DNA of 64,000 nucleotides, from NCBI GenBank assembly GCA_964187785.1, contig OZ076411.1, positions 62,062,001 to 62,126,000 of the forward strand, written 5' to 3'. Made by a program: the position numbers and the translations under genes. The notes below the pieces were generated by a model. The model was not told the DNA's origin. It saw only the letters and a program-made list of their open reading frames with translations, and made no database searches. Positions 1 to 64,000 of this stretch are shown here, piece by piece (the stretch's first letter is position 1; every line of letters starts with the position of its first letter). Source of the DNA: Amphiscolops sp. MND2022 (Eukaryota).

Positions 1-233
1 CATTAGATACTTTCAGTGAATAATGATTTTTCAGAGGGAGCAATTATGCAAATATCACGCTAAATATGGCAAAATTCACGGTAAATAATGCTCAATTCCG
101 ATTGCCTAAATAATTCCACGCCGTGATTATGTGATTTTAATGCCTGACCCAGGGTCAACTGGAGCTGGCCCGATGGGTATTTAGTCGCTTGCGGCATTTG
201 ATGTCGATGTCTAATAAAAACCGATGCCGGGCA

Positions 234-637
234 TCAAGCATGTTTCGATACATCCAACCATGGTTTTATCTTGAAACTTGAGTCATTGGAATTGGATGTG
301 TGGATATGATAACTCACGTTTTGACAAGAAATGGCATGGCTTTCTGGTATTTCCACTTTTAAAGCTGGAATAGCAACTCTGGAGTTATGGCTGTGAGGGG
401 TGCTTCTGTTCATGGCGGAAAACACCTCGGCGCCTCCGTTGGGCGAACAACAGGTGTCCTGCGCGTTCTGCTGCGACCTTGCAGCGTAGATTGGCGACAG
501 GTTGCGCGAGACGGGTCTGCTGAGATTCTGCTGCTGCAAGGTAGGGAAATTGGTGGCGGAAGGCGACGCACAATTAGAGTGAGGTCTGCTTGGCGGAGTG
601 ATGATCCTGGTGTGCATTTGTTGGTGCTGTGGCTGAC
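234..637 (-). CDS. Mef2: Probable MEF2 terminal coding exon
   Basis: Acceptor ttcag|GT in phase 1 matches the phase-1 end of exon 997-1219. S/P/Q-rich and open to TGA at 234-236. Contains PALKVEIP, similar to the MEF2 PxLRVxIP motif. The five exons total 1188 nt (395 aa + stop). Confidence 0.65.
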
Positions 638-996
638 CTGAACATCCAATACATTCAATACGCACAGTACAACAAAAGATTCCTGCATCCTTATGAACAT
701 TGACTAACTTCAAAATAACCCAAACCGTCTCCGCCTAGCAACTTTTTGATCAACCAAAAACATTGGATCCAGAACATCAACAAATTTTTTTTTATTATTT
801 CTTGTTTTTCCCCAAGAGGTCGCCCCGAATACAAATAGCCATACCGTAATGAAAAATTGGTCAAAAATCGCGGCATTATAAATGTTTCCAATGCTTACTG
901 CTTCAAAAAGTAATCACTTGGATAATGACCGAGTTGATCGACTGAAACCGCTAAATTTGTTACATTTTCGCCTCTTGACTCTACAGTGAGTCTAAC

Positions 997-1219
997 CTAG
1001 CTGCATTTGCTGTTGGCGAGAAGACTGTGCTGCCGCTGCGGCCAACTGGGGGTCAGTGAGGATAGCGTTGCCCCCCGCAGCACCCACGGCGGCCCCGCTC
1101 ATAAGGGGCATGTGGGGGATCTGCAGAGTTAACGAAGGGTTGTGCGCATTCGATAGGGAAGATTGCAAACTGTCCAGTTTGTTCACCGCTTGACTGTCCC
1201 AGCAGTTGGTTAGATCGCC
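997..1219 (-). CDS. Mef2: Probable MEF2 downstream exon (Q/A/P-rich transactivation region)
   Basis: Acceptor tttatttgcag|GGC, donor G|GTTAGA (same donor hexamer as exon 2). GC-rich and open (GDLTNCWDSQ...QQQMQL). Its phase-0 start is compatible with exon 3. Assignment to MEF2 rests on strand, phase and composition, not on strong homology. Confidence 0.65.
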
Positions 1220-3314
1220 CTGCAAATAAAGTATTGATCACATTTGAAATCGACTTTTCGTTCCAAGTTGACGTCAATTATATTCATGTTGAGTGCCAGC
1301 GATAGACAATAAAACTCACGAGGAAATTCGACAAAGATCTACAACAGGCTTTGGAAAACTGTACTTGGGCTCGTTGTAATTGAAACCCGGAACTGAGCCT
1401 AAAATATGATTTACCCAATTTTACATTGGGTAATAATTCAAGGATACAAGACGCAACTGAAAAACATTTGCTCTCTTGAAGTTACGAGCAACCGACCCTG
1501 ACAAGTAACATTGAAACTTGGTTCCTGATGAAGTTAATGATGAAACACTGGTGTTAAACCATGATTTACTCTCTACCTTTTAGTACATAATTTATCAGCA
1601 TGTGCCGTCAAGTCATTGAAATATCAAGTTTTACATAAAAAGTTCACATCATAGTACACATGCAGCATTGATGCCTTTGGAACTATTTGTGAAAAAAACT
1701 TTTCCGCTGCGAAAAGGGAACTTGAGACATTGACAAATAACGCCCATACATCCAATCAATCTCCATTGTCTCCTCTTGGTGGGAACAGTACGTAGCTCTT
1801 GCGTGTCCGATACTTTTTCCAATTAATTCTTTCAAGGTCGCGCCTGTTTCACATTTCAGCAAAGCCGTATACAAATTACTGTTTACCCATTTAGCTGACT
1901 GCACACACAAAACTAGTTAAAAGATGGTAATGAAATGCAAATATGACATGCTATGGCCACATTCTCAGAGCCCGTCGCCAAAGTAATTTTGAAGGGCACA
2001 CGCATGTATAGAAAACTAAGATCAGACAACACCTTGGCGAATTGCGAAATTTCTACTATAATTTGTCAACGCAGCAGATGAACATACCAGCCGATTATTT
2101 GCGACATAACCTCTTAATCTTGAAAGAATTTTAGTGATTTTATTTTAACAATCCGTACGTAATAAAAAGTAGCCTTACGTTCTCTCGAGCCCACTCAATT
2201 ACATTGTTTCGTGAAACGATGAAAATACCAAAAGTATGAAATTTTTCCAGTTACATCTTGGCAACTAAAAGTTTTCGGGTGATTCCAACTTGGCTCAAAT
2301 AATAAATTCAATCAACGAATGATCAAATTCATTTTTCAAATCTGATTGGACAAAGACTTCTGTCCAGAAAAAAACGCAACCATGGCAATAGGAAATTACG
2401 ATAACGTAGACAGCTATGGTCACATACATCAGTGTCCTAAATGCAGGAGCGAAGCGACGTGTCATATATGGCTCAGTGGCTGGAGACGTGCGATGCGCCC
2501 CATAAGGAGGAAGGCAGTCATAACAAATTTTTTAAGAAATATTGCTGATATGATTTAGACGCTGAAACATTCAATTTTTGGGCTAAGTGGCGCCACCAAG
2601 TTTTCCGGCAAATTTTGGCAGACCAAAAGTAATATAGTAATATCAGAAAAGAAACTTATCAGAGCAGTTTTCAAGTTTTCCAGAAACATTTTCTTCATGA
2701 CTACCAACGAAGACGGCCTTCTTCACAATTTATGATACAAAACTAAGACAATATTAAGTCTGACTCTATCCTGAAGGAATTATCTTTCTTAAAGTAAAAT
2801 GTCTGGAAATCTCACGTTTGCAGAAAGCGCTTAAAGAGTTTTGTATAGCAAAAGCGATGTTCTACAGTAGTGATTCTAGAAGAAGCAACATAGCACGCGG
2901 AACGAAAGCAAATAAACAAATCTCATTGGTCTATCAAAGTCTCACGCGCTCATTTCATTGGTCGAGAGCGATTTCCAAAACATCATTTTTTAGTTTTTTT
3001 GAGTTTTTGACCCACTTACAATTTTTTGATTTCAAAATAATTTAGATGAAATTCAAACACATTTCGAATCTGACAATACATTTTTTTCTCGAAAGTATTT
3101 TAAATTGCATTAGTATGGATGGGCTTGTTTTAAGTTGTTAAACTTCAAAATCATATATTGATACATGTATTTTCGAAAAAGTCAAATTTTGCAACGCATT
3201 TTTTCTACGATTTTAAGATGATTTCTAAATAAAAACATACCAGGGGCTTCAGTTAAACCAGGGGGGTCAATTGAACAAAAAATATTTCAATGAAGGCGCT
3301 GAATGAATATAATA

Positions 3315-4094
3315 CCGTGTTTCCCCGATAATGAACCATGGCTTATTTTCCGAGTGACCATTAAAAACAGGGCTTATTTTCGGGGGTGGCTTATTTTCGG
3401 GGTAGAGCTTCTTTTGGTGAAAACAGAGTGTAGAAGAATTGAATTAATCATCATCAATTACAATTTCATCATCCTCAAGCACATCAATCATATCAGTACC
3501 AGCTTCATTTTCAAAATCACTGTTTTCTTCATTTATTCGTTTCATAATTTCGTGTCCATACTCAGTGTTCTTTACGATATAAGTCTCCTCGAAAGTTGCA
3601 CTTTCATGCAGATATCCGGCAATTTGGCGCCCGCTGCCTTTACTTCGCTTTTTGGCGTCCCCTGATTCACACCGATATGCAATTTGTTCATACTTTTGAA
3701 TCCATCTTCGCACCATTCTGAGCTCCAATTTGTTTTGTGGGCAAAACTGTGCCAAATTTTTCCCCTTCGCTTCTTCAACTGTGTTGTTTGAATTCGTTCG
3801 TATAAGAATTGCGATTGGCGCTCATCTTGTCAAACGTAAATGCGTGTAAATAAATTAAATGAAATCAGCTTAGTTGACAATATCATGTAGAGATAAGGAC
3901 TCATATCATATCTCTTTGATAAAATGCGAATTGATTGTTCACACGCGCATGCACGCTAATCTATTCTCCAGATGAAACCAGTCAAGCAGTTCGACTCGTT
4001 GGTTTATTTATGGGGTGGCTTATTTTCGGGGTAGGGCTTATTTTCAGTGGTTGCAAAAATTTCTGAGGGGTGGCTTATTTTCGGGGAAACACGG
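3315..4094 (-). mobile_element. Internally deleted pogo/Tigger-like (Tc1/mariner) DNA transposon
   Basis: TA-flanked 14-bp TIR CCGTGTTTCCCCGA...TCGGGGAAACACGG. Repeated subterminal motif GGCTTATTTTCGGGG near both ends. Residual minus-strand ORF inside. Confidence 0.85.
3444..3825 (-). pseudogene. pogo-like transposase remnant (N-terminal HTH joined to acidic C-tail)
   Basis: MSANRNSYTNEFK...LELRMVRRW resembles the CENP-B/Brinker-type HTH of pogo transposases. It runs into an acidic tail (EDDEIVIDDD). The DDE domain is absent and the frame is broken. Confidence 0.65.
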
Positions 4095-4656
4095 TACCTC
4101 AGTGGTAATACCAAAATCGAAATTTTCATATCTAATCATTCATAATTAAAAACCATTTATACTGCTACTTTTGACCTTTCTGAAAAAGTATATACGACTT
4201 TCTCGATGAAGCAACGTGTTAATGCGTATTATAAAGAAACGAATGATTATTCAACTGGAGTGACGCGATTCAATTTCGTTGTGGAAAAGGAGCTATCAAA
4301 TCGCTAGTCGCGTTTGTTCGGGGCGCTTTTAACTGATGTGCTTTTGTCTGGTAAACATCGGGCGGGGGGGCTGCAAAAACTTGGGAGTGAAATGAAGAAT
4401 CATGAAAATTAGCAATCGACTTAACGACTTCACATTGTGTTAGTCACAATCATACTGCATTCAAAAAAACCTTTAGTCAAGCATTTAAATTTGGAAGCCT
4501 GTTACCAAACCATCATACCACCAAGGTTCCACCATGTTTGAAATAAAATCCTCTGCAAAGACTTCAATTTCCGGATAACTTTAGGAATGTTCATGAAAAT
4601 TCATTCCAAAAACTCAGGGTCACTTAAATTCTCGGAACCGTGGCATTATCCATATA

Positions 4657-4830
4657 GAGTGGATCCCGGATATAATCAAAGCCAACGGAACGACTAGCGG
4701 TGTTTCTTATAATCAAACTTCCTTATATGCGAGTTTAAAAAGGAATTAAATTGGCAGTTGGGGCCAAGATACGCATTGACCATAAGCGGGTATTTTTCAT
4801 ACGCAAGTTCCTTATATCAGGGATCCACTG
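4657..4830. mobile_element. 174-bp MITE (Tc1/mariner-type)
   Basis: TA-flanked imperfect TIR (G/C)AGTGGATCCC(G/T)GATATAA at both ends; no ORF. Confidence 0.75.
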
Positions 4831-7800
4831 TAATAGCAACTGTCCCTTGAAACCCTTAAAATTCTTTGGAATGACTGCTCCAAGAGTTTTTCCACAAAAT
4901 TAAACGACTGATGACATTTAACATCGCTATTTTTAACCCCCTTTGGCGCCTTTTTTTAACCCATGCAGTCAGTCTGTGGTGTGTGAGATTCCCTGAGATA
5001 ACTTCCATGCAATTGTTGACCATGCATGAAATGAAGTCAAGTCGAAAGGAGCGAGTGGTTACTTGATAGCATGTTTTAGCAATTAAGTGACATTAACGTC
5101 AATTTCCTCAGCTTGAAGCTTAACATCCTCGTTCTCGTTTGCAGCACAGCAAAGGAGCTTGTTGGGATAAACAACGAGCAAGCTACTTTCTCCATTATAA
5201 ACATCAACAATCTAAGCCTTTTCAGAGTATAGCATGTTTTACGTGAACTTCAACGTTCTGATCGCACAGTCCTGTGATAAAAGAATGGAACCCTTGTTTG
5301 GTAATTAATTTTGGAACGCCTAATGATTTCGCGAATTTCTGAAAAAAAATTCCAAAGAAATGATAGAAACGAAAGTTTCTTGGATTTTTGTCCAGTTTAC
5401 ATTCCTCTAATTTTGGAAGTCTTAACACCACTAGTATGAGACAAGTTTGCAAATAATAATTTTTACATGTAAAACATTGAAAATTCAGTGGCAGAGTCTA
5501 AATTAGGAGCAGAAGCTAGTCATTATTTATTTTCTAATATTGTTCAAGGTGCCCAATATTTCCTCATTACACTCAAAAACTTTGAGCTCCCTAAAATGTA
5601 CATTCTCAAATCCGTTGTTTCAAATCTATACCAATCCTAATACATGTATCAAAATTTTTTCAGTGGAGATTGTCTATTTTCTTGGAGATTGTCGGATGTG
5701 TAAATACTAACTGTCTCAAAGTTTGACAGTGCAATCAGTGGACAGCGATGAATCGGAAGATTAAAAATCCAACCAAAATTGTTTCTAAATTACGCAAAAA
5801 TCAAAAGCTTGGCTTGCAAACTAAATAATACATAGAGAGGTATTGGAAACTAATTTTCGCAATATTTGTCGTAGAAGGTTCAAATAACCACAGTTGTAAT
5901 AAACTAAATTAATTTCCAAGAAACTTATAAGAGGCATTTCTCCTGATTATGAATAGTTTGAGATATGAGCAGAAAAATGGAGTGTTCCAAACATTAATGT
6001 CAATTAGGGGTTCCATTCTTTTATCACAGGACTGCAGTAGTAAACAGTAAAAATCACCACATGATTTGCGGAAAAGGGACTTGATGGAGCTGATAAAATG
6101 GAGCATTGATAACTTTTCAGTCTCGATACAGAGTCACACTGATTGGCATTGATTTAATTAGGTACTTGGTTCTGCGAGATCAATATACATCAGTGTACAT
6201 TATAGAGAGCCTGGTTCACCGTAAGAACCAACTGACGCCACTGAAAGGTACAGATAGAAGACATTTAAGTAGGACAAATGGTATTTTGCTGAATCTTCGC
6301 ATGAACAAAATTAAGTGTTGGCACAAAAGGTCAAACGCTAATATGAAGACACTCAGTTTCAGTTTGGAGAACTCTCGATCGAACGGAGTTTTCAACACAT
6401 CTTTGTTGACATGCAATGCAAACGTTTCTCAAATGCTACGCATTGAACAGGAATAGGCTTAAAATACCACGAAAAACTTGTTGGTGAAATAACAGTAAAG
6501 GGCGAAATCGAAAAACCCGTTCTAAAAAAAATCTAATTTTGACTTGAAGACCATTCTGACGTCGAAATAAATTCTTAACCATCGAAATTACCGTTTAGGA
6601 CATTGACTATTGTACGTCAGTGAGTTGACGACGGCACATGTGCACGAATCTTCTTGTACCGTTACCGATTTACACGAGAAAATAAAGCAACTTCATTACA
6701 TTCCGTATTGAGTATAAGTTCGCTCGGTCGCAAAAATAACTCGGAAAGGAATGAAATGATCCTAACACTCTGGTGAGAAAAGGAACTGGAACAAGGGATC
6801 AAGAATCTAGTTCTGGAGATCTTCTATAAATGAATTTGGAAAAGGTTAAAATTACATATTCTGAATGAACTGAATTTTTTACATCGATACACGGTAATTT
6901 CTCTGTACACGATACCGATGCACTGAAGGAAAATCACGAAAAACACGATACACTATTTTAGTACACGAGTCAATGCTCTGTTGTACGAAAACAGTCAACT
7001 ATGCATTCTCAGATGATGCTGACTTTAGTTGGAAACTATTCAACTATAAGGCTATACAGCGGATACCAGCGATAGAAAATTGATGAATTTCGAGCCCAAA
7101 AAACGCCAATAGGAAATTACAAGGGTCCTGTGCTGGATGCATATTGATTTTTGAAATTATCTATTCACAATACGCCTGGGAGTTTATCCAAGCAACGTTT
7201 TTTTTTGAGAATCATTTCGATTCATCCTTCAATGAGTTGAACAAAATGTAGAAGCAACCAGCGTAACAAATAACCAACAATAGACATTAGGAATTTTTCG
7301 CGAAAACACTCTCAATAAAAAGCTTGATCTGGCGAACTTTGTTTCCGAAGAATGAATTCTAGACTCAATGAAGTCAATTCCAAAACTAAAACATGGACGA
7401 AACTTCCTGCAAGCATTTTGAAGTATACATTCAGAGAAACCCTAATTTCGAATACCATATTCAACATGAAACAAAGGAAATTAACAAGTTTTGTTGCTTG
7501 ATATACAAAGTACGACATAGGTAATCAGGCAATTAATATGTCTTCCATAATGCATATGCAGAATCGACCACTGAATACGGAATTGTCATCTACGGAGCAG
7601 CAAATAAGATCCAAGGTGAAAAAGATACTGCTCAGATACAAAATGACATTTTTTCAGAGAATGAACATCCTGATATCTGCATATGAAGAATACCAGATCT
7701 CAATGAAACATACATATCGAAACATTGTCACTAAGTTTTACCACACACAGACAGTTTCGAAAAGTTAAAGTTTGTTCGAAACTAAATGAACATTCAAATA

Positions 7801-8269
7801 GTCACGATACTTGTAGCACAACGAAAAACTCTAAGACTTCATCGAAACGTATTATCGATTACGACTTTTTTGAGAACAGTTAGAAACAATCGACAGTTTT
7901 CGTTGATTTTCAGCATTAGACGTGGATTCGGCAAGAATTAGGTGTCCCAATCTAGCAAACGCTGGGGTGATCATCTTTTTCATCTTGAGTCAACAAACTA
8001 ATTGCAGTTTATGGTATAACGCAGATAACAAGTACTGTGGAAAATATGAAGTCAGAATATACTTGTTGTTTCTAGATTTTTTAGTCGGCGCTTCATGAAG
8101 TGAAACGCGACTATTATAGTGACTCTTTTTTTTTCTATCCACACGAACTGACCAAAATAGTTCTTAAAAGTTCTACAAAATATTATGGTGTCAAATTGCA
8201 CCATTTGGCCTAGCGAATTGGACCAAAATGGTTTTACCTGTTTTTCCGCGTAACATACCATACCGGGAG

Positions 8270-8760
8270 AGACCAAAGAGTCCCCCCTTTCAATTTTTTT
8301 CGGCACTGCGAGACATTTTTTTCGGAATTTTTTTTTTCGAAATTTTTTTCCTCAAAGGGTCCCCCCTGCATTTTTTTGATGTTTTGCGACAGAATGGATG
8401 TTGGAAAATCCCAAAGGGTTCCTCCTTTCAGTTTTTTTCGGCATTGTGAGATTTTTTCCCGAAAATAAAAAAAATTTTTTTTCTTCAATTTTTTCATGCT
8501 TTGCGACAGAATGGATGTTGAAAAACCTCAAAGGGTCCCCCCTTTCAGTTTTTCGGCATTGTGAGACGTTAGCGCGCCAGGGGCTCGCGCTAGCGAGCCC
8601 CGGCGCGCCACTCGGTCCAATTTTTTTAGTACGTAATTTTTTCAAAAAATTTCGATTTTCGAGTACTGTAAAAGAGTACTTGACACTTGGAAGTCTTTTT
8701 GCTATTTTTGAGCCTTGGATATGGCGCCGACTTGGGCCGGTCCCGGCTTGTTTGAACTTC
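8270..8760 (-). mobile_element. Helentron-associated (HINE/DINE-1/pearl-like) non-autonomous element with internal tandem array
   Basis: The minus-strand end begins AAACAAGCCGGGACCGGC. A GC hairpin lies at 8572-8608. It is followed by 2-3 tandem ~120-140-bp units (AAAGGGTCCCCCTTTCA...CGGCATTGTGAGA...GCGACAGAATGGATGTTG) at 8270-8566. The class is inferred from architecture only. Confidence 0.45.
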
Positions 8761-11268
8761 CGCCTATATCCTTGAAGACATCTAAAGGGCACACTTTTAC
8801 GCCTACTGATGTTTAGAATATTTTGGAAATATTTTAATCAATTCTCAAAAGTTATTCCTTTGGTTTTTTAAAAAGTTCAGCTAGGAAAGTCTGTTGGCCT
8901 CCAAACCACACATTGAAAATATTTCGGCAGAGTGAGATTATTCAGACCTTTTATGAAAACAGCGTTTTAGCATTTTAGACGTTCCTCTCTTGTTTGGTTC
9001 TATATAGTTGAATATCCAAAACTCACAACAACCGTCAAGCTCTGAAAGTCATGTGAACCATGGCTTCAAAAGCACAGCGACAACCAAAAATTCACAGTAT
9101 CAAAATCGACTCACTGATAGTTTTCGACACTTGGGGTAAATCTTGAGACTCAAAACAAATTTTTCAAACAATTTTAAACAATTTTTTTAGCCAACGATTA
9201 ATCATAAATACTGGTTCGCTTTATGCCAAGACTCCAAGTCTCTCAAGAATTTTGAAAGCGGGAGAAAATTCTCTTAGTTTTCATGCGCTCAAAGAATAAC
9301 TCAGGTTTTTACTCCTCCCATGTCTGTTCGTTTCTATACAATAGAAAACTTGGAATAGAGAAGAAACCTTATAACAATAATTCAAGCGGTATCTGGTTAA
9401 GCTCAAGAAGCGTTGAAAATTTTTTGAATCACTGAATACTTCAAGTTTCCATTTTGGGATTTTCAGGACAAGAAAACCCCTCGTGACAAGAAAAAAATTG
9501 TCAAAAGAAGTATTAGTCATCTAAAGTAGGTTCAATAATGAACACAACTTCAAAAAATATGAAAGGAAAGACCAATTTTTGTCCAGAAAAGAGGAACTGC
9601 TTAGTGGGCATTTCCGCAATTTGGCATATGTAATTAACAGCATGAATGACGACCCAGGCAACACTCGCTTATGATTCAAAGTGACTCATAACCTTTTAAC
9701 CTTGAAAAATGGTACGCAGAATATTCCATCATGCAACCTATTGGTGTGAAAAATAATTGATTAGCAAGATCGGCCGCCGAGTTGTTTGTCAACATCGGAC
9801 AATATCTTTGAAATTTTTAACTCTCATTTATTCTAGCTAATACAGAATAAGTTATCGATTTCGATGGGGGCTAATTTAATTTTGTACCGAATTTTGGGAT
9901 TATAAAAGTTGAAAATACATTAGCATTATTGCAGCCAGGAGATATTAACGATCAGACATTTTGGCGCAAAAAGACACCAGCAATGCAAGAGACTGTAATT
10001 CGATACTGCTGTCAATCAGCGTAAAAATGACATCAAGTCATCCACTTTGTCTTACTGCCTAATAGTCTCAAAAGAAATCCAATTTGGAGCGGCGCTCAGC
10101 AAGAAACGAGAAGGATATACTATACTAAACAAACATGGAAACTTCAAGACACGCTTAGCCGCTATTTTCAAGGAAGCGACGAAACTAAACAAAAACATTT
10201 CAAGAGACTCTGTGAACCCAGACAGTGGGCAATTCATGGTAACACGTTCCTTCTACTGCCATGACATGAAACATGCATAAATTTTTCTCAAAAGGTCAAA
10301 ACTATGCATCCGATCAACTATCAAAAGATTTCACCGGTGGTTGAAAAACTAATTTCATTAATTAAACTCGAATATCGTTTTACGCGCAACTTTTGTTTTT
10401 CTTATTCCATGATTTTTGGATTTTTTTTTCAAATTTTTGTTTAAAAAGAGCTTTCGCAACAAACACCATGTTTCTAGAAAAAAAACTCGCAGAATAAAGC
10501 TAGACAAACGCAGAGAACGGAGAACCTTGAGGCTAGAGTATTTTAATAAACCGAATTGCGACTCACTGAAGTTCAACTATCCTGAGAAAGAATGAATTCT
10601 TGAAACATGCAAAACCATTTGCAGCCAGAGTTAAAGACGGTGACCAATACGGTATTACCACCATTAGCACAACCAGGCGCGTGAATTGAGCGAAAAGCAG
10701 CGACTTTTACTTCGAGCCAGTCAAATTTGCTGGCTCTACAGATGTTCAATTTCTTCGAGTGGCGACCGAGTATGAGAATTCAGCAGTAACTCAACATGTG
10801 CCAATCTATATTATCCCGAGTCGGCTTCTTTCATCTCAAAAGTCGTTGTATCAGTTTTGACACTTTTCCGGTCATATTGTTGGAGAAGCGCCACACAATT
10901 GTTTATTAATCATGGAAAGCGTCCAAGAGTATACTCTCAAGATGAGTTTAATAAAATCACAAATCCTCATTTTGTTTTTTGCAAAAAAATCAGCTATGCT
11001 TTCACTGTGAACAACCACACTACAGTATGTGAAGCTATAGAGAAACAATAACGATCTGCGATTGCGGGGTCTAATTAAACTGGATTAAGAGGCACTTATT
11101 GTTCTATTTTTGGAAGTTGCTCTTTTAAAGCCTCCTTCAAGGGCCAAAGTAGAGTAGCCCGCCTAGTTGTTACAACGGATTATCAACAAGTTGTTGACAA
11201 CAACTCATATAAGCAACTTAGTAAAATTTGTATGAAACATCGATGTTACATCACACATTACGTATGTA

Positions 11269-11669
11269 CTCTGTTGTGCTTAATAAGAGGGGGGGTCATA
11301 TTTAGAGGGGGGGTCTAGCAAATTTCTGGCGGACAGTAAGAGGGGGGGTCTAAATTACAGGGGGGGTCTAAGTTATTTTCCGGCCGGTTTTCTGAATTTT
11401 CGTCTTTGTTGATTGATTTCCGAGATCAGTTTGTTGAAAAATGGCCGTAGCTCGTTAGAAGCGGTAGATATTTCTTGCTTAACTGTATTTTCGATTCGAG
11501 ACAAACTTTGAATCTGCTCTTTGCTCTTTCTGCCAGGGTTCGAACCTGGGCGTGAGCTTTTTTTTCTTTCGTGTTTGCTACCAGGGGGGGGTCATAATAA
11601 GAGGGGGGGTCCCTGATTTTCAGGCAGAGACAGTAGTAGGTACCCCCCCTCTTATTAAGCACAACAGAG
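11269..11669. mobile_element. 401-bp MITE with G-tract subterminal repeats
   Basis: TA-flanked ~27-bp TIR CTCTGTTGTGCTTAATAAGAGGGGGGG / CCCCCCCTCTTATTAAGCACAACAGAG. Six (A)GGGGGGG(G)TC motifs inside. Confidence 0.85.
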
Positions 11670-12551
11670 TATCATTCCAGAAAGTTGAGAACTTAGTTAT
11701 CGTATTCAGCTCTCAAGTCACCCCGTCTCGCCCACTGAGCTATTTTTAGAACAGGAGGATGGATAAAAATAGAACAAGGAGGTGAAGAAACAAACAAAAT
11801 AAGTACGTGGGAGGGATTGAAATCAATTGTGATTGGTGGAAAGTAAATCACGCCTTGTTCGAAATTCAACACGCGAAATTCAAATCTCGAAAGCTTGATC
11901 TAGAAATTACAGAGACAGTTTTGAATGAAATCAGAAATGTAATCGAAAAAAATACTTTTGATTTAGAGGGGCGAAAAACCTGTAAGAAATAATGTCTAAA
12001 AGCGTTTCTAGAATAACCTCTATTTATTCAACTCTATTCAGTCTAAAAGTGTTTCGGGAATAATGTCTAAATTGTTGCGGAATAACGTCTAGAATGAAGG
12101 CTAAGAATTGTATTTAGAAAACTGTTAATCATCATTTGACATCGGAAAAGGTTTTTATTTGAAATCGATCACTCAAATTATAAAAAAGTGCAAATTTGAT
12201 TAAATCTTGTATAAATTAACAATTTCTAACTTTCGTATCGGTGTCGCAAAATATTCAAAACATTTTTGTAAACTAGGTAAATTTATGAGAAACTTGTAGC
12301 CGGCAAATTTTTCTGTTACAGTTTTCAAGATAATTATTGGATTTGACATTTGGTATTTTAAACAATGGAGTAGCGATATTTTAGAACGCTACTGCAGTTT
12401 TGCATTGGGAGCTGATAAATGACGCATCAGTTATAGGTAACATTACAGGAAAGCTTTTCTAGAGCTTTTAAATGGATACCTTCATATCACAATAATGAAG
12501 CAAAACTATCGGGAAAGATAACATACGGTGTTTTGATAACTTGAAGTCTTC

Positions 12552-12623
12552 GTATGCTTCTAATGGTTTTTCAATTTGGAGATAACACTGTTATCTTCAA
12601 TTGAAAAACCATTAGAAGCATAC
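12552..12623. repeat. Near-perfect 72-bp palindrome
   Basis: GTATGCTTCTAATGGTTTTTCAATT (25 bp) pairs perfectly with AATTGAAAAACCATTAGAAGCATAC. Inner 10-bp stem with one mismatch and a 1-nt loop. Confidence 0.9.
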
Positions 12624-15600
12624 TAAAACTTGCAAGTTCAAGAAGCAAGCCCATAAAATTAAAAAAAAACATTCTGAGACGCAACTCTCCCACAGCTTGA
12701 ACTCATTTTTTTCGAAAATGGGAAATGATAAAATTATACGAAGAACTATAATATACATGAAAATATTTTAATCGCTTAGAATGACTCGATTTGAAAAAAA
12801 AATGCAACACAACATCAGTAGATGCTTTTAAATGATGAATCTACATGCTGGATTCAAAGAAAAGGACTCATCATAATTTGAAAGAATGCAATTTGACAAT
12901 CACAGTTTTTGTTCAAGCTTTCGTTTGTAATCTTTCAGTGCTTTTTTAAAACAAGTGTCCACCGAGATAATTTTGATTGCAAAATTTTGAAAATTCTGCA
13001 GAATTTGAATTCTTGAACAGGACATTTTAGAGAAAAACTTGGAATGCAATGTATTATGATAGGGAACGGATTTCAATTTTCAAATAAACCCACATATAAC
13101 TAAAGTTTTTCCTTGAACTTTCTACAGTAGACCAGCAATTAGTACAGAATGTAAGTAGTCAAAAGCTTCAAAATTGTTTGCAAAACTGATTCTGAAGTGT
13201 CGGGGTTCGAGCTAATTCATTTTCAGTCCAAATCATTTTTTACAATAAGGGGTCACATTCATTTATTACAGTATGATATGTTGTTGATATATTCTTCTGC
13301 AAACCCCTTTCATATAGCAAATTTCAACATGAAACAGTATTTTATCCATAAGAGGTCTTGATTAGCAAAAGCGACGATGAATACCATTTCATCTTTCAAT
13401 TATGCAATGAAACATTCTTGAACGACTGCTTAAAATAGTTCAAAAACACCTTTACTCATAATGGCAGAGAAAATTTAACATTAACACAGGGCCAAATGGA
13501 AGATATTACGAAACGAGGCACTTTTCAAAGAGTTTGAAGTTGGCTATCAAGGCATTTATTGAGGAGGACCGCTTGCGACGGAGATGAAGAGGCCCAATGA
13601 TTAACTGATTTGCATCACTTAGCAACAAACCGCGTCAATTACAAAACACAGTATTGATCAGGTGAAGAAAAGAGCAAAAAACGCAAAAACATCTTTGAAA
13701 GGGGCGGTTGTCCTTTATGCGTAGCAAAAAAAACTATTAATAGCCCGGGCGTCTAGTTGAGAGGTCGGTACCGTAAATTAAACAGGCTTCAACGGGTAGG
13801 AGTATTAGAGGAATAAAAAAGCATCAGCAGCAGTTTTAGGCGTCGGCTTTTTCAACACAAGAAGCTTTGTGAAAGTCACATAAATGTTTTCATGCGTTCA
13901 CAAATGTTTGTATATGTAAAGCCGAGTTTGTTTACATGTCCCACTTCCTTAATCTGGCAGTGTTAGCCAACAAATGTATGATGATCTGCGTGGTGAAACG
14001 GATGATGCATGAAATGTGAATACAAAAAAGCCCGCTAACCCGCTCGCATTACCACCTGATCCATACATCTCAGCCCACAAACATCCATCCCTTGTTGTTG
14101 AGCAACAAGACAAACAAGCAAAATGCACTCAACATATTGCTACAGCTTAGTAACTACCATCCCCCACTTATCACGACTCCAAAGCCGATCTGTGGCGGCG
14201 ATGGCGACTGTAGTAGTACGTCAGCCAAAGTGGCTTCGCTATATCACTGACATTTTGGCAACCCCGCCTTAGCTTTAATGGTTTCTCCTCAACCTTCTGA
14301 AGGTAATTCAACCTCTGTCAGAAACATCCCAGTGCACTCAAGATCAGCTTTAAACTACACAACGTCCCGAGTTCACAATTGCTTAAAGTATTGAAAATCA
14401 TATTTCTCATTGGTTTACGCATTGTATCGGGGTTCCGATAGATCCATTTATCACTGGGAAGTTCTTTTTCACATCCAGCAGACAAGCGTTTTTCAACAAC
14501 AATAAGCCATTTTTTGCAAAAAAAACATTGAATTATCTATACAGATTTTCAATTCAGTGTAGATCACAATGTGTTTTGTAAGAGATCCTAGATTCAATCG
14601 CTTTTGCAGAAAAGTAGTGATTTCGAAGCGCTTTTGAGAAAAAACGAGCGCTAACATGACTGATTTATTAACATACTTGGTTTCTTTTAGGAAGAAGAGA
14701 TTAGGGAAAAATCAAAAATTGGTCACTTTCTACTGTTACCTGTTCTACAAAATAGAAGTTGAGATAACTTCCAAAACAAGAATTTTGGACATGCGAAAAT
14801 CATATTCATTACTCAAGATTACTGGCCCAAAGCCTTACAACGAAAGTATTACTGATTTCATTTAAAACTGTGGCCTTTGCTTGCTAGTAGAGCATTTCAC
14901 AACGGGACAGGACTTTCAATTCTTGAACTTCGGTATTGGACAAATACAGAGGAGCCGTTGCGCAATGACTTTTTAAAAAAATCCGAAAACATGCGTGATA
15001 GTTCCCACTCGCTGTGAACCAAACTGGTTAGTTTTGAAAAACAAAATTAGTCCAAAAAAACGCCTGAAAAAAATATACCAGAAAAAAGCAAGTAAATACG
15101 TTAAATTAATTTTTTTTCAGAAGTTTCGCTGATACTTTGTTCAGCTGAGACTCCCAGTCTGGAATAAGCCCTCAATGCTAGTTTAGATTTCAAAAATCCA
15201 ATTCCCCTTGTCTGTAGGCGGATGCAATGCTTTACACCTATGTTTCGAAACAAGAGCAGGAGTTATTGTCAACGAAAACATGCTTTTACCGAGCGGCATC
15301 ACTGATGGCGCAACATGAGTTTACCAAAACTCATTGTTTTTAGCATTTTGGAAAAAATTAACCTAAGTCACTAAAATGATGTCATTACAAGAATAGCAGG
15401 ATCGCACGTGTTCAAAGTTATTGCACGAAATTCTCGAAGAATGACAAGCATCAAACGCATTTCAGTTGATATAAGTGCCGTACGAAGATTGATAATGACG
15501 TCATTGGTGAAAGAGCATTAAAAAACAATCGAAATTGGTGGTAACTTTTCACATACTACTACTGCCACTACTAGAACACAAGAAAGCTTCAAAATGCACT

Positions 15601-17000
15601 TTTACTCCAACAACTTTGACTGCTTGTAACAAAACTTTAGTTGAGTACACGTACTCATAAAGTCGACATTTCTCGAAACTTCACAGGTACATAATATTGA
15701 TTGTGTAAACCTGTGCATGTGCACGCGTCCTGGTTTGATGGTTTCTTACTTACACAGCATGACAACATCGCTGACGGCGGTGGCTTTAAGTCAAGACAGT
15801 TAGTTAAGAGTGGAATGAATGTCGAAACTGTGTGGGATTAAACATGCAGGTATATAAATACAATCATCTTTTGTGTCCGTCACGCATTGAATATTGATGC
15901 TGGTTTATAGGAGCAGACTCAGCAGCCATTTTTAGCACAACACCTGCGCCAAAATGGAATGAGTGAAGCGATGACGAGTAGAATAGAAGCGGAGACGTTT
16001 CAAAAATAACAAGACGTCCAACGTCGTTTCAGTCAAATGGCCTCAAGTCAAAGTGGCGGTTAATTGATTGGGTGGCTAACAAAAGGGCGACAGCAAAAAA
16101 CACCAAAGTCATTCTGCCAAACGCTTGTTTGCTTTATCACTCTTTCTGTCAATTAGACCCGTCTCAAAACCAAATGATCATTGTGAAATGAAACCACATT
16201 TAATTTAGCACAGTCCTTTCTGGTGACAGAAAATTGTTGAAAAGATATGTATTGAAACAGGCTGTATTCTTTATCCTTGGAAAAATATACTAAAACCTTC
16301 AGGTTGCATGTCAAAATATCATAAGTAGAATTTAACTTATTAAGTTTTAAAGTTGAAATCCAAACAAAAATCTAGGTTAAAATCTCTGAAATGAAGTCAA
16401 AATATTGGTTGTAGAACTCGACCTTCTCCTTTCAGACCTCGTCAAAACCAGCCGCTAGACCAGTAGTGGCACGTCGCCCCGGTGTGTTTTACATTCGGTA
16501 GCTAATCACGATTCCATAATTAAGGAAACGAGACTTCAATATAGATTTTCGTCCAAGAGATTTTAACCTGATACCAAAACCTCAAACAACCTCACCTCGT
16601 TTTTCCATTAATTAGTTTGACCGCCAATGAAACCTTTGCATGCTTTTCATTCAGGTCTAATAACAGCCATTTGTTTGTCCGCCAACTTAACTATCCGCCC
16701 TGTTTTTGTCTTCACGGAAAATGACGGGTATTCAAGGTTTCACTGCATATATATTAAATGGACAGCCGATATATCGATGATCTATGTATGATCTGTTTCA
16801 TTCAGATAACAAACAGACAATCACAAGCTTTCCAAAACTCAAAGCCTCTCTCTAATTGATTCCCTTCGAACGACGTAAATCAGTTGATTTTAATCATGGC
16901 AAAAAAGTAATCATGGAATATGGTAAATCTTCGTCAACTTCCAGAAATGATTTCTAAATTTGGGGGAAATTAGTAAATTTTCTTTTTTACATTATTCTGC

Positions 17001-17210
17001 TGTGATAGAGCCAAGTCTATTAATTGCCTTGCTGTACTTAAATACCATGAGAAAACTGTCAGTGTGAAAGAATTAATTACGTAACATAATGACAACCTGC
17101 CAAACTGAAGTGAACTGGCAAAACAGAAGATATTGCCATAACATCAAAATACGTACAATTCAATAGTTTGCTAACTACATTGTTTTCCTCGAGTTCGTCA
17201 GTCGTTAACA
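17001..17210 (+). repeat. 5' LTR (210 bp)
   Basis: TGTGATAGAGCC...GTCGTTAACA. Identical by eye to the 3' LTR except for a 3-nt indel (GAC). Confidence 0.97.
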
Positions 17211-20200
17211 TGGCGCTGCGAGCTAGTTCATCGAATGAAAATGACGATAATTCTAATTCACCCGTACCTGGCCTCCATTACTTCTGGCAAGAAGCAGATA
17301 AAACCCCAAGCTACGAATGGGAACAATGGATCCAATTATTTGAGGTAGCCGTTCTTGCCCGCCATTCCATTTCTGTGTCGGAGCTTACCCGTGACGAAAA
17401 TCCAAATAACCCAAGAAATGCAGCATTAATGGGAAATCTGGAAATCGAACCAGCGAAAAGAAAAGTAACGAGTCTCCTATATATCTCAATCGGCAAAACG
17501 GGCAGAAAAATGCTAATGGATAAATTTCCCCACATAAACATCTTGCTAATCCAGCTGAACATCTTTCTGCAGCATCGTAATGAATGCTTCCAGATGAGAA
17601 GAAACAGAACTTTGGACCGTCATACGTTCTTATCAAGGAAGCAAAAACCTTCAGAATCATTGCATCAATTCTGGAATGTGCTAAATGGCTTAGCTGCAAA
17701 GTGCGACTTTGGAAACCAGACGGAAGGGCTGGTGTACGACATATTTATTCTGAATATGTTCAATAAACAAGTACAAGAAAAGCTCTGCACTGAGCCAAAG
17801 GACAACCCTCTGGACGCGCTTCAATTCGCAATTGCCTTTGAAGATGGCTTAAAAAGGCAAAAGACATATGGGTATATTGGCCAAGAAGCGAGAAAGAGGA
17901 ACCCGTATGTGCAATCAGTGGTAATCGCCAAAACAATAGAGAATGCTGGAGATGTGGCGCAGGGAACTTCACCCTTGAACATACAAAAATATGCAAAGCA
18001 ACTGACGTGAAATGTAATTACTGCGGCAAAAGAGGCCATTTAGAAAGAGTGTGTAATCAGAGAAGAAAAGACAACACGCAACAATTCGCCAAATCACGAT
18101 CCAATGGCGTGCGAGACCAATTTAACAAACGCGTGCAATTGGTTGATCAAGAAGAAGAAGATGAAGATGACGAGAATTACATGGTGCTGAATGTCGAAGG
18201 CGATGAAGAAAATGTAGAACCATACTACATGGAAGGCTTTATAAACGGGAACAGGTTTAAAGCCATGATCGACTCAGGATCGCCTGTAACAATTTTCGCA
18301 CTTGATGAGCTAACGTCAATCATGAAACGAGACAAATTGCAAGTTCGGGAGATGATAAAAGGTGAAAAGTACGTGGACTTTAGCGGAAAACAGCTAAAAT
18401 TACTCGGATATGTATTCTGCCAATTGCAAGTGGGAGATCAGTTCATCAAAAAGGCAAGGATTCTAGTATCAAGCAAAGGATCAAGGTCAATAATTGGCAG
18501 AGAATGGCTATCCACGTTGAGATACAAATTCGAACCAGTAGTTGAAGGTAAGTCGGAAGTAAATTCTATTGAGAAAAACGAAGAACTCTGTGAGGAAACG
18601 AAAAAGTTTGTTAGCGAATTCAAGAAACTATTTACTAGAAACGGAAAAGTAAAAAATCACCAAGTAAAAATTAGATTAAAAGAAAACGCAAGAATTGTTC
18701 AGCAAAAAGGGAGGAGAATCCCAATCCAATTACAGAATGCGGTAGATGCGGAAATAAAGAAATTGCTAAAAGACGGCCATATCGAGAAAATAAACGAAAT
18801 AAAAGATGATGTTTTCATTCAGCCAACGGTAATCACTGTAAAGAAAGACCGTTCAGTCAAAATAGCGTTAGATGCAAGAGCCCTTAACCAAGAAATAGAA
18901 AAAGATAAATACCAAATGCCGAATCTGGAAAACTTACTTGATATGGTAGCGGAAAAATTAGATAGTTCAAACGGAGAAGCATGGTACTCAACATAAGACA
19001 TGACCTATGCGTATGGACAAGTTCCCTTGCATCTACTAACTGCAAAACATTGCAACTTTCAAATAATCGGCGGAGAGTCTACGGGGACATATAGATTTGT
19101 GACAGGTTTTTACGGTCTGACGGTTATGCCGACAGAATTTCAAAAAGTAATGGATCTTTTATTAGCTAGATTTAGAGAAGTGTTTGTTTTCATTGTCGAT
19201 ATTTTGATTGTAACTAAGGGAACCAAGCAAGAACATTTAGACAAAGTGCGGGAAATTTTAAAAGTAATTGATGACGCCGAATTGCAGCTAAAGGCGGGAA
19301 AGTGTAACTTCGCAAAAAAGGAAATTGAATGGTTAGGATTTAAATTGACAAATTCGGGCATTTCGCCAATTAACTCGAAAGTGCAAGGAATAACAGAAAA
19401 GTTGAGACCGACAAATCTGAAAGAATTAAGATCATTTTTGGGGGCAGTCAACCAATTCAATAAATTCATACCAGATCTTGCGTCAACATGCTTTCCATTT
19501 CGTTCTATCTTGAAAAAAGACGCATTGTGGAATTGGACACCAGAACATGAGAAAGCATTTATGAAAGTAAACTCTGAAGTAAAACGGGTGGCAGAATTAA
19601 CACATTTCAAGAGAAATAAGCCACTGCGAATAATTTGCGATGCAAGTAAACAGGGACAAGGTGCGGTACTGCAACAATGCGAAGAAAATCAGTGGAAACC
19701 AATTTCATATGCGTCACGTTTTTTGACAGAACTGGAAACAAAATATTCAAAATATTCAATAAATGAACTTGAGCTTTTGGCTGTGGTTTGGTCGGTCGAA
19801 CATTTTAAAAATTATGTTTACGGAGTACGGTTTGGCGTGGTTTCAGACCACAAGGCACTACAAAGCGTTTTAAAATCTAACAAAGGAAATAAAACCTACT
19901 CAAGTAGATTAACCCGGTGGGCCGATAGATTATTACCGTTTGATTTTAGCATAGTACATACACCCGGGAGAACGTTAGGTATGGCGGATTACCTATCACG
20001 ACACCCTTCACCATACGAAGGAAATGTGGTGAAAGCGAAAGAATTGTTTAATAATTGGTTCACAATTAACGTAATTGACGGAATCACGCCAACGCTAAAT
20101 AAGGCAAAGCGAGCGGAATCAGCTAAACCAATCAAATCGCAGAATAGAAATAAAGAGTCCAATACGCAAGTATTGACAGTTCACGCGTCTGTGCAATTGT

Positions 20201-21870
20201 CTGTACATTTACTCAGAGCAAACAAGTTGATCAACTACAAGACACTGAGAAAATGGCAGATTTAGCCAATTCCAAAATCAGCAAAGTATATGTGCAAGCG
20301 AACTACGAATCGGATAAAACGATTCAAAAAGTAATTAGATTAGTCAAAGATCGAAACGTAGCGGTAATTTCACGCCTTCCCCCTCCATGGAGGGAAAAGT
20401 TTAACTCGTTTAGCGTCGACGAAAAAGGCCTATTATTCATGGATCAGAGGCTCGTTATCCCAAAAAAGACATGCGCGAGAATTTACTTCGTGCTATCCAT
20501 TTTGGCCATTCTGGCCGCGACGCGATGTTAAAAGAAGCCGCAGACGTGTGGTGGCCCCGAATACATCGGAAAATTGTCGAAAAGGCTCAAAAATGCACGG
20601 AATGCCTCAAAGCAGGTAAGAATTTAAAGTGTATTAAGTCCCAAAATGAGTTTGGGAAGCTACCTGAAACAAACGAACCTAATGAAGAAATCTCAATAGA
20701 TTTAGCAGGACCATTTCAGAATGCGATAAAACAAAAGAAATATTTGTTGGTCTCAGTTGATAATCATTCAGGTTGGCCGAATGCACTATTTTTGGCAAAT
20801 CCCACAACGGATAAAGTAATTGAGTTTTTAACAGAATACATAGCAACGAGTGGTATTCCAAAACGCATACGAACAGATCCAGGTACGACGTTTAAGAGTG
20901 AAAAGTTCAAGCAATTTTGTGAAAAGTACTTTATCAAACACATGACCTGTCCTATAAGAGACCATAGGGGGAATGGAAAGGTAGAACGAATGATACGCAC
21001 TATCAATGAGAGATTAAGAACAAACAAAAAGATAGTAGTGGAACGGGAAAAAAGCGGACTATCAAATATCCTTTTTGCACTAAGGTCAGAAAAAGGGGCG
21101 GACGGAAAATCAGCATTCGAGAAACACATGGGTAGAAAACCAAACACTCTGAAATCAGCTATGATTGAAAAGTGTATTTTAGATAAAGACCCCAGAATAG
21201 ACATCGAGCCAAAAGATTTCAGCGAAGAAGCTGACTCCACCATTCTAGTGCGAGAACGCGTACGCGGCACTAAACTGGAAGGCGCCTTTAAAAAGGTCAA
21301 AGGCAACATTGTAGACGAATCACAGAATACGCTGAAAATCCTGCCCAAAACAGGAAAGAGTTTCATCGTGTCAAAGAGAGATGTGGCGAAAATGTCAAAG
21401 AGAAAACACCACAAAAGAAGAAAGGGTCAAAACAAGAGAAAAGACCAAAAACCACGAAAACACCAGTTTACGAATTCTTACCAAATCCCGAAGACGTGCC
21501 TAATGGAGAAAATAGAGCCAGCTGTTCATGGCAACAAGAAATGGGACAAGCAACTTCCAAACAAAGTGCAGAAAAGGAACCACCAACAAAAATCTGCAAA
21601 GAAGAAAACATGAACATGGAAGAAGAAAGAAATGAAGTAGAAAGCAACGAGCCTAAAGAAGAAGAACAGAGCGAACCACAAACGGAAACAACTACAACTG
21701 CACCCATCCAAGGGGAGATAAAATGGGAAATGTCCCAAGCACGGACATCAAAAAGGAATAAAAAGAAACCCAATTGGTTGGGACAGAACGTTATGGTTAC
21801 CAAGATCGAAGCCACATCCAGCCAAGATGAGGAAAGTCTACCAAGTGTATACGAAATACACAAATCTTAA
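17210..21870 (+). pseudogene. gag-pol polyprotein, disrupted
   Basis: Gag FWQEADKTPSYEWEQW. Two knuckles (CWRCGAGNFTLEHTKIC, CNYCGKRGHLERVC). Protease IDSG (~18268-18279), RT, RNase H (CDASK, ELELLAVVW, DHKAL) and integrase (HFGH...CTEC, SIDLAG, RTDPG, GKVERM). Lesions: frameshifts near 17890, 20210, 20465 and 21400, stop at 18994-18996, and RT YxDD reading FIVD (19189-19200). Confidence 0.95.
17211..17223 (+). promoter_or_regulatory. Primer binding site (probably tRNA-Ser)
   Basis: TGGCGCTGCGAGC directly after the LTR. It is complementary to a tRNA 3' end ...GCTCGCAGCG-CCA, which resembles Ser(CGA)-type acceptor stems. Confidence 0.75.
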
Positions 21871-22223
21871 ACACTCAACAAACTTTGGCCAAACTCCAAT
21901 TTTGTTTAACTGGTAAAACAAATCGTTACCCCAAATTTATGTTGTTGTGCATAAGGAAACTAACATTTCCTAACATTTAACAAATGAGTTGTAGTAACTC
22001 ATAACTTTTAACAGTGCTGTATTTATTCCCAAGTTAATTGTCAAAAGAAATTAGCAACAAACATTGAATTAACCACTAATCTTCAATTGCGCAGTTTATT
22101 GGATAACCAAGAACCTATGAAAAGTGAGAACATGATGATGTATTAAATTTATATTAAAAGTATGTACTATGTATATCTGGTTTCAAAATGTTAAATGTAG
22201 TTCCCCCTTGTGCCCTCACAATT

Positions 22224-22234
22224 AGAGAGGGGAG
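22224..22234 (+). promoter_or_regulatory. Polypurine tract
   Basis: AGAGAGGGGAG immediately before the 3' LTR TG. Confidence 0.9.
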
Positions 22235-22441
22235 TGTGATAGAGCCAAGTCTATTAATTGCCTTGCTGTACTTAAATACCATGAGAAAACTGTCAGTGTG
22301 AAAGAATTAATTACGTAACATAATAACCTGCCAAACTGAAGTGAACTGGCAAAACAGAAGATATTGCCATAACATCAAAATACGTACAATTCAATAGTTT
22401 GCTAACTACATTGTTTTCCTCGAGTTCGTCAGTCGTTAACA
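22235..22441 (+). repeat. 3' LTR (207 bp)
   Basis: Direct repeat of 17001-17210, followed by TSD TCTGC. Confidence 0.97.
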
Positions 22442-24396
22442 TCTGCAAAAGCATGAATGTTTAGAAACTAACTTTCAGAATTATAATCGAAGTTATGGGC
22501 TTGCCTTGACAGTAAAAATGACAAAAATTGAGGAACAAATATGAAATGGATGGTAAACTGCACCAAGTGAAGCATTGTTTTTACTGTGTAATTGAAACAA
22601 TTTGGAGCCTAACCAAATAATTAACCCTAGAAAAAAGTAATGACTCTCAAAAAGATGTGATCTCATTCTTTTGACATTTGGTTTAATAAAAAAATTTGTC
22701 ATATCAACAAAATTTATTTTATAACTATCTCTTTAATGCAAGCACAAAAAGCTTTGTTATACCTCGATTAATTTCAAAAAATTATTCCTCAACCTTCAAT
22801 TAATAGGTAGAGTTGTCAATGCGATTCCTCGAAAGTAGCGAATGTTATCGATTTTTCAAGAAAAAAATGGATGCATTAGAAATGATAAACATGAATGACC
22901 ACTGATGCATGTATATTTTGCAAAGGAAATATTATAATCAGTTACAAGAAATTATTACAGGCGAAGCAAAAAATGACAGGCCGTGGGTTTCGCTGAGCTT
23001 GTTGTAACGAGAGACACCTTTCACTCAGTTTCAATGCATAATTTTTATCTAGGTTACATTGACAGGCGAAATATGACTAGTACGAGAAAAATATACAATG
23101 GTAATAATACAAAATGTAGAATCGATTTCAAATTATGCATCTAATAAATTACAATGATAACGCCGATATATAAGTGCTTGATTAACGAACCGCCAACATC
23201 ATACTACATACATGCGTCCGCATTTCTGCATAAAAATATACAAGATGTTCCTCGAATTTTGCAGAAATCAAAGCGAATTGTCTGAAAATTTCAACAGTAC
23301 TTAATCGAGATGAAAAAGCGGCGAAGCGTACACGGAAACTTCAAGCAGTGGAATATTTTTCAGATTTCCAGCTAAAAATTGGTCGATAAAAGTTTGGTAT
23401 AAATAAAATTTTGATTTTATAATCAATGCAAAAAGTACAGCGCTTCGGACAGAAAAGCAGCGAACGCTACAATTTATAAGTAGTGACTACACTACAGACA
23501 CTTAATTTGAATGATCAATGATCATTAATGTAGCCTCGTGGAATTTCGAATTTCGTCACTGCATAAACTTAGCGGCTTTTGCACACAAATGAACCTATCT
23601 TTCATCTTAGCTCAAAGTACATAGCAGCAGTATCAAGAATTCGGGCTGAAACGCTCAACTTTCAAATACTTGCAAGTGTTAATTTGAAACTGTTAATACC
23701 ACCTCAACTTTAGATCAACTTGAGAAACAATAAAAACATTGATGTGGGAGGAAATGATAACTTCAAATACCCATCTTGCCGTTGATCCCTCACCTTGGTC
23801 AGTCACCCAGGTCACTGAAGGTATTTGGGCTATTTAGGGTGCTAAGGCGCCGAACATTTTTATTCCAATTCATAACCAACAAAAGACACCCGACAATTGA
23901 TCATGCATGTGTGCGGTCTTTAGGCCGGCTGAAAATTCGGATGATTTCAGTTTTCAGCTTAATTCAGCGAGTTTCTTTCTCAAAGACTGAGGGGTTCTAT
24001 TATTCAGTAAGGTTGTCTGGGGGGGGAGGGGGCTGGTGTTGTAGATGTCCGAGTAGGTGATCACTTGCACTCGACTGGTAATCACTGACGTTCGAAAAGA
24101 AACAGTGACAGTAAAAATACGTATCTTCAGCATATATTTCAAAAAACTCAAATGTGCAAATAAATTTATCCAAGAGACGAACAAGTCGAGAACAGTTCAG
24201 TCGGCACCAACAATTGGCCAAAAAATTTCACATCCGTCGTGTCCGTTTAGTCGCAGCATTCGCGTCTGTCTTAAATTTTAAAAAGCGACTGCAAAAGTAG
24301 GACGAGTGGCTCTCACCTTCAAGAACGGTGGCCATTTTCAGACCTATAAGCAACAAATTTGACTGAATGAAGCAATAGTACTCGACTACGACTCAC

Positions 24397-24699
24397 CAGT
24401 TTTTCGGGTACTCTCAGGGTCCTGTCGAACCTCTTAGGGGGGATGGTGTCTTGCATGAGGGTGTGGGGGTTGTTCATTGTTTTGTCCTGGATGAGTTTCT
24501 CGAACTCGCGGTTGATCTCGTTGTACTTCATCTCGGTGTTGGGCGTGAGTTGTGAGTTGACGTGAGCACCAGGGTATGAGGTTGAAGTCATCGACTCGTT
24601 CGAGTTGCCTCCCCCGTAGTTGAGACCACCCCCCAAGTCGCCACAGTCGTCTTCGTCTCCGCTGTCGGGACCCCCTCCGGAGTTCTTCTTGTTCAACAT
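24397..24699 (-). CDS. Mef2: MEF2 coding exon 3 (HJURP_C-like segment after the MEF2 domain)
   Basis: Acceptor ggcag|ATG TTG AAC AAG AAG. MLNKK...LTPNTEMKYNEINREFEKLIQ resembles the MEF2 xLxKK...LTPxTExKYxxIxxEF segment. Strong donor CTG|GTGAGT; 303 nt, phase 0-0. Confidence 0.88.
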
Positions 24700-26865
24700 C
24701 TGCCAAAAACATTGACATTCATTCCCTCAAAAATCTACATTTCACTGCGTCACTTCGATGGTATAATTTTTGGTACAGTTTAAACCTCGGATATGAGATA
24801 GATACCGGATTCCATATTCGTGGCAAAATTGTCTGGTAAATAAAAATAGCAAATTACAGAAGTCGTTTAATAACTGCGCTCCTGTTGCTAGAAGGTCAAT
24901 CTCAAATCCTTTCCATTCAAACTAAATTTCAAGTAATGACATGCATATTTTTCAGGTATACTTTTATTAATTAAATGTTATCCAAGGTAAAAGACAACAC
25001 CCAATGGCCGAGAAAAAGCACAGAATAACAATACCTCTAGTAATGAGTCTAAGCCTTACAGTGAGTAAATTTCTAACGAGGCTAAATATAAAATTGAATT
25101 TAGGAGCAATATATAAATGGACAATACTGGGCCATAAATACACCACCAATGCAGGATCAAAATTACACCAACAGTGAAAAAACAGCGTTAACTTTTAACA
25201 TTGCCCTAAATGCTAAAACGAAGACCAGAATCATGTTATGAATTACCTACACGTTTAACCCCCGGAAGCAAAAAACTCACTAATTAGAAACTATCTAACT
25301 CACTAACTACTTGGATATCATTAAAGAGAGGCGGTATTTGAATCCTCCTCGAATTTTGACTAAAAATAAAATTTCAAAGCAAGTTGCGATATTCGGCAGA
25401 ATGATTTTTCCCAGGAAAAAAGGAGTGACACAAAGCCATTGGATTCACTTCAAATACAGACCAAGTACTGCTTAAGAGTGGGAAAAGAAGAATCAAGTAA
25501 GACAAATATGACGAAAGGGTAGATGACATTTTTGAAACGCATGCTACCGATTCTAACTCACAATTAACAAGTGCTATTTCATTTGATCAAGTTCAATGAC
25601 TGAATTGTAATTGAAACAAGTTAATTTAAAAGAGACCTCAACAACCAAAAACTAAATTAAGTGAGTAATTTTGTGAACGATGAACTGTTCATTTTATAAT
25701 ACTTGAAAATGAGCAAACATTTCATATAACGTAACTTATTTTAAATACCCAATTAGGACATCAATCGAAAAGTTAGTAGGATTAAAAAACAGGCCGCGAA
25801 ATAATTCGCACTCGAAATTAATTAGCAAAGATTGGAAAACGAGTTCGCGTTTGATAGATATCAGAGTCCAACGATAGAAAGGATAATCTAGAATGCTTTC
25901 ATTCGCTAAACTAGTCACAATCTCTTGGAAAGAAAGCAATTCCTAATAAATTTTGTCGAATATCAGGCATAGTTGACCAAACCATGGTTTTAGTGAATTG
26001 AACAGTTTCCCGTTCAAGCGGAAAAAACGTGTTTCCTCCGTGAAATTATTTCAAATTTTCCAAAATGCATATTTAAAACGATTACTTAGTTTGTCGTGTA
26101 TGATTATAGTTGCATTATTTGAGATAAAGAAGTTACAGAAATTATTCAGAATCGAAATGCAGCATGATTTTTTTGAGATCGAAAAGAGCTACATGTAGTG
26201 CACCAAATTCATTAGCGAAGCAGAGCGACGAGTCACCACTAGGCCAGTGATACTGCCAATTTTATATCTGAAATTTACTTCCGATTCTGAGTAAATTCAA
26301 TTTGAGACAGACAAGCCTAGTTTGTAGAGAATATCAATAATATTGACAACAGTGATGATCATTTGTATAAAATTATATAAATTAATATCTTATTTCATCG
26401 TTGTTTTGCGAATAAGTTTTGAGAAAAAATATGATTTCGAATAATAGAAATTATAGAATCATTGAATTAACTTTTAAATTAAATTAATCATTTAAATTAA
26501 ATGATTAATTTAAAAGTTAATTCAATGATTCTATAATTTCTATTATTCGAAATCATTCCTTGAGCGCGTGAGTTCCGAACGTTTCCTGATATAAAATTGG
26601 CAGCAGGTTTGCTGAAACCCCAGTGAAGTTGTAGAAATTTGGTTACTGTTGAAGAAACGAAGAAAGGAGCATTATATAGAACACCAAAGAGCATTATTTC
26701 TATGAAAAAAAAACGTTTGATTTGTAGAGGAATTGGTTCAACAGAGTATTGTGAGATAATTTAAATTATTTCATCGTTGTTTTGCGAATAAGTTTTGAGA
26801 AAAAATATTTTTTGAAATGAAAATGATCATCACAAATTGATGATAATACAGAAGGGTTCTCTAAC

Positions 26866-27069
26866 ATCTAGAATGTCTTGGTTGGTTTTTGATTCATGGG
26901 GCTCCTCACACGCCGTGTATTTCAGCAGAATCGTATCCATGTCACTGCTCGCATATTGGAAGAGACGGTTGCTTGTGTTGAAGATGACCAGCGCGATCTC
27001 GCAGTCACACAGGATGCTCAACTCGTACGCCTTTTTCATGAGACCCCACTTACGTTTGGTGAATGTCAC
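26866..27069 (-). CDS. Mef2: MEF2 coding exon 2 (MADS + MEF2 domain)
   Basis: [68 protein letters not shown]. Acceptor tttcag, donor GTTAGA. The 204-nt length equals the conserved MEF2 exon. Confidence 0.97.
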
Positions 27070-29176
27070 CTGAAACACACACAAAAATTACACTACTCAA
27101 CCACAAACTGTCCCTCAAACTGTTCACAATGTCAAACTACTCGATAGGAAAAAAAAACAAATGTGAAAACACTTCCCTTATGCAAACAAGACCAGACATT
27201 TAACTTCCTCATAGGAAGTTTTTATAAAAATTTCACGGATTTCCGGTACTGCTTGGAATTTTTCTTTCAGACTCAGACGCGAAGAAAAGCAAAGAAAGAT
27301 GCGAAAAATCAAAAGCATCACAATATGGCGGTCCAGTTAAAGTTGGTGCTCATTATAACATTGACAGCGTTGAACATGATTTCAAAACAAGTGGCCCATC
27401 GGAATGAGAACAATTCATGTCTAAATCAAAAAGCATAAAACTCATAAACCGTCGTCGAACTAGAAAAATTTTATTGGGAAAAAAGCGAACAATTGAAAGC
27501 TTAGGTTGCAGAGAATTTGCTGCAAAAAGGAGGAACCTTATTGTGAAAACAACTATTTGCTAAGATGGAGTTTTTATTGATTGTACACGTCCAAGTTACC
27601 AATACCAAGAAGTTTTTAATCGACAAGTACTATAAATTTTCTGCACATGAAAGCGCGGCACTGTTCACAGAAGCACTGGATCTCGTTCATATTTCATGAA
27701 AATTTTTATAGCCCTCCCTTTTGCACATGCGAAAGGCTTTGTACATCTTCGCGATCCTCCTCCGCAGTGAAACTGCTACAATGTGGCGACACGGAGCTTT
27801 CTCAGCGTACAGTGAGTGCTTTCGAGTATTTGGTACGACACTATTATAGCAATCAAACATTAATTGGATGTGCAAAAAAAAGAGGAAGCTGTAAATGAAC
27901 ATTGATTTAAAAACTACAAGAGCAATTCAGAATCCTCGATTGTTGTTGCTAGCTGAGGGAAAAACTGATCACGAATTTTTCAAACGTATCTGCAACTAAT
28001 CCACAAATAACCCTCAGAGAATTTCCTCATTGAATATCTTTTGTGATATTCAATTTGATTCTGAAGAAAAAACGAGACAAAAACACATATTGGAGCACAA
28101 GTTGAATCTAACTAGATTCGATTCTATATATTTCTAGTTGTTTTTCTTGTAATTATAAGTTATTTCTAGTTAACACGCGGGAATTCAGCGTTAAATTCCT
28201 ACAACAGTGATATTACAGAAGCAACATAGCACTCAAAAAAAGCAAACAAGTAGCTTTCATTGGCAATTAAGTCTCGCGCTCATTTTTTTCACGAAACTTC
28301 TGAGCAATAGTAGGCAAAAAGTTTGAAAATTTTGAATTAATTTTAGTTAGAAATGGTCATTTGTAGCACCGGACCCAACAACAATACGTCTTATTCCCCA
28401 AAACAGCCACAGGGATTGGGGGAAATTCGACACAAGATGTACTTGTGGGGGTGGTTGAATCAGATACATGGTCCGTAACTTCTACAATTTTCATCGCATA
28501 ATTTTGAAACATTTGTAAACAAAATAAAAACCTAAGAAACGTTTGCTTCTGCCATTCAAAATTCACGGCCGTTTCTGAGATACTCGATTTTGATATTCGC
28601 CTTATGTTGCTTCTAGAATTACCATTGTAGATTGGGCACATAAGTTCGAACACAAATTGAGTTCAACATCAGTTAAAAGTAGTGAACTTATTCCACGATC
28701 GAAAAAAGGGGCCGAATTGATGAAGTTCAGTTGACAATAAAAGGAATTTCGACGAAAGATGTCTGTTAATTACGCATGACTGGTTAATTTAGCCAGTCAT
28801 GTTTAGATTAACATGTGCTTAAAAAACATTCCAAACTCATCAAATAGCTCGCAATATGACGGCGACCTAAGCCTTCACAGAAACCAAGACTTTATTAAAA
28901 ACCATGAAACAAATCTTTATACAGCAGCTTGAATTCGTGAAACAATGCAAGGGTTTATCCAAAACTTCAGAAGTTCCATTCAAAACAGATTACAGGTTTC
29001 TCAGAACACTTTGTTTCCGATAACAAAAACACCACATTTTTTGGTTATTGATCCAAGGAATATAATTTGCATGGTGGCTATTTGCAAAGGTTCAGCACAT
29101 AGTTGAACTTTGCATTTTGAAAAATTTCAATGTGATGAACTAATCAGTGATAGTGATAAAGGAGTGACAACTTTAC

Positions 29177-29230
29177 CTGTCTATTCCTCTCATCGAGGAT
29201 GCGGCTGATTGCTATTTTCTTGCGCCCCAT
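29177..29230 (-). CDS. Mef2: MEF2 coding exon 1 (start of MADS box)
   Basis: Reverse complement reads ATG GGG CGC AAG ... AGA CAG = MGRKKIAISRILDERNRQ, followed by donor GTAAAG. The 54-nt, phase-0 exon matches the conserved first coding exon of animal MEF2 genes. It is missing from the ORF track because it is short. Confidence 0.95.
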
Positions 29231-31289
29231 GACATGAGAGTGTACAAAGTTACACAACAGACAGAGAACAACGAGAGGAGTAAACTACAGTAGAGGAGCA
29301 ACAGAAACAGCAGCGACTGTAGTAGGTAAGACAGCAACAGCAGCAGTATGTCTTGTTGTTCCTAGAGTTGTTGCTTCTCCGTGACACAATCAGACAGACC
29401 ACGACGATACCAGGGAGAAGGAGCCTTTCTTTTTCTCTCTCTCTCTTCTCAGTTTGCGAATCTGCTCCTATAGCAACACTACAAGAGAGCACAACACACT
29501 CTACTGTTCTTCAGATGACACCATCAACAAGCACGCTTCTTATTCCACTTGGGTCCTCTAGATCTCCCAAACAACGCAACGCGCAATTCATAAACGCAAC
29601 TGAAACATCATTGCAAGGAGATTGGATTAGTTTCAGTCAATTTCGTCAACCATTCAAAGTATAGACGAGGAAAGGCTGAATGGAGGTAGTACAAACAACA
29701 ATAGTAATAGAAGAGTGGTAGTAATAATATCAATTTGCGCAACAGATTAGAGTACGATACTTTGCAAACGAGCAGAACGGCTGGAAAGAGAAACAAAAAA
29801 TGTTCATTCTGTTGACAGTGATGATAGAACACAAAGCTAATTGTTGCGTAAACGCCATTGGTCCATATTTAAGTCAAGTTCTTCAAGGTTCGTTTAAAAA
29901 AGATGAAAAATGTTAATAAAAAAGACACACTTAGTTTATTTTTAAGCCACTACTAGCGCGGCAGAAAATAAATTCAATTTCGGATATCAAACAATCAAAA
30001 TGATGCTAATATTAGCACAAGTATTAAGAGTGAGAATTGATCAACAATGACGAATTTTAATAACTTTTAATTATTCATAGTAGCGCACGATAGATCGAGG
30101 TCGAAAAATCAATTGCGTAGGATCGTAGATTGCTGTTCATTATTGGATGAAAATAGCATTTTTGGAGCTTCCGATATCCAATTAGAATGATTCCAATTCT
30201 AAGAAAAGCCTAATTCAATTTAAAAAGTTACAAAAACACAAAAGTTAAGATTGATGGAACGATACTCATCATTGACAGCTAAAATCCAGCAAAAGGAAAC
30301 GCTTTCAAGGATTCGCAATAGAGAAACTACAAATGACGCACGATTATAATTACAGCTTTCTCAATAAGAGAAGCTAGAAAGTATTTACAAGGCCGCTCTT
30401 TAAATACCATATCCACCTGTTCAAGTTTTTGAGGAAAATGAAGCAAGTGAATTGAGCTCGCATGAAGTTTACTCACAATGGAAAGGCAAAACTGCTGCCG
30501 TAGGTGTCCAACCTTCTTCCGAATTTAAAAACATCACATTTGATTTTTTTTATCTTGAATTCGGATTGTTGAACAGACCAAAAAAGTGAAGTTGAATTAT
30601 TTTTAGTTTATACCCAATCACATAATTCCATGTTTTTTTTTCAGGAGCGAATACTTTTCAGGAGAAACAATCCGCAAAGCTCCAACTCCAAAATAAGTAA
30701 GTATATGGATACGGGATACAGTTTCATAAGCGCTCCATTTGTTCACATCTTAATTATTGGAAGCTTTCGTTCTTAATTTATATGCTCTGTAACATTACCG
30801 TGAATGTGAGATACTCGGCTGTCTCTGTTCTTTAGTATATCCGTAATTAATTATTGACTTGAGAACAATTTGGAGTTTTAGCCACAGTTTAGACAAAATC
30901 TTGAAATTTTTTGAAAAAAAGATTTTTCCAAAACTCCCTTTTTGGCAAAAGCCAATTTCCTCAAACCTCCTTGACGCATATAAAACGGCAACCCTATACC
31001 CTTACACAACAAGGCTTTGTTCAACAAAACCACAATTTGTTGTTACTACAATCTGCCGAACCGGCTGTACAGGAAAAACAAATTCTAAAAGGGCGCGCGG
31101 CGACAGACTGTTCAAACCAAAATGAAAGCTATGAATATTAGAACTTACGGTTCCACTATAGTTAGTTTTTTGGTATTCTTGAGAAAAAAGACGTGAAAAT
31201 AGCATTTGACCGACGATTGGGTTGTTTTGTAAAATAGTTTCTCTCTGTATTTCCTCACTTGATTTTTCGGTATTGATCTCATTCGAAAC

Positions 31290-32660
31290 TTGGAACTTGG
31301 GACAAAATCCTGTTTTCAAAGAGGGAAAAAAGTCATCAATTGATTGCTACAGGCCAGTAAGTCTTCTCTGCTCAACATCTAAAGTTCTCGAAAAATGAAT
31401 GTTTGATACATTCTACAGCAAAGGCGAACACTTCACATGAAAATCAACATGGATTTCGTCGGAAACAATCCGCAGTCCTGCAATTGTTGGCATTGTTGAA
31501 CGAAGTGTACGAATACTACGACGACATCACAGCGAGAGATTTGACAGTCTTGTATTTAGACTTTGAGGAAGCCTTTGACAAGGTGCCTCATGGTCCTTTG
31601 ATCTCGTAATTATCAAAAAGTGGGATCACTGGCAAAGTTCTGTCCTTGGTTTCGAGCTACCTAACAAGTACGACTCAGATTGCCAAAATTAATAAATCAT
31701 TCTCGTCTCCAAAATTGGTGACCAGTGGAGTGCCAAAAGGTTCCACCTTGTTTTATATCCTGTTCATCAATGTCCTCTATGATTATCTAAGAGGATGTCT
31801 AAACTACGGATACTGCGATGAAATGAAAATACTTTCCCACAGCGCTGAATTACTTCAGAAGGACAATAATTCATTGGAAGTTTTGTGCGAAGAAAACAAT
31901 GGTTTTAAACTCAAAAAGGTGCAAAATTTTGAACCTCAGAGGGAAACAATTGCTGTTCTTAAACGGAATTGAAAGAGACGTCTTGCCAAAAGGATCTGGG
32001 AATAATGATTTCTGACGCAGTGTTATGGACGCCTAACTGAGAATAGAGTACAGAAGGCATTAAAAGCATTCCATACAATCAAGCGAAGCATCTCGAACTA
32101 CTGTGATCAGAGAACTAAACTGGACATATATTGCAGTTACATAGTCCCCATTTTATGATACTCATCTTCAGCGTGGTATGCCAGCAACAGTGATATGAGG
32201 AATTGAAAAAAAATCAAAAGAAAGCTGCCTCTTGGACTACTGGAAACTGTCAAATTGAATACTACCAGAAATGGAGATTACTGAAACTATTGTCTCTGTC
32301 TATATACTCCAGGCATCCTACTCTTTCACTCGCTTTTCTCGAATCGATTTGATTTTCAGACCAATGATAATGTAAATAAAATCAAAAGAACGAGAACCAG
32401 ACAGGAATATAGAGGTATTTTTCTGGTGAAAGAATGCAGACTGAAAACAAGGGAAATTTTCTGGCACAGAGCAGTTTGTCTATATAACCTATTCAGCAAA
32501 AAAAGTGAATATTGAATAACCAACAGATAAATCACTGAAAATCAAACTCAACACTTTACTGGGACTTCTTAGATCATCACTACAACGAAATTAACTACTG
32601 TACTTGAGAATTCTTTGTTTCTGTGGAAACTGTAACCCAGAAGCGAAACTCACGGAACTC
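31290..32660 (+). mobile_element. 5'-truncated, decayed CR1/L2-like LINE (RT domain and 3' end)
   Basis: YRPVSLL, NQHGFR, YLDFEEAFDKVPH, SGVPKGS and a degenerate YCDE(=YADD) motif, over several frames with stops. The C-terminal C-x-C-x-x-C-like tail is near 32615-32640. Boundaries approximate. Confidence 0.85.
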
Positions 32661-33443
32661 TAGTATATGAGGGGATATACATCCCTTGGGTCAAACATCT
32701 AAATTCTGTTCTATTGCAACTATATGTTATCGACCCCCTAGATCGATTGAACATAAAATTTCTCCAAAATTTTGAGTAAAGGTAGACGAAAAGAAAGAAA
32801 AACCTCAACTTTGAACTAAACTTGGCTGAAAATTGCCTATAGTAGCTTCTACAATTTTCATCGCACATTTTTCAAGTAAACAGATTTGTAAACTAGATGA
32901 AAAGAAGCGTTTACTTTCAGCATTTTCCAAAAATAACCGCCGTTTTCGAGATTCTCCTAATGTTGCTTTTTCTAGAATCACTAAAAGTTCAAGTTTCGGG
33001 ATAGAAAAAACTGAATTTCACGGCAATTTGATTTTTTTTGTGCAATTGATTCAATACATGATTGCGAAAGTTTGGATTTACCAGCAACTTTCAATGATTG
33101 CAAGTAAAACTTCAATGAAAACCTTCCGATACACTCACAGTATCCTTTTGGAACTTTTCGGAAGTAGAGACAAAAGGGGGAGTTCGGCTAAATTGTTTTA
33201 ACAAACGTTTGAGACTACTTGTTTTTCTAATAGGTATCTGAAAGCTAGAGCGGTTGAAGAGATTTCGGAGTGCATGAATACTGCAAATGAAAATTTCTAG
33301 AACCATAGCGGGTGTGAGCCCTCAGAGTAACGAAATGAGAATTTATTTCTTCAGAGCTCGAAAAAGAGCACACAGATAAAAGATATATATATCTGCAAAC
33401 GCTAAAGCGACCCTGCTAGATTGCAGGATGAATGTTCCAATTG

Positions 33444-33875
33444 CAAGGGTTGGAAAACAATAATTGTCAATTTAATTATTGCAATTTAAATTGCTTCGTT
33501 TTTTCAAAGTACAATTATTGATTGAGGATTTGCACAATTATTGTCGCCGAGAAACTCTGACTCATTTACTCATTCACTGTTAAACTATTAGCGGAAACCG
33601 GAGGAAGTTACATCATGCGGCTGGCACGAAGATTGGTAAACATTTTGAACGACTATAGGAAAAAACTAAACCCAATGCATTTCGAAAGTCAACTGTTTCT
33701 AATGATGAACTTTGAGTCGAAATTTACATTTCATTGCATAGTACAGTTTTCAACAGTAATCGTAGGTGTTTTTACAATATATTGCAATTATTGCAATAAT
33801 TGATTGTAAGAAGTGTGAAACAATAATTGATTGACATGTCACAATTAAATTGTAATTCAATTTTTCCAACCCCTA
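33444..33875. mobile_element. 432-bp hAT-type MITE
   Basis: Perfect 8-bp TSD TCCAATTG (33436-33443, 33876-33883). TIR CAAGGGTTGGAAAA / TTTTCCAACCCCTA. Internal AATTG/CAATT-rich repeats. Confidence 0.85.
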
Positions 33876-34585
33876 TCCAATTGTGAGTGTCTTTGGTACG
33901 CAGATGATGACAAAGTAAGGGTCTTTTACGCAGCCTACTTGTTGTGACAAACTTATTATTAAAAAAATATTAATAAAATGTTTGAGGAAGAGGACTGAAT
34001 CAGTTATCAACGCCTGCAGCTTAGTTGGTTAAGGCTTGTTTTTTACACCACTCTTAGATTACACAGATTGTAGTAATTGCCTAGGTACCGTGTCAAAAAG
34101 TAGGGGGAGAAGACACACACCCGTGATCTGCAGACAAATGGAAAGGAAATGAACGATAAAGCACTGCTACAACTACTGATTACAGCCACTATCCCAGTAG
34201 ACCGACAAAACCAAAACAACAAAAAACTACAGCCCACGCTGAAGTGAAGACTTGGCAATGGATATCATTGGAGCTAGTTCCTTTAGATCAGCTATCGAAT
34301 CTGACGAAAACTATCGAAAAGACTTTCAAGGTCTCTGGTACTACTGTTAGTTTCCTCCAACCAAAGGCGCCCTTTAAAACTTTTTCCCACTATCAGATAT
34401 CATGGATCTTCGTCATCTATGTGCCATGTGTGTCATGTTGGGGGAGAAGACACACACCCGTGGTCTGCAACGAAAGGAAAACCCTTACCAGCGACTATAC
34501 CAGTAACAACAAAAACAACCAACAAACTATTCATCAGAATTGGATCGTCATCATTGAGGAAGAACTCTGGAAAATTGCACAGAAA

Positions 34586-34699
34586 ATGGATTTTGTCTGC
34601 CGCCCGGGCTGTGGGCACATGATGAATGAAGCGTTTTTTTTAAAAAAACGCTTCTTCATTCATCATGTGCCCACAGCCCGGGCGGCAGACAAAATCCAT
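34586..34699. repeat. 114-bp GC-rich near-perfect palindrome
   Basis: ATGGATTTTGTCTGCCGCCCGGGCTGTGGGCACATGATGAATGAA pairs with its exact reverse complement. The centre is GCGTTTTTTTT/AAAAAAACGC, with a 3-nt bulge on the right arm. Confidence 0.92.
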
Positions 34700-34928
34700 C
34701 CAATATAGAAAACAAATAAAAAAATCAAGAAACAAGATCAAGTAAACGAGTTCAATGGATCCAGGACAAATCTCAATTCAGAAACTCAGTGAGGCCCGTG
34801 AAAACTTACCGATTACAAAGCAAAGAAGACATATATTTCTTGCTGGAACAAAGACGATAAACGCATATTTACAAGTACTACAAGTAGTGAAGTTTGCTTA
34901 ATTGGTCTTCGTCCCGAACCATTCCAAC

Positions 34929-35374
34929 CAGGAATTGCCATTTCAAAAGCAATTAATTAATGCGACTTTCAGGCATGCAATTTCAATTAGCAACTATCAA
35001 AAACACTGAGGGCAATTAGCAATTAGTGCGAATTTTGTGCAACTTTCCAGAGTTCTTCCTCAAATAATGCGATTTTGGCTATCACCTTGAATTACAACGA
35101 AAATATTTAAAGTTATATAGTTAATTTTAAATTAAATCGAATTTGAATTTTGAACTAACCGTTCAATTTTCTATTTTTGAAACAAATTTAATTCAGATCC
35201 AAATCTTTTCACCATGCAGCTTTTTTTACTAGATTTATTGTCAAGTTCTGATATTGTGATAGATACTAAAAGGCAATTGCAATTATTAACAAAAAATTGT
35301 GCAAATGCAATTAGCAATTATTTCTTGCTCATGCAATTCCATTCATCGCATTTTGCAATAAATTGCTATTCCTG
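34929..35374. mobile_element. 446-bp hAT-type MITE
   Basis: TIR CAGGAATTGC / GCTATTCCTG. 8-bp TSD ATTCCAAC vs GTTCCAAC (one mismatch). Internal GCAATT repeats. Confidence 0.75.
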
Positions 35375-35510
35375 GTTCCAACTACACTGCCGCATCGCCT
35401 GCCTGGATTGCGACAGTGAGTGGGCGGAAGTAGGTCGAAGGAACGGGATCGAAAATCAGAGTTAGTCCTCGTCGACATACCAAATTTTTGAATGGGATCG
35501 AAACGGCGGG

Positions 35511-36315
35511 CGGGAATAACGTCTAAATTGAAAACGGGAATAACGTCTAAATTTAAATCATTTTTCGGGAATAACGTCTAAAGTTTTAGACGTTATTCCC
35601 GTTTTTTTAGACGTTATTCCCGTTTTTTAGACGTTATTCCTGACATCTGACATCTAAAAAATAATTAAATTTTTTTTCGTAATTTCTGACATCAAAAAAA
35701 TAAATTTCTGAATATTTTCACAACAAATGGCCGGCACAAAAATGGGTCCTGGCAAGTGTATCATTGTCTACGGTACCCTTAATTCGAACAACAACAATTC
35801 ATAGTTATATAATGTGGGGGCGTATTCGGTGTATGCACGCTCGCCCTCGCAAAGACCAGCTCCCACTACGATCGCTTCGCGATCTCCGTTCCCGCTAGGT
35901 CTTTGCTCCTGTTCGACCTCGCTTAGCAAGATGGGAACATGAGCGGCCCCAAGGGGCCGCAGGGCACTAGAGGAAATGGGGACATATCCGAGACATGTTT
36001 TATATTTTGAATCACTTCAAAGCATCAGATTTTTTTCAATTTCATCAGACCTGAACTTTTTCTATTTTAGACGTTATTCCCGTTTTTCGGACGCATTTTG
36101 ACAATTTTTCTGTCTTTTAGTCGTTTTTCTGTAATTAAGACGTTATTCCCGTTTTCAGGTTTAGACGTTATTCCTCTTTTTGGACGTTATTCCTCTGTTT
36201 AGACGTTATTCCCGTTTTTTTAGACGTTATTCCCTAATTTTTCAGTTTAGATGTTATTCCTTTAGACGTTATTCCCGGTGGACCTTTAGACGTTATTCCT
36301 TAGACGTTATTCCCT
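35511..36315. repeat. Array of ~16 TAGACGTTATTCC motifs in both orientations (fold-back/minisatellite)
   Basis: Three GGAATAACGTCTAA copies (35511-35582) are followed by three inverted copies (35586-35641) and about ten more at 36068-36315 with variable short spacers. Related motifs occur at 11985-12095. Confidence 0.85.
35815..35992 (+). mobile_element. ~180-bp dispersed repeat, copy 1 (hairpin + GGGCACTAG end; Helitron/Helentron-like non-autonomous element)
   Basis: Homologous to 36720-36904 and 39554-39735. Perfect hairpin GCGGCCCC-AA-GGGGCCGC (35943-35960), then AGGGCACTAG. Nested inside the TAGACGTTATTCC array. Confidence 0.65.
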
Positions 36316-36719
36316 CCACTAGATCGAAACAACTCGGATCGAAATTTTTATAACGTAGTCAGATATGTTCACATACCCCTAGTGCCCTGAATGCAGGAGC
36401 GAAGCCAAGCGGAGCGACGTGCCATATGGCCATGCCTCAATGTTGCTACTTGGCGAAGGGAGCGAAGCGACCGAGCAATACAACAAATACGATAAAATTC
36501 GACCGTATTCCATTCGATCCCTGCAATTCGATCAAAAGGTTCGACCTCTGTCCTCTCGACCAGAAAAATTCGAACTGTTTACAGCCACCCTGCGACAGTC
36601 TCAGCCTGGAAACGGATTCCGGACGTTTCGGCAAAAACATGGCGGGGGACGTTTCGGCAAAAAAATAAGCCGAAACGTCTCAGGCTAAAAACACTGGCAG
36701 AATCGTTTCGTATGATATG

Positions 36720-36904
36720 TGGGGCATATCCGATGTATGCACGCTCGCCCTCACCGTCGCAAACACCAGCTCCCACTACGATCGCTTCGCGATCTCCCCG
36801 TTCCCGCTAGGTCTTTGCTCCTGTTCGAGCTCGCTTAGCAAGATGGGAATATAAGCGGCCCCATGGGGCCACGGGGCACTAGAGGAAATGGGGATATATC
36901 CGAG
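36720..36904 (+). mobile_element. ~180-bp dispersed repeat, copy 2
   Basis: Same sequence as 35815-35992, with hairpin GCGGCCCC-AT-GGGGCCAC and GGGCACTAG. Confidence 0.65.
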
Positions 36905-37079
36905 GCACGTTTTATGCTTTCCATCATTCCTACAATAATGGTCTTATCGTTTTTCTTCAATTCCAGAATTCAACAAACTGGTATTCTACAAACTGGACCT
37001 AACCATATTGTAGAAAACCGCAAACGAAACCAAGATACTACGGGATTAAACAAACGTACTGAAACGATTTATATTCCTC

Positions 37080-38860
37080 TGCATCCTCCGCTGCTGTGAG
37101 TGGTTTGACACAGATCCGTTCTACTATCTGCTGTGGGCGAGAAGATCACCACAAGTAACAATTCAAACAAATTGCTTTCCTTCCTCCCAGACCGCAAGGA
37201 AAATTCCATCTTGGCGTTTACCGTCTGATTGTGTCAGACCATGTGGTTCCAGAATTGACGGAACTTTGATGGAATTCAGCGCCTGTTTCACGGGAGTATT
37301 TAGGATGTGTTGCCTCGAAAAAAGTTTCGCGCTTCTGGCACAGGAAAGACCATGATGTCCGCTCTCTACGACAAGTTTACCACAACGGCAAGTGTGTTTT
37401 TCGCAAGATTTCGCTGCCAGACAGAAAGATAATGAGATGCACAGTTGCTGATCTGTTAACTTCAGACCGAGATTTTTGTTTGTACAACAAACAGCCAAGC
37501 TGAACCAGAGGTGCCTTGGTGGGCATTCAGTTTTTTGACATTTCCCGCATCAAGGTCTGTTATAAGCTGATCAAAAGTAGCATCGCTCAATGGAGACAGC
37601 CCTTGTTCTTGGATGAAGTTCGACAGGGCTTCTGATAGGTTCGTCCTCGTCAACCACAATTTCAAAGCCTTTTGAAACGATACATCAACATAGTCTTCCA
37701 GGAAGAAACACGACAGAGCACACTTGGCACCCGTTGCTGAAACTAAAACAGCAAGAAGAGTAATCTGTGAAGACGATGCAATGCCTTTGGAGTCTGGGAG
37801 AATCGCCTGAGTATAGCTGCTTTCATTAAAATTCACATTACATATTCTGGAGAAGGACTTGCGAATAATGGAATCATACTGCTGTAGGAGGTCCAACTCT
37901 TTAAAGCAAATGCTCGAACGAAGAGAATATAGTTTTTAAGTAGACTGAAGCAATTCTTAAACAGGTAGAAACCATAGTGGCCGTCTAGTTTCACAACCGA
38001 TTCAGAGAGAATTTGCAATTTTCCATAGGACTCGACGGGCATTTGATTCCATTGGCGACCCTGAAGTTTCCAACTTCTCACGGTCCTCTACTTTTTTCCC
38101 GGGCAAATTTCGTCGAAAAGCACTTTGATTCTCTTTTTTGAGTGTGCGCTTTTTTCGCTGCAAATTTTGAGGAACATCAGGTCACCTTTAGTTTTTTCGA
38201 GTTATAACCAATACTCGGCGCTAGCAATCGTCGTCGAGGTACCAAACATTATATTGCGAAACCATTTGGCTAACGAGGTCTTGGATAGTATCGGAGAAGA
38301 GAGCTAGACGTTCGGTGTCCCATTGCTGACAGCCCCCTGACGATTGTATAACTTTCTTCCCGAAGAAAATATGAGAGGTTTCGCTATATGCAGAGTGCGT
38401 ATAATTGAAAATCTAGTGTCTTTTTCGCAACACAGTGTCTAACATTTTGTCACGTTTCATCAAGTTAAAAGCCTATTTGAAATCCATCTCCAGAAAAACG
38501 TTTTCAGGATTCTGCTCGTTCTAAATGAGGTTTCGAAAAACATGTGCTACGATTTCATCTCCACGACTTGTTCCGCAGCCGGACTGCGTACCATGGAAAT
38601 CACTTCGTCGTTGGTCAGTCGCGAAGTAGCTCACACATTTTGAGCATATTCAACGCAGGGAATTTCCAACTGCAATTGGTCAAATTCCGCCGTCTTTTTT
38701 CCGAAGACCAATATTTTAAGCACCAAAGAAAAAAGTCTCAAACCGGCAGGGACTTTGCTCTCTAAGACAATATTCAGGACGCTTGTTAGTACCAAGAAAC
38801 TACTCATAACAGCCACCATTCCAGTTGACCGGTTGAAACAAGTCTCAAAAAAGCTGCAAT
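37080..38860 (-). mobile_element. Decayed CRE-like non-LTR retrotransposon fragment (RT + Zn knuckle + start of restriction-like endonuclease)
   Basis: FFGA..IGLRKKDGGI*PIAVGNSLR, GCQQWD (~38320-38337), WYLDD (~38228-38245), HTCRCG..GHHGLSC, LEPHGL..SDGKRQDG..WEEGKQ. Many frameshifts and stops. Confidence 0.85.
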
Positions 38861-38884
38861 AATATACAGGTGTAAAAAGTAACT

Positions 38885-39290
38885 ACATATAAAAAGTTTC
38901 TTCAAACGCATTTTCCAGCTCTTTGATCGACGTGCGAAATGACAGAGCATTTTACAGAGACGCGTGATGGAACTTACACTGCCCTCGCGTAAACAACCCT
39001 GTACTTTCATGGCCATCAGTTGGAAAATGTAACCAATAACTATTATTTCGCGAAATTTCCCAACCTTCAGCCTTGGTGGTGATGGTTCCCTAGTTGCAAA
39101 ATGAGCATTTTATTCAGTCGACTGGTCGCAAGAGCATCCACAACCGTGACATACCGTACCAGCTGTTCACCCATTTCACAATGAATCATGGTAATACCGA
39201 CTGGTGGGTTGCCATCAGTTCGGCACAGTCGACGCAACACGAGCAACCAAGGCAAGTCGAGAGGATTCTGGACGTTTAGGCCACAGATGT
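38885..39290 (-). mobile_element. 3'-terminal fragment of a second CRE-like element (RLE C-terminus)
   Basis: DGNPPVGITMI..EMGEQLVRYVTVVDALATSRL, then VQGCL..ITRLCKMLC and ..FEETFYM*. This is the C-terminal RLE region, directly upstream of the RT fragment. Confidence 0.75.
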
Positions 39291-39553
39291 GTCAGTGACA
39301 ATATGGCGTCGGACGTTTCGGCGACAACAGTCGCCGAAACGTCCTCTGAAAGCTGAAAACCAAAACAAAACAAGGGGAACAGGAATTAGGTCTAAGGCAT
39401 GACGTCTAAAAAAAGAACACCGTCTGAAAGCGTTTAAAATATTATTCAGGACTTTACCCTACAGAATATGGGGTAAACTGGACATCCTTCACACAAGATC
39501 CTGAGAGCACCACCGCCTAAGATCTAAAGGAAAAAGATCCAACAACTGAAAGG

Positions 39554-39735
39554 TGGGGCATATCCGGTGTATGCACACTCGCCCTCACCGTCGCAAAGAC
39601 CAGCTCCAACTGCGATTGCTTCGCGATCTCCGTTCCCGCTTTGTCTTTGCTCATGTTCGACCTCGCTCAGCATGATGGGAGCATAAGCGGCCCTAAGGGG
39701 CTGCGGGGCACTAGATGAAACAGGGGCAATTCCGA
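39554..39735 (+). mobile_element. ~180-bp dispersed repeat, copy 3
   Basis: Same family, more diverged hairpin (GCGGCCCTAAGGGGCTGC), GGGCACTAG. Confidence 0.65.
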
Positions 39736-41449
39736 GGAACGTTATATACGCAAAGGTAACTATGTAAAGTTTTTAGCTTTTCGGAGGACGTTTCGCCGAC
39801 AAAGACATTTCCCGGAAACATCTTATTTCCAGTCCAGAGATCAAAATGGAAGTTTTATGAGAAAATTGACAGTAGCGTGACGTGAGAAGTGACAAGCACC
39901 ATGGGTGCAAGAAAGACCGTCAACTGTTCCGTTTAACTTTTTCATACCACACTCGCACGTATGCGCAACACAGATAGCATGCCTTAGAAACCAGTTAGAT
40001 CGCATCGATTTTGATACACTACTGCAAGTTCTGTCTCGCTAAGTGTTTTCTCGGAAAAAATATTTACGACAACTGTGTAAACGAGACAAAGACGTGGCTC
40101 TTAGAAACGACTCCTTAAAAGAAGAAACGTGCAACTGCAGTAGCATTGACCTTTTCTGGAGAACTGGCGAAGGATATCCCCACAGCAGAGCTCATTTCAG
40201 ACGACGGTATAGTGATAATTTATAATCTGTAGGGGAAGCTAAATGAAAGCTTCGAGAAAAACTCTGCCGACCATTTCTACGAAGCTTTTGAAGTCATTGA
40301 TAGCTCCAACGAAACGGACGCGGGTAACAGTTCCGATTGTTTTATGGGCTTCAAAAGATCATCACAAGTCATTTCGCTTGAAGTCATTTGGCTTAATTTT
40401 CTCGGCGAGAAATTTAGCTCCAGAGTTTCAAGTAAGGAGACCATTAAAATAGGCCACTGCTAGTTTAACTCAAGCGATGGCTAGACACAACTCACTCAAG
40501 ACTGCCAAGTTATTCAAATCTCGAAGAAAGTTACGAAATGTTCATCATGTTTGTTGTATGGCTCGGTCAATGCGCTCTCTTCGTCAAGTAGCAACGATGC
40601 GGCATGGTCGCTTCGCTCCTCCATTTAGGGCACTAGGTCTACGTTATGATAGAAATTTCCTCAAAATCTGCCAGGCGTTTCCATCTGTGACATTAAGCCA
40701 AGGACCTAAAGCCAAGTGTCCAATTACCAAAAAGATCATAAGCCAGCAAAATATGGATTGAACCAATCAGTTCAGGCTAAAATGTTGCTAAAGGACGCTA
40801 ATAACGAATTAAACCAATGAGAATAGTTATTTGGAACTCCAATGATATGGAGTAAGATTTTATCAAGTGTACAGTCGCATTGGCACCTTTCCACAGCGCT
40901 ACAATGAAAAAGAGGCCACCACAGTGGTGTAACCGGAAACGAAAATGCAGATTGTACACGTTGTGTGGCTCGAAAGGCGATGGAAATGTTTGAATGTATG
41001 GCCCGAAAACTCTGAATTGTTTCGCAGCCTAAAAATGGCCTATTTTTGCCTAATGCCCTTTTTAATTGTGTTGTTTCCAGTTTTGTTACCAACGTTACAA
41101 TAACGAATACGCAAACTGGACATCAAACCAGACGACTTGCCAGATCATTTGAAACAAGTTAGAATTCAGTTGAATTATCAACTTTCAGGGTTGACCTTTT
41201 ATTCTTGTTTTCCGATTGAAACCAAAATACAGTGTTTTATTCGAAGTTGATCAAAGTTTAACACAACCATGTAACACAACCATGCAACCCAGGGATGGGT
41301 TTTAAAAAATTGACACTATAATGAGTGCCAGAAAATTAAAAGAAAAATTTTGCTTTTCTTTTTCGAACAAACTATTAGTGTACAATATTTTTTCTGATAA
41401 AATGGTTTTTTTGTGAGTAGACGTGCCGCTCAGATGTGTTTCGTATCGC

Positions 41450-42450
41450 GCAGTAATATTCGAGTATGCTATTAGCTTTATTTTGGCACATTGTTTAACG
41501 ATTTCAGAACGCGTTTGGAGCCCGTTTACGCTGGAAGCCCATTTTTCTGGCAGGTAATTCTCATTAGTGGAAAATCAAAGTTGTAAACACAATTGTTGTT
41601 AATAATGATGTCCATAATTAGAATTTAGAACAATTGGTGTTCTTTCAAAATAGCAAAAAAAATATAGTTTATAATATTTATTTTTCGGGGCCGCCGATAA
41701 AATATATTTATTTTTCAGATACAATATCATTGCTATACAAAATCACCCATCCCTGATGCAACCACTAAGGAACACAACGAGAGTGAAAGTCTATTTAAGC
41801 TCAGACAATGTTTCAACCTAATTCGAGAATATCTAATCAATGCTTTTTTAGATGTTGGTACACAGTTTTTTAATCTCAGAAAAATTGCCCGTTCGTTTCC
41901 AGGAAATTCGGTTACGGATATGAAAACGCGCCTATCCAATCCCGAGATTTGGAAGGCTTTAATATTTAGCCCACTGCAGTGACCATCCTTTTCGACACGT
42001 ATCAAGATGATTACCAGGTCAGAGATGTTCTGACCTGTTCTTTTCAATACTCGCAAACTTGTTGTCATTTTCAGGCCTATTTAAAACCAAGCGCTCACAG
42101 AGAAGCAAGTTCTCCAAACGCCAGTGACGAAGCAGTTCTCCAAGAACACTGCGATGTTTCGACTGGAAGGAAATGAGCCGACCGTCTGCCAGAGTTACTT
42201 CTTTTATATTTTAATATGAACTTTTTTAAATTCTTACATGTGTATATATTTTGACTATGTTTTGACTCATGCTTGAAGTTCATCAAGCATCATTTGAGCA
42301 TAATAATGAAAGGAAAAGAAAATCCGAATGTTTTATAATTGACTACGTTGCTACAGGAGACGACGAAGTTGAGATCGATGATGATGATGATGATGAAGAA
42401 AGCATTCTCCAGCAACACATTTTGACCAATAGGCATCAAATAGCCTCCTA
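41450..42450 (+). pseudogene. Unassigned spliced gene remnant converging on the SET gene
   Basis: Putative donor CAG|GTAATT (~41553), acceptor TTTTTCAG|ATACAA (~41719), and a 56-nt GTCAGA...TTTCAG intron (~42019-42074). Protein-like frame YFGTLFNDFRTRLEPVYAGSPFFWQ/IQYHCYTKSP...SNPEIWKAL with stops, and an acidic tail (EIDDDDDDEE). No family recognised. Confidence 0.35.
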
Positions 42451-42678
42451 AACGATCCGACCGTCTGCCCCAGTTGGTTCTTTTAAACGATGACGTGAGA
42501 GTCTCCATCGATATCCTATTTTTCTGATAATCCATCGGCATAAGTTGAACTCAAAGTTGACAAAGAAAGCAAAATAGGAAAGTACTATTTTTGACTATGT
42601 GACTATGACCAATATTCCAAACAGAAAATTAAAAAAAAACAGATCACTTTGAAACAAAAGTCGAGTTTATCAATGGTT

Positions 42679-43150
42679 TTATTTATTGTTACCACCAAAA
42701 ACGCGATTGGATCCAAGGTCCATGTAATCAAACATCAGCTGCTCTAGATGTACAATTTTTCGCTTTGCAAAAAGGAGCACGTAACGCGGACTAATTCTTA
42801 ACTGTGTACATTTCATTTCGACCAACTTCATGTTGCGAGCTGGGTTGACCTTTCCACCATCGAAAGTACTTGAGTTGTTGCACAATCGTGCAAGGCACCT
42901 TCTGCCATCGTTGAGGATGGGGCAAATATCTGAGGTTTTACGAATAATTCTTCCTGGCCATGTTTTAAACTCGATTTAGTATTGTGGCTTGCGGTTGCCT
43001 GGGTCCAGACTGCAGTAGTAGTCGACGTTGTTTTCTTCTACATGTCCGTGGTAGTCAAACATAACGTTATCCTTGTTAATTTGTTTGGTCGCGATTATTC
43101 GTTGACCCATAGTAGGATAAACAACATCGATAGACAAACCCCTGACCATA
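42679..43150 (-). pseudogene. SET-domain (KMT5A/SETD8/PR-Set7-like) methyltransferase, copy 1
   Basis: Single frame: GLSIDVVYPTMGQRIIATKQINKDNVMFDYHGHVEE...Y*IEFKT...RCLARLCNNS...PRYVLLFAKRKIVHLEQLMFDYMD. It matches SET motifs GxGxxATK..xYHG, RxxNHS and ELxxDY. One internal stop at 42976-42978. Confidence 0.85.
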
Positions 43151-43924
43151 TTTGGTTTTCGCTTCTAACTTTCAGGTCATCTTGGAGGAAGTAGGGGGAA
43201 GTGCAAATACTCCATTCCAGATTTGGATTGAATGCCTCTTTGCGTGAAGTTTGTAGAGATCTTGATACACCAGACAATCTAGAAGAAGCATCAAAGACTC
43301 TCTTTACATCAGCCAGTTAACCAAGTTAGCAAAATCGAATAGTCTCGTTCTTTCTTTCGCAGGATCTGTCAAGGCTGTAGACGGTCACCCTAGTGTCTGC
43401 TCTTTGATGTCTAAGTGTTTGATTTTTTTGTTTTGACTACTTTCATAAACGTTCTGTCATCGTAACATCCGCAGGGCCTCAACTGTTTTTTGACTTCCAT
43501 CATCAGGTAAGATTCAGACCAAACTTCTTCTTCTGCTGAACTTTTTGAAAGTGTCATAATTTTGACGGTTTTTTCCAATCTGTCCAATTAACGTCCAGCT
43601 GGGTTTCTTATCAAGTCAGAAAATTAGAACACGCATTTAAGTAAAGAAATAAGAAAATGCGAATGCAGGCTGGAAGGTTCCTTTGGTATTTTAGCTTGTG
43701 ATTTTTGCTTATGGTTACTATCGACTAATACCTATCAAACTAAGTAATTCTTATCAAATTTTATTTGGTCAGTTACCTGATCAATTCAATTGCTCACGTT
43801 CCGCATTGAATTGTGTTTTTTCCAATCTGTTGAGAAGAAATTCTCTGTTACGACGTAGTATGGTGTTTTCTCTTGACTGGGTGACTGCATGAACATTTTG
43901 TTCTAGTCAATGCCTTCAGGTTTG

Positions 43925-44500
43925 ATAAAATGCGAATTGTCCAGCTTCAAAATATAATAACATTTTAGCCAATATAGTGGGGAAATCTGAAACCGTCTTA
44001 GTTCCCAGCTTCATTATCGATTTGCAGGACTTACGAGTCACTTGAATTAGAAGTTCTATTCTGCTGAATTTGAGGGAACTTCTCTAAAACGGCATGAGTT
44101 GCGATGCTCAAACTTTTGCCATCTTCACAGTTATGAATGGAAAGTTCCTGCAAACAAGCAATGAGTTCCCCAAACAAATTGGTTTTGTCAAGGCCGGAGG
44201 TTTTGCCAATTTGAATTGCTTCATTATGTCATACAGTTCTGACCAGAGACGCGCCTCAACAGTTGTGCATAATGTTAGGTGCACCGGGTAATTTCTTGCA
44301 AATTTTTCTCATAATTCTTGGGAACACATCGTTTACTTTTTGAGTCATGGTTATCTTCATTAAGTTTCCGCTTGTTCGCTAACCTTTATATTGGAGAAAG
44401 GTGAACGTATCCTTCGTTCAACTTGGATGAAACTTGGCCACCTTTTAGACGACACACCGGGTGATCCATACAGTTAGTTGCGCCGAACTAGATGGATCTA
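43925..44500 (-). pseudogene. Tyrosine-recombinase-like region upstream of and co-oriented with the SET domain, copy 1
   Basis: TRKSCKSIMK-x12-LAKMLLYFEAGQFAFY fits box II spacing (RK...AxxMxH-x8-Y), with His read as TAT, one transition from CAT. Weaker matches upstream: AQLTVWITR..KVAK (box I-like) and YKG*R. Degenerate. Confidence 0.5.
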
Positions 44501-46699
44501 AGGGAGCACCAGGGGCTTTTCTAAGGGAGTACTCATGTAGTATGCGACGCTGCTTTCATTCGAAATAAACGGAAAGTTAAACGTTTCATTTGGTGCATCT
44601 AACTTTGTGACAGACGTGCTAGTCCCCATACAGTGAACGAGAGAGCTTTCTTACGTTGAGGAGTGGTAATCGTTTTGTAAAATGAGACTGTTTTCTAGCT
44701 AGTGTTTGGATTGAATGGTAAAAGCTCAATCCACTTCTTTACCGATCAAATTCGAACCAATTCAAGGATGCTTTGTCAATCAATTGTGGTATATTATAAT
44801 TAGTGAAAAACGGTAATCCTCTCAATATATTGAACATATAGATGATTATATATTTCTGATAATGAATACAAAAATTTTTGAAAAAAGTAGTTTGTGACAA
44901 TGTTGAAAATTTTTCGGATATCCAACATAGAATTTGATAAAAATGAACTCTTTTAAGGACGTTTTTCAAATCAACTCTGATATCAATTACTTGGTGACGT
45001 GCGAACCTTCAATCTTTGGTTCAAAATAGGGAATAAAAACCGAAGTATGGAGTACCCTTAGCTAATATGCATAACAGCAGTTGACATGTTGCTCATCCGT
45101 TTCAGAGTTTGCAATGAAAGGCCCATACATTTCTAAGTTTGAAAATGTCCATACATTTCCGAGTTTGAAGAAATGTTGATATCTTGAAACTCTGTCTGGA
45201 TATCTAAAATGGAATTTGAATTGTCGGATCTTTTTAAAACATATATATCACCAATATTTATTAGAAGATGTGTTTCAGGGTGCCGGAAAAAAATCAGCGA
45301 AAAAGTTGCCTGCCAGAGGCACATGTACAAAGTCTTGGCACCAAGGAAAAGATTTCAGCAAGAGCTCCACCAATAGTTCATCTGTATCACACAAAAGATT
45401 TACAGCCGGGAAAATTTATTTCTTGTTTTTGGGAATGTTGCCGGAAAGACAGAGGACCGTCCTCTAGCCACCATAGAACTGCTCAATACCCCCTCGGAAG
45501 AACCTGCACCCTGGAAGTGTTTTTGTTACAAAGGGACGAATAGTACCCTGTAAATTTGTTGGAACCAAAAACAGAAAACATTCAAAAACTGTGCAACAAA
45601 AATTCTGCTTGCCATAACCTGAAGCGTTAACACAAATTTTTTTACCTTAAAGGACAATCCGGTGTTCCTCAACCGAAGCGCAAAGGCAACGACCCTGGTC
45701 TGAAGAGAGACGGCGGGAAGGGAAAAGGTATTCGCATCGCATCCAAGACCTGGATAAGATCAAAAGGTAGCCAAAGAAGAAGATCGAACATCCACAACAC
45801 CAAGCGAGAATGGCTTCGAGAGAGAGGAGAGACCAGAAAAGAACGTACCGGCTGTTTACATCGAATCAAGTTACGACAGCAATGAAGAGGGGGAAAACGT
45901 TTAAAAAGACAGAGGTGTAGAAGGAGAAGTAGGAAGGCACGTTCCCCAAGGTACGAAAAATCCTGTTGCTTGACTTATATCGATTTTAGACAATACCAGG
46001 TCCTCCAGGGAGAGGAAGTTGAAGACGGACAAAGTGTAGAAGAAAAATTAGAAGAGCACGTTGTACGTGGTACAAAAAAATCCAGTTGTTTTACGAAAAT
46101 GAAGGAGAAGCACAATTATCTGTCCGAATGTATAAACCTGTCAGTGTACGTTTTCAGTTTTACAATTTTAGAAGTCGAATTTTAGAAGCGAATTGTTATG
46201 TCTTTTAAGTGCAATTTTTCACTTACAACATATGTCTATTTCAGCTGCAAAAACGTGTCTGGCAAGGATTTTGCAAACGCTATTCATTTTAGAGCTATGA
46301 TCGGCCCAATGGATGTCCTCGATCTCAACTCTAGTCTCATTAAGAATTTCATTTCTCCTAACCAAAAACCCTTAAAGAACTTTCATGTCTGATTTGTTTG
46401 ATTTTGAGCTGGAGAAAAGCTGCTATGTTCTCCTCAGTCAAAGTAGTTCCATTACACCTTAGTTTGTTAACTACACGAAAACCAGCGTCTTTTACTATCT
46501 TCTCCACGTTAGAAAAGAGTTTTCATGACTCCCACAACTGTTCGAGAACAAGAAATTCTCGAGAGTTGGAGCTTAGGCAAAAAAAGTTAATGTTTTCTTA
46601 CCAAGTGACCCCCACGTCCAAGGTCAAGTGTTTAAAGTGACGACAACAGCCAGCGAGTCATTAATCATCCTAGCAGGGATGAAACATATGGTTCAGAAC

Positions 46700-47100
46700 A
46701 TGCGAAGACAGCGTGGCTGTAAAATTCACTTTTCCCACCATATGTGAACTGCGTAGGCATACTTATTGCACTAATACTCATCAAAATTTTCATCATTTTT
46801 TCGGACTGTTGAAAAAATGTTCCACGAATGCTTGTGCATGACTTTAGACAGGACGTTGACTGTTTACCGGAGGGAACTGGACAATGGTGAGTCTCTGGAG
46901 AAATGCGTTCCCCATTTCTTATCGTCAATGACAAAGGTGTTACTAGAGTGTACCATTGGAGAATGCAGGCTGCTGAAATGGGAGTTTTTGGCCAAAGCAC
47001 TATTTGTCCTCAGCTTCCTTTCCAAACCATTCCAAAACAGACAGTCGATCCAAAAACAATCCAAGGAAGTTTGTTCAAACTATCAACCGGTACATGTCTG
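46700..47100 (-). pseudogene. Possible Ulp1/C48-like cysteine protease remnant, copy 1 (copy 2 ~58923-59323)
   Basis: TPISAACILQWYTLV (46941-46958; CAA is one change from His, giving the HWxLxV motif), then frameshifted VIDDKK...DS. A convincing QxxxxDCG motif was not found. Confidence 0.3.
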
Positions 47101-47289
47101 CCAAGTTCTCGAACAGGAACATATCATTATAGTAATTATTTCAAATTGTTTCCAGGACACTCGGTAAAGACTTGAGAATAGAACATTAGGTATTCGCATA
47201 AACTCACAGCGGATTCGGATGAGAGTATTATCACTGTTTTCATTCATCAATTTTTGGTCTCTCAGCTGGCTATTTCGTTCAAAACCATT

Positions 47290-48300
47290 TTCGAGAAAAA
47301 ATCTGGTTTTTTAATTCTTTTCTATATTTCCTACAACGATAAATTTTATTTAATTCGTGTATATTTTTATTGAAGTTCGAAAATGTTTTCAGCATTATTT
47401 CAGCTTTTTCTATGTTCCTCTAAATTCATATTTTTTTGCAATTTCAAAGGAGGTGAATTTAGATTCGATTATGATTCACAATGTGAATATTTCAAACGGG
47501 AGATTTCCTACTGTTTTGTTTCAACAAATTGTGGTTTCTTTGCTGATTACTTCGTTGAAAACCATTATCGAGACAAAATATTTCATGTCAAATGTTGTTT
47601 ATATATGTTATGTTAATATACTTTATTTTATTCTTTTATATAATTTTTGAATCTCGAACAAGGCTTCCAACGAACTATTTCAACACTCGTTCTAATTTCT
47701 TTTAACTTCACATTTTTTTCGCAGTCTTAAAAGGTGTGAATTTAGATTATGATTCACTTGTGAATTTTCCAAATGGAGATATTTCCACTGTTTTAATTGA
47801 TTTTTTTTGGTTTTTCAGCTGATCGAATCGTTGGAAACCATATTCGAGATGGAATGGTAATTCAAAAAATATTTATAACTCTTATTTTATTATACTTTAT
47901 TTCATTCTTATACATAATCATTAAATCTCGGAAATGATTTTTAACGAACTATTTCAGCACTTGTTGTGAGTACATCTAGTTTTACATTTTTTCCGCAGTT
48001 TGAAAGGGGGTGAATCTAAATTATAAATCAGAGTGTGAATAGTTCAAACGGGAATTTTTTCACTGTTTTACTTGAACAATTTTTGGTTTTTCAGCTGATT
48101 AAATTGCTGAAAATCTTTTTCTAGATAAAGTACAATTTTTCACATATTCTTCAAATCTACTATAATAATATATTTTATTGTATTGTTATATATCAATACG
48201 AAATTGCTAAATTTGTTTTCGACAATATATTTCAGTTCTTGTTCTGATTTCACATTTTTTCGCAGTCCCCAAGGAGTGAAGTTTAGGTGAAGTTTACTGT
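47290..48300. repeat. Diverged ~275-bp tandem repeat (3-4 units), copy 1 (copy 2 ~59515-60525)
   Basis: The motif TTTTTCGCAGT..AAGG(A/G/T)GTGAA(T/G)TT...GTGAAT..TTCAAA(C/T)GG...ACTGTTTT recurs near 47435, 47715, 47990 and 48255. Confidence 0.75.
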
Positions 48301-48619
48301 AGTACTTTAGAATGTGGATTTTCATCTCTCAGTTTTTAAAAGATTTGTTTTTATTTCTGCCTACTCTAGTTTAATATATTTTGCGCTGCTACGTTTCGCT
48401 ACATTATAATTTGTATTAAATTAGTATATTTCGATAGATTCATTTAAACAGTGACAACAAAAACAGTTTAAAAAAAGTTCAATGTTGGTTTAATCGAAGT
48501 TTTCACGTTCTTTTTTTATGATTATAAAAGTATTCCCAGTCTGATGAGTCTGGGGATGATTCGTCGCGTTCTTTTCGATCGTCATTTATTTGTTCTTGTT
48601 CACGATTCTTCAGCAACTC

Positions 48620-49157
48620 TCATCGTTTGCGAAGTATCGAAGTTATCACTGAAGTTGTCTTTTGTAGTTCGGGATTCCTCTGCAGGAGGAAAATTTTGCG
48701 ATGATCACGAACAGTAGTTGAAGGGAGGTCTGGCCCTGGTTTGAACGCAAAAGATTCCACTTCAAAGATTGTTGAAGTTTCGATTTTTTTCAGGATAAAG
48801 TCAACGGCAAAAAACATCCACCACTGGCTAAGTGCCAAAAAATATAACTGGCTCGAGATCGTTTGTTCATATTTCTTTTTTTGCACGTTCCTTTGGCCAA
48901 AACTTCTGTGGCAAGGTTTCACCAGACGTCGTTGCTCTAATAAAATTTGTGTCATTTCGGAGAACCATGTGTGGCACCTTGAAGTGTCTGGAGAGGAAAG
49001 TATCGGATGCTGCTCGTTCTACAACTTTTACTTCCGCATTTTTGATTACTTTTTCGAGACACTCAGCGACGTCAAGATTTTTCCATCTTGGTTTTCTGTT
49101 GAATTTATTGCTTTTCCTTGAATTGGCCAAGCAGAAAGAGGCTCGATCCTGAAGCAA
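48620..49157 (-). pseudogene. Unassigned decayed ORF within the 12.2-kb unit (copy 2 60843-61380)
   Basis: Two overlapping protein-like frames (…RKPRWKNLDVAECLEKVIKNAEVKVVER… and …EQTISSQLYFLALSQWW…) suggest one frameshifted gene. No family recognised. Confidence 0.3.
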
Positions 49158-50105
49158 ACGGAATATTACTTACTTCTGCAAAAACGTTGGTAATATACCG
49201 AACTTTGATTGAGTAAACGAAAAGTTCCTAAGGATATTGTTCCATTTGCCGATCGTGCTCATTGTCGAATGATACTATCAACGTTTTTGCATGTATTCAG
49301 TTTTAATTCCTCCGCTCCGATTGTTCTGAAAAAGTATGTAATAGTTGAATCATTGGAAGCTCAATGTCAAACGGTGTGACCGTCAGAACTGAATCATATT
49401 CTGCTGTATTATCATTGGACAATAAGCATGAATCTCTGAAATTTTACAAAAAATTCAATTGCAATAAATAGGTTGAAAACATAAAAGTAAGTAGATTGAG
49501 ATCGGGTTTCTCTCTCCTCCAGAGAGGGTTCCAATCTTTATGTTTTTACTAGTTGCCGCAGTTGTAAAATGCACTGTTGTCACCGGCAACCGACATCTGC
49601 GGCAAATATTACCCCACACATTATCAGCCAATGGCTACCCAAGGCTGCACCAACAGTGGCGCAGAGAAGCGAACCTGGATACCAAGAGAGAACGAGCGGC
49701 GGAACGAGCGGCGGAACAACGGAACGACACACGAAGTAACCACTACGCCAGTGGTACTTGAAAACGGTCGCTCTGTTGAGGAAGTAATTTTTCCGAGTAA
49801 CTCAAGACTAAAAATTATCGTTATGAACAATCAGCAAACCTCAGAGCAACTATTTATTCATCAATCCCATACATTATGGAGTCGTAAGATAAACAAATTT
49901 TGAACTATATTGTTGGTTTACCTAACTATATTTAGCTTAAATGATAATCAGGTTTCAGAACCAAAAAACTGGAGGTGTTCATATTGGTAGGAAAAATTAT
50001 TTAGCCACGAAAAGGAGGGACTGCTCGCGGTCTTTTTCAACTGGAATGATGGACTTCTCGATTGGTTCCAGAGAGTCCAAAAAAGATAGATTCACTTCTA
50101 TGGGT

Positions 50106-52036
50106 TCAATAAACAGCCGCTGATAACAAAGTGAGAGCTGTTCGGCAATGATGCCTTCCAAAATTGACAAACGAAGACCAGAACAGAAAATGAAAAAAAA
50201 ATTCGAGAAACATCGGGTCGGCGTGTCGAACTGTCCCACCTCCTCGCATGGTCGTTTGCTGAAAGTCTCGATGGACATGATGTTTGGATTTTTCGGTGCC
50301 TTCGCACAGCTGGTTAAAGGGTGATTCAATATAGCCTCCTTCCAACAGCTGGGGAATCAGGCACAGGTTTAGTTTGTACGGCGTCAACATTAGTTTCACA
50401 TCGAACATTACAATCGACATGTCATAGATTTCTGACAAGCCATTATATTCAGAAATGTCCTGTTTTCCGAATTTCTTCCTCGTCGTCGCCTCTACGGTCA
50501 GTTGATTTAGGGACTCTCTCCAAAGTTCGGCTGCATCCAAAAGTTTCTTTCGACATGTGCTTTTGACATTTTTAAAACAAACGTGATGAAGAGTTTTCAA
50601 GACATTCATGCTTCCACTTTTTATACCCGACAAGACTCCAACAGTCTTGTTCTCGGTAAAAACTCCCTTAAACAGTTCATGCTGAATTTCAGCCTCATCA
50701 AATTCGTCCTTATAATCAATGCCAGTCATTGCTTCTCTGCACATAAATGAAATCGGAGCACAATTTTTTTGCGTTTGTCGATGTCAAGTTCGAAGCCAGG
50801 CTCTTTCCAACCCCTCTCAGTCAAATTGAGCTGAACGTTTTTCCCTAATGAAATCAACAGTGGATGGGTCATCTCCGGATTGGATAATTTTCAACTCCTT
50901 GAACTTTCTAATGTCTCCCTCAACACATCATGTTATCTCTGGCAAAACTGTCAAACTTTCAAGCAAGATGAATGGCGGCTCGAAATGGTAGGCGAACATC
51001 ACCGCGATTGCCATTTATTTTGAGCACGGTTTCTGGGTTAATTGAATTGTCATTCCCATGATAGATCTGCCGTTTTGATGGGCTTTTTTTACTCTCCATG
51101 TGATCAACCGTGGATCCGGTGAGAAAGCGGATTCCGAATGGCTTGTCTCCACTGTATGTCAAGAGGACTACTTCGTCAAGGAGTTGTTTCATCTTCTGGT
51201 GAAGCCAAGAGGAATCTTGCTGACCTAGTTTCAAGTACCCGACAATTTGTTTAGGCGACCAACGACTGTAGTGCCTTGTTGTAAAAACACTAGTAAAAAC
51301 GTGTTGTAAAAAATGCTAAGCTAACATAGCGCTAAATTACAGTTTTCAAGCTAAATTATGATTTTGGAATTCAGCAGGGAATGATGTCAAAATAGCAGAG
51401 CATACATTGGAAAACAGCAAAAGAGAAAAGTGAATCTGATGACTGATTGCTGACAAATGTTCTTTCGAGAAAACAGAAGGACCGTCGAGTTTGATCCTTC
51501 TTCCCTATTTCAACACCATCTCCCCAAATATCAACTTTCAGACCTTGCATGTCAGTTCTTACTTTGAATAGAATGAAAGTCATATGACTCGTACATAACA
51601 CGTGACATCACGTACATGATCAATTTTTATTCCAGAGAAAATATTTCTTGGTTTTCTTAAGGAAAATAACTTTGAAATCAACGGTTTCGACTTTTCTTTG
51701 ATCGCCGAATAACCTGAAACTTTTCTGACTGAAACCTTATCAGGTTGAAAAAATGCTTCACTGGAATTGAATATTGACCGGCGAAAGACTGTGAGTCTGG
51801 GAATAGCTGCTGCGTAGAAAGAGTAGGACAAGTACTTCGTGTCGATGGAAACACACTTTGTAAACCACGAATAGAATAATTAGTATTTGCATTATTCCAA
51901 AGGCAACAAAGCAAGTTTTTTGTTTGTTTAATACAGATTCTTCGACTATTACTTCAGTTCCTTTAAATACTTTATCGATGGCGGATTTCAGTTTTCGAGA
52001 TTTCTCACAAATTACCTGCCCAGCGAAAACATCCAA
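50106..52036 (-). pseudogene. RAG1/Transib-like DDE transposase, decayed, copy 1
   Basis: Candidate triad: D in VDIWGDG (51518-51520), D in YSGDKPF (~51146), E in LCEGTEK (~50303). Spacing of about 120 and 280 codons is close to RAG1 D600/D708/E962. AAIHL (cf. ALHC), ISFMCREA (cf. MNGNFARK), LTPY...IPQLLE..I..F.CEGTEK...RGGG (cf. ITNY..HVPEIIE..SI..WASEGNES). Multiple frameshifts and stops. Confidence 0.75.
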
Positions 52037-52599
52037 ACCTTTGGCATGTACATAACTCTTTTCTTCAATTGTTTTAGTTTAATCGTGCAAAAGCTTCTGG
52101 CGCAATTTTTTCATGCTCATTGTCATACGTCAAAAATTATGTAGGAATATAGTCGAGTACTTGTTGTTTCAGTGAGTTCTCGCTAACGTGAATTTTAAAA
52201 TGCGTCTGATTGTTCGAAAAGCAATTGACAAAGTATTATAAAAGTATCTCATTACGTTTTGATGTTTCGTGCAAAAGTTTCCGGGAGTTTTTTTGTCCTT
52301 TAAAATTCGTCTGACATTCAATTAAAATGGGTCTGACAATTAAAAAGCATCTGTATGTAACGATTTGGTTCGATCAAACTCACTTGATAACTATTAGTCC
52401 CGTTACCAATTTTAATTGCTCAAACCTGCCTGATAAACATTAGTGGCCATTGCAATACTGAAAAAACTCAATAAAGAAATGATTTTTCTTGATAAAAAAC
52501 ACTAATTTCAATAACTCGTTTTAGTGTTTTTGATATGAATTAGCAAGTTCAAGTTTTGAATCCTGCAACTAAAACTTGTGAAAATCCTCGCATCATTGA

Positions 52600-54044
52600 A
52601 ATTCAAGGATTGTTTGGAATCCAAAGAAAAGACCTCAACTGGCCAGATAAACTTGTGAAGCGATTCGGATCGTACAGAATTGAAGTGTCCCCCAAAACAC
52701 TCGAAAATTTATAGCTCTTTTGGAAATTGTGGAGCTTTACAATATGTCCGCGGCGGTCCCCGGAAATCCAAAAAGCCAGCAAAAACTGTTTTTGACAACC
52801 CTGATCCAAGAAAGCGCCAACTAGGGGACAAAATCTATTTCACTGGGACGTCCCAGAAATCCCCAGCGGACATCCCTAGTTTAGAAGAAATTAAAGAAGA
52901 TGCCGAGGAGGCGAAGCTGCTGAAGTGGGGTTATATTGTCATCAATGACCCATTCCAGCAAAATATATCTTATTCCTTCGGCGGGGATATGAAAGACGTC
53001 TTCGAGTTCATCAACTAGTTACATATTTCTCCGAAGAACTGGACTCATCCAGATTTAAGGCAGCCTTCAGAGTCTGATTCAGAGTCCGAATATGTCCAAC
53101 TATCAGGGCAAAAAAAAAGAGAATAGTTGAGACAGATGCCACCATACTTTTCCCAGACCAAATATTGACATTGCCGCATATATTGCGAGTCTTGCCAAGA
53201 CAAACGATCTTCTGCTCAATGTACCCTGGGAGGATGATTTCGCTTCAGCAGGTATATGAATTTGATAAACACTAATCTAACCTCTACTGAACTACAAAAA
53301 AAAACAAAAAACTGAAATGAAGGTATTTGCCACAAGCTTCTTGAAAAACCTACCTGCATTCAGGAACTTTGTCTCATAAATATGTCTCCAGGCCTCATAA
53401 ATATGTTTTTATCCTATTATTACAATTTTTAAAAATGGTATTTTATTGATTTAATTTTGCTAAATGAATTTAATTTTCTTTTTCTGTTATTAGGTGACGA
53501 AGTTATGATTACCATCAGGGGCACGGTCTTCACGTTGAAATTGGAGAAGATATGGATCGACATAGAGATGCAGAAGGCCATGGCGAAAATGGTTGATGAA
53601 GGAGACAACTGTTACGCCATCACTCACCCAGCTGTAAAAATAGTGTTGACAGAAGTAAACTATTTGAATCTGGAAGCTCTGGACTTCTCCACAGCTTGTT
53701 CACCTGTGAATTGAGATTTTCATTACGTGTAAGCGCTGAAATTTTGGTCCGCCAATCCAAACGCGCAATAGTGAACCAAGACATTTGCCTGGTTGACGAA
53801 ATTTCTTAGAAAATTTATTTGATGGGCTCTGGACACCAATTCAGACTTCATGATCCTGATTCAGGAAAGTTCTAGACAATTGCACAATGGGACAGTATCC
53901 TTGGCCGACAATGGGTTATGCTTCTATAAATATTACCTAAGACTTGCTGCCACAGTATCGAAAAGCCTAAAAACTTCAATTATCGATGACGTTCTGCTAG
54001 AAACTGTGCGAGTATGGTTTCCAAGACAATTTAAATGGCTATAA
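52600..54044 (+). pseudogene. Unassigned spliced gene remnant divergent from the RAG1-like gene
   Basis: Protein-like frames at 52600-53250, 53492-53714 and 53850-54044. Donor CAG|GTATAT (~53252) and acceptor TTATTAG|GTGACG (~53492). Stops and frameshifts; no family recognised. Confidence 0.4.
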
Positions 54045-54903
54045 CGAATAACGTCGTTCCGCAGCCAAGTATTGCAGAAGTTAAGTTAATTTCTAATTTA
54101 ACTAATCCTTTGTATCAATTGCTAAATTAATTGTGATGTATTTTTTTAAAGTCGTTAATTAAATCTGTCTCCTGTGAATCATTTGGTATTTGATTTGGGG
54201 AGAAAGAACCGTAGTAGTGCGACACAGTAATAATTAAAGTGAAGTGAAACCATTGGTGTTTGAAAATTGAGTCAAACATTATGTGGAGGGATTTTAATTT
54301 TGTGTGGAAAGACCAGCCAGAAAGATCATATGATGTTTTCTATGAAAATTTGCACTTTTGATATATACCTTGAAGCTAAATATATTCAATTATAACAATA
54401 ATTTTGTTTAATATTTGTACAAATACTACAGAAACAATTTCATTCCTTTTTGCAATCTTTGCTAATCAAAAGTTAATCATTAGACAACGAAATTAATAAT
54501 TAAAATTCAACTATTCGCCTTATCAGCACTCATAGAACGTCGGTGGGTATAATGTAGATTAATGAAAAAGAGGAAAGTATGATAATCATTATTCAAAATG
54601 ATTTCAGGATGAAAAGAACCTGTGAGTGGTTTTACTGAATTTCTGACATTCGGCAAATACTTGCCTCTAGTTGCATAGGCAACTCTCGGGCATTTGTTGA
54701 TATGTATTATGAGATGTATTTCTTTCAAGTTAATAGGCCACACTTAGTGAGATAATCCATCGGCATAAGTTGAACTCAAAGTTGACAAAGAAAGCAAAAT
54801 AGGAAAGTACTATTTTTGACTATGTGACTATGACCAATATTCCAAACAGAAAATTAAAAAAAAACAGATCACTTTGAAACAAAAGTCGAGTTTATCAATG
54901 GTT

Positions 54904-55375
54904 TTATTTATTGTTACCACCAAAAACGCGATTGGATCCAAGGTCCATGTAATCAAACATCAGCTGCTCTAGATGTACAATTTTTCGCTTTGCAAAAAGG
55001 AGCACGTAACGCGGACTAATTCTTAACTGTGTACATTTCATTTCGACCAACTTCATGTTGCGAGCTGGGTTGACCTTTCCACCATCGAAGGTACTTGAGT
55101 TGTTGCACAATCGTGCAAGGCACCTTCTGCCATCGTTGAGGATGGGGCAAATATCTGAGGTTTTACGAATAATTCTTCCTGGCCATGTTTTAAACTCGAT
55201 TTAGTATTGTGGCTTGCGGTTGCCTGGGTCCAGACTGCAGTAGTAGTCGACGTTGTTTTCTTCTACATGTCCGTGGTAGTCAAACATAACGTTATCCTTG
55301 TTAATTTGTTTGGTCGCGATTATTCCTTGACCCATAGTAGGATAAACAACATCGATAGACGAACCCCTGACCATA
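54904..55375 (-). pseudogene. SET-domain methyltransferase, copy 2
   Basis: As copy 1 but reading MGQGIIATK (intact GxG). Same stop at 55201-55203. Confidence 0.85.
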
Positions 55376-56149
55376 TTTGGTTTTCGCTTCTAACTTTCAG
55401 GTCATCTTGGAGGAAGTAGGGGGAAGTGCAAATACTCCATTCCAGATTTGGATTGAATGTCTCTTTGCGTGAAGTTTGTAGAGATCTTGATACACCAGAC
55501 AATCTAGAAGAAGCATCAAAGACTCTCTTTACATCAGCCAGTTAACCAAGTTAGCAAAATCGAATAGTCTCGTTCTTTCTTTCGCAGGATCTGTCAAGGC
55601 TGTAGACGGTCGCCCTAGTGTCTGCTCTTTGATGTCTAAGTGTTTGATTTTTTTGTTTTGACTACTTTCATAAACGTTCTGTCATCGTAACATCCGCAGG
55701 GCCTCAACTGTTTTTTGACTTCCATCATCAGGTAAGATTCAGACCAAACTTCTTCTTCTGCTGAACTTTTTGAAAGTGTCATAATTTTGACGGTTTTTTC
55801 CAATCTGTCCAATTAACGTCCAGCTGGGTTTCTTATCAAGTCAGAAAATTAGAACACGCATTTAAGTAAAGAAATAAGAAAATGCGAATGCAGGCTGGAA
55901 GGTTCCTTTGGTATTTTAGCTTGTGATTTTTGCTTATGGTTACTATCGACTAATACCTATCAAACTAAGTAATTCTTATCAAATTTTATTTGGTCAGTTA
56001 CCTGATCAATTCAATTGCTCACGTTCCGCATTGAATTGTGTTTTTTCCAATCTGTTGAGAAGAAATTCTCTGTTACGACGTAGTATGGTGTTTTCTCTTG
56101 ACTGGGTGACTGCATGAACATTTTGTTCTAGTCAATGCCTTCAGGTTTG

Positions 56150-56725
56150 ATAAAATGCGAATTGTCCAGCTTCAAAATATAATAACATTTTAGCCAATAT
56201 AGTGGGGAAATCTGAAACCGTCTTAGTTCCCAGCTTCATTATCGATTTGCAGGACTTACGAGTCACTTGAATTAGAAGTTCTATTCTGCTGAATTTGAGG
56301 GAACTTCTCTAAAACGGCATGAGTTGCGATGCTCAAACTTTTGCCATCTTCACAGTTATGAATGGAAAGTTCCTGCAAACAAGCAATGAGTTCCCCAAAC
56401 AAATTGGTTTTGTCAAGGCCGGAGGTTTTGCCAATTTGAATTGCTTCATTATGTCATACAGTTCTGACCAGAGACGCGCCTCAACAGTTGTGCATAATGT
56501 TAGGTGCACCGGGTAATTTCTTGCAAATTTTTCTCATAATTCTTGGGAACACATCGTTTACTTTTTGAGTCATGGTTATCTTCATTAAGTTTCCGCTTGT
56601 TCGCTAACCTTTATATTGGAGAAAGGTGAACGTATCCTTCGTTCAACTTGGATGAAACTTGGCCACCTTTTAGACGACACACCGGGTGATCCATACAGTT
56701 AGTTGCGCCGAACTAGATGGATCTA
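56150..56725 (-). pseudogene. Tyrosine-recombinase-like region, copy 2
   Basis: Duplicate of 43925-44500. Confidence 0.5.
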
Positions 56726-59700
56726 AGGGAGCACCAGGGGCTTTTCTAAGGGAGTACTCATGTAGTATGCGACGCTGCTTTCATTCGAAATAAACGGAAA
56801 GTTAAACGTTTCATTTGGTGCATCTAACTTTGTGACAGACGGGCTAGTCCCCATACAGTGAACGAGAGAGCTTTCTCACGTTGAGGAGTGGTAATCGTTT
56901 TGTAAAATGAGACTGTTTTCTAGCTAGTGTTTGGATTGAATGGTAAAAGCTCAATCCACTTCTTTACCGATCAAATTCGAACCAATTCAAGGATGCTTTG
57001 TCAATCAATTGTGGTATATTATAATTAGTGAAAAACGGTAATCCTCTCAATATATTGAACATATAGATGATTATATATTTCTGATAATGAATACAAAAAT
57101 TTTTGAAAAAAGTAGTTTGTGACAATGTTGAAAATTTTTCGGATATCCAACATAGAATTTGATAAAAATGAACTCTTTTAAGGACGTTTTTCAAATCAAC
57201 TCTGATATCAATTACTTGGTGACGTGCGAACCTTCAATCTTTGGTTCAAAATAGGGAATAAAAACCGAAGTATGGAGTACCCTTAGCTAATATGCATAAC
57301 AGCAGTTGACATGTTGCTCATCCGTTTCAGAGTTTGCAATGAAAGGCCCATACATTTCTAAGTTTGAAAATGTCCATACATTTCCGAGTTTGAAGAAATG
57401 TTGATATCTTGAAACTCTGTCTGGATATCTAAAATGGAATTTGAATTGTCGGATCTTTTTAAAACATATATCACCAATAATTATTAGAAGATGTGTTTCA
57501 GGGTGCCGGAAAAAAATCAGCGAAAAAGTTGCCTGCCAGAGGCACATGTACAAAGTCTTGGCACCAAGGAAAAGATTTCAGCAAGAGCTCCAGCAATAGT
57601 TCATCTGTATCACACAAAAGATTTACAGCCGGGAAAATTTATTTCTTGTTTTTGGGAATGTTGCCGGAAAGACAGAGGACCGTCCTCTAGCCACCATAGA
57701 ACTGCTCAATACCCCCTCGGAAGAACCTGCACCCTGGAAGTGTTTTTGTTACAAAGGGACGAATAGTACCCTGTAAATTTGTTGGAACCAAAAACAGAAA
57801 ACATTCAAAAACTGTGCAACAAAAATTCTGCTTGCCATAACCTGAAGCGTTAACACAAATTTTTTTACCTTAAAGGACAATCCGGTGTTCCTCAACCGAA
57901 GCGCAAAGGCAACGACCCTGGTCTGAAGAGAGACGGCGGGAAGGGAAAAGGTATTCGCATCGCATCCAAGACCTGGATAAGATCAAAAGGTAGCCAAAGA
58001 AGAAGATCGAACATCCACAACACCAAGCGAGAATGGCTTCGAGAGAGAGGAGAGACCAGAAAAGAACGTACCGGCTGTTTACATCGAATCAAGTTACGAC
58101 AGCAATGAAGAGGGGGAAAACGTTTAAAAAGACAGAGGTGTAGAAGGAGAAGTAGGAAGGCACGTTCCCCAAGATACGAAAAATCCTGTTGTTTGACTTA
58201 TATCGATTTTAGACAATACCAGGTCCTCCAGGGAGAGGAAGTTGAAGACGGACAAAGTGTAGAAGAAAAATTAGAAGAGCACGTTGTACGTGGTACAAAA
58301 AAATCCAGTTGTTTTACGAAAATGAAGGAGAAGCAGAATTATCTGTCCGAATGTATAAACCTGTCAGTGTACGTTTTCAGTTTTACAATTTTAGAAGTCG
58401 AATTTTAGAAGCGAATTGTTATGTCTTTTAAGTGCAATTTTTCACTTACAACATATGTCTATTTCAGCTGCAAAAACGTGTCTGGCAAGGATTTTGCAAA
58501 CGCTATTCATTTTAGAGCTATGATCGGCCCAATGGATGTCCTCGATCTCAACTCTAGTCTCATGAAGAATTTCATTTCTCCTAACCAAAAACCCTTAAAG
58601 AACTTTCATGTCTGATTTGTTTGATTTTGAGCTGGAGAAAAGCTGCTATGTTCTCCTCAGTCAAAGTAGTTCCATTACACCTTAGTTTGTTAACTACACG
58701 AAAACCAGCGTCTTTTACTATCTTCTCCACGTTAGAAAAGAGTTTTCATGACTCCCACAACAGTTCGAGAACAAGAAATTCTCGAGACTTGGAGCTTAGG
58801 CAAAAAAAGTTAATGTTTTCTTACCAAGTGACCCCCACGTCCAAGGTCAAGTGTTTAAAGTGACGACAACAGCCAGCGAGTCATTAATCATGCTAGCAGG
58901 GATGAAACATATGGTTCAGAACATGCGAAGACAGCGTGGCTGTAAAATTCACTTTTCCCACCATATGTGAACTGCGTAGGCATACTTATTGCACTAATAC
59001 TCATCAAAATTTTCATCATTTTTTCGGACTGTTGAAAAAATGTTCCACGAATGCTTGTGCATGACTTTAGACAGGACGTTGACTGTTTACCGGAGGGAAC
59101 TGGACAATGGTGAGTCTCTGGAGAAATGCGTTCCCCATTTCTTATCGTCAATGACAAAGGTGTTACTAGAGTGTACCATTGGAGAATGCAGGCTGCTGAA
59201 ATGGGAGTTTTTGGCCAAAGCACTATTTGTCCTCAGCTTCCTTTCCAAACCATTCCAAAACAGACAGTCGATCCAAAAACAATCCAAGGAAGTTTGTTCA
59301 AACTATCAACCGGTACATGTCTGCCAAGTTCTCGAACAGGAACATATCATTATAGTAATTATTTCAAATTGTTTCCAGGACACTCGGTAAAGACTTGAGA
59401 ATAGAACATTAGGTATTCGCATAAACTCACAGCGGATTCGGATGAGAGTATTATCACTGTTTTCATTCATCAATTTTTGGTCTCTCAGCTGGCTATTTCG
59501 TTCAAAACCATTTTCGAGATAAAATCTGGTTTTTTAATTCTTTTCTATATTTCCTACAACGATAAATTTTATTTAATTCGTGTATATTTTTATTGAAGTT
59601 CGAAAATGTTTTCAGCATTATTTCAGCTTTTTCTATGTTCCTCTAAATTCATATTGTTTTGCAATTTCAAAGGAGGTGAATTTAGATTCGATTATGATTC

Positions 59701-62320
59701 ACAATGTGAATATTTCAAACGGGAGATTTCCTACTGTTTTGTTTCAACAAATTTTGGTTTCTTTGCTGATTACTTCGTTGAAAACCATTATCGAGACAAA
59801 ATATTTCATGTCAAATGTTGTTTATATATGTTATGTTAATATACTTTATTTTATTCTTTTATATAATTTTTGAATCTCGAACAAGGCTTCCAACGAACTA
59901 TTTCAGCACTCGTTCTAATTTCTTATAACTTCACATTTTTTTCGCAGTCTTAAAAGGTGTGAATTTAGATTATGATTCACTTGTGAATTTTCCAAATGGA
60001 GATATTTCCACTGTTTTAATTGATTTTTTTTTGGTTTTTCAGCTGATCGAATCGTTGGAAACCATATTCGAGATGGAATGGTAATTCAAAAAATATTTAT
60101 AACTCTTATTTTATTATACTTTATTTCATTCTTATACATAATCATTAAATCTCGGAAATGATTTTTAACGAACTATTTCAGCACTTGTTGTGAGTACATC
60201 TAGTTTTACATTTTTTCCGCAGTTTGGAAGGGGGTGAATCTAAATTATAAATCAGAGTGTGAATAGTTCAAACGGGAATTTTTTCACTGTTTTACTTGAA
60301 CAATTTTTGGTTTTTCAGCTGATTAAATTGCTGAAAATCTTTTTCTAGATAAAGTACAATTTTTCACATATTCTTCAAATCTACTATAATAATATATTTT
60401 ATTGTATTGTTATATATCAATACGAAATTGCTAAATTTGTTTTCGACAATATATTTCAGTTCTTGTTCTGATTTCACATTTTTCGCAGTCCCCAAGGAGT
60501 GAAGTTTAGGTGAAGTTTACTGTAGGACTTTAGAATGTGGATTTTCATCTCTCAGTTTTTAAAAGATTTGTTTTTATTTCTGCCTACTCTAGTTTAATAT
60601 ATTTTGCGCTGCTACGTTTCGCTACATTATAATTTGTATTAAATTAGTATATTTCGATAGATTCATTTAAACAGTGACAACAAAAACAGTTTTAAAAAAG
60701 TTCAATGTTGGTTTAATCGAAGTTTTCACGTTCTTTTTTTATGATTATAAAAGTATTCCCAGTCTGATGAGTCTGGGGATGATTCGTCGCGTTCTTTTCG
60801 ATCGTCATTTATTTGTTCTTGTTCACGATTCTTCAGCAACTCTCATCGTTTGCGAAGTATCGAAGTTATCACTGAAGTTGTCTTTTGTAGTTCGGGATTC
60901 CTCTGCAGGAGGAAAATTTTGCGATGATCACGAACAGTAGTTGAAGGGAGGTCTGGCCCTGGTTTGAACGCAAAAGATTCCACTTCAAAGATTGTTGAAG
61001 TTTCGATTTTTTTCAGGATAAAGTCAACGGCAAAAAACATCCACCACTGGCTAAGTGCCAAAAAATATAACTGGCTCGAGATCGTTTGTTCATATTTCTT
61101 TTTTTGCACGTTCCTTTGGCCAAAACTTCTGTGGCAAGGTTTCACCAGACGTCGTTGCTCTAATAAAATTTGTGTCATTTCGGAGAACCATGTGTGGCAC
61201 CTTGAAGTGTCTGGAGAGGAAAGTATCGGATGCTGCTCGTTCTACAACTTTTACTTCCGCATTTTTGATTACTTTTTCGAGACACTCAGCGACGTCAAGA
61301 TTTTTCCATCTTGGTTTTCTGTTGAATTTATTGCTTTTCCTTGAATTGGCCAAGCAGAAAGAGGCTCGATCCTGAAGCAAACGGAATATTACTTACTTCT
61401 GCAAAAACGTTGGTAATATACCGAACTTTGATTGAGTAAACGAAAAGTTCCTAAGGATATTGTTCCATTTGCCGATCGTGCTCATTGTCGAATGATACTA
61501 TCAACGTTTTTGCATGTATTCAGTTTTAATTCCTCCGCTCCGATTGTTCTGAAAAAGTATGTAATAGTTGAATCATTGGAAGCTCAATGTCAAACGGTGT
61601 GACCGTCAGAACTGAATCATATTCTGCTGTATTATCATTGGACAATAAGCATGAATCTCTGAAATTTTACAAAAAATTCAATTGCAATAAATAGGTTGAA
61701 AACATAAAAGTAAGTAGATTGAGATCGGGTTTCTCTCTCCTCCAGAGAGGGTTCCAATCTTTATGTTTTTACTAGTTGCCGCAGTTGTAAAATGCACTGT
61801 TGTCACCGGCAACCGACATCTGCGGCAAATATTACCCCACACATTATCAGCCAATGGCTACCCAAGGCTGCACCAACAGTGGCGCAGAGAAGCGAACCTG
61901 GATACCAAGAGAGAACGAGCGGCGGAACGAGCGGCGGAACAACGGAACGACACACGAAGTAACCACTACGCCAGTGGTACTTGAAAACGGTCGCTCTGTT
62001 GAGGAAGTAATTTTTCCGAGTAACTCAAGACTAAAAATTATCGTTATGAACAATCAGCAAACCTCAGAGCAACTATTTATTCATCAATCCCATACATTAT
62101 GGAGTCGTAAGATAAACAAATTTTGAACTATATTGTTGGTTTACCTAACTATATTTAGCTTAAATGATAATCAGGTTTCAGAACCAAAAAACTGGAGGTG
62201 TTCATATTGGTAGGAAAAATTATTTAGCCACGAAAAGGAGGGACTGCTCGCGGTCTTTTTCAACTGGAATGATGGACTTCTCGATTGGTTCCAGAGAGTC
62301 CAAAAAAGATAGATTCACTT

Positions 62321-64000
62321 CTATGGGTTCAATAAACAGCCGCTGATGACAAAGTGAGAGCTGTTCGGCAATGATGCCTTCCAAAATTGACAAACGAAGA
62401 CCAGAACAGAAAATGAAAAAAAAATTTCGAGAAACATCGGGTCGGCGTGTCGAACTGTCCCACCTCCTCGCATGGTCTTTTGCTGAAAGTCTCGATGGAC
62501 ATGATGTTTGGATTTTTCGGTGCCTTCGCACAGCTGGTTAAAGGGTGATTCAATATAGCCTCCTTCCAACAGCTGGGGAATCAGGCACAGGTTTAGTTTG
62601 TACGGCGTCAACATTAGTTTCACATCGAACATTACAATCGACATGTCATAGATTTCTGACAAGCCATTATATTCAGAAATGTCCTGTTTTCCGAATTTCT
62701 TCCTCGTCGTCGCCTCTACGGTCAGTTGATTTAGGGACTCTCTCCAAAGTTCGGCTGCATCCAAAAGTTTCTTTCGACATGTGCTTTTGACATTTTTAAA
62801 ACAAACGTGATGAAGAGTTTTCAAGACATTCATGCTTCCACTTTTTATACCCGACAAGACTCCAACAGTCTTGTTCTCGGTAAAAACTCCCTTAAACAGT
62901 TCATGCTGAATTTCAGCCTCATCAAATTCGTCCTTATAATCAATGCCAGTCATTGCTTCTCTGCACATAAATGAAATCGGAGCACAATTTTTTTGCGTTT
63001 GTCGATGTCAAGTTCGAAGCCAGGCTCTTTCCAACCCCTCTCAGTCAAATTGAGCTGAACGTTTTTCCCTAATGAAATCAACAGTGGATGGGTCATCTCC
63101 GGATTGGATAATTTTCAACTCCTTGAACTTTCTAATGTCTCCCTCAACACATCATGTTATCTCTGGCAAAACTGTCAAACTTTCAAGCAAGATGAATGGC
63201 GGCTCGAAATGGTAGGCGAACATCACCGCGATTGCCATTTATTTTGAGCACGGTTTCTGGGTTAATTGAATTGTCATTCCCATGATAGATCTGCCGTTTT
63301 GATGGGCTTTTTTTACTCTCCATGTGATCAACCGTGGATCCGGTGAGAAAGCGGATTCCGAATGGCTTGTCTCCACTGTATGTCAAGAGGACTACTTCGT
63401 CAAGGAGTTGTTTCATCTTCTGGTGAAGCCAAGAGGAATCTTGCTGACCTAGTTTCAAGTACCCGACAATTTGTTTAGGCGACCAACGACTGTAGTGCCT
63501 TGTTGTAAAAACACTAGTAAAAACGTGTTGTAAAAAATGCTAAGCTAACATAGCGCTAAATTACAGTTTTCAAGCTAAATTATGATTTTGGAATTCAGCA
63601 GGGAATGATGTCAAAATAGCAGAGCATACATTGGAAAACAGCAAAAGAGAAAAGTGAATCTGATGACTGATTGCTGACAAATGTTCTTTCGAGAAAACAG
63701 AAGGACCGTCGAGTTTGATCCTTCTTCCCTATTTCAACACCATCTCCCCAAATATCAACTTTCAGACCTTGCAAGTCAGTTCTTACTTTGAATAGAATGA
63801 AAGTCATATGACTCGTACATAACACGTGACATCACGTACATGATCAATTTTTATTCCAGAGAAAATATTTCTTGGTTTTCTTAAGGAAAATAACTTTGAA
63901 ATCAACGGTTTCGACTTTTCTTTGATCGCCGAATAACCTGAAACTTTTCTGACTGAAACCTTATCAGGTTGAAAAAATGCTTCACTGGAATTGAATATTG
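62321..64000 (-). pseudogene. RAG1/Transib-like DDE transposase, copy 2 (5' part beyond window)
   Basis: DIWGDG at 63739-63756 and CEGTEK at 62513-62530. Same lesions as copy 1. Confidence 0.75.

Follow-up and report, generated by a model that had tools for sequence, protein, structure and literature searches.

A decayed copy of an 18.9-kb transposon with a probable internal tandem duplication in Amphiscolops sp., and its family with a predicted RAG1/Transib-fold transposase and chromatin-enzyme genes

The question raised by this locus is whether a 12.2-kb block of broken genes (42526-54750), which a preliminary description took for a whole DNA transposon, is a mobile element with ends of its own. 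The window, i.e. the entire 64,000-nucleotide stretch of contig OZ076411.1 from Amphiscolops sp. MND2022 that was analysed here, very probably contains a larger structure, namely one old and dead copy of a cut-and-paste DNA transposon reaching from 40917 to ~67124, with a recent 12,225-bp tandem duplication inside it. Since the decayed pieces of the window score too poorly in searches, intact proteins from young copies of the same family were used as queries.

Limits of the element and its tandem duplication

An 801-bp query recovered at least 27 copies in the genome with ~100% identity and ~13 more at 88-92%. A wide left-flank query was dominated by matches to unrelated repeat families. The near-identical relatives are 18.9 kb long, and the complete copy that was recovered measures 18,947 bp. 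Young copies end in perfect 23-bp terminal inverted repeats (TIRs; 5'-CATTACAGTGGGG...CCCCACTGTAATG-3') with a sharp right terminus in 6 of 6 cases, and a perfect 2-bp target site duplication (TSD) was present in 7 of the 8 copies examined, including the one in the window. Moreover, ~100 bp of right subterminal sequence together with a TIR are repeated 2.2 kb from the left end of young copies. Intact members carry a transposase, a SET gene, a JmjC gene, three or four further ORFs and a variable satellite array. The assumption of a large multi-gene DNA transposon was borne out, as the same genes occurred in the same order in all ten dispersed copies examined, with shared termini; we found neither genes occurring independently of one another nor an assignment of the transposase to a family outside RAG1. 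With several dozen copies that hardly differ, and with sharply defined TIRs and clean TSDs of 2 bp, the family is likely active, or was so until recently.

The window copy is collinear end to end with the complete young copy (positions 1-18947) at 74-81% identity. Its limits and the duplicated block are as follows:

40917-64000, on to ~67124 past the window end (no strand): old copy, now decayed, of the TIR transposon (18.9 kb when intact), delimited by collinearity with a young copy
40915-40916 (no strand): left TSD copy (GC); at the flanks, ...gaggc is followed by CACCACAG... on the left and ...CTGTAATG by gctac... on the right
40917-40939 (plus strand): left TIR of the window copy (CACCACAGTGGTGTAACCGG...), 17/20 matches to the young TIR CATTACAGTGGGGTAACCGG
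41859-41960 (no strand): remnant of the right-end sequence that is repeated inside the element, recognised by comparison with young copies
42526-54750 (no strand): unit 1 of the tandem duplication, corresponding to young-element positions ~2650-18790
54751-64000, on to 66993 beyond the window (no strand): unit 2, with the same decayed genes ~12,225 bp further on

Homology to the left end of young copies runs inward from the left TIR (40921-41044 correspond to young positions 5-129). The right TIR (...GTTACTGTAATG) lies at ~67124 and matches the left one, and the right TSD copy is found just outside the window at ~67125-67126, giving a 2-bp GC/GC duplication. All genes of this copy are broken by stops and frameshifts in tblastn comparisons with the intact young-copy proteins, and the similar decay of all genes in the block, pointed out before, was seen in these counterparts as well.

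Units 1 and 2 are exactly two full head-to-tail copies with 99.4-99.65% identity; within 12.2 kb they differ by 49 substitutions as well as 9 indels (~0.4% divergence). Their breakpoints have only GA in common, a 2-bp microhomology. Homology to the dispersed family is uninterrupted over both outer boundaries of the duplication; it reaches the TIRs after a further ~1.6 kb leftward from 42526 and a further 131 bp rightward from 66993. The 12,225-bp block was very probably duplicated in tandem in a recent, non-homologous event with 2-bp microhomology. Such a duplication inside a decayed element accounts for the 12.2-kb "unit" noticed earlier, the ends of which are not element ends; the true ends lie at 40917 and ~67124.

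It is improbable that the duplication is an assembly artefact in which two haplotypes were placed side by side, the real locus being a single decayed copy of 14 kb. The 0.4% between the units is within the allelic range, none of the Logan contigs listed bridges 54750/54751, and the Logan contigs shown carry one version only at variable sites. However, the junction has no Ns or gaps, and contigs assembled independently in each of the four runs end or begin exactly at 54751/54752, while other contigs run on into the left and right flanks. This pattern is the graph branch expected if the reads hold both continuations. Besides, a haplotig join normally lacks precise ends and a 2-bp microhomology inside a contig. 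That 42526-54750 is itself a complete transposon, possibly inserted twice in tandem, is barely conceivable, because despite two full units lying exactly head to tail with nearly the whole gene set inside each, the unit ends have no TIRs, homology passes them to the true TIRs with their GC/GC TSD, none of the dispersed copies compared stops at the unit boundaries and the junction consists of the GA microhomology only. We therefore retain an internal duplication in one dead element; this copy illustrates cleanly how tandem duplication of 12 kb through microhomology can pass for a repeat unit.

Predicted fold of the transposase

Three exon remnants of the transposase were located in unit 1:

49991-51336 (minus strand): core exon remnant, 49-65% identity with stops and frameshifts; 468 aa when intact
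51380-51777 (minus strand): N-terminal exon remnant with a DIWGDG motif, holding the candidate first catalytic Asp
48539-48889 (minus strand): BRCT exon remnant, the C-terminal transposase exon; in homologues the BRCT is part of one continuous protein

The BRCT exon had been missing from the initial gene list. From the sequence we infer that the transposase gene is organised in several exons and expressed.

Sequence searches did not connect this protein to RAG1. The transposase gave no match to Pfam RAG1 (PF12940), and phmmer and profile searches of the PDB returned no RAG1 or Transib, just BRCT-level matches to DNA ligase IV. A six-frame search of the whole genome with PF12940 had no match either, with the controls equally silent. 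As there is no sequence similarity to RAG1 or Transib, the placement of the transposase rests on the predicted structure of the family homologue P0008 (pLDDT 83.5). In a Foldseek search with this model, ranks 1-46 of the PDB matches were all RAG1, HzTransib or BbRAGL (best E 2.8e-8). VIA yielded Z scores of 18.7 for RAG1, 16.7 for HzTransib and 16.3 for BbRAGL, with alignments covering 408-426 residues (420 for RAG1), compared with 11.3 for the P element. A Z of ~11.5 was reached by the BRCT domain of the model. We are confident that the transposase core has a RAG1/Transib fold, as predicted by the model of this homologue rather than of the window protein. Accordingly, the RAG1/Transib-like transposase proposed for the region at 50-52 kb holds with respect to its fold, but not with respect to membership in Transib, given the 2-bp TSD and the missing sequence match.

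Residues D317, D426 and E725/E728 (P0008 numbering) are invariant across the family and occupy the expected strand and helix places in the model. Candidate counterparts of this D/D/E set in RAG1 are D600/D708/E962. The family alignment also contains an invariant D499-x-x-H502 and H722/H732, an H(9)H arrangement, and the canonical C(2)C...H(3-4)H motif was not evident in it. DDE chemistry would be carried out by the candidate residues D317, D426 and E725 or E728, with a 2-bp staggered cut of the target. By analogy with RAG and Transib, hairpins may be formed on the flanking DNA, and the BRCT tail would link the transposase to phospho-dependent DNA-repair factors.

Chromatin-enzyme genes and further ORFs

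The remaining genes and repeats of unit 1 are:

42688-43623 (minus strand): SET gene remnant, 54% identity with 10 stops (tblastn)
43738-44629 (minus strand): remnant of a 449-aa ORF upstream of SET (tblastn), the stretch described earlier as "YR box II"
45191-45857 (plus strand): remnant of an acidic ORF (tblastn), which young copies have next to the satellite array
46246-46696 (plus strand): JmjC exon remnant; 207 aa when intact, Pfam JmjC E 1e-9
47233-48197 (no strand): array of an internal tandem repeat of ~275 bp per repeat, the unit-1 equivalent of the TRF array 59690-60337 in unit 2
52499-54093 (plus strand): two decayed ORFs with intact lengths of 270 aa and 216 aa (tblastn), divergent from the transposase gene

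The SET domain postulated for this locus is real. The decayed SET and "YR" pieces of the window did not score against Pfam, being too short and broken, and the intact SET protein of 310 aa (P0157) matches Pfam SET (PF00856) with E 1e-8. Its nearest solved relatives are KMT5A/SETD8. A relative with 58% identity (P0158) still has a recognisable SET domain. The protein keeps the FDY of the ELxFDY motif; the usual N-H-S is replaced by N-Y-S or N-F-S, which makes methyltransferase activity uncertain. The JmjC exon had been overlooked before. It is closest to KDM2A/PHF8/KDM7 (E 1e-15 to 1e-18, with KDM2A/PHF8 at ~1e-18), and the HxD...H iron triad is kept, together with the 2-oxoglutarate lysine (WHVD...GKKEF...H), in two lineages that are ~37% identical. 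A lineage with ~37% transposase identity preserves the order of the 270-aa ORF, the transposase with its BRCT and JmjC; within the sequence available, SET was not seen there. If functional, the SET and JmjC products would change the methylation of histones on the element or in its surroundings, and in this way avoid silencing or guide the repair of breaks.

It is rather unlikely that the element carries SET, JmjC and its other ORFs as inert cargo without a role, i.e. as host gene fragments captured in the manner of Pack-type elements. Large DNA transposons frequently capture host fragments, the JmjC is a single exon of 207 aa, and the SET carries N-Y/F-S and not N-H-S. Nevertheless, the ORFs are open in most young copies. 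Domains are conserved in the SET relative P0158 and, at 53% identity, in the 449-aa ORF, and in the divergent lineage JmjC has kept both the iron triad and its place beside the transposase. At the level of sequence comparison, these open ORFs and the conservation across lineages indicate long-term purifying selection on the SET, JmjC and 449-aa ORFs.

The domain conserved in the 449-aa ORF covers ~200 C-terminal residues; the ORF had no match in Pfam or the PDB and nothing in the protein atlas. It is highly improbable that the product of this gene, which lies upstream of SET on the minus strand, is a tyrosine recombinase and the element hence a Crypton/DIRS-like hybrid: a conserved domain does exist at the "box II" site (43925-44500), where the model of the C-terminal half has a pLDDT of only 37, but Pfam detected no Phage_integrase even at E 0.05, the profile search found no PDB match at E up to 10, the invariant residues lack an R...HxxR...Y arrangement, and TIRs with 2-bp TSDs fit DDE transposition and not integration by a tyrosine recombinase. 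The recombinase was thus abandoned, as was the Ulp1-like remnant suggested before: an intact copy contains 51 ORFs with a length of 70 aa or more, and among them there was neither Phage_integrase nor, at E <=0.01, Peptidase_C48.

On the plus strand, the divergent gene of the preliminary description corresponds to the two-ORF remnants at 52499-54093. Neither the 270-aa nor the 216-aa ORF could be assigned by Pfam, PDB or protein-atlas searches, and no RAG2-like partner was recognised in this neighbouring gene by Pfam and PDB sequence searches. The divergent lineage has retained a homologue of the 270-aa ORF. Identification of the 270-aa ORF as a kinase was discarded, since the atlas leads were sub-threshold (score 0.80) and had no backing from Pfam.

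Classification and meaning of the family

Transib generates a 5-bp TSD and the present family one of 2 bp. Membership in Transib is not supported, given this 2-bp TSD (7/8 copies) and the absence of a sequence or Pfam RAG1 match. Similarity to Transib, RAG1 and ProtoRAG is found in the whole post-NBD core (P0008 residues 211-774 against mouse RAG1 459-1005; Z 18.7 over 420 residues), to which HzTransib and BbRAGL correspond almost as well as RAG1. It also extends to the termini, which begin with CA and contain a CACAGTG-like heptamer (CACCACAGTG at the left end of the window copy). In contrast to these systems, the family has a C-terminal BRCT on its transposase, a length of 19 kb with chromatin-enzyme cargo and no evident C(2)C/H(3-4)H zinc motif; a RAG2-like partner, as in ProtoRAG, was not recognised at the sequence level.

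The family fits into the wider CACTA-Mirage-Chapaev-Transib (CMCT) clade as a divergent lineage, judged by its termini, TSD and predicted transposase fold. This clade is characterised by 5'-CA..TG-3' termini, TSDs of 2-5 bp, a DDE catalytic triad on an RNase H-like fold and the signature motifs C(2)C and H(3-4)H (PMC12730594). CA..TG ends are present in young copies (CATTACAG...CTGTAATG) and in the window (CACCACAG...CTGTAATG). The 2-bp TSD, the RAG1-related transposase fold and the large size with epigenetic cargo, as for TET/JBP in fungal Plavaka, ESTA and EnSpm, are further likenesses, whereas the family alignment shows invariant DxxH and H(9)H where C(2)C and H(3-4)H would be expected. Mirage is defined by a 2-bp TSD together with transposase similarity to MIRAGE1, and of these the 2-bp TSD is seen in the present family.

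SET genes on transposons as such are not new. The SET-bearing HarbingerS and MuDR elements of Phytophthora were reportedly presented by Kojima & Jurka in 2014. According to PMC12730594, these families bear a SET histone methyltransferase gene of their own, interpreted as interfering with chromatin-based silencing. They belong to another transposase superfamily and host group, and the present family adds a JmjC demethylase beside SET and a BRCT on the transposase. SETMAR/Metnase likewise links a SET domain to a DDE transposase; it is a single domesticated host fusion with a mariner transposase, whereas the SET described here is a separate gene of a mobile multi-copy element from another superfamily. 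No description of a transposase-BRCT fusion with SET and JmjC cargo was found in the literature searched.

The copy in the window is dead; being an older branch, it is chiefly of use for dating the gene set. The ancestor of RAG1 was a Transib-like transposase, and to our knowledge few lineages with the RAG1/Transib fold have been characterised. Possibly, though less likely than not, the family is a still-active, undescribed lineage of this fold with a transposase fused to BRCT as a phospho-peptide reader. In this reading, a methyltransferase of the H4K20 type and a demethylase of the KDM2/PHF8/KDM7 type, both working, would long have been inherited along with it and would serve it to rewrite chromatin at its copies or breaks. 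Its separation from Transib by the 2-bp TSD and altered metal-binding motifs is a similarly tentative part of this reading. If active, the family would offer a tractable relative in which to study what determines the stagger and the partners of RAG-type enzymes. The list of transposons with chromatin or epigenetic enzymes of their own is short and includes TET/JBP in fungi and SET in Phytophthora elements. With its BRCT tail and paired histone methyltransferase and demethylase, the family would extend this list beyond fungi and oomycetes.

Element limits and the tandem duplication

The preliminary description took window positions 42526-54750 for a single mobile element. In a self-comparison of the window, 42526-51776 and 54751-64000 were 99.65% identical, and the window with 40 kb of downstream sequence contained exactly two full copies in head-to-tail arrangement, at 42526-54750 and at 54751-66993, with 49 substitutions and 9 small indels between them. 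The only sequence common to all three breakpoints is a GA dinucleotide. Therefore, what these coordinates delimit is one period of a recent tandem duplication that arose non-homologously; they do not coincide with the termini of a mobile element. There is a small probability that the duplication is an assembly artefact, since no bridge over its junction was present among the Logan contigs listed (four runs, one sample). However, Logan contigs start or stop exactly at 54751/54752, and further contigs link the unit end to the right flank and the left flank to the unit start, which is the graph branch that a genuine duplication would produce.

In a whole-genome search the duplicated unit matched many dispersed copies with ~78% identity to the window and ~99% to one another; an 801-bp query found at least 27 copies at ~100% identity and ~13 further ones at 88-92%. 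Family homology crosses the left duplication boundary (window 42120-42574) unbroken, reaching ~41084, and extends beyond the end of the second unit to ~67117. Alignment of the dispersed copies for common ends, as had been proposed, revealed sharp termini. Six young, near-identical copies share the right terminus ...GGTTACCCCACTGTAATG and diverge completely beyond it. The corresponding inverted sequence is found at window 40917 (CACCACAGTGGTGTAACCGG, 17/20 matches), and inward of this position the homology to the young left end carries on. A whole young copy, retrieved from a second assembly (ENA), is 18,947 bp long, and its 23-bp terminal inverted repeat (TIR) is perfect. We compared the paired flanks of seven young copies and of the window's copy and found a perfect 2-bp target-site duplication (TSD) in seven of the eight (AA, AA, AT, TT, TT, AG and, for the window's copy, GC); the single imperfect pair was AT/TT.

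The window's copy and the young element are collinear over their whole length, and the duplicated block corresponds to young-element positions ~2650-18790. This copy is dead: all of its genes are broken, with 10 stops in 329 aligned residues of the SET remnant and several stops and frameshifts in the transposase core exon. Its TIRs and GC/GC TSD are still present.

In every young copy the right end also recurs internally, 2.2 kb inward of the left terminus, as a stretch of ~100 bp and a TIR that carries two mismatches (as at 11762-13968 of the copy-bearing stretch L042). The left 2.2 kb therefore resembles a complete small element nested within one end of the large element. The old window copy retains a homologous stretch (41859-41960), which makes the arrangement ancestral within the family.

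Other repeats were observed elsewhere in the window. Two 211-bp direct repeats (window 17001-17211 and 22235-22442; 98.6% identical, 5.2 kb apart) look like an LTR pair or another bounded insertion, and further repeat families cluster at 35500-39750.

Repeat families at window 35500-39750
35511-36233: minisatellites, 19-40 bp
35806-36003, 36711-36915 and 39547-39747: ~200-bp repeats
37049-38790: 1.7-kb repeat, at least 25 genomic copies at ~80% identity

An ORF adjoining one young copy (stretch L057, 4263-5486) matched Pfam Monjiviricetes_fusion; this viral glycoprotein-like gene is presumably an env of endogenous viral or retroelement origin.

Gene content

The proposal of one multi-gene mobile element held for the larger element: gene set and order were identical in 10/10 ENA places examined, within common termini.

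Gene order in window orientation, from the left end
Left TIR
92-aa ORF
Internal second copy of ~100 bp of right-end sequence with TIR
SET gene, minus strand
449-aa ORF, minus strand
Acidic ORF
Satellite array, 235-300 bp units, variable length
JmjC gene, plus strand
Transposase gene in three exons (BRCT, 468-aa core, 276-aa N-terminal), minus strand
ORFs of 270 and 216 aa, plus strand
Right TIR

We scanned 51 open frames of at least 70 aa from one intact copy with Pfam, omitting 12 repeat frames of the satellite array. Only SET and JmjC were matched; BRCT was found in copies in which that exon is unbroken. Neither Phage_integrase nor Peptidase_C48 matched any of the 51 frames, and the suspected Ulp1-like remnant was thus not recovered. 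Likewise, the segment upstream of SET described as tyrosine-recombinase-like belongs to the 449-aa ORF, which lacks the tyrosine-recombinase residue pattern and has no match in Pfam or PDB. Its C-terminal domain is conserved between lineages (53% identity).

The satellite copy number differs among otherwise near-identical young copies (e.g. L041:11190-15700, in another copy-bearing stretch), and the units appear in gene calls as open reading frames of 52-97 aa. The array of the window's copy differs, with ~275-bp units at another internal position (47233-48197).

Transposase fold and classification

The 468-aa core exon has only unannotated relatives. An exhaustive profile search yielded 366 family members, some of more than 1000 aa, on which BRCT is the sole Pfam domain, and none of the sequence searches with the transposase reached RAG1 or Transib. 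Fold comparisons were made with an AlphaFold model of the family member P0008 (pLDDT 83.5, confident).

Structural matches of the P0008 model
Foldseek against PDB, ranks 1-46: all RAG1, HzTransib or amphioxus RAGL, best E 2.8e-8
VIA-align, mouse RAG1 459-1005 against model 211-774: Z 18.7, rmsd 4.2 Å, 420 residues
VIA-align, HzTransib: Z 16.7
VIA-align, BbRAGL: Z 16.3
VIA-align, P element transposase: Z 11.3
VIA-align, model 818-965 against BRCT domains: Z about 11.5

The closest AlphaFold DB clusters consist of uncharacterised proteins (best E 1.3e-12), which outscore the RAG1 entry itself. At rank 26, residues 103-690 of A0A7E5A209 (727 aa, annotated as SET domain-containing) align to the transposase fold, which hints that SET and such a transposase are associated elsewhere too, possibly fused. 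D317 (DIWGDG), D426 (SGDQPF) and E725/E728 are invariant in the family alignment, as are DxxH and H722/H732, which appear there instead of the canonical C(2)C/H(3-4)H motifs.

Hence, the RAG1/Transib-like assignment of the preliminary description stands for the modelled fold but not at the level of sequence, and the element does not fit Transib proper, which makes 5-bp instead of 2-bp TSDs. Its CA..TG termini, 2-bp TSD and predicted RAG1-related fold agree with the CACTA-Mirage-Chapaev-Transib clade as PMC12730594 outlines it. According to the same source, SET genes are also carried by transposons of other superfamilies, HarbingerS and MuDR of Phytophthora. The literature searched contained no account of a RAG1-fold transposase fused to BRCT and accompanied by SET and JmjC. 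A lineage with ~37% transposase identity retains the block of 270-aa ORF, BRCT-bearing transposase and JmjC, and this linkage, at least, is therefore old.

Cargo and proposed mechanism

The SET gene had been correctly recognised; its intact form encodes a protein of 310 aa (Pfam SET, E 1e-8) whose closest solved relatives are KMT5A/SETD8. The FDY motif is retained, and N-Y-S replaces the N-H-S usual in SET enzymes (N-Y-S in the SET protein P0157 vs N-F-S in its 58%-identical relative P0158). Because this departure is conserved across lineages, it may mark altered activity rather than decay. The JmjC exon is nearest to KDM2A, PHF8 and KDM7 (1e-15 to 1e-18) and, in two lineages, has kept both its HxD...H iron ligands and its GKKEF lysine. 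Pfam and PDB searches gave no match for either the 216-aa ORF or the 270-aa ORF (L041:4222-5031); for the latter, weak language-model matches (score 0.80) all fell into the protein-kinase-like clan (RIO/Kdo/APH). A kinase next to a BRCT-bearing transposase would be notable if true; we treat this reading only as a lead.

The family has proliferated recently in a cut-and-paste style at a 2-bp staggered target and encodes a RAG1/Transib-fold enzyme. Judging from the fold family, this enzyme would use DDE catalysis and form hairpins on the flanking DNA. Speculatively, its BRCT tail could tie it to phospho-dependent repair factors. H4K20me1 is written by KMT5A and erased by PHF8. The SET/JmjC pair might, equally speculatively, edit histone methylation and thereby counter silencing of the element or bias repair.
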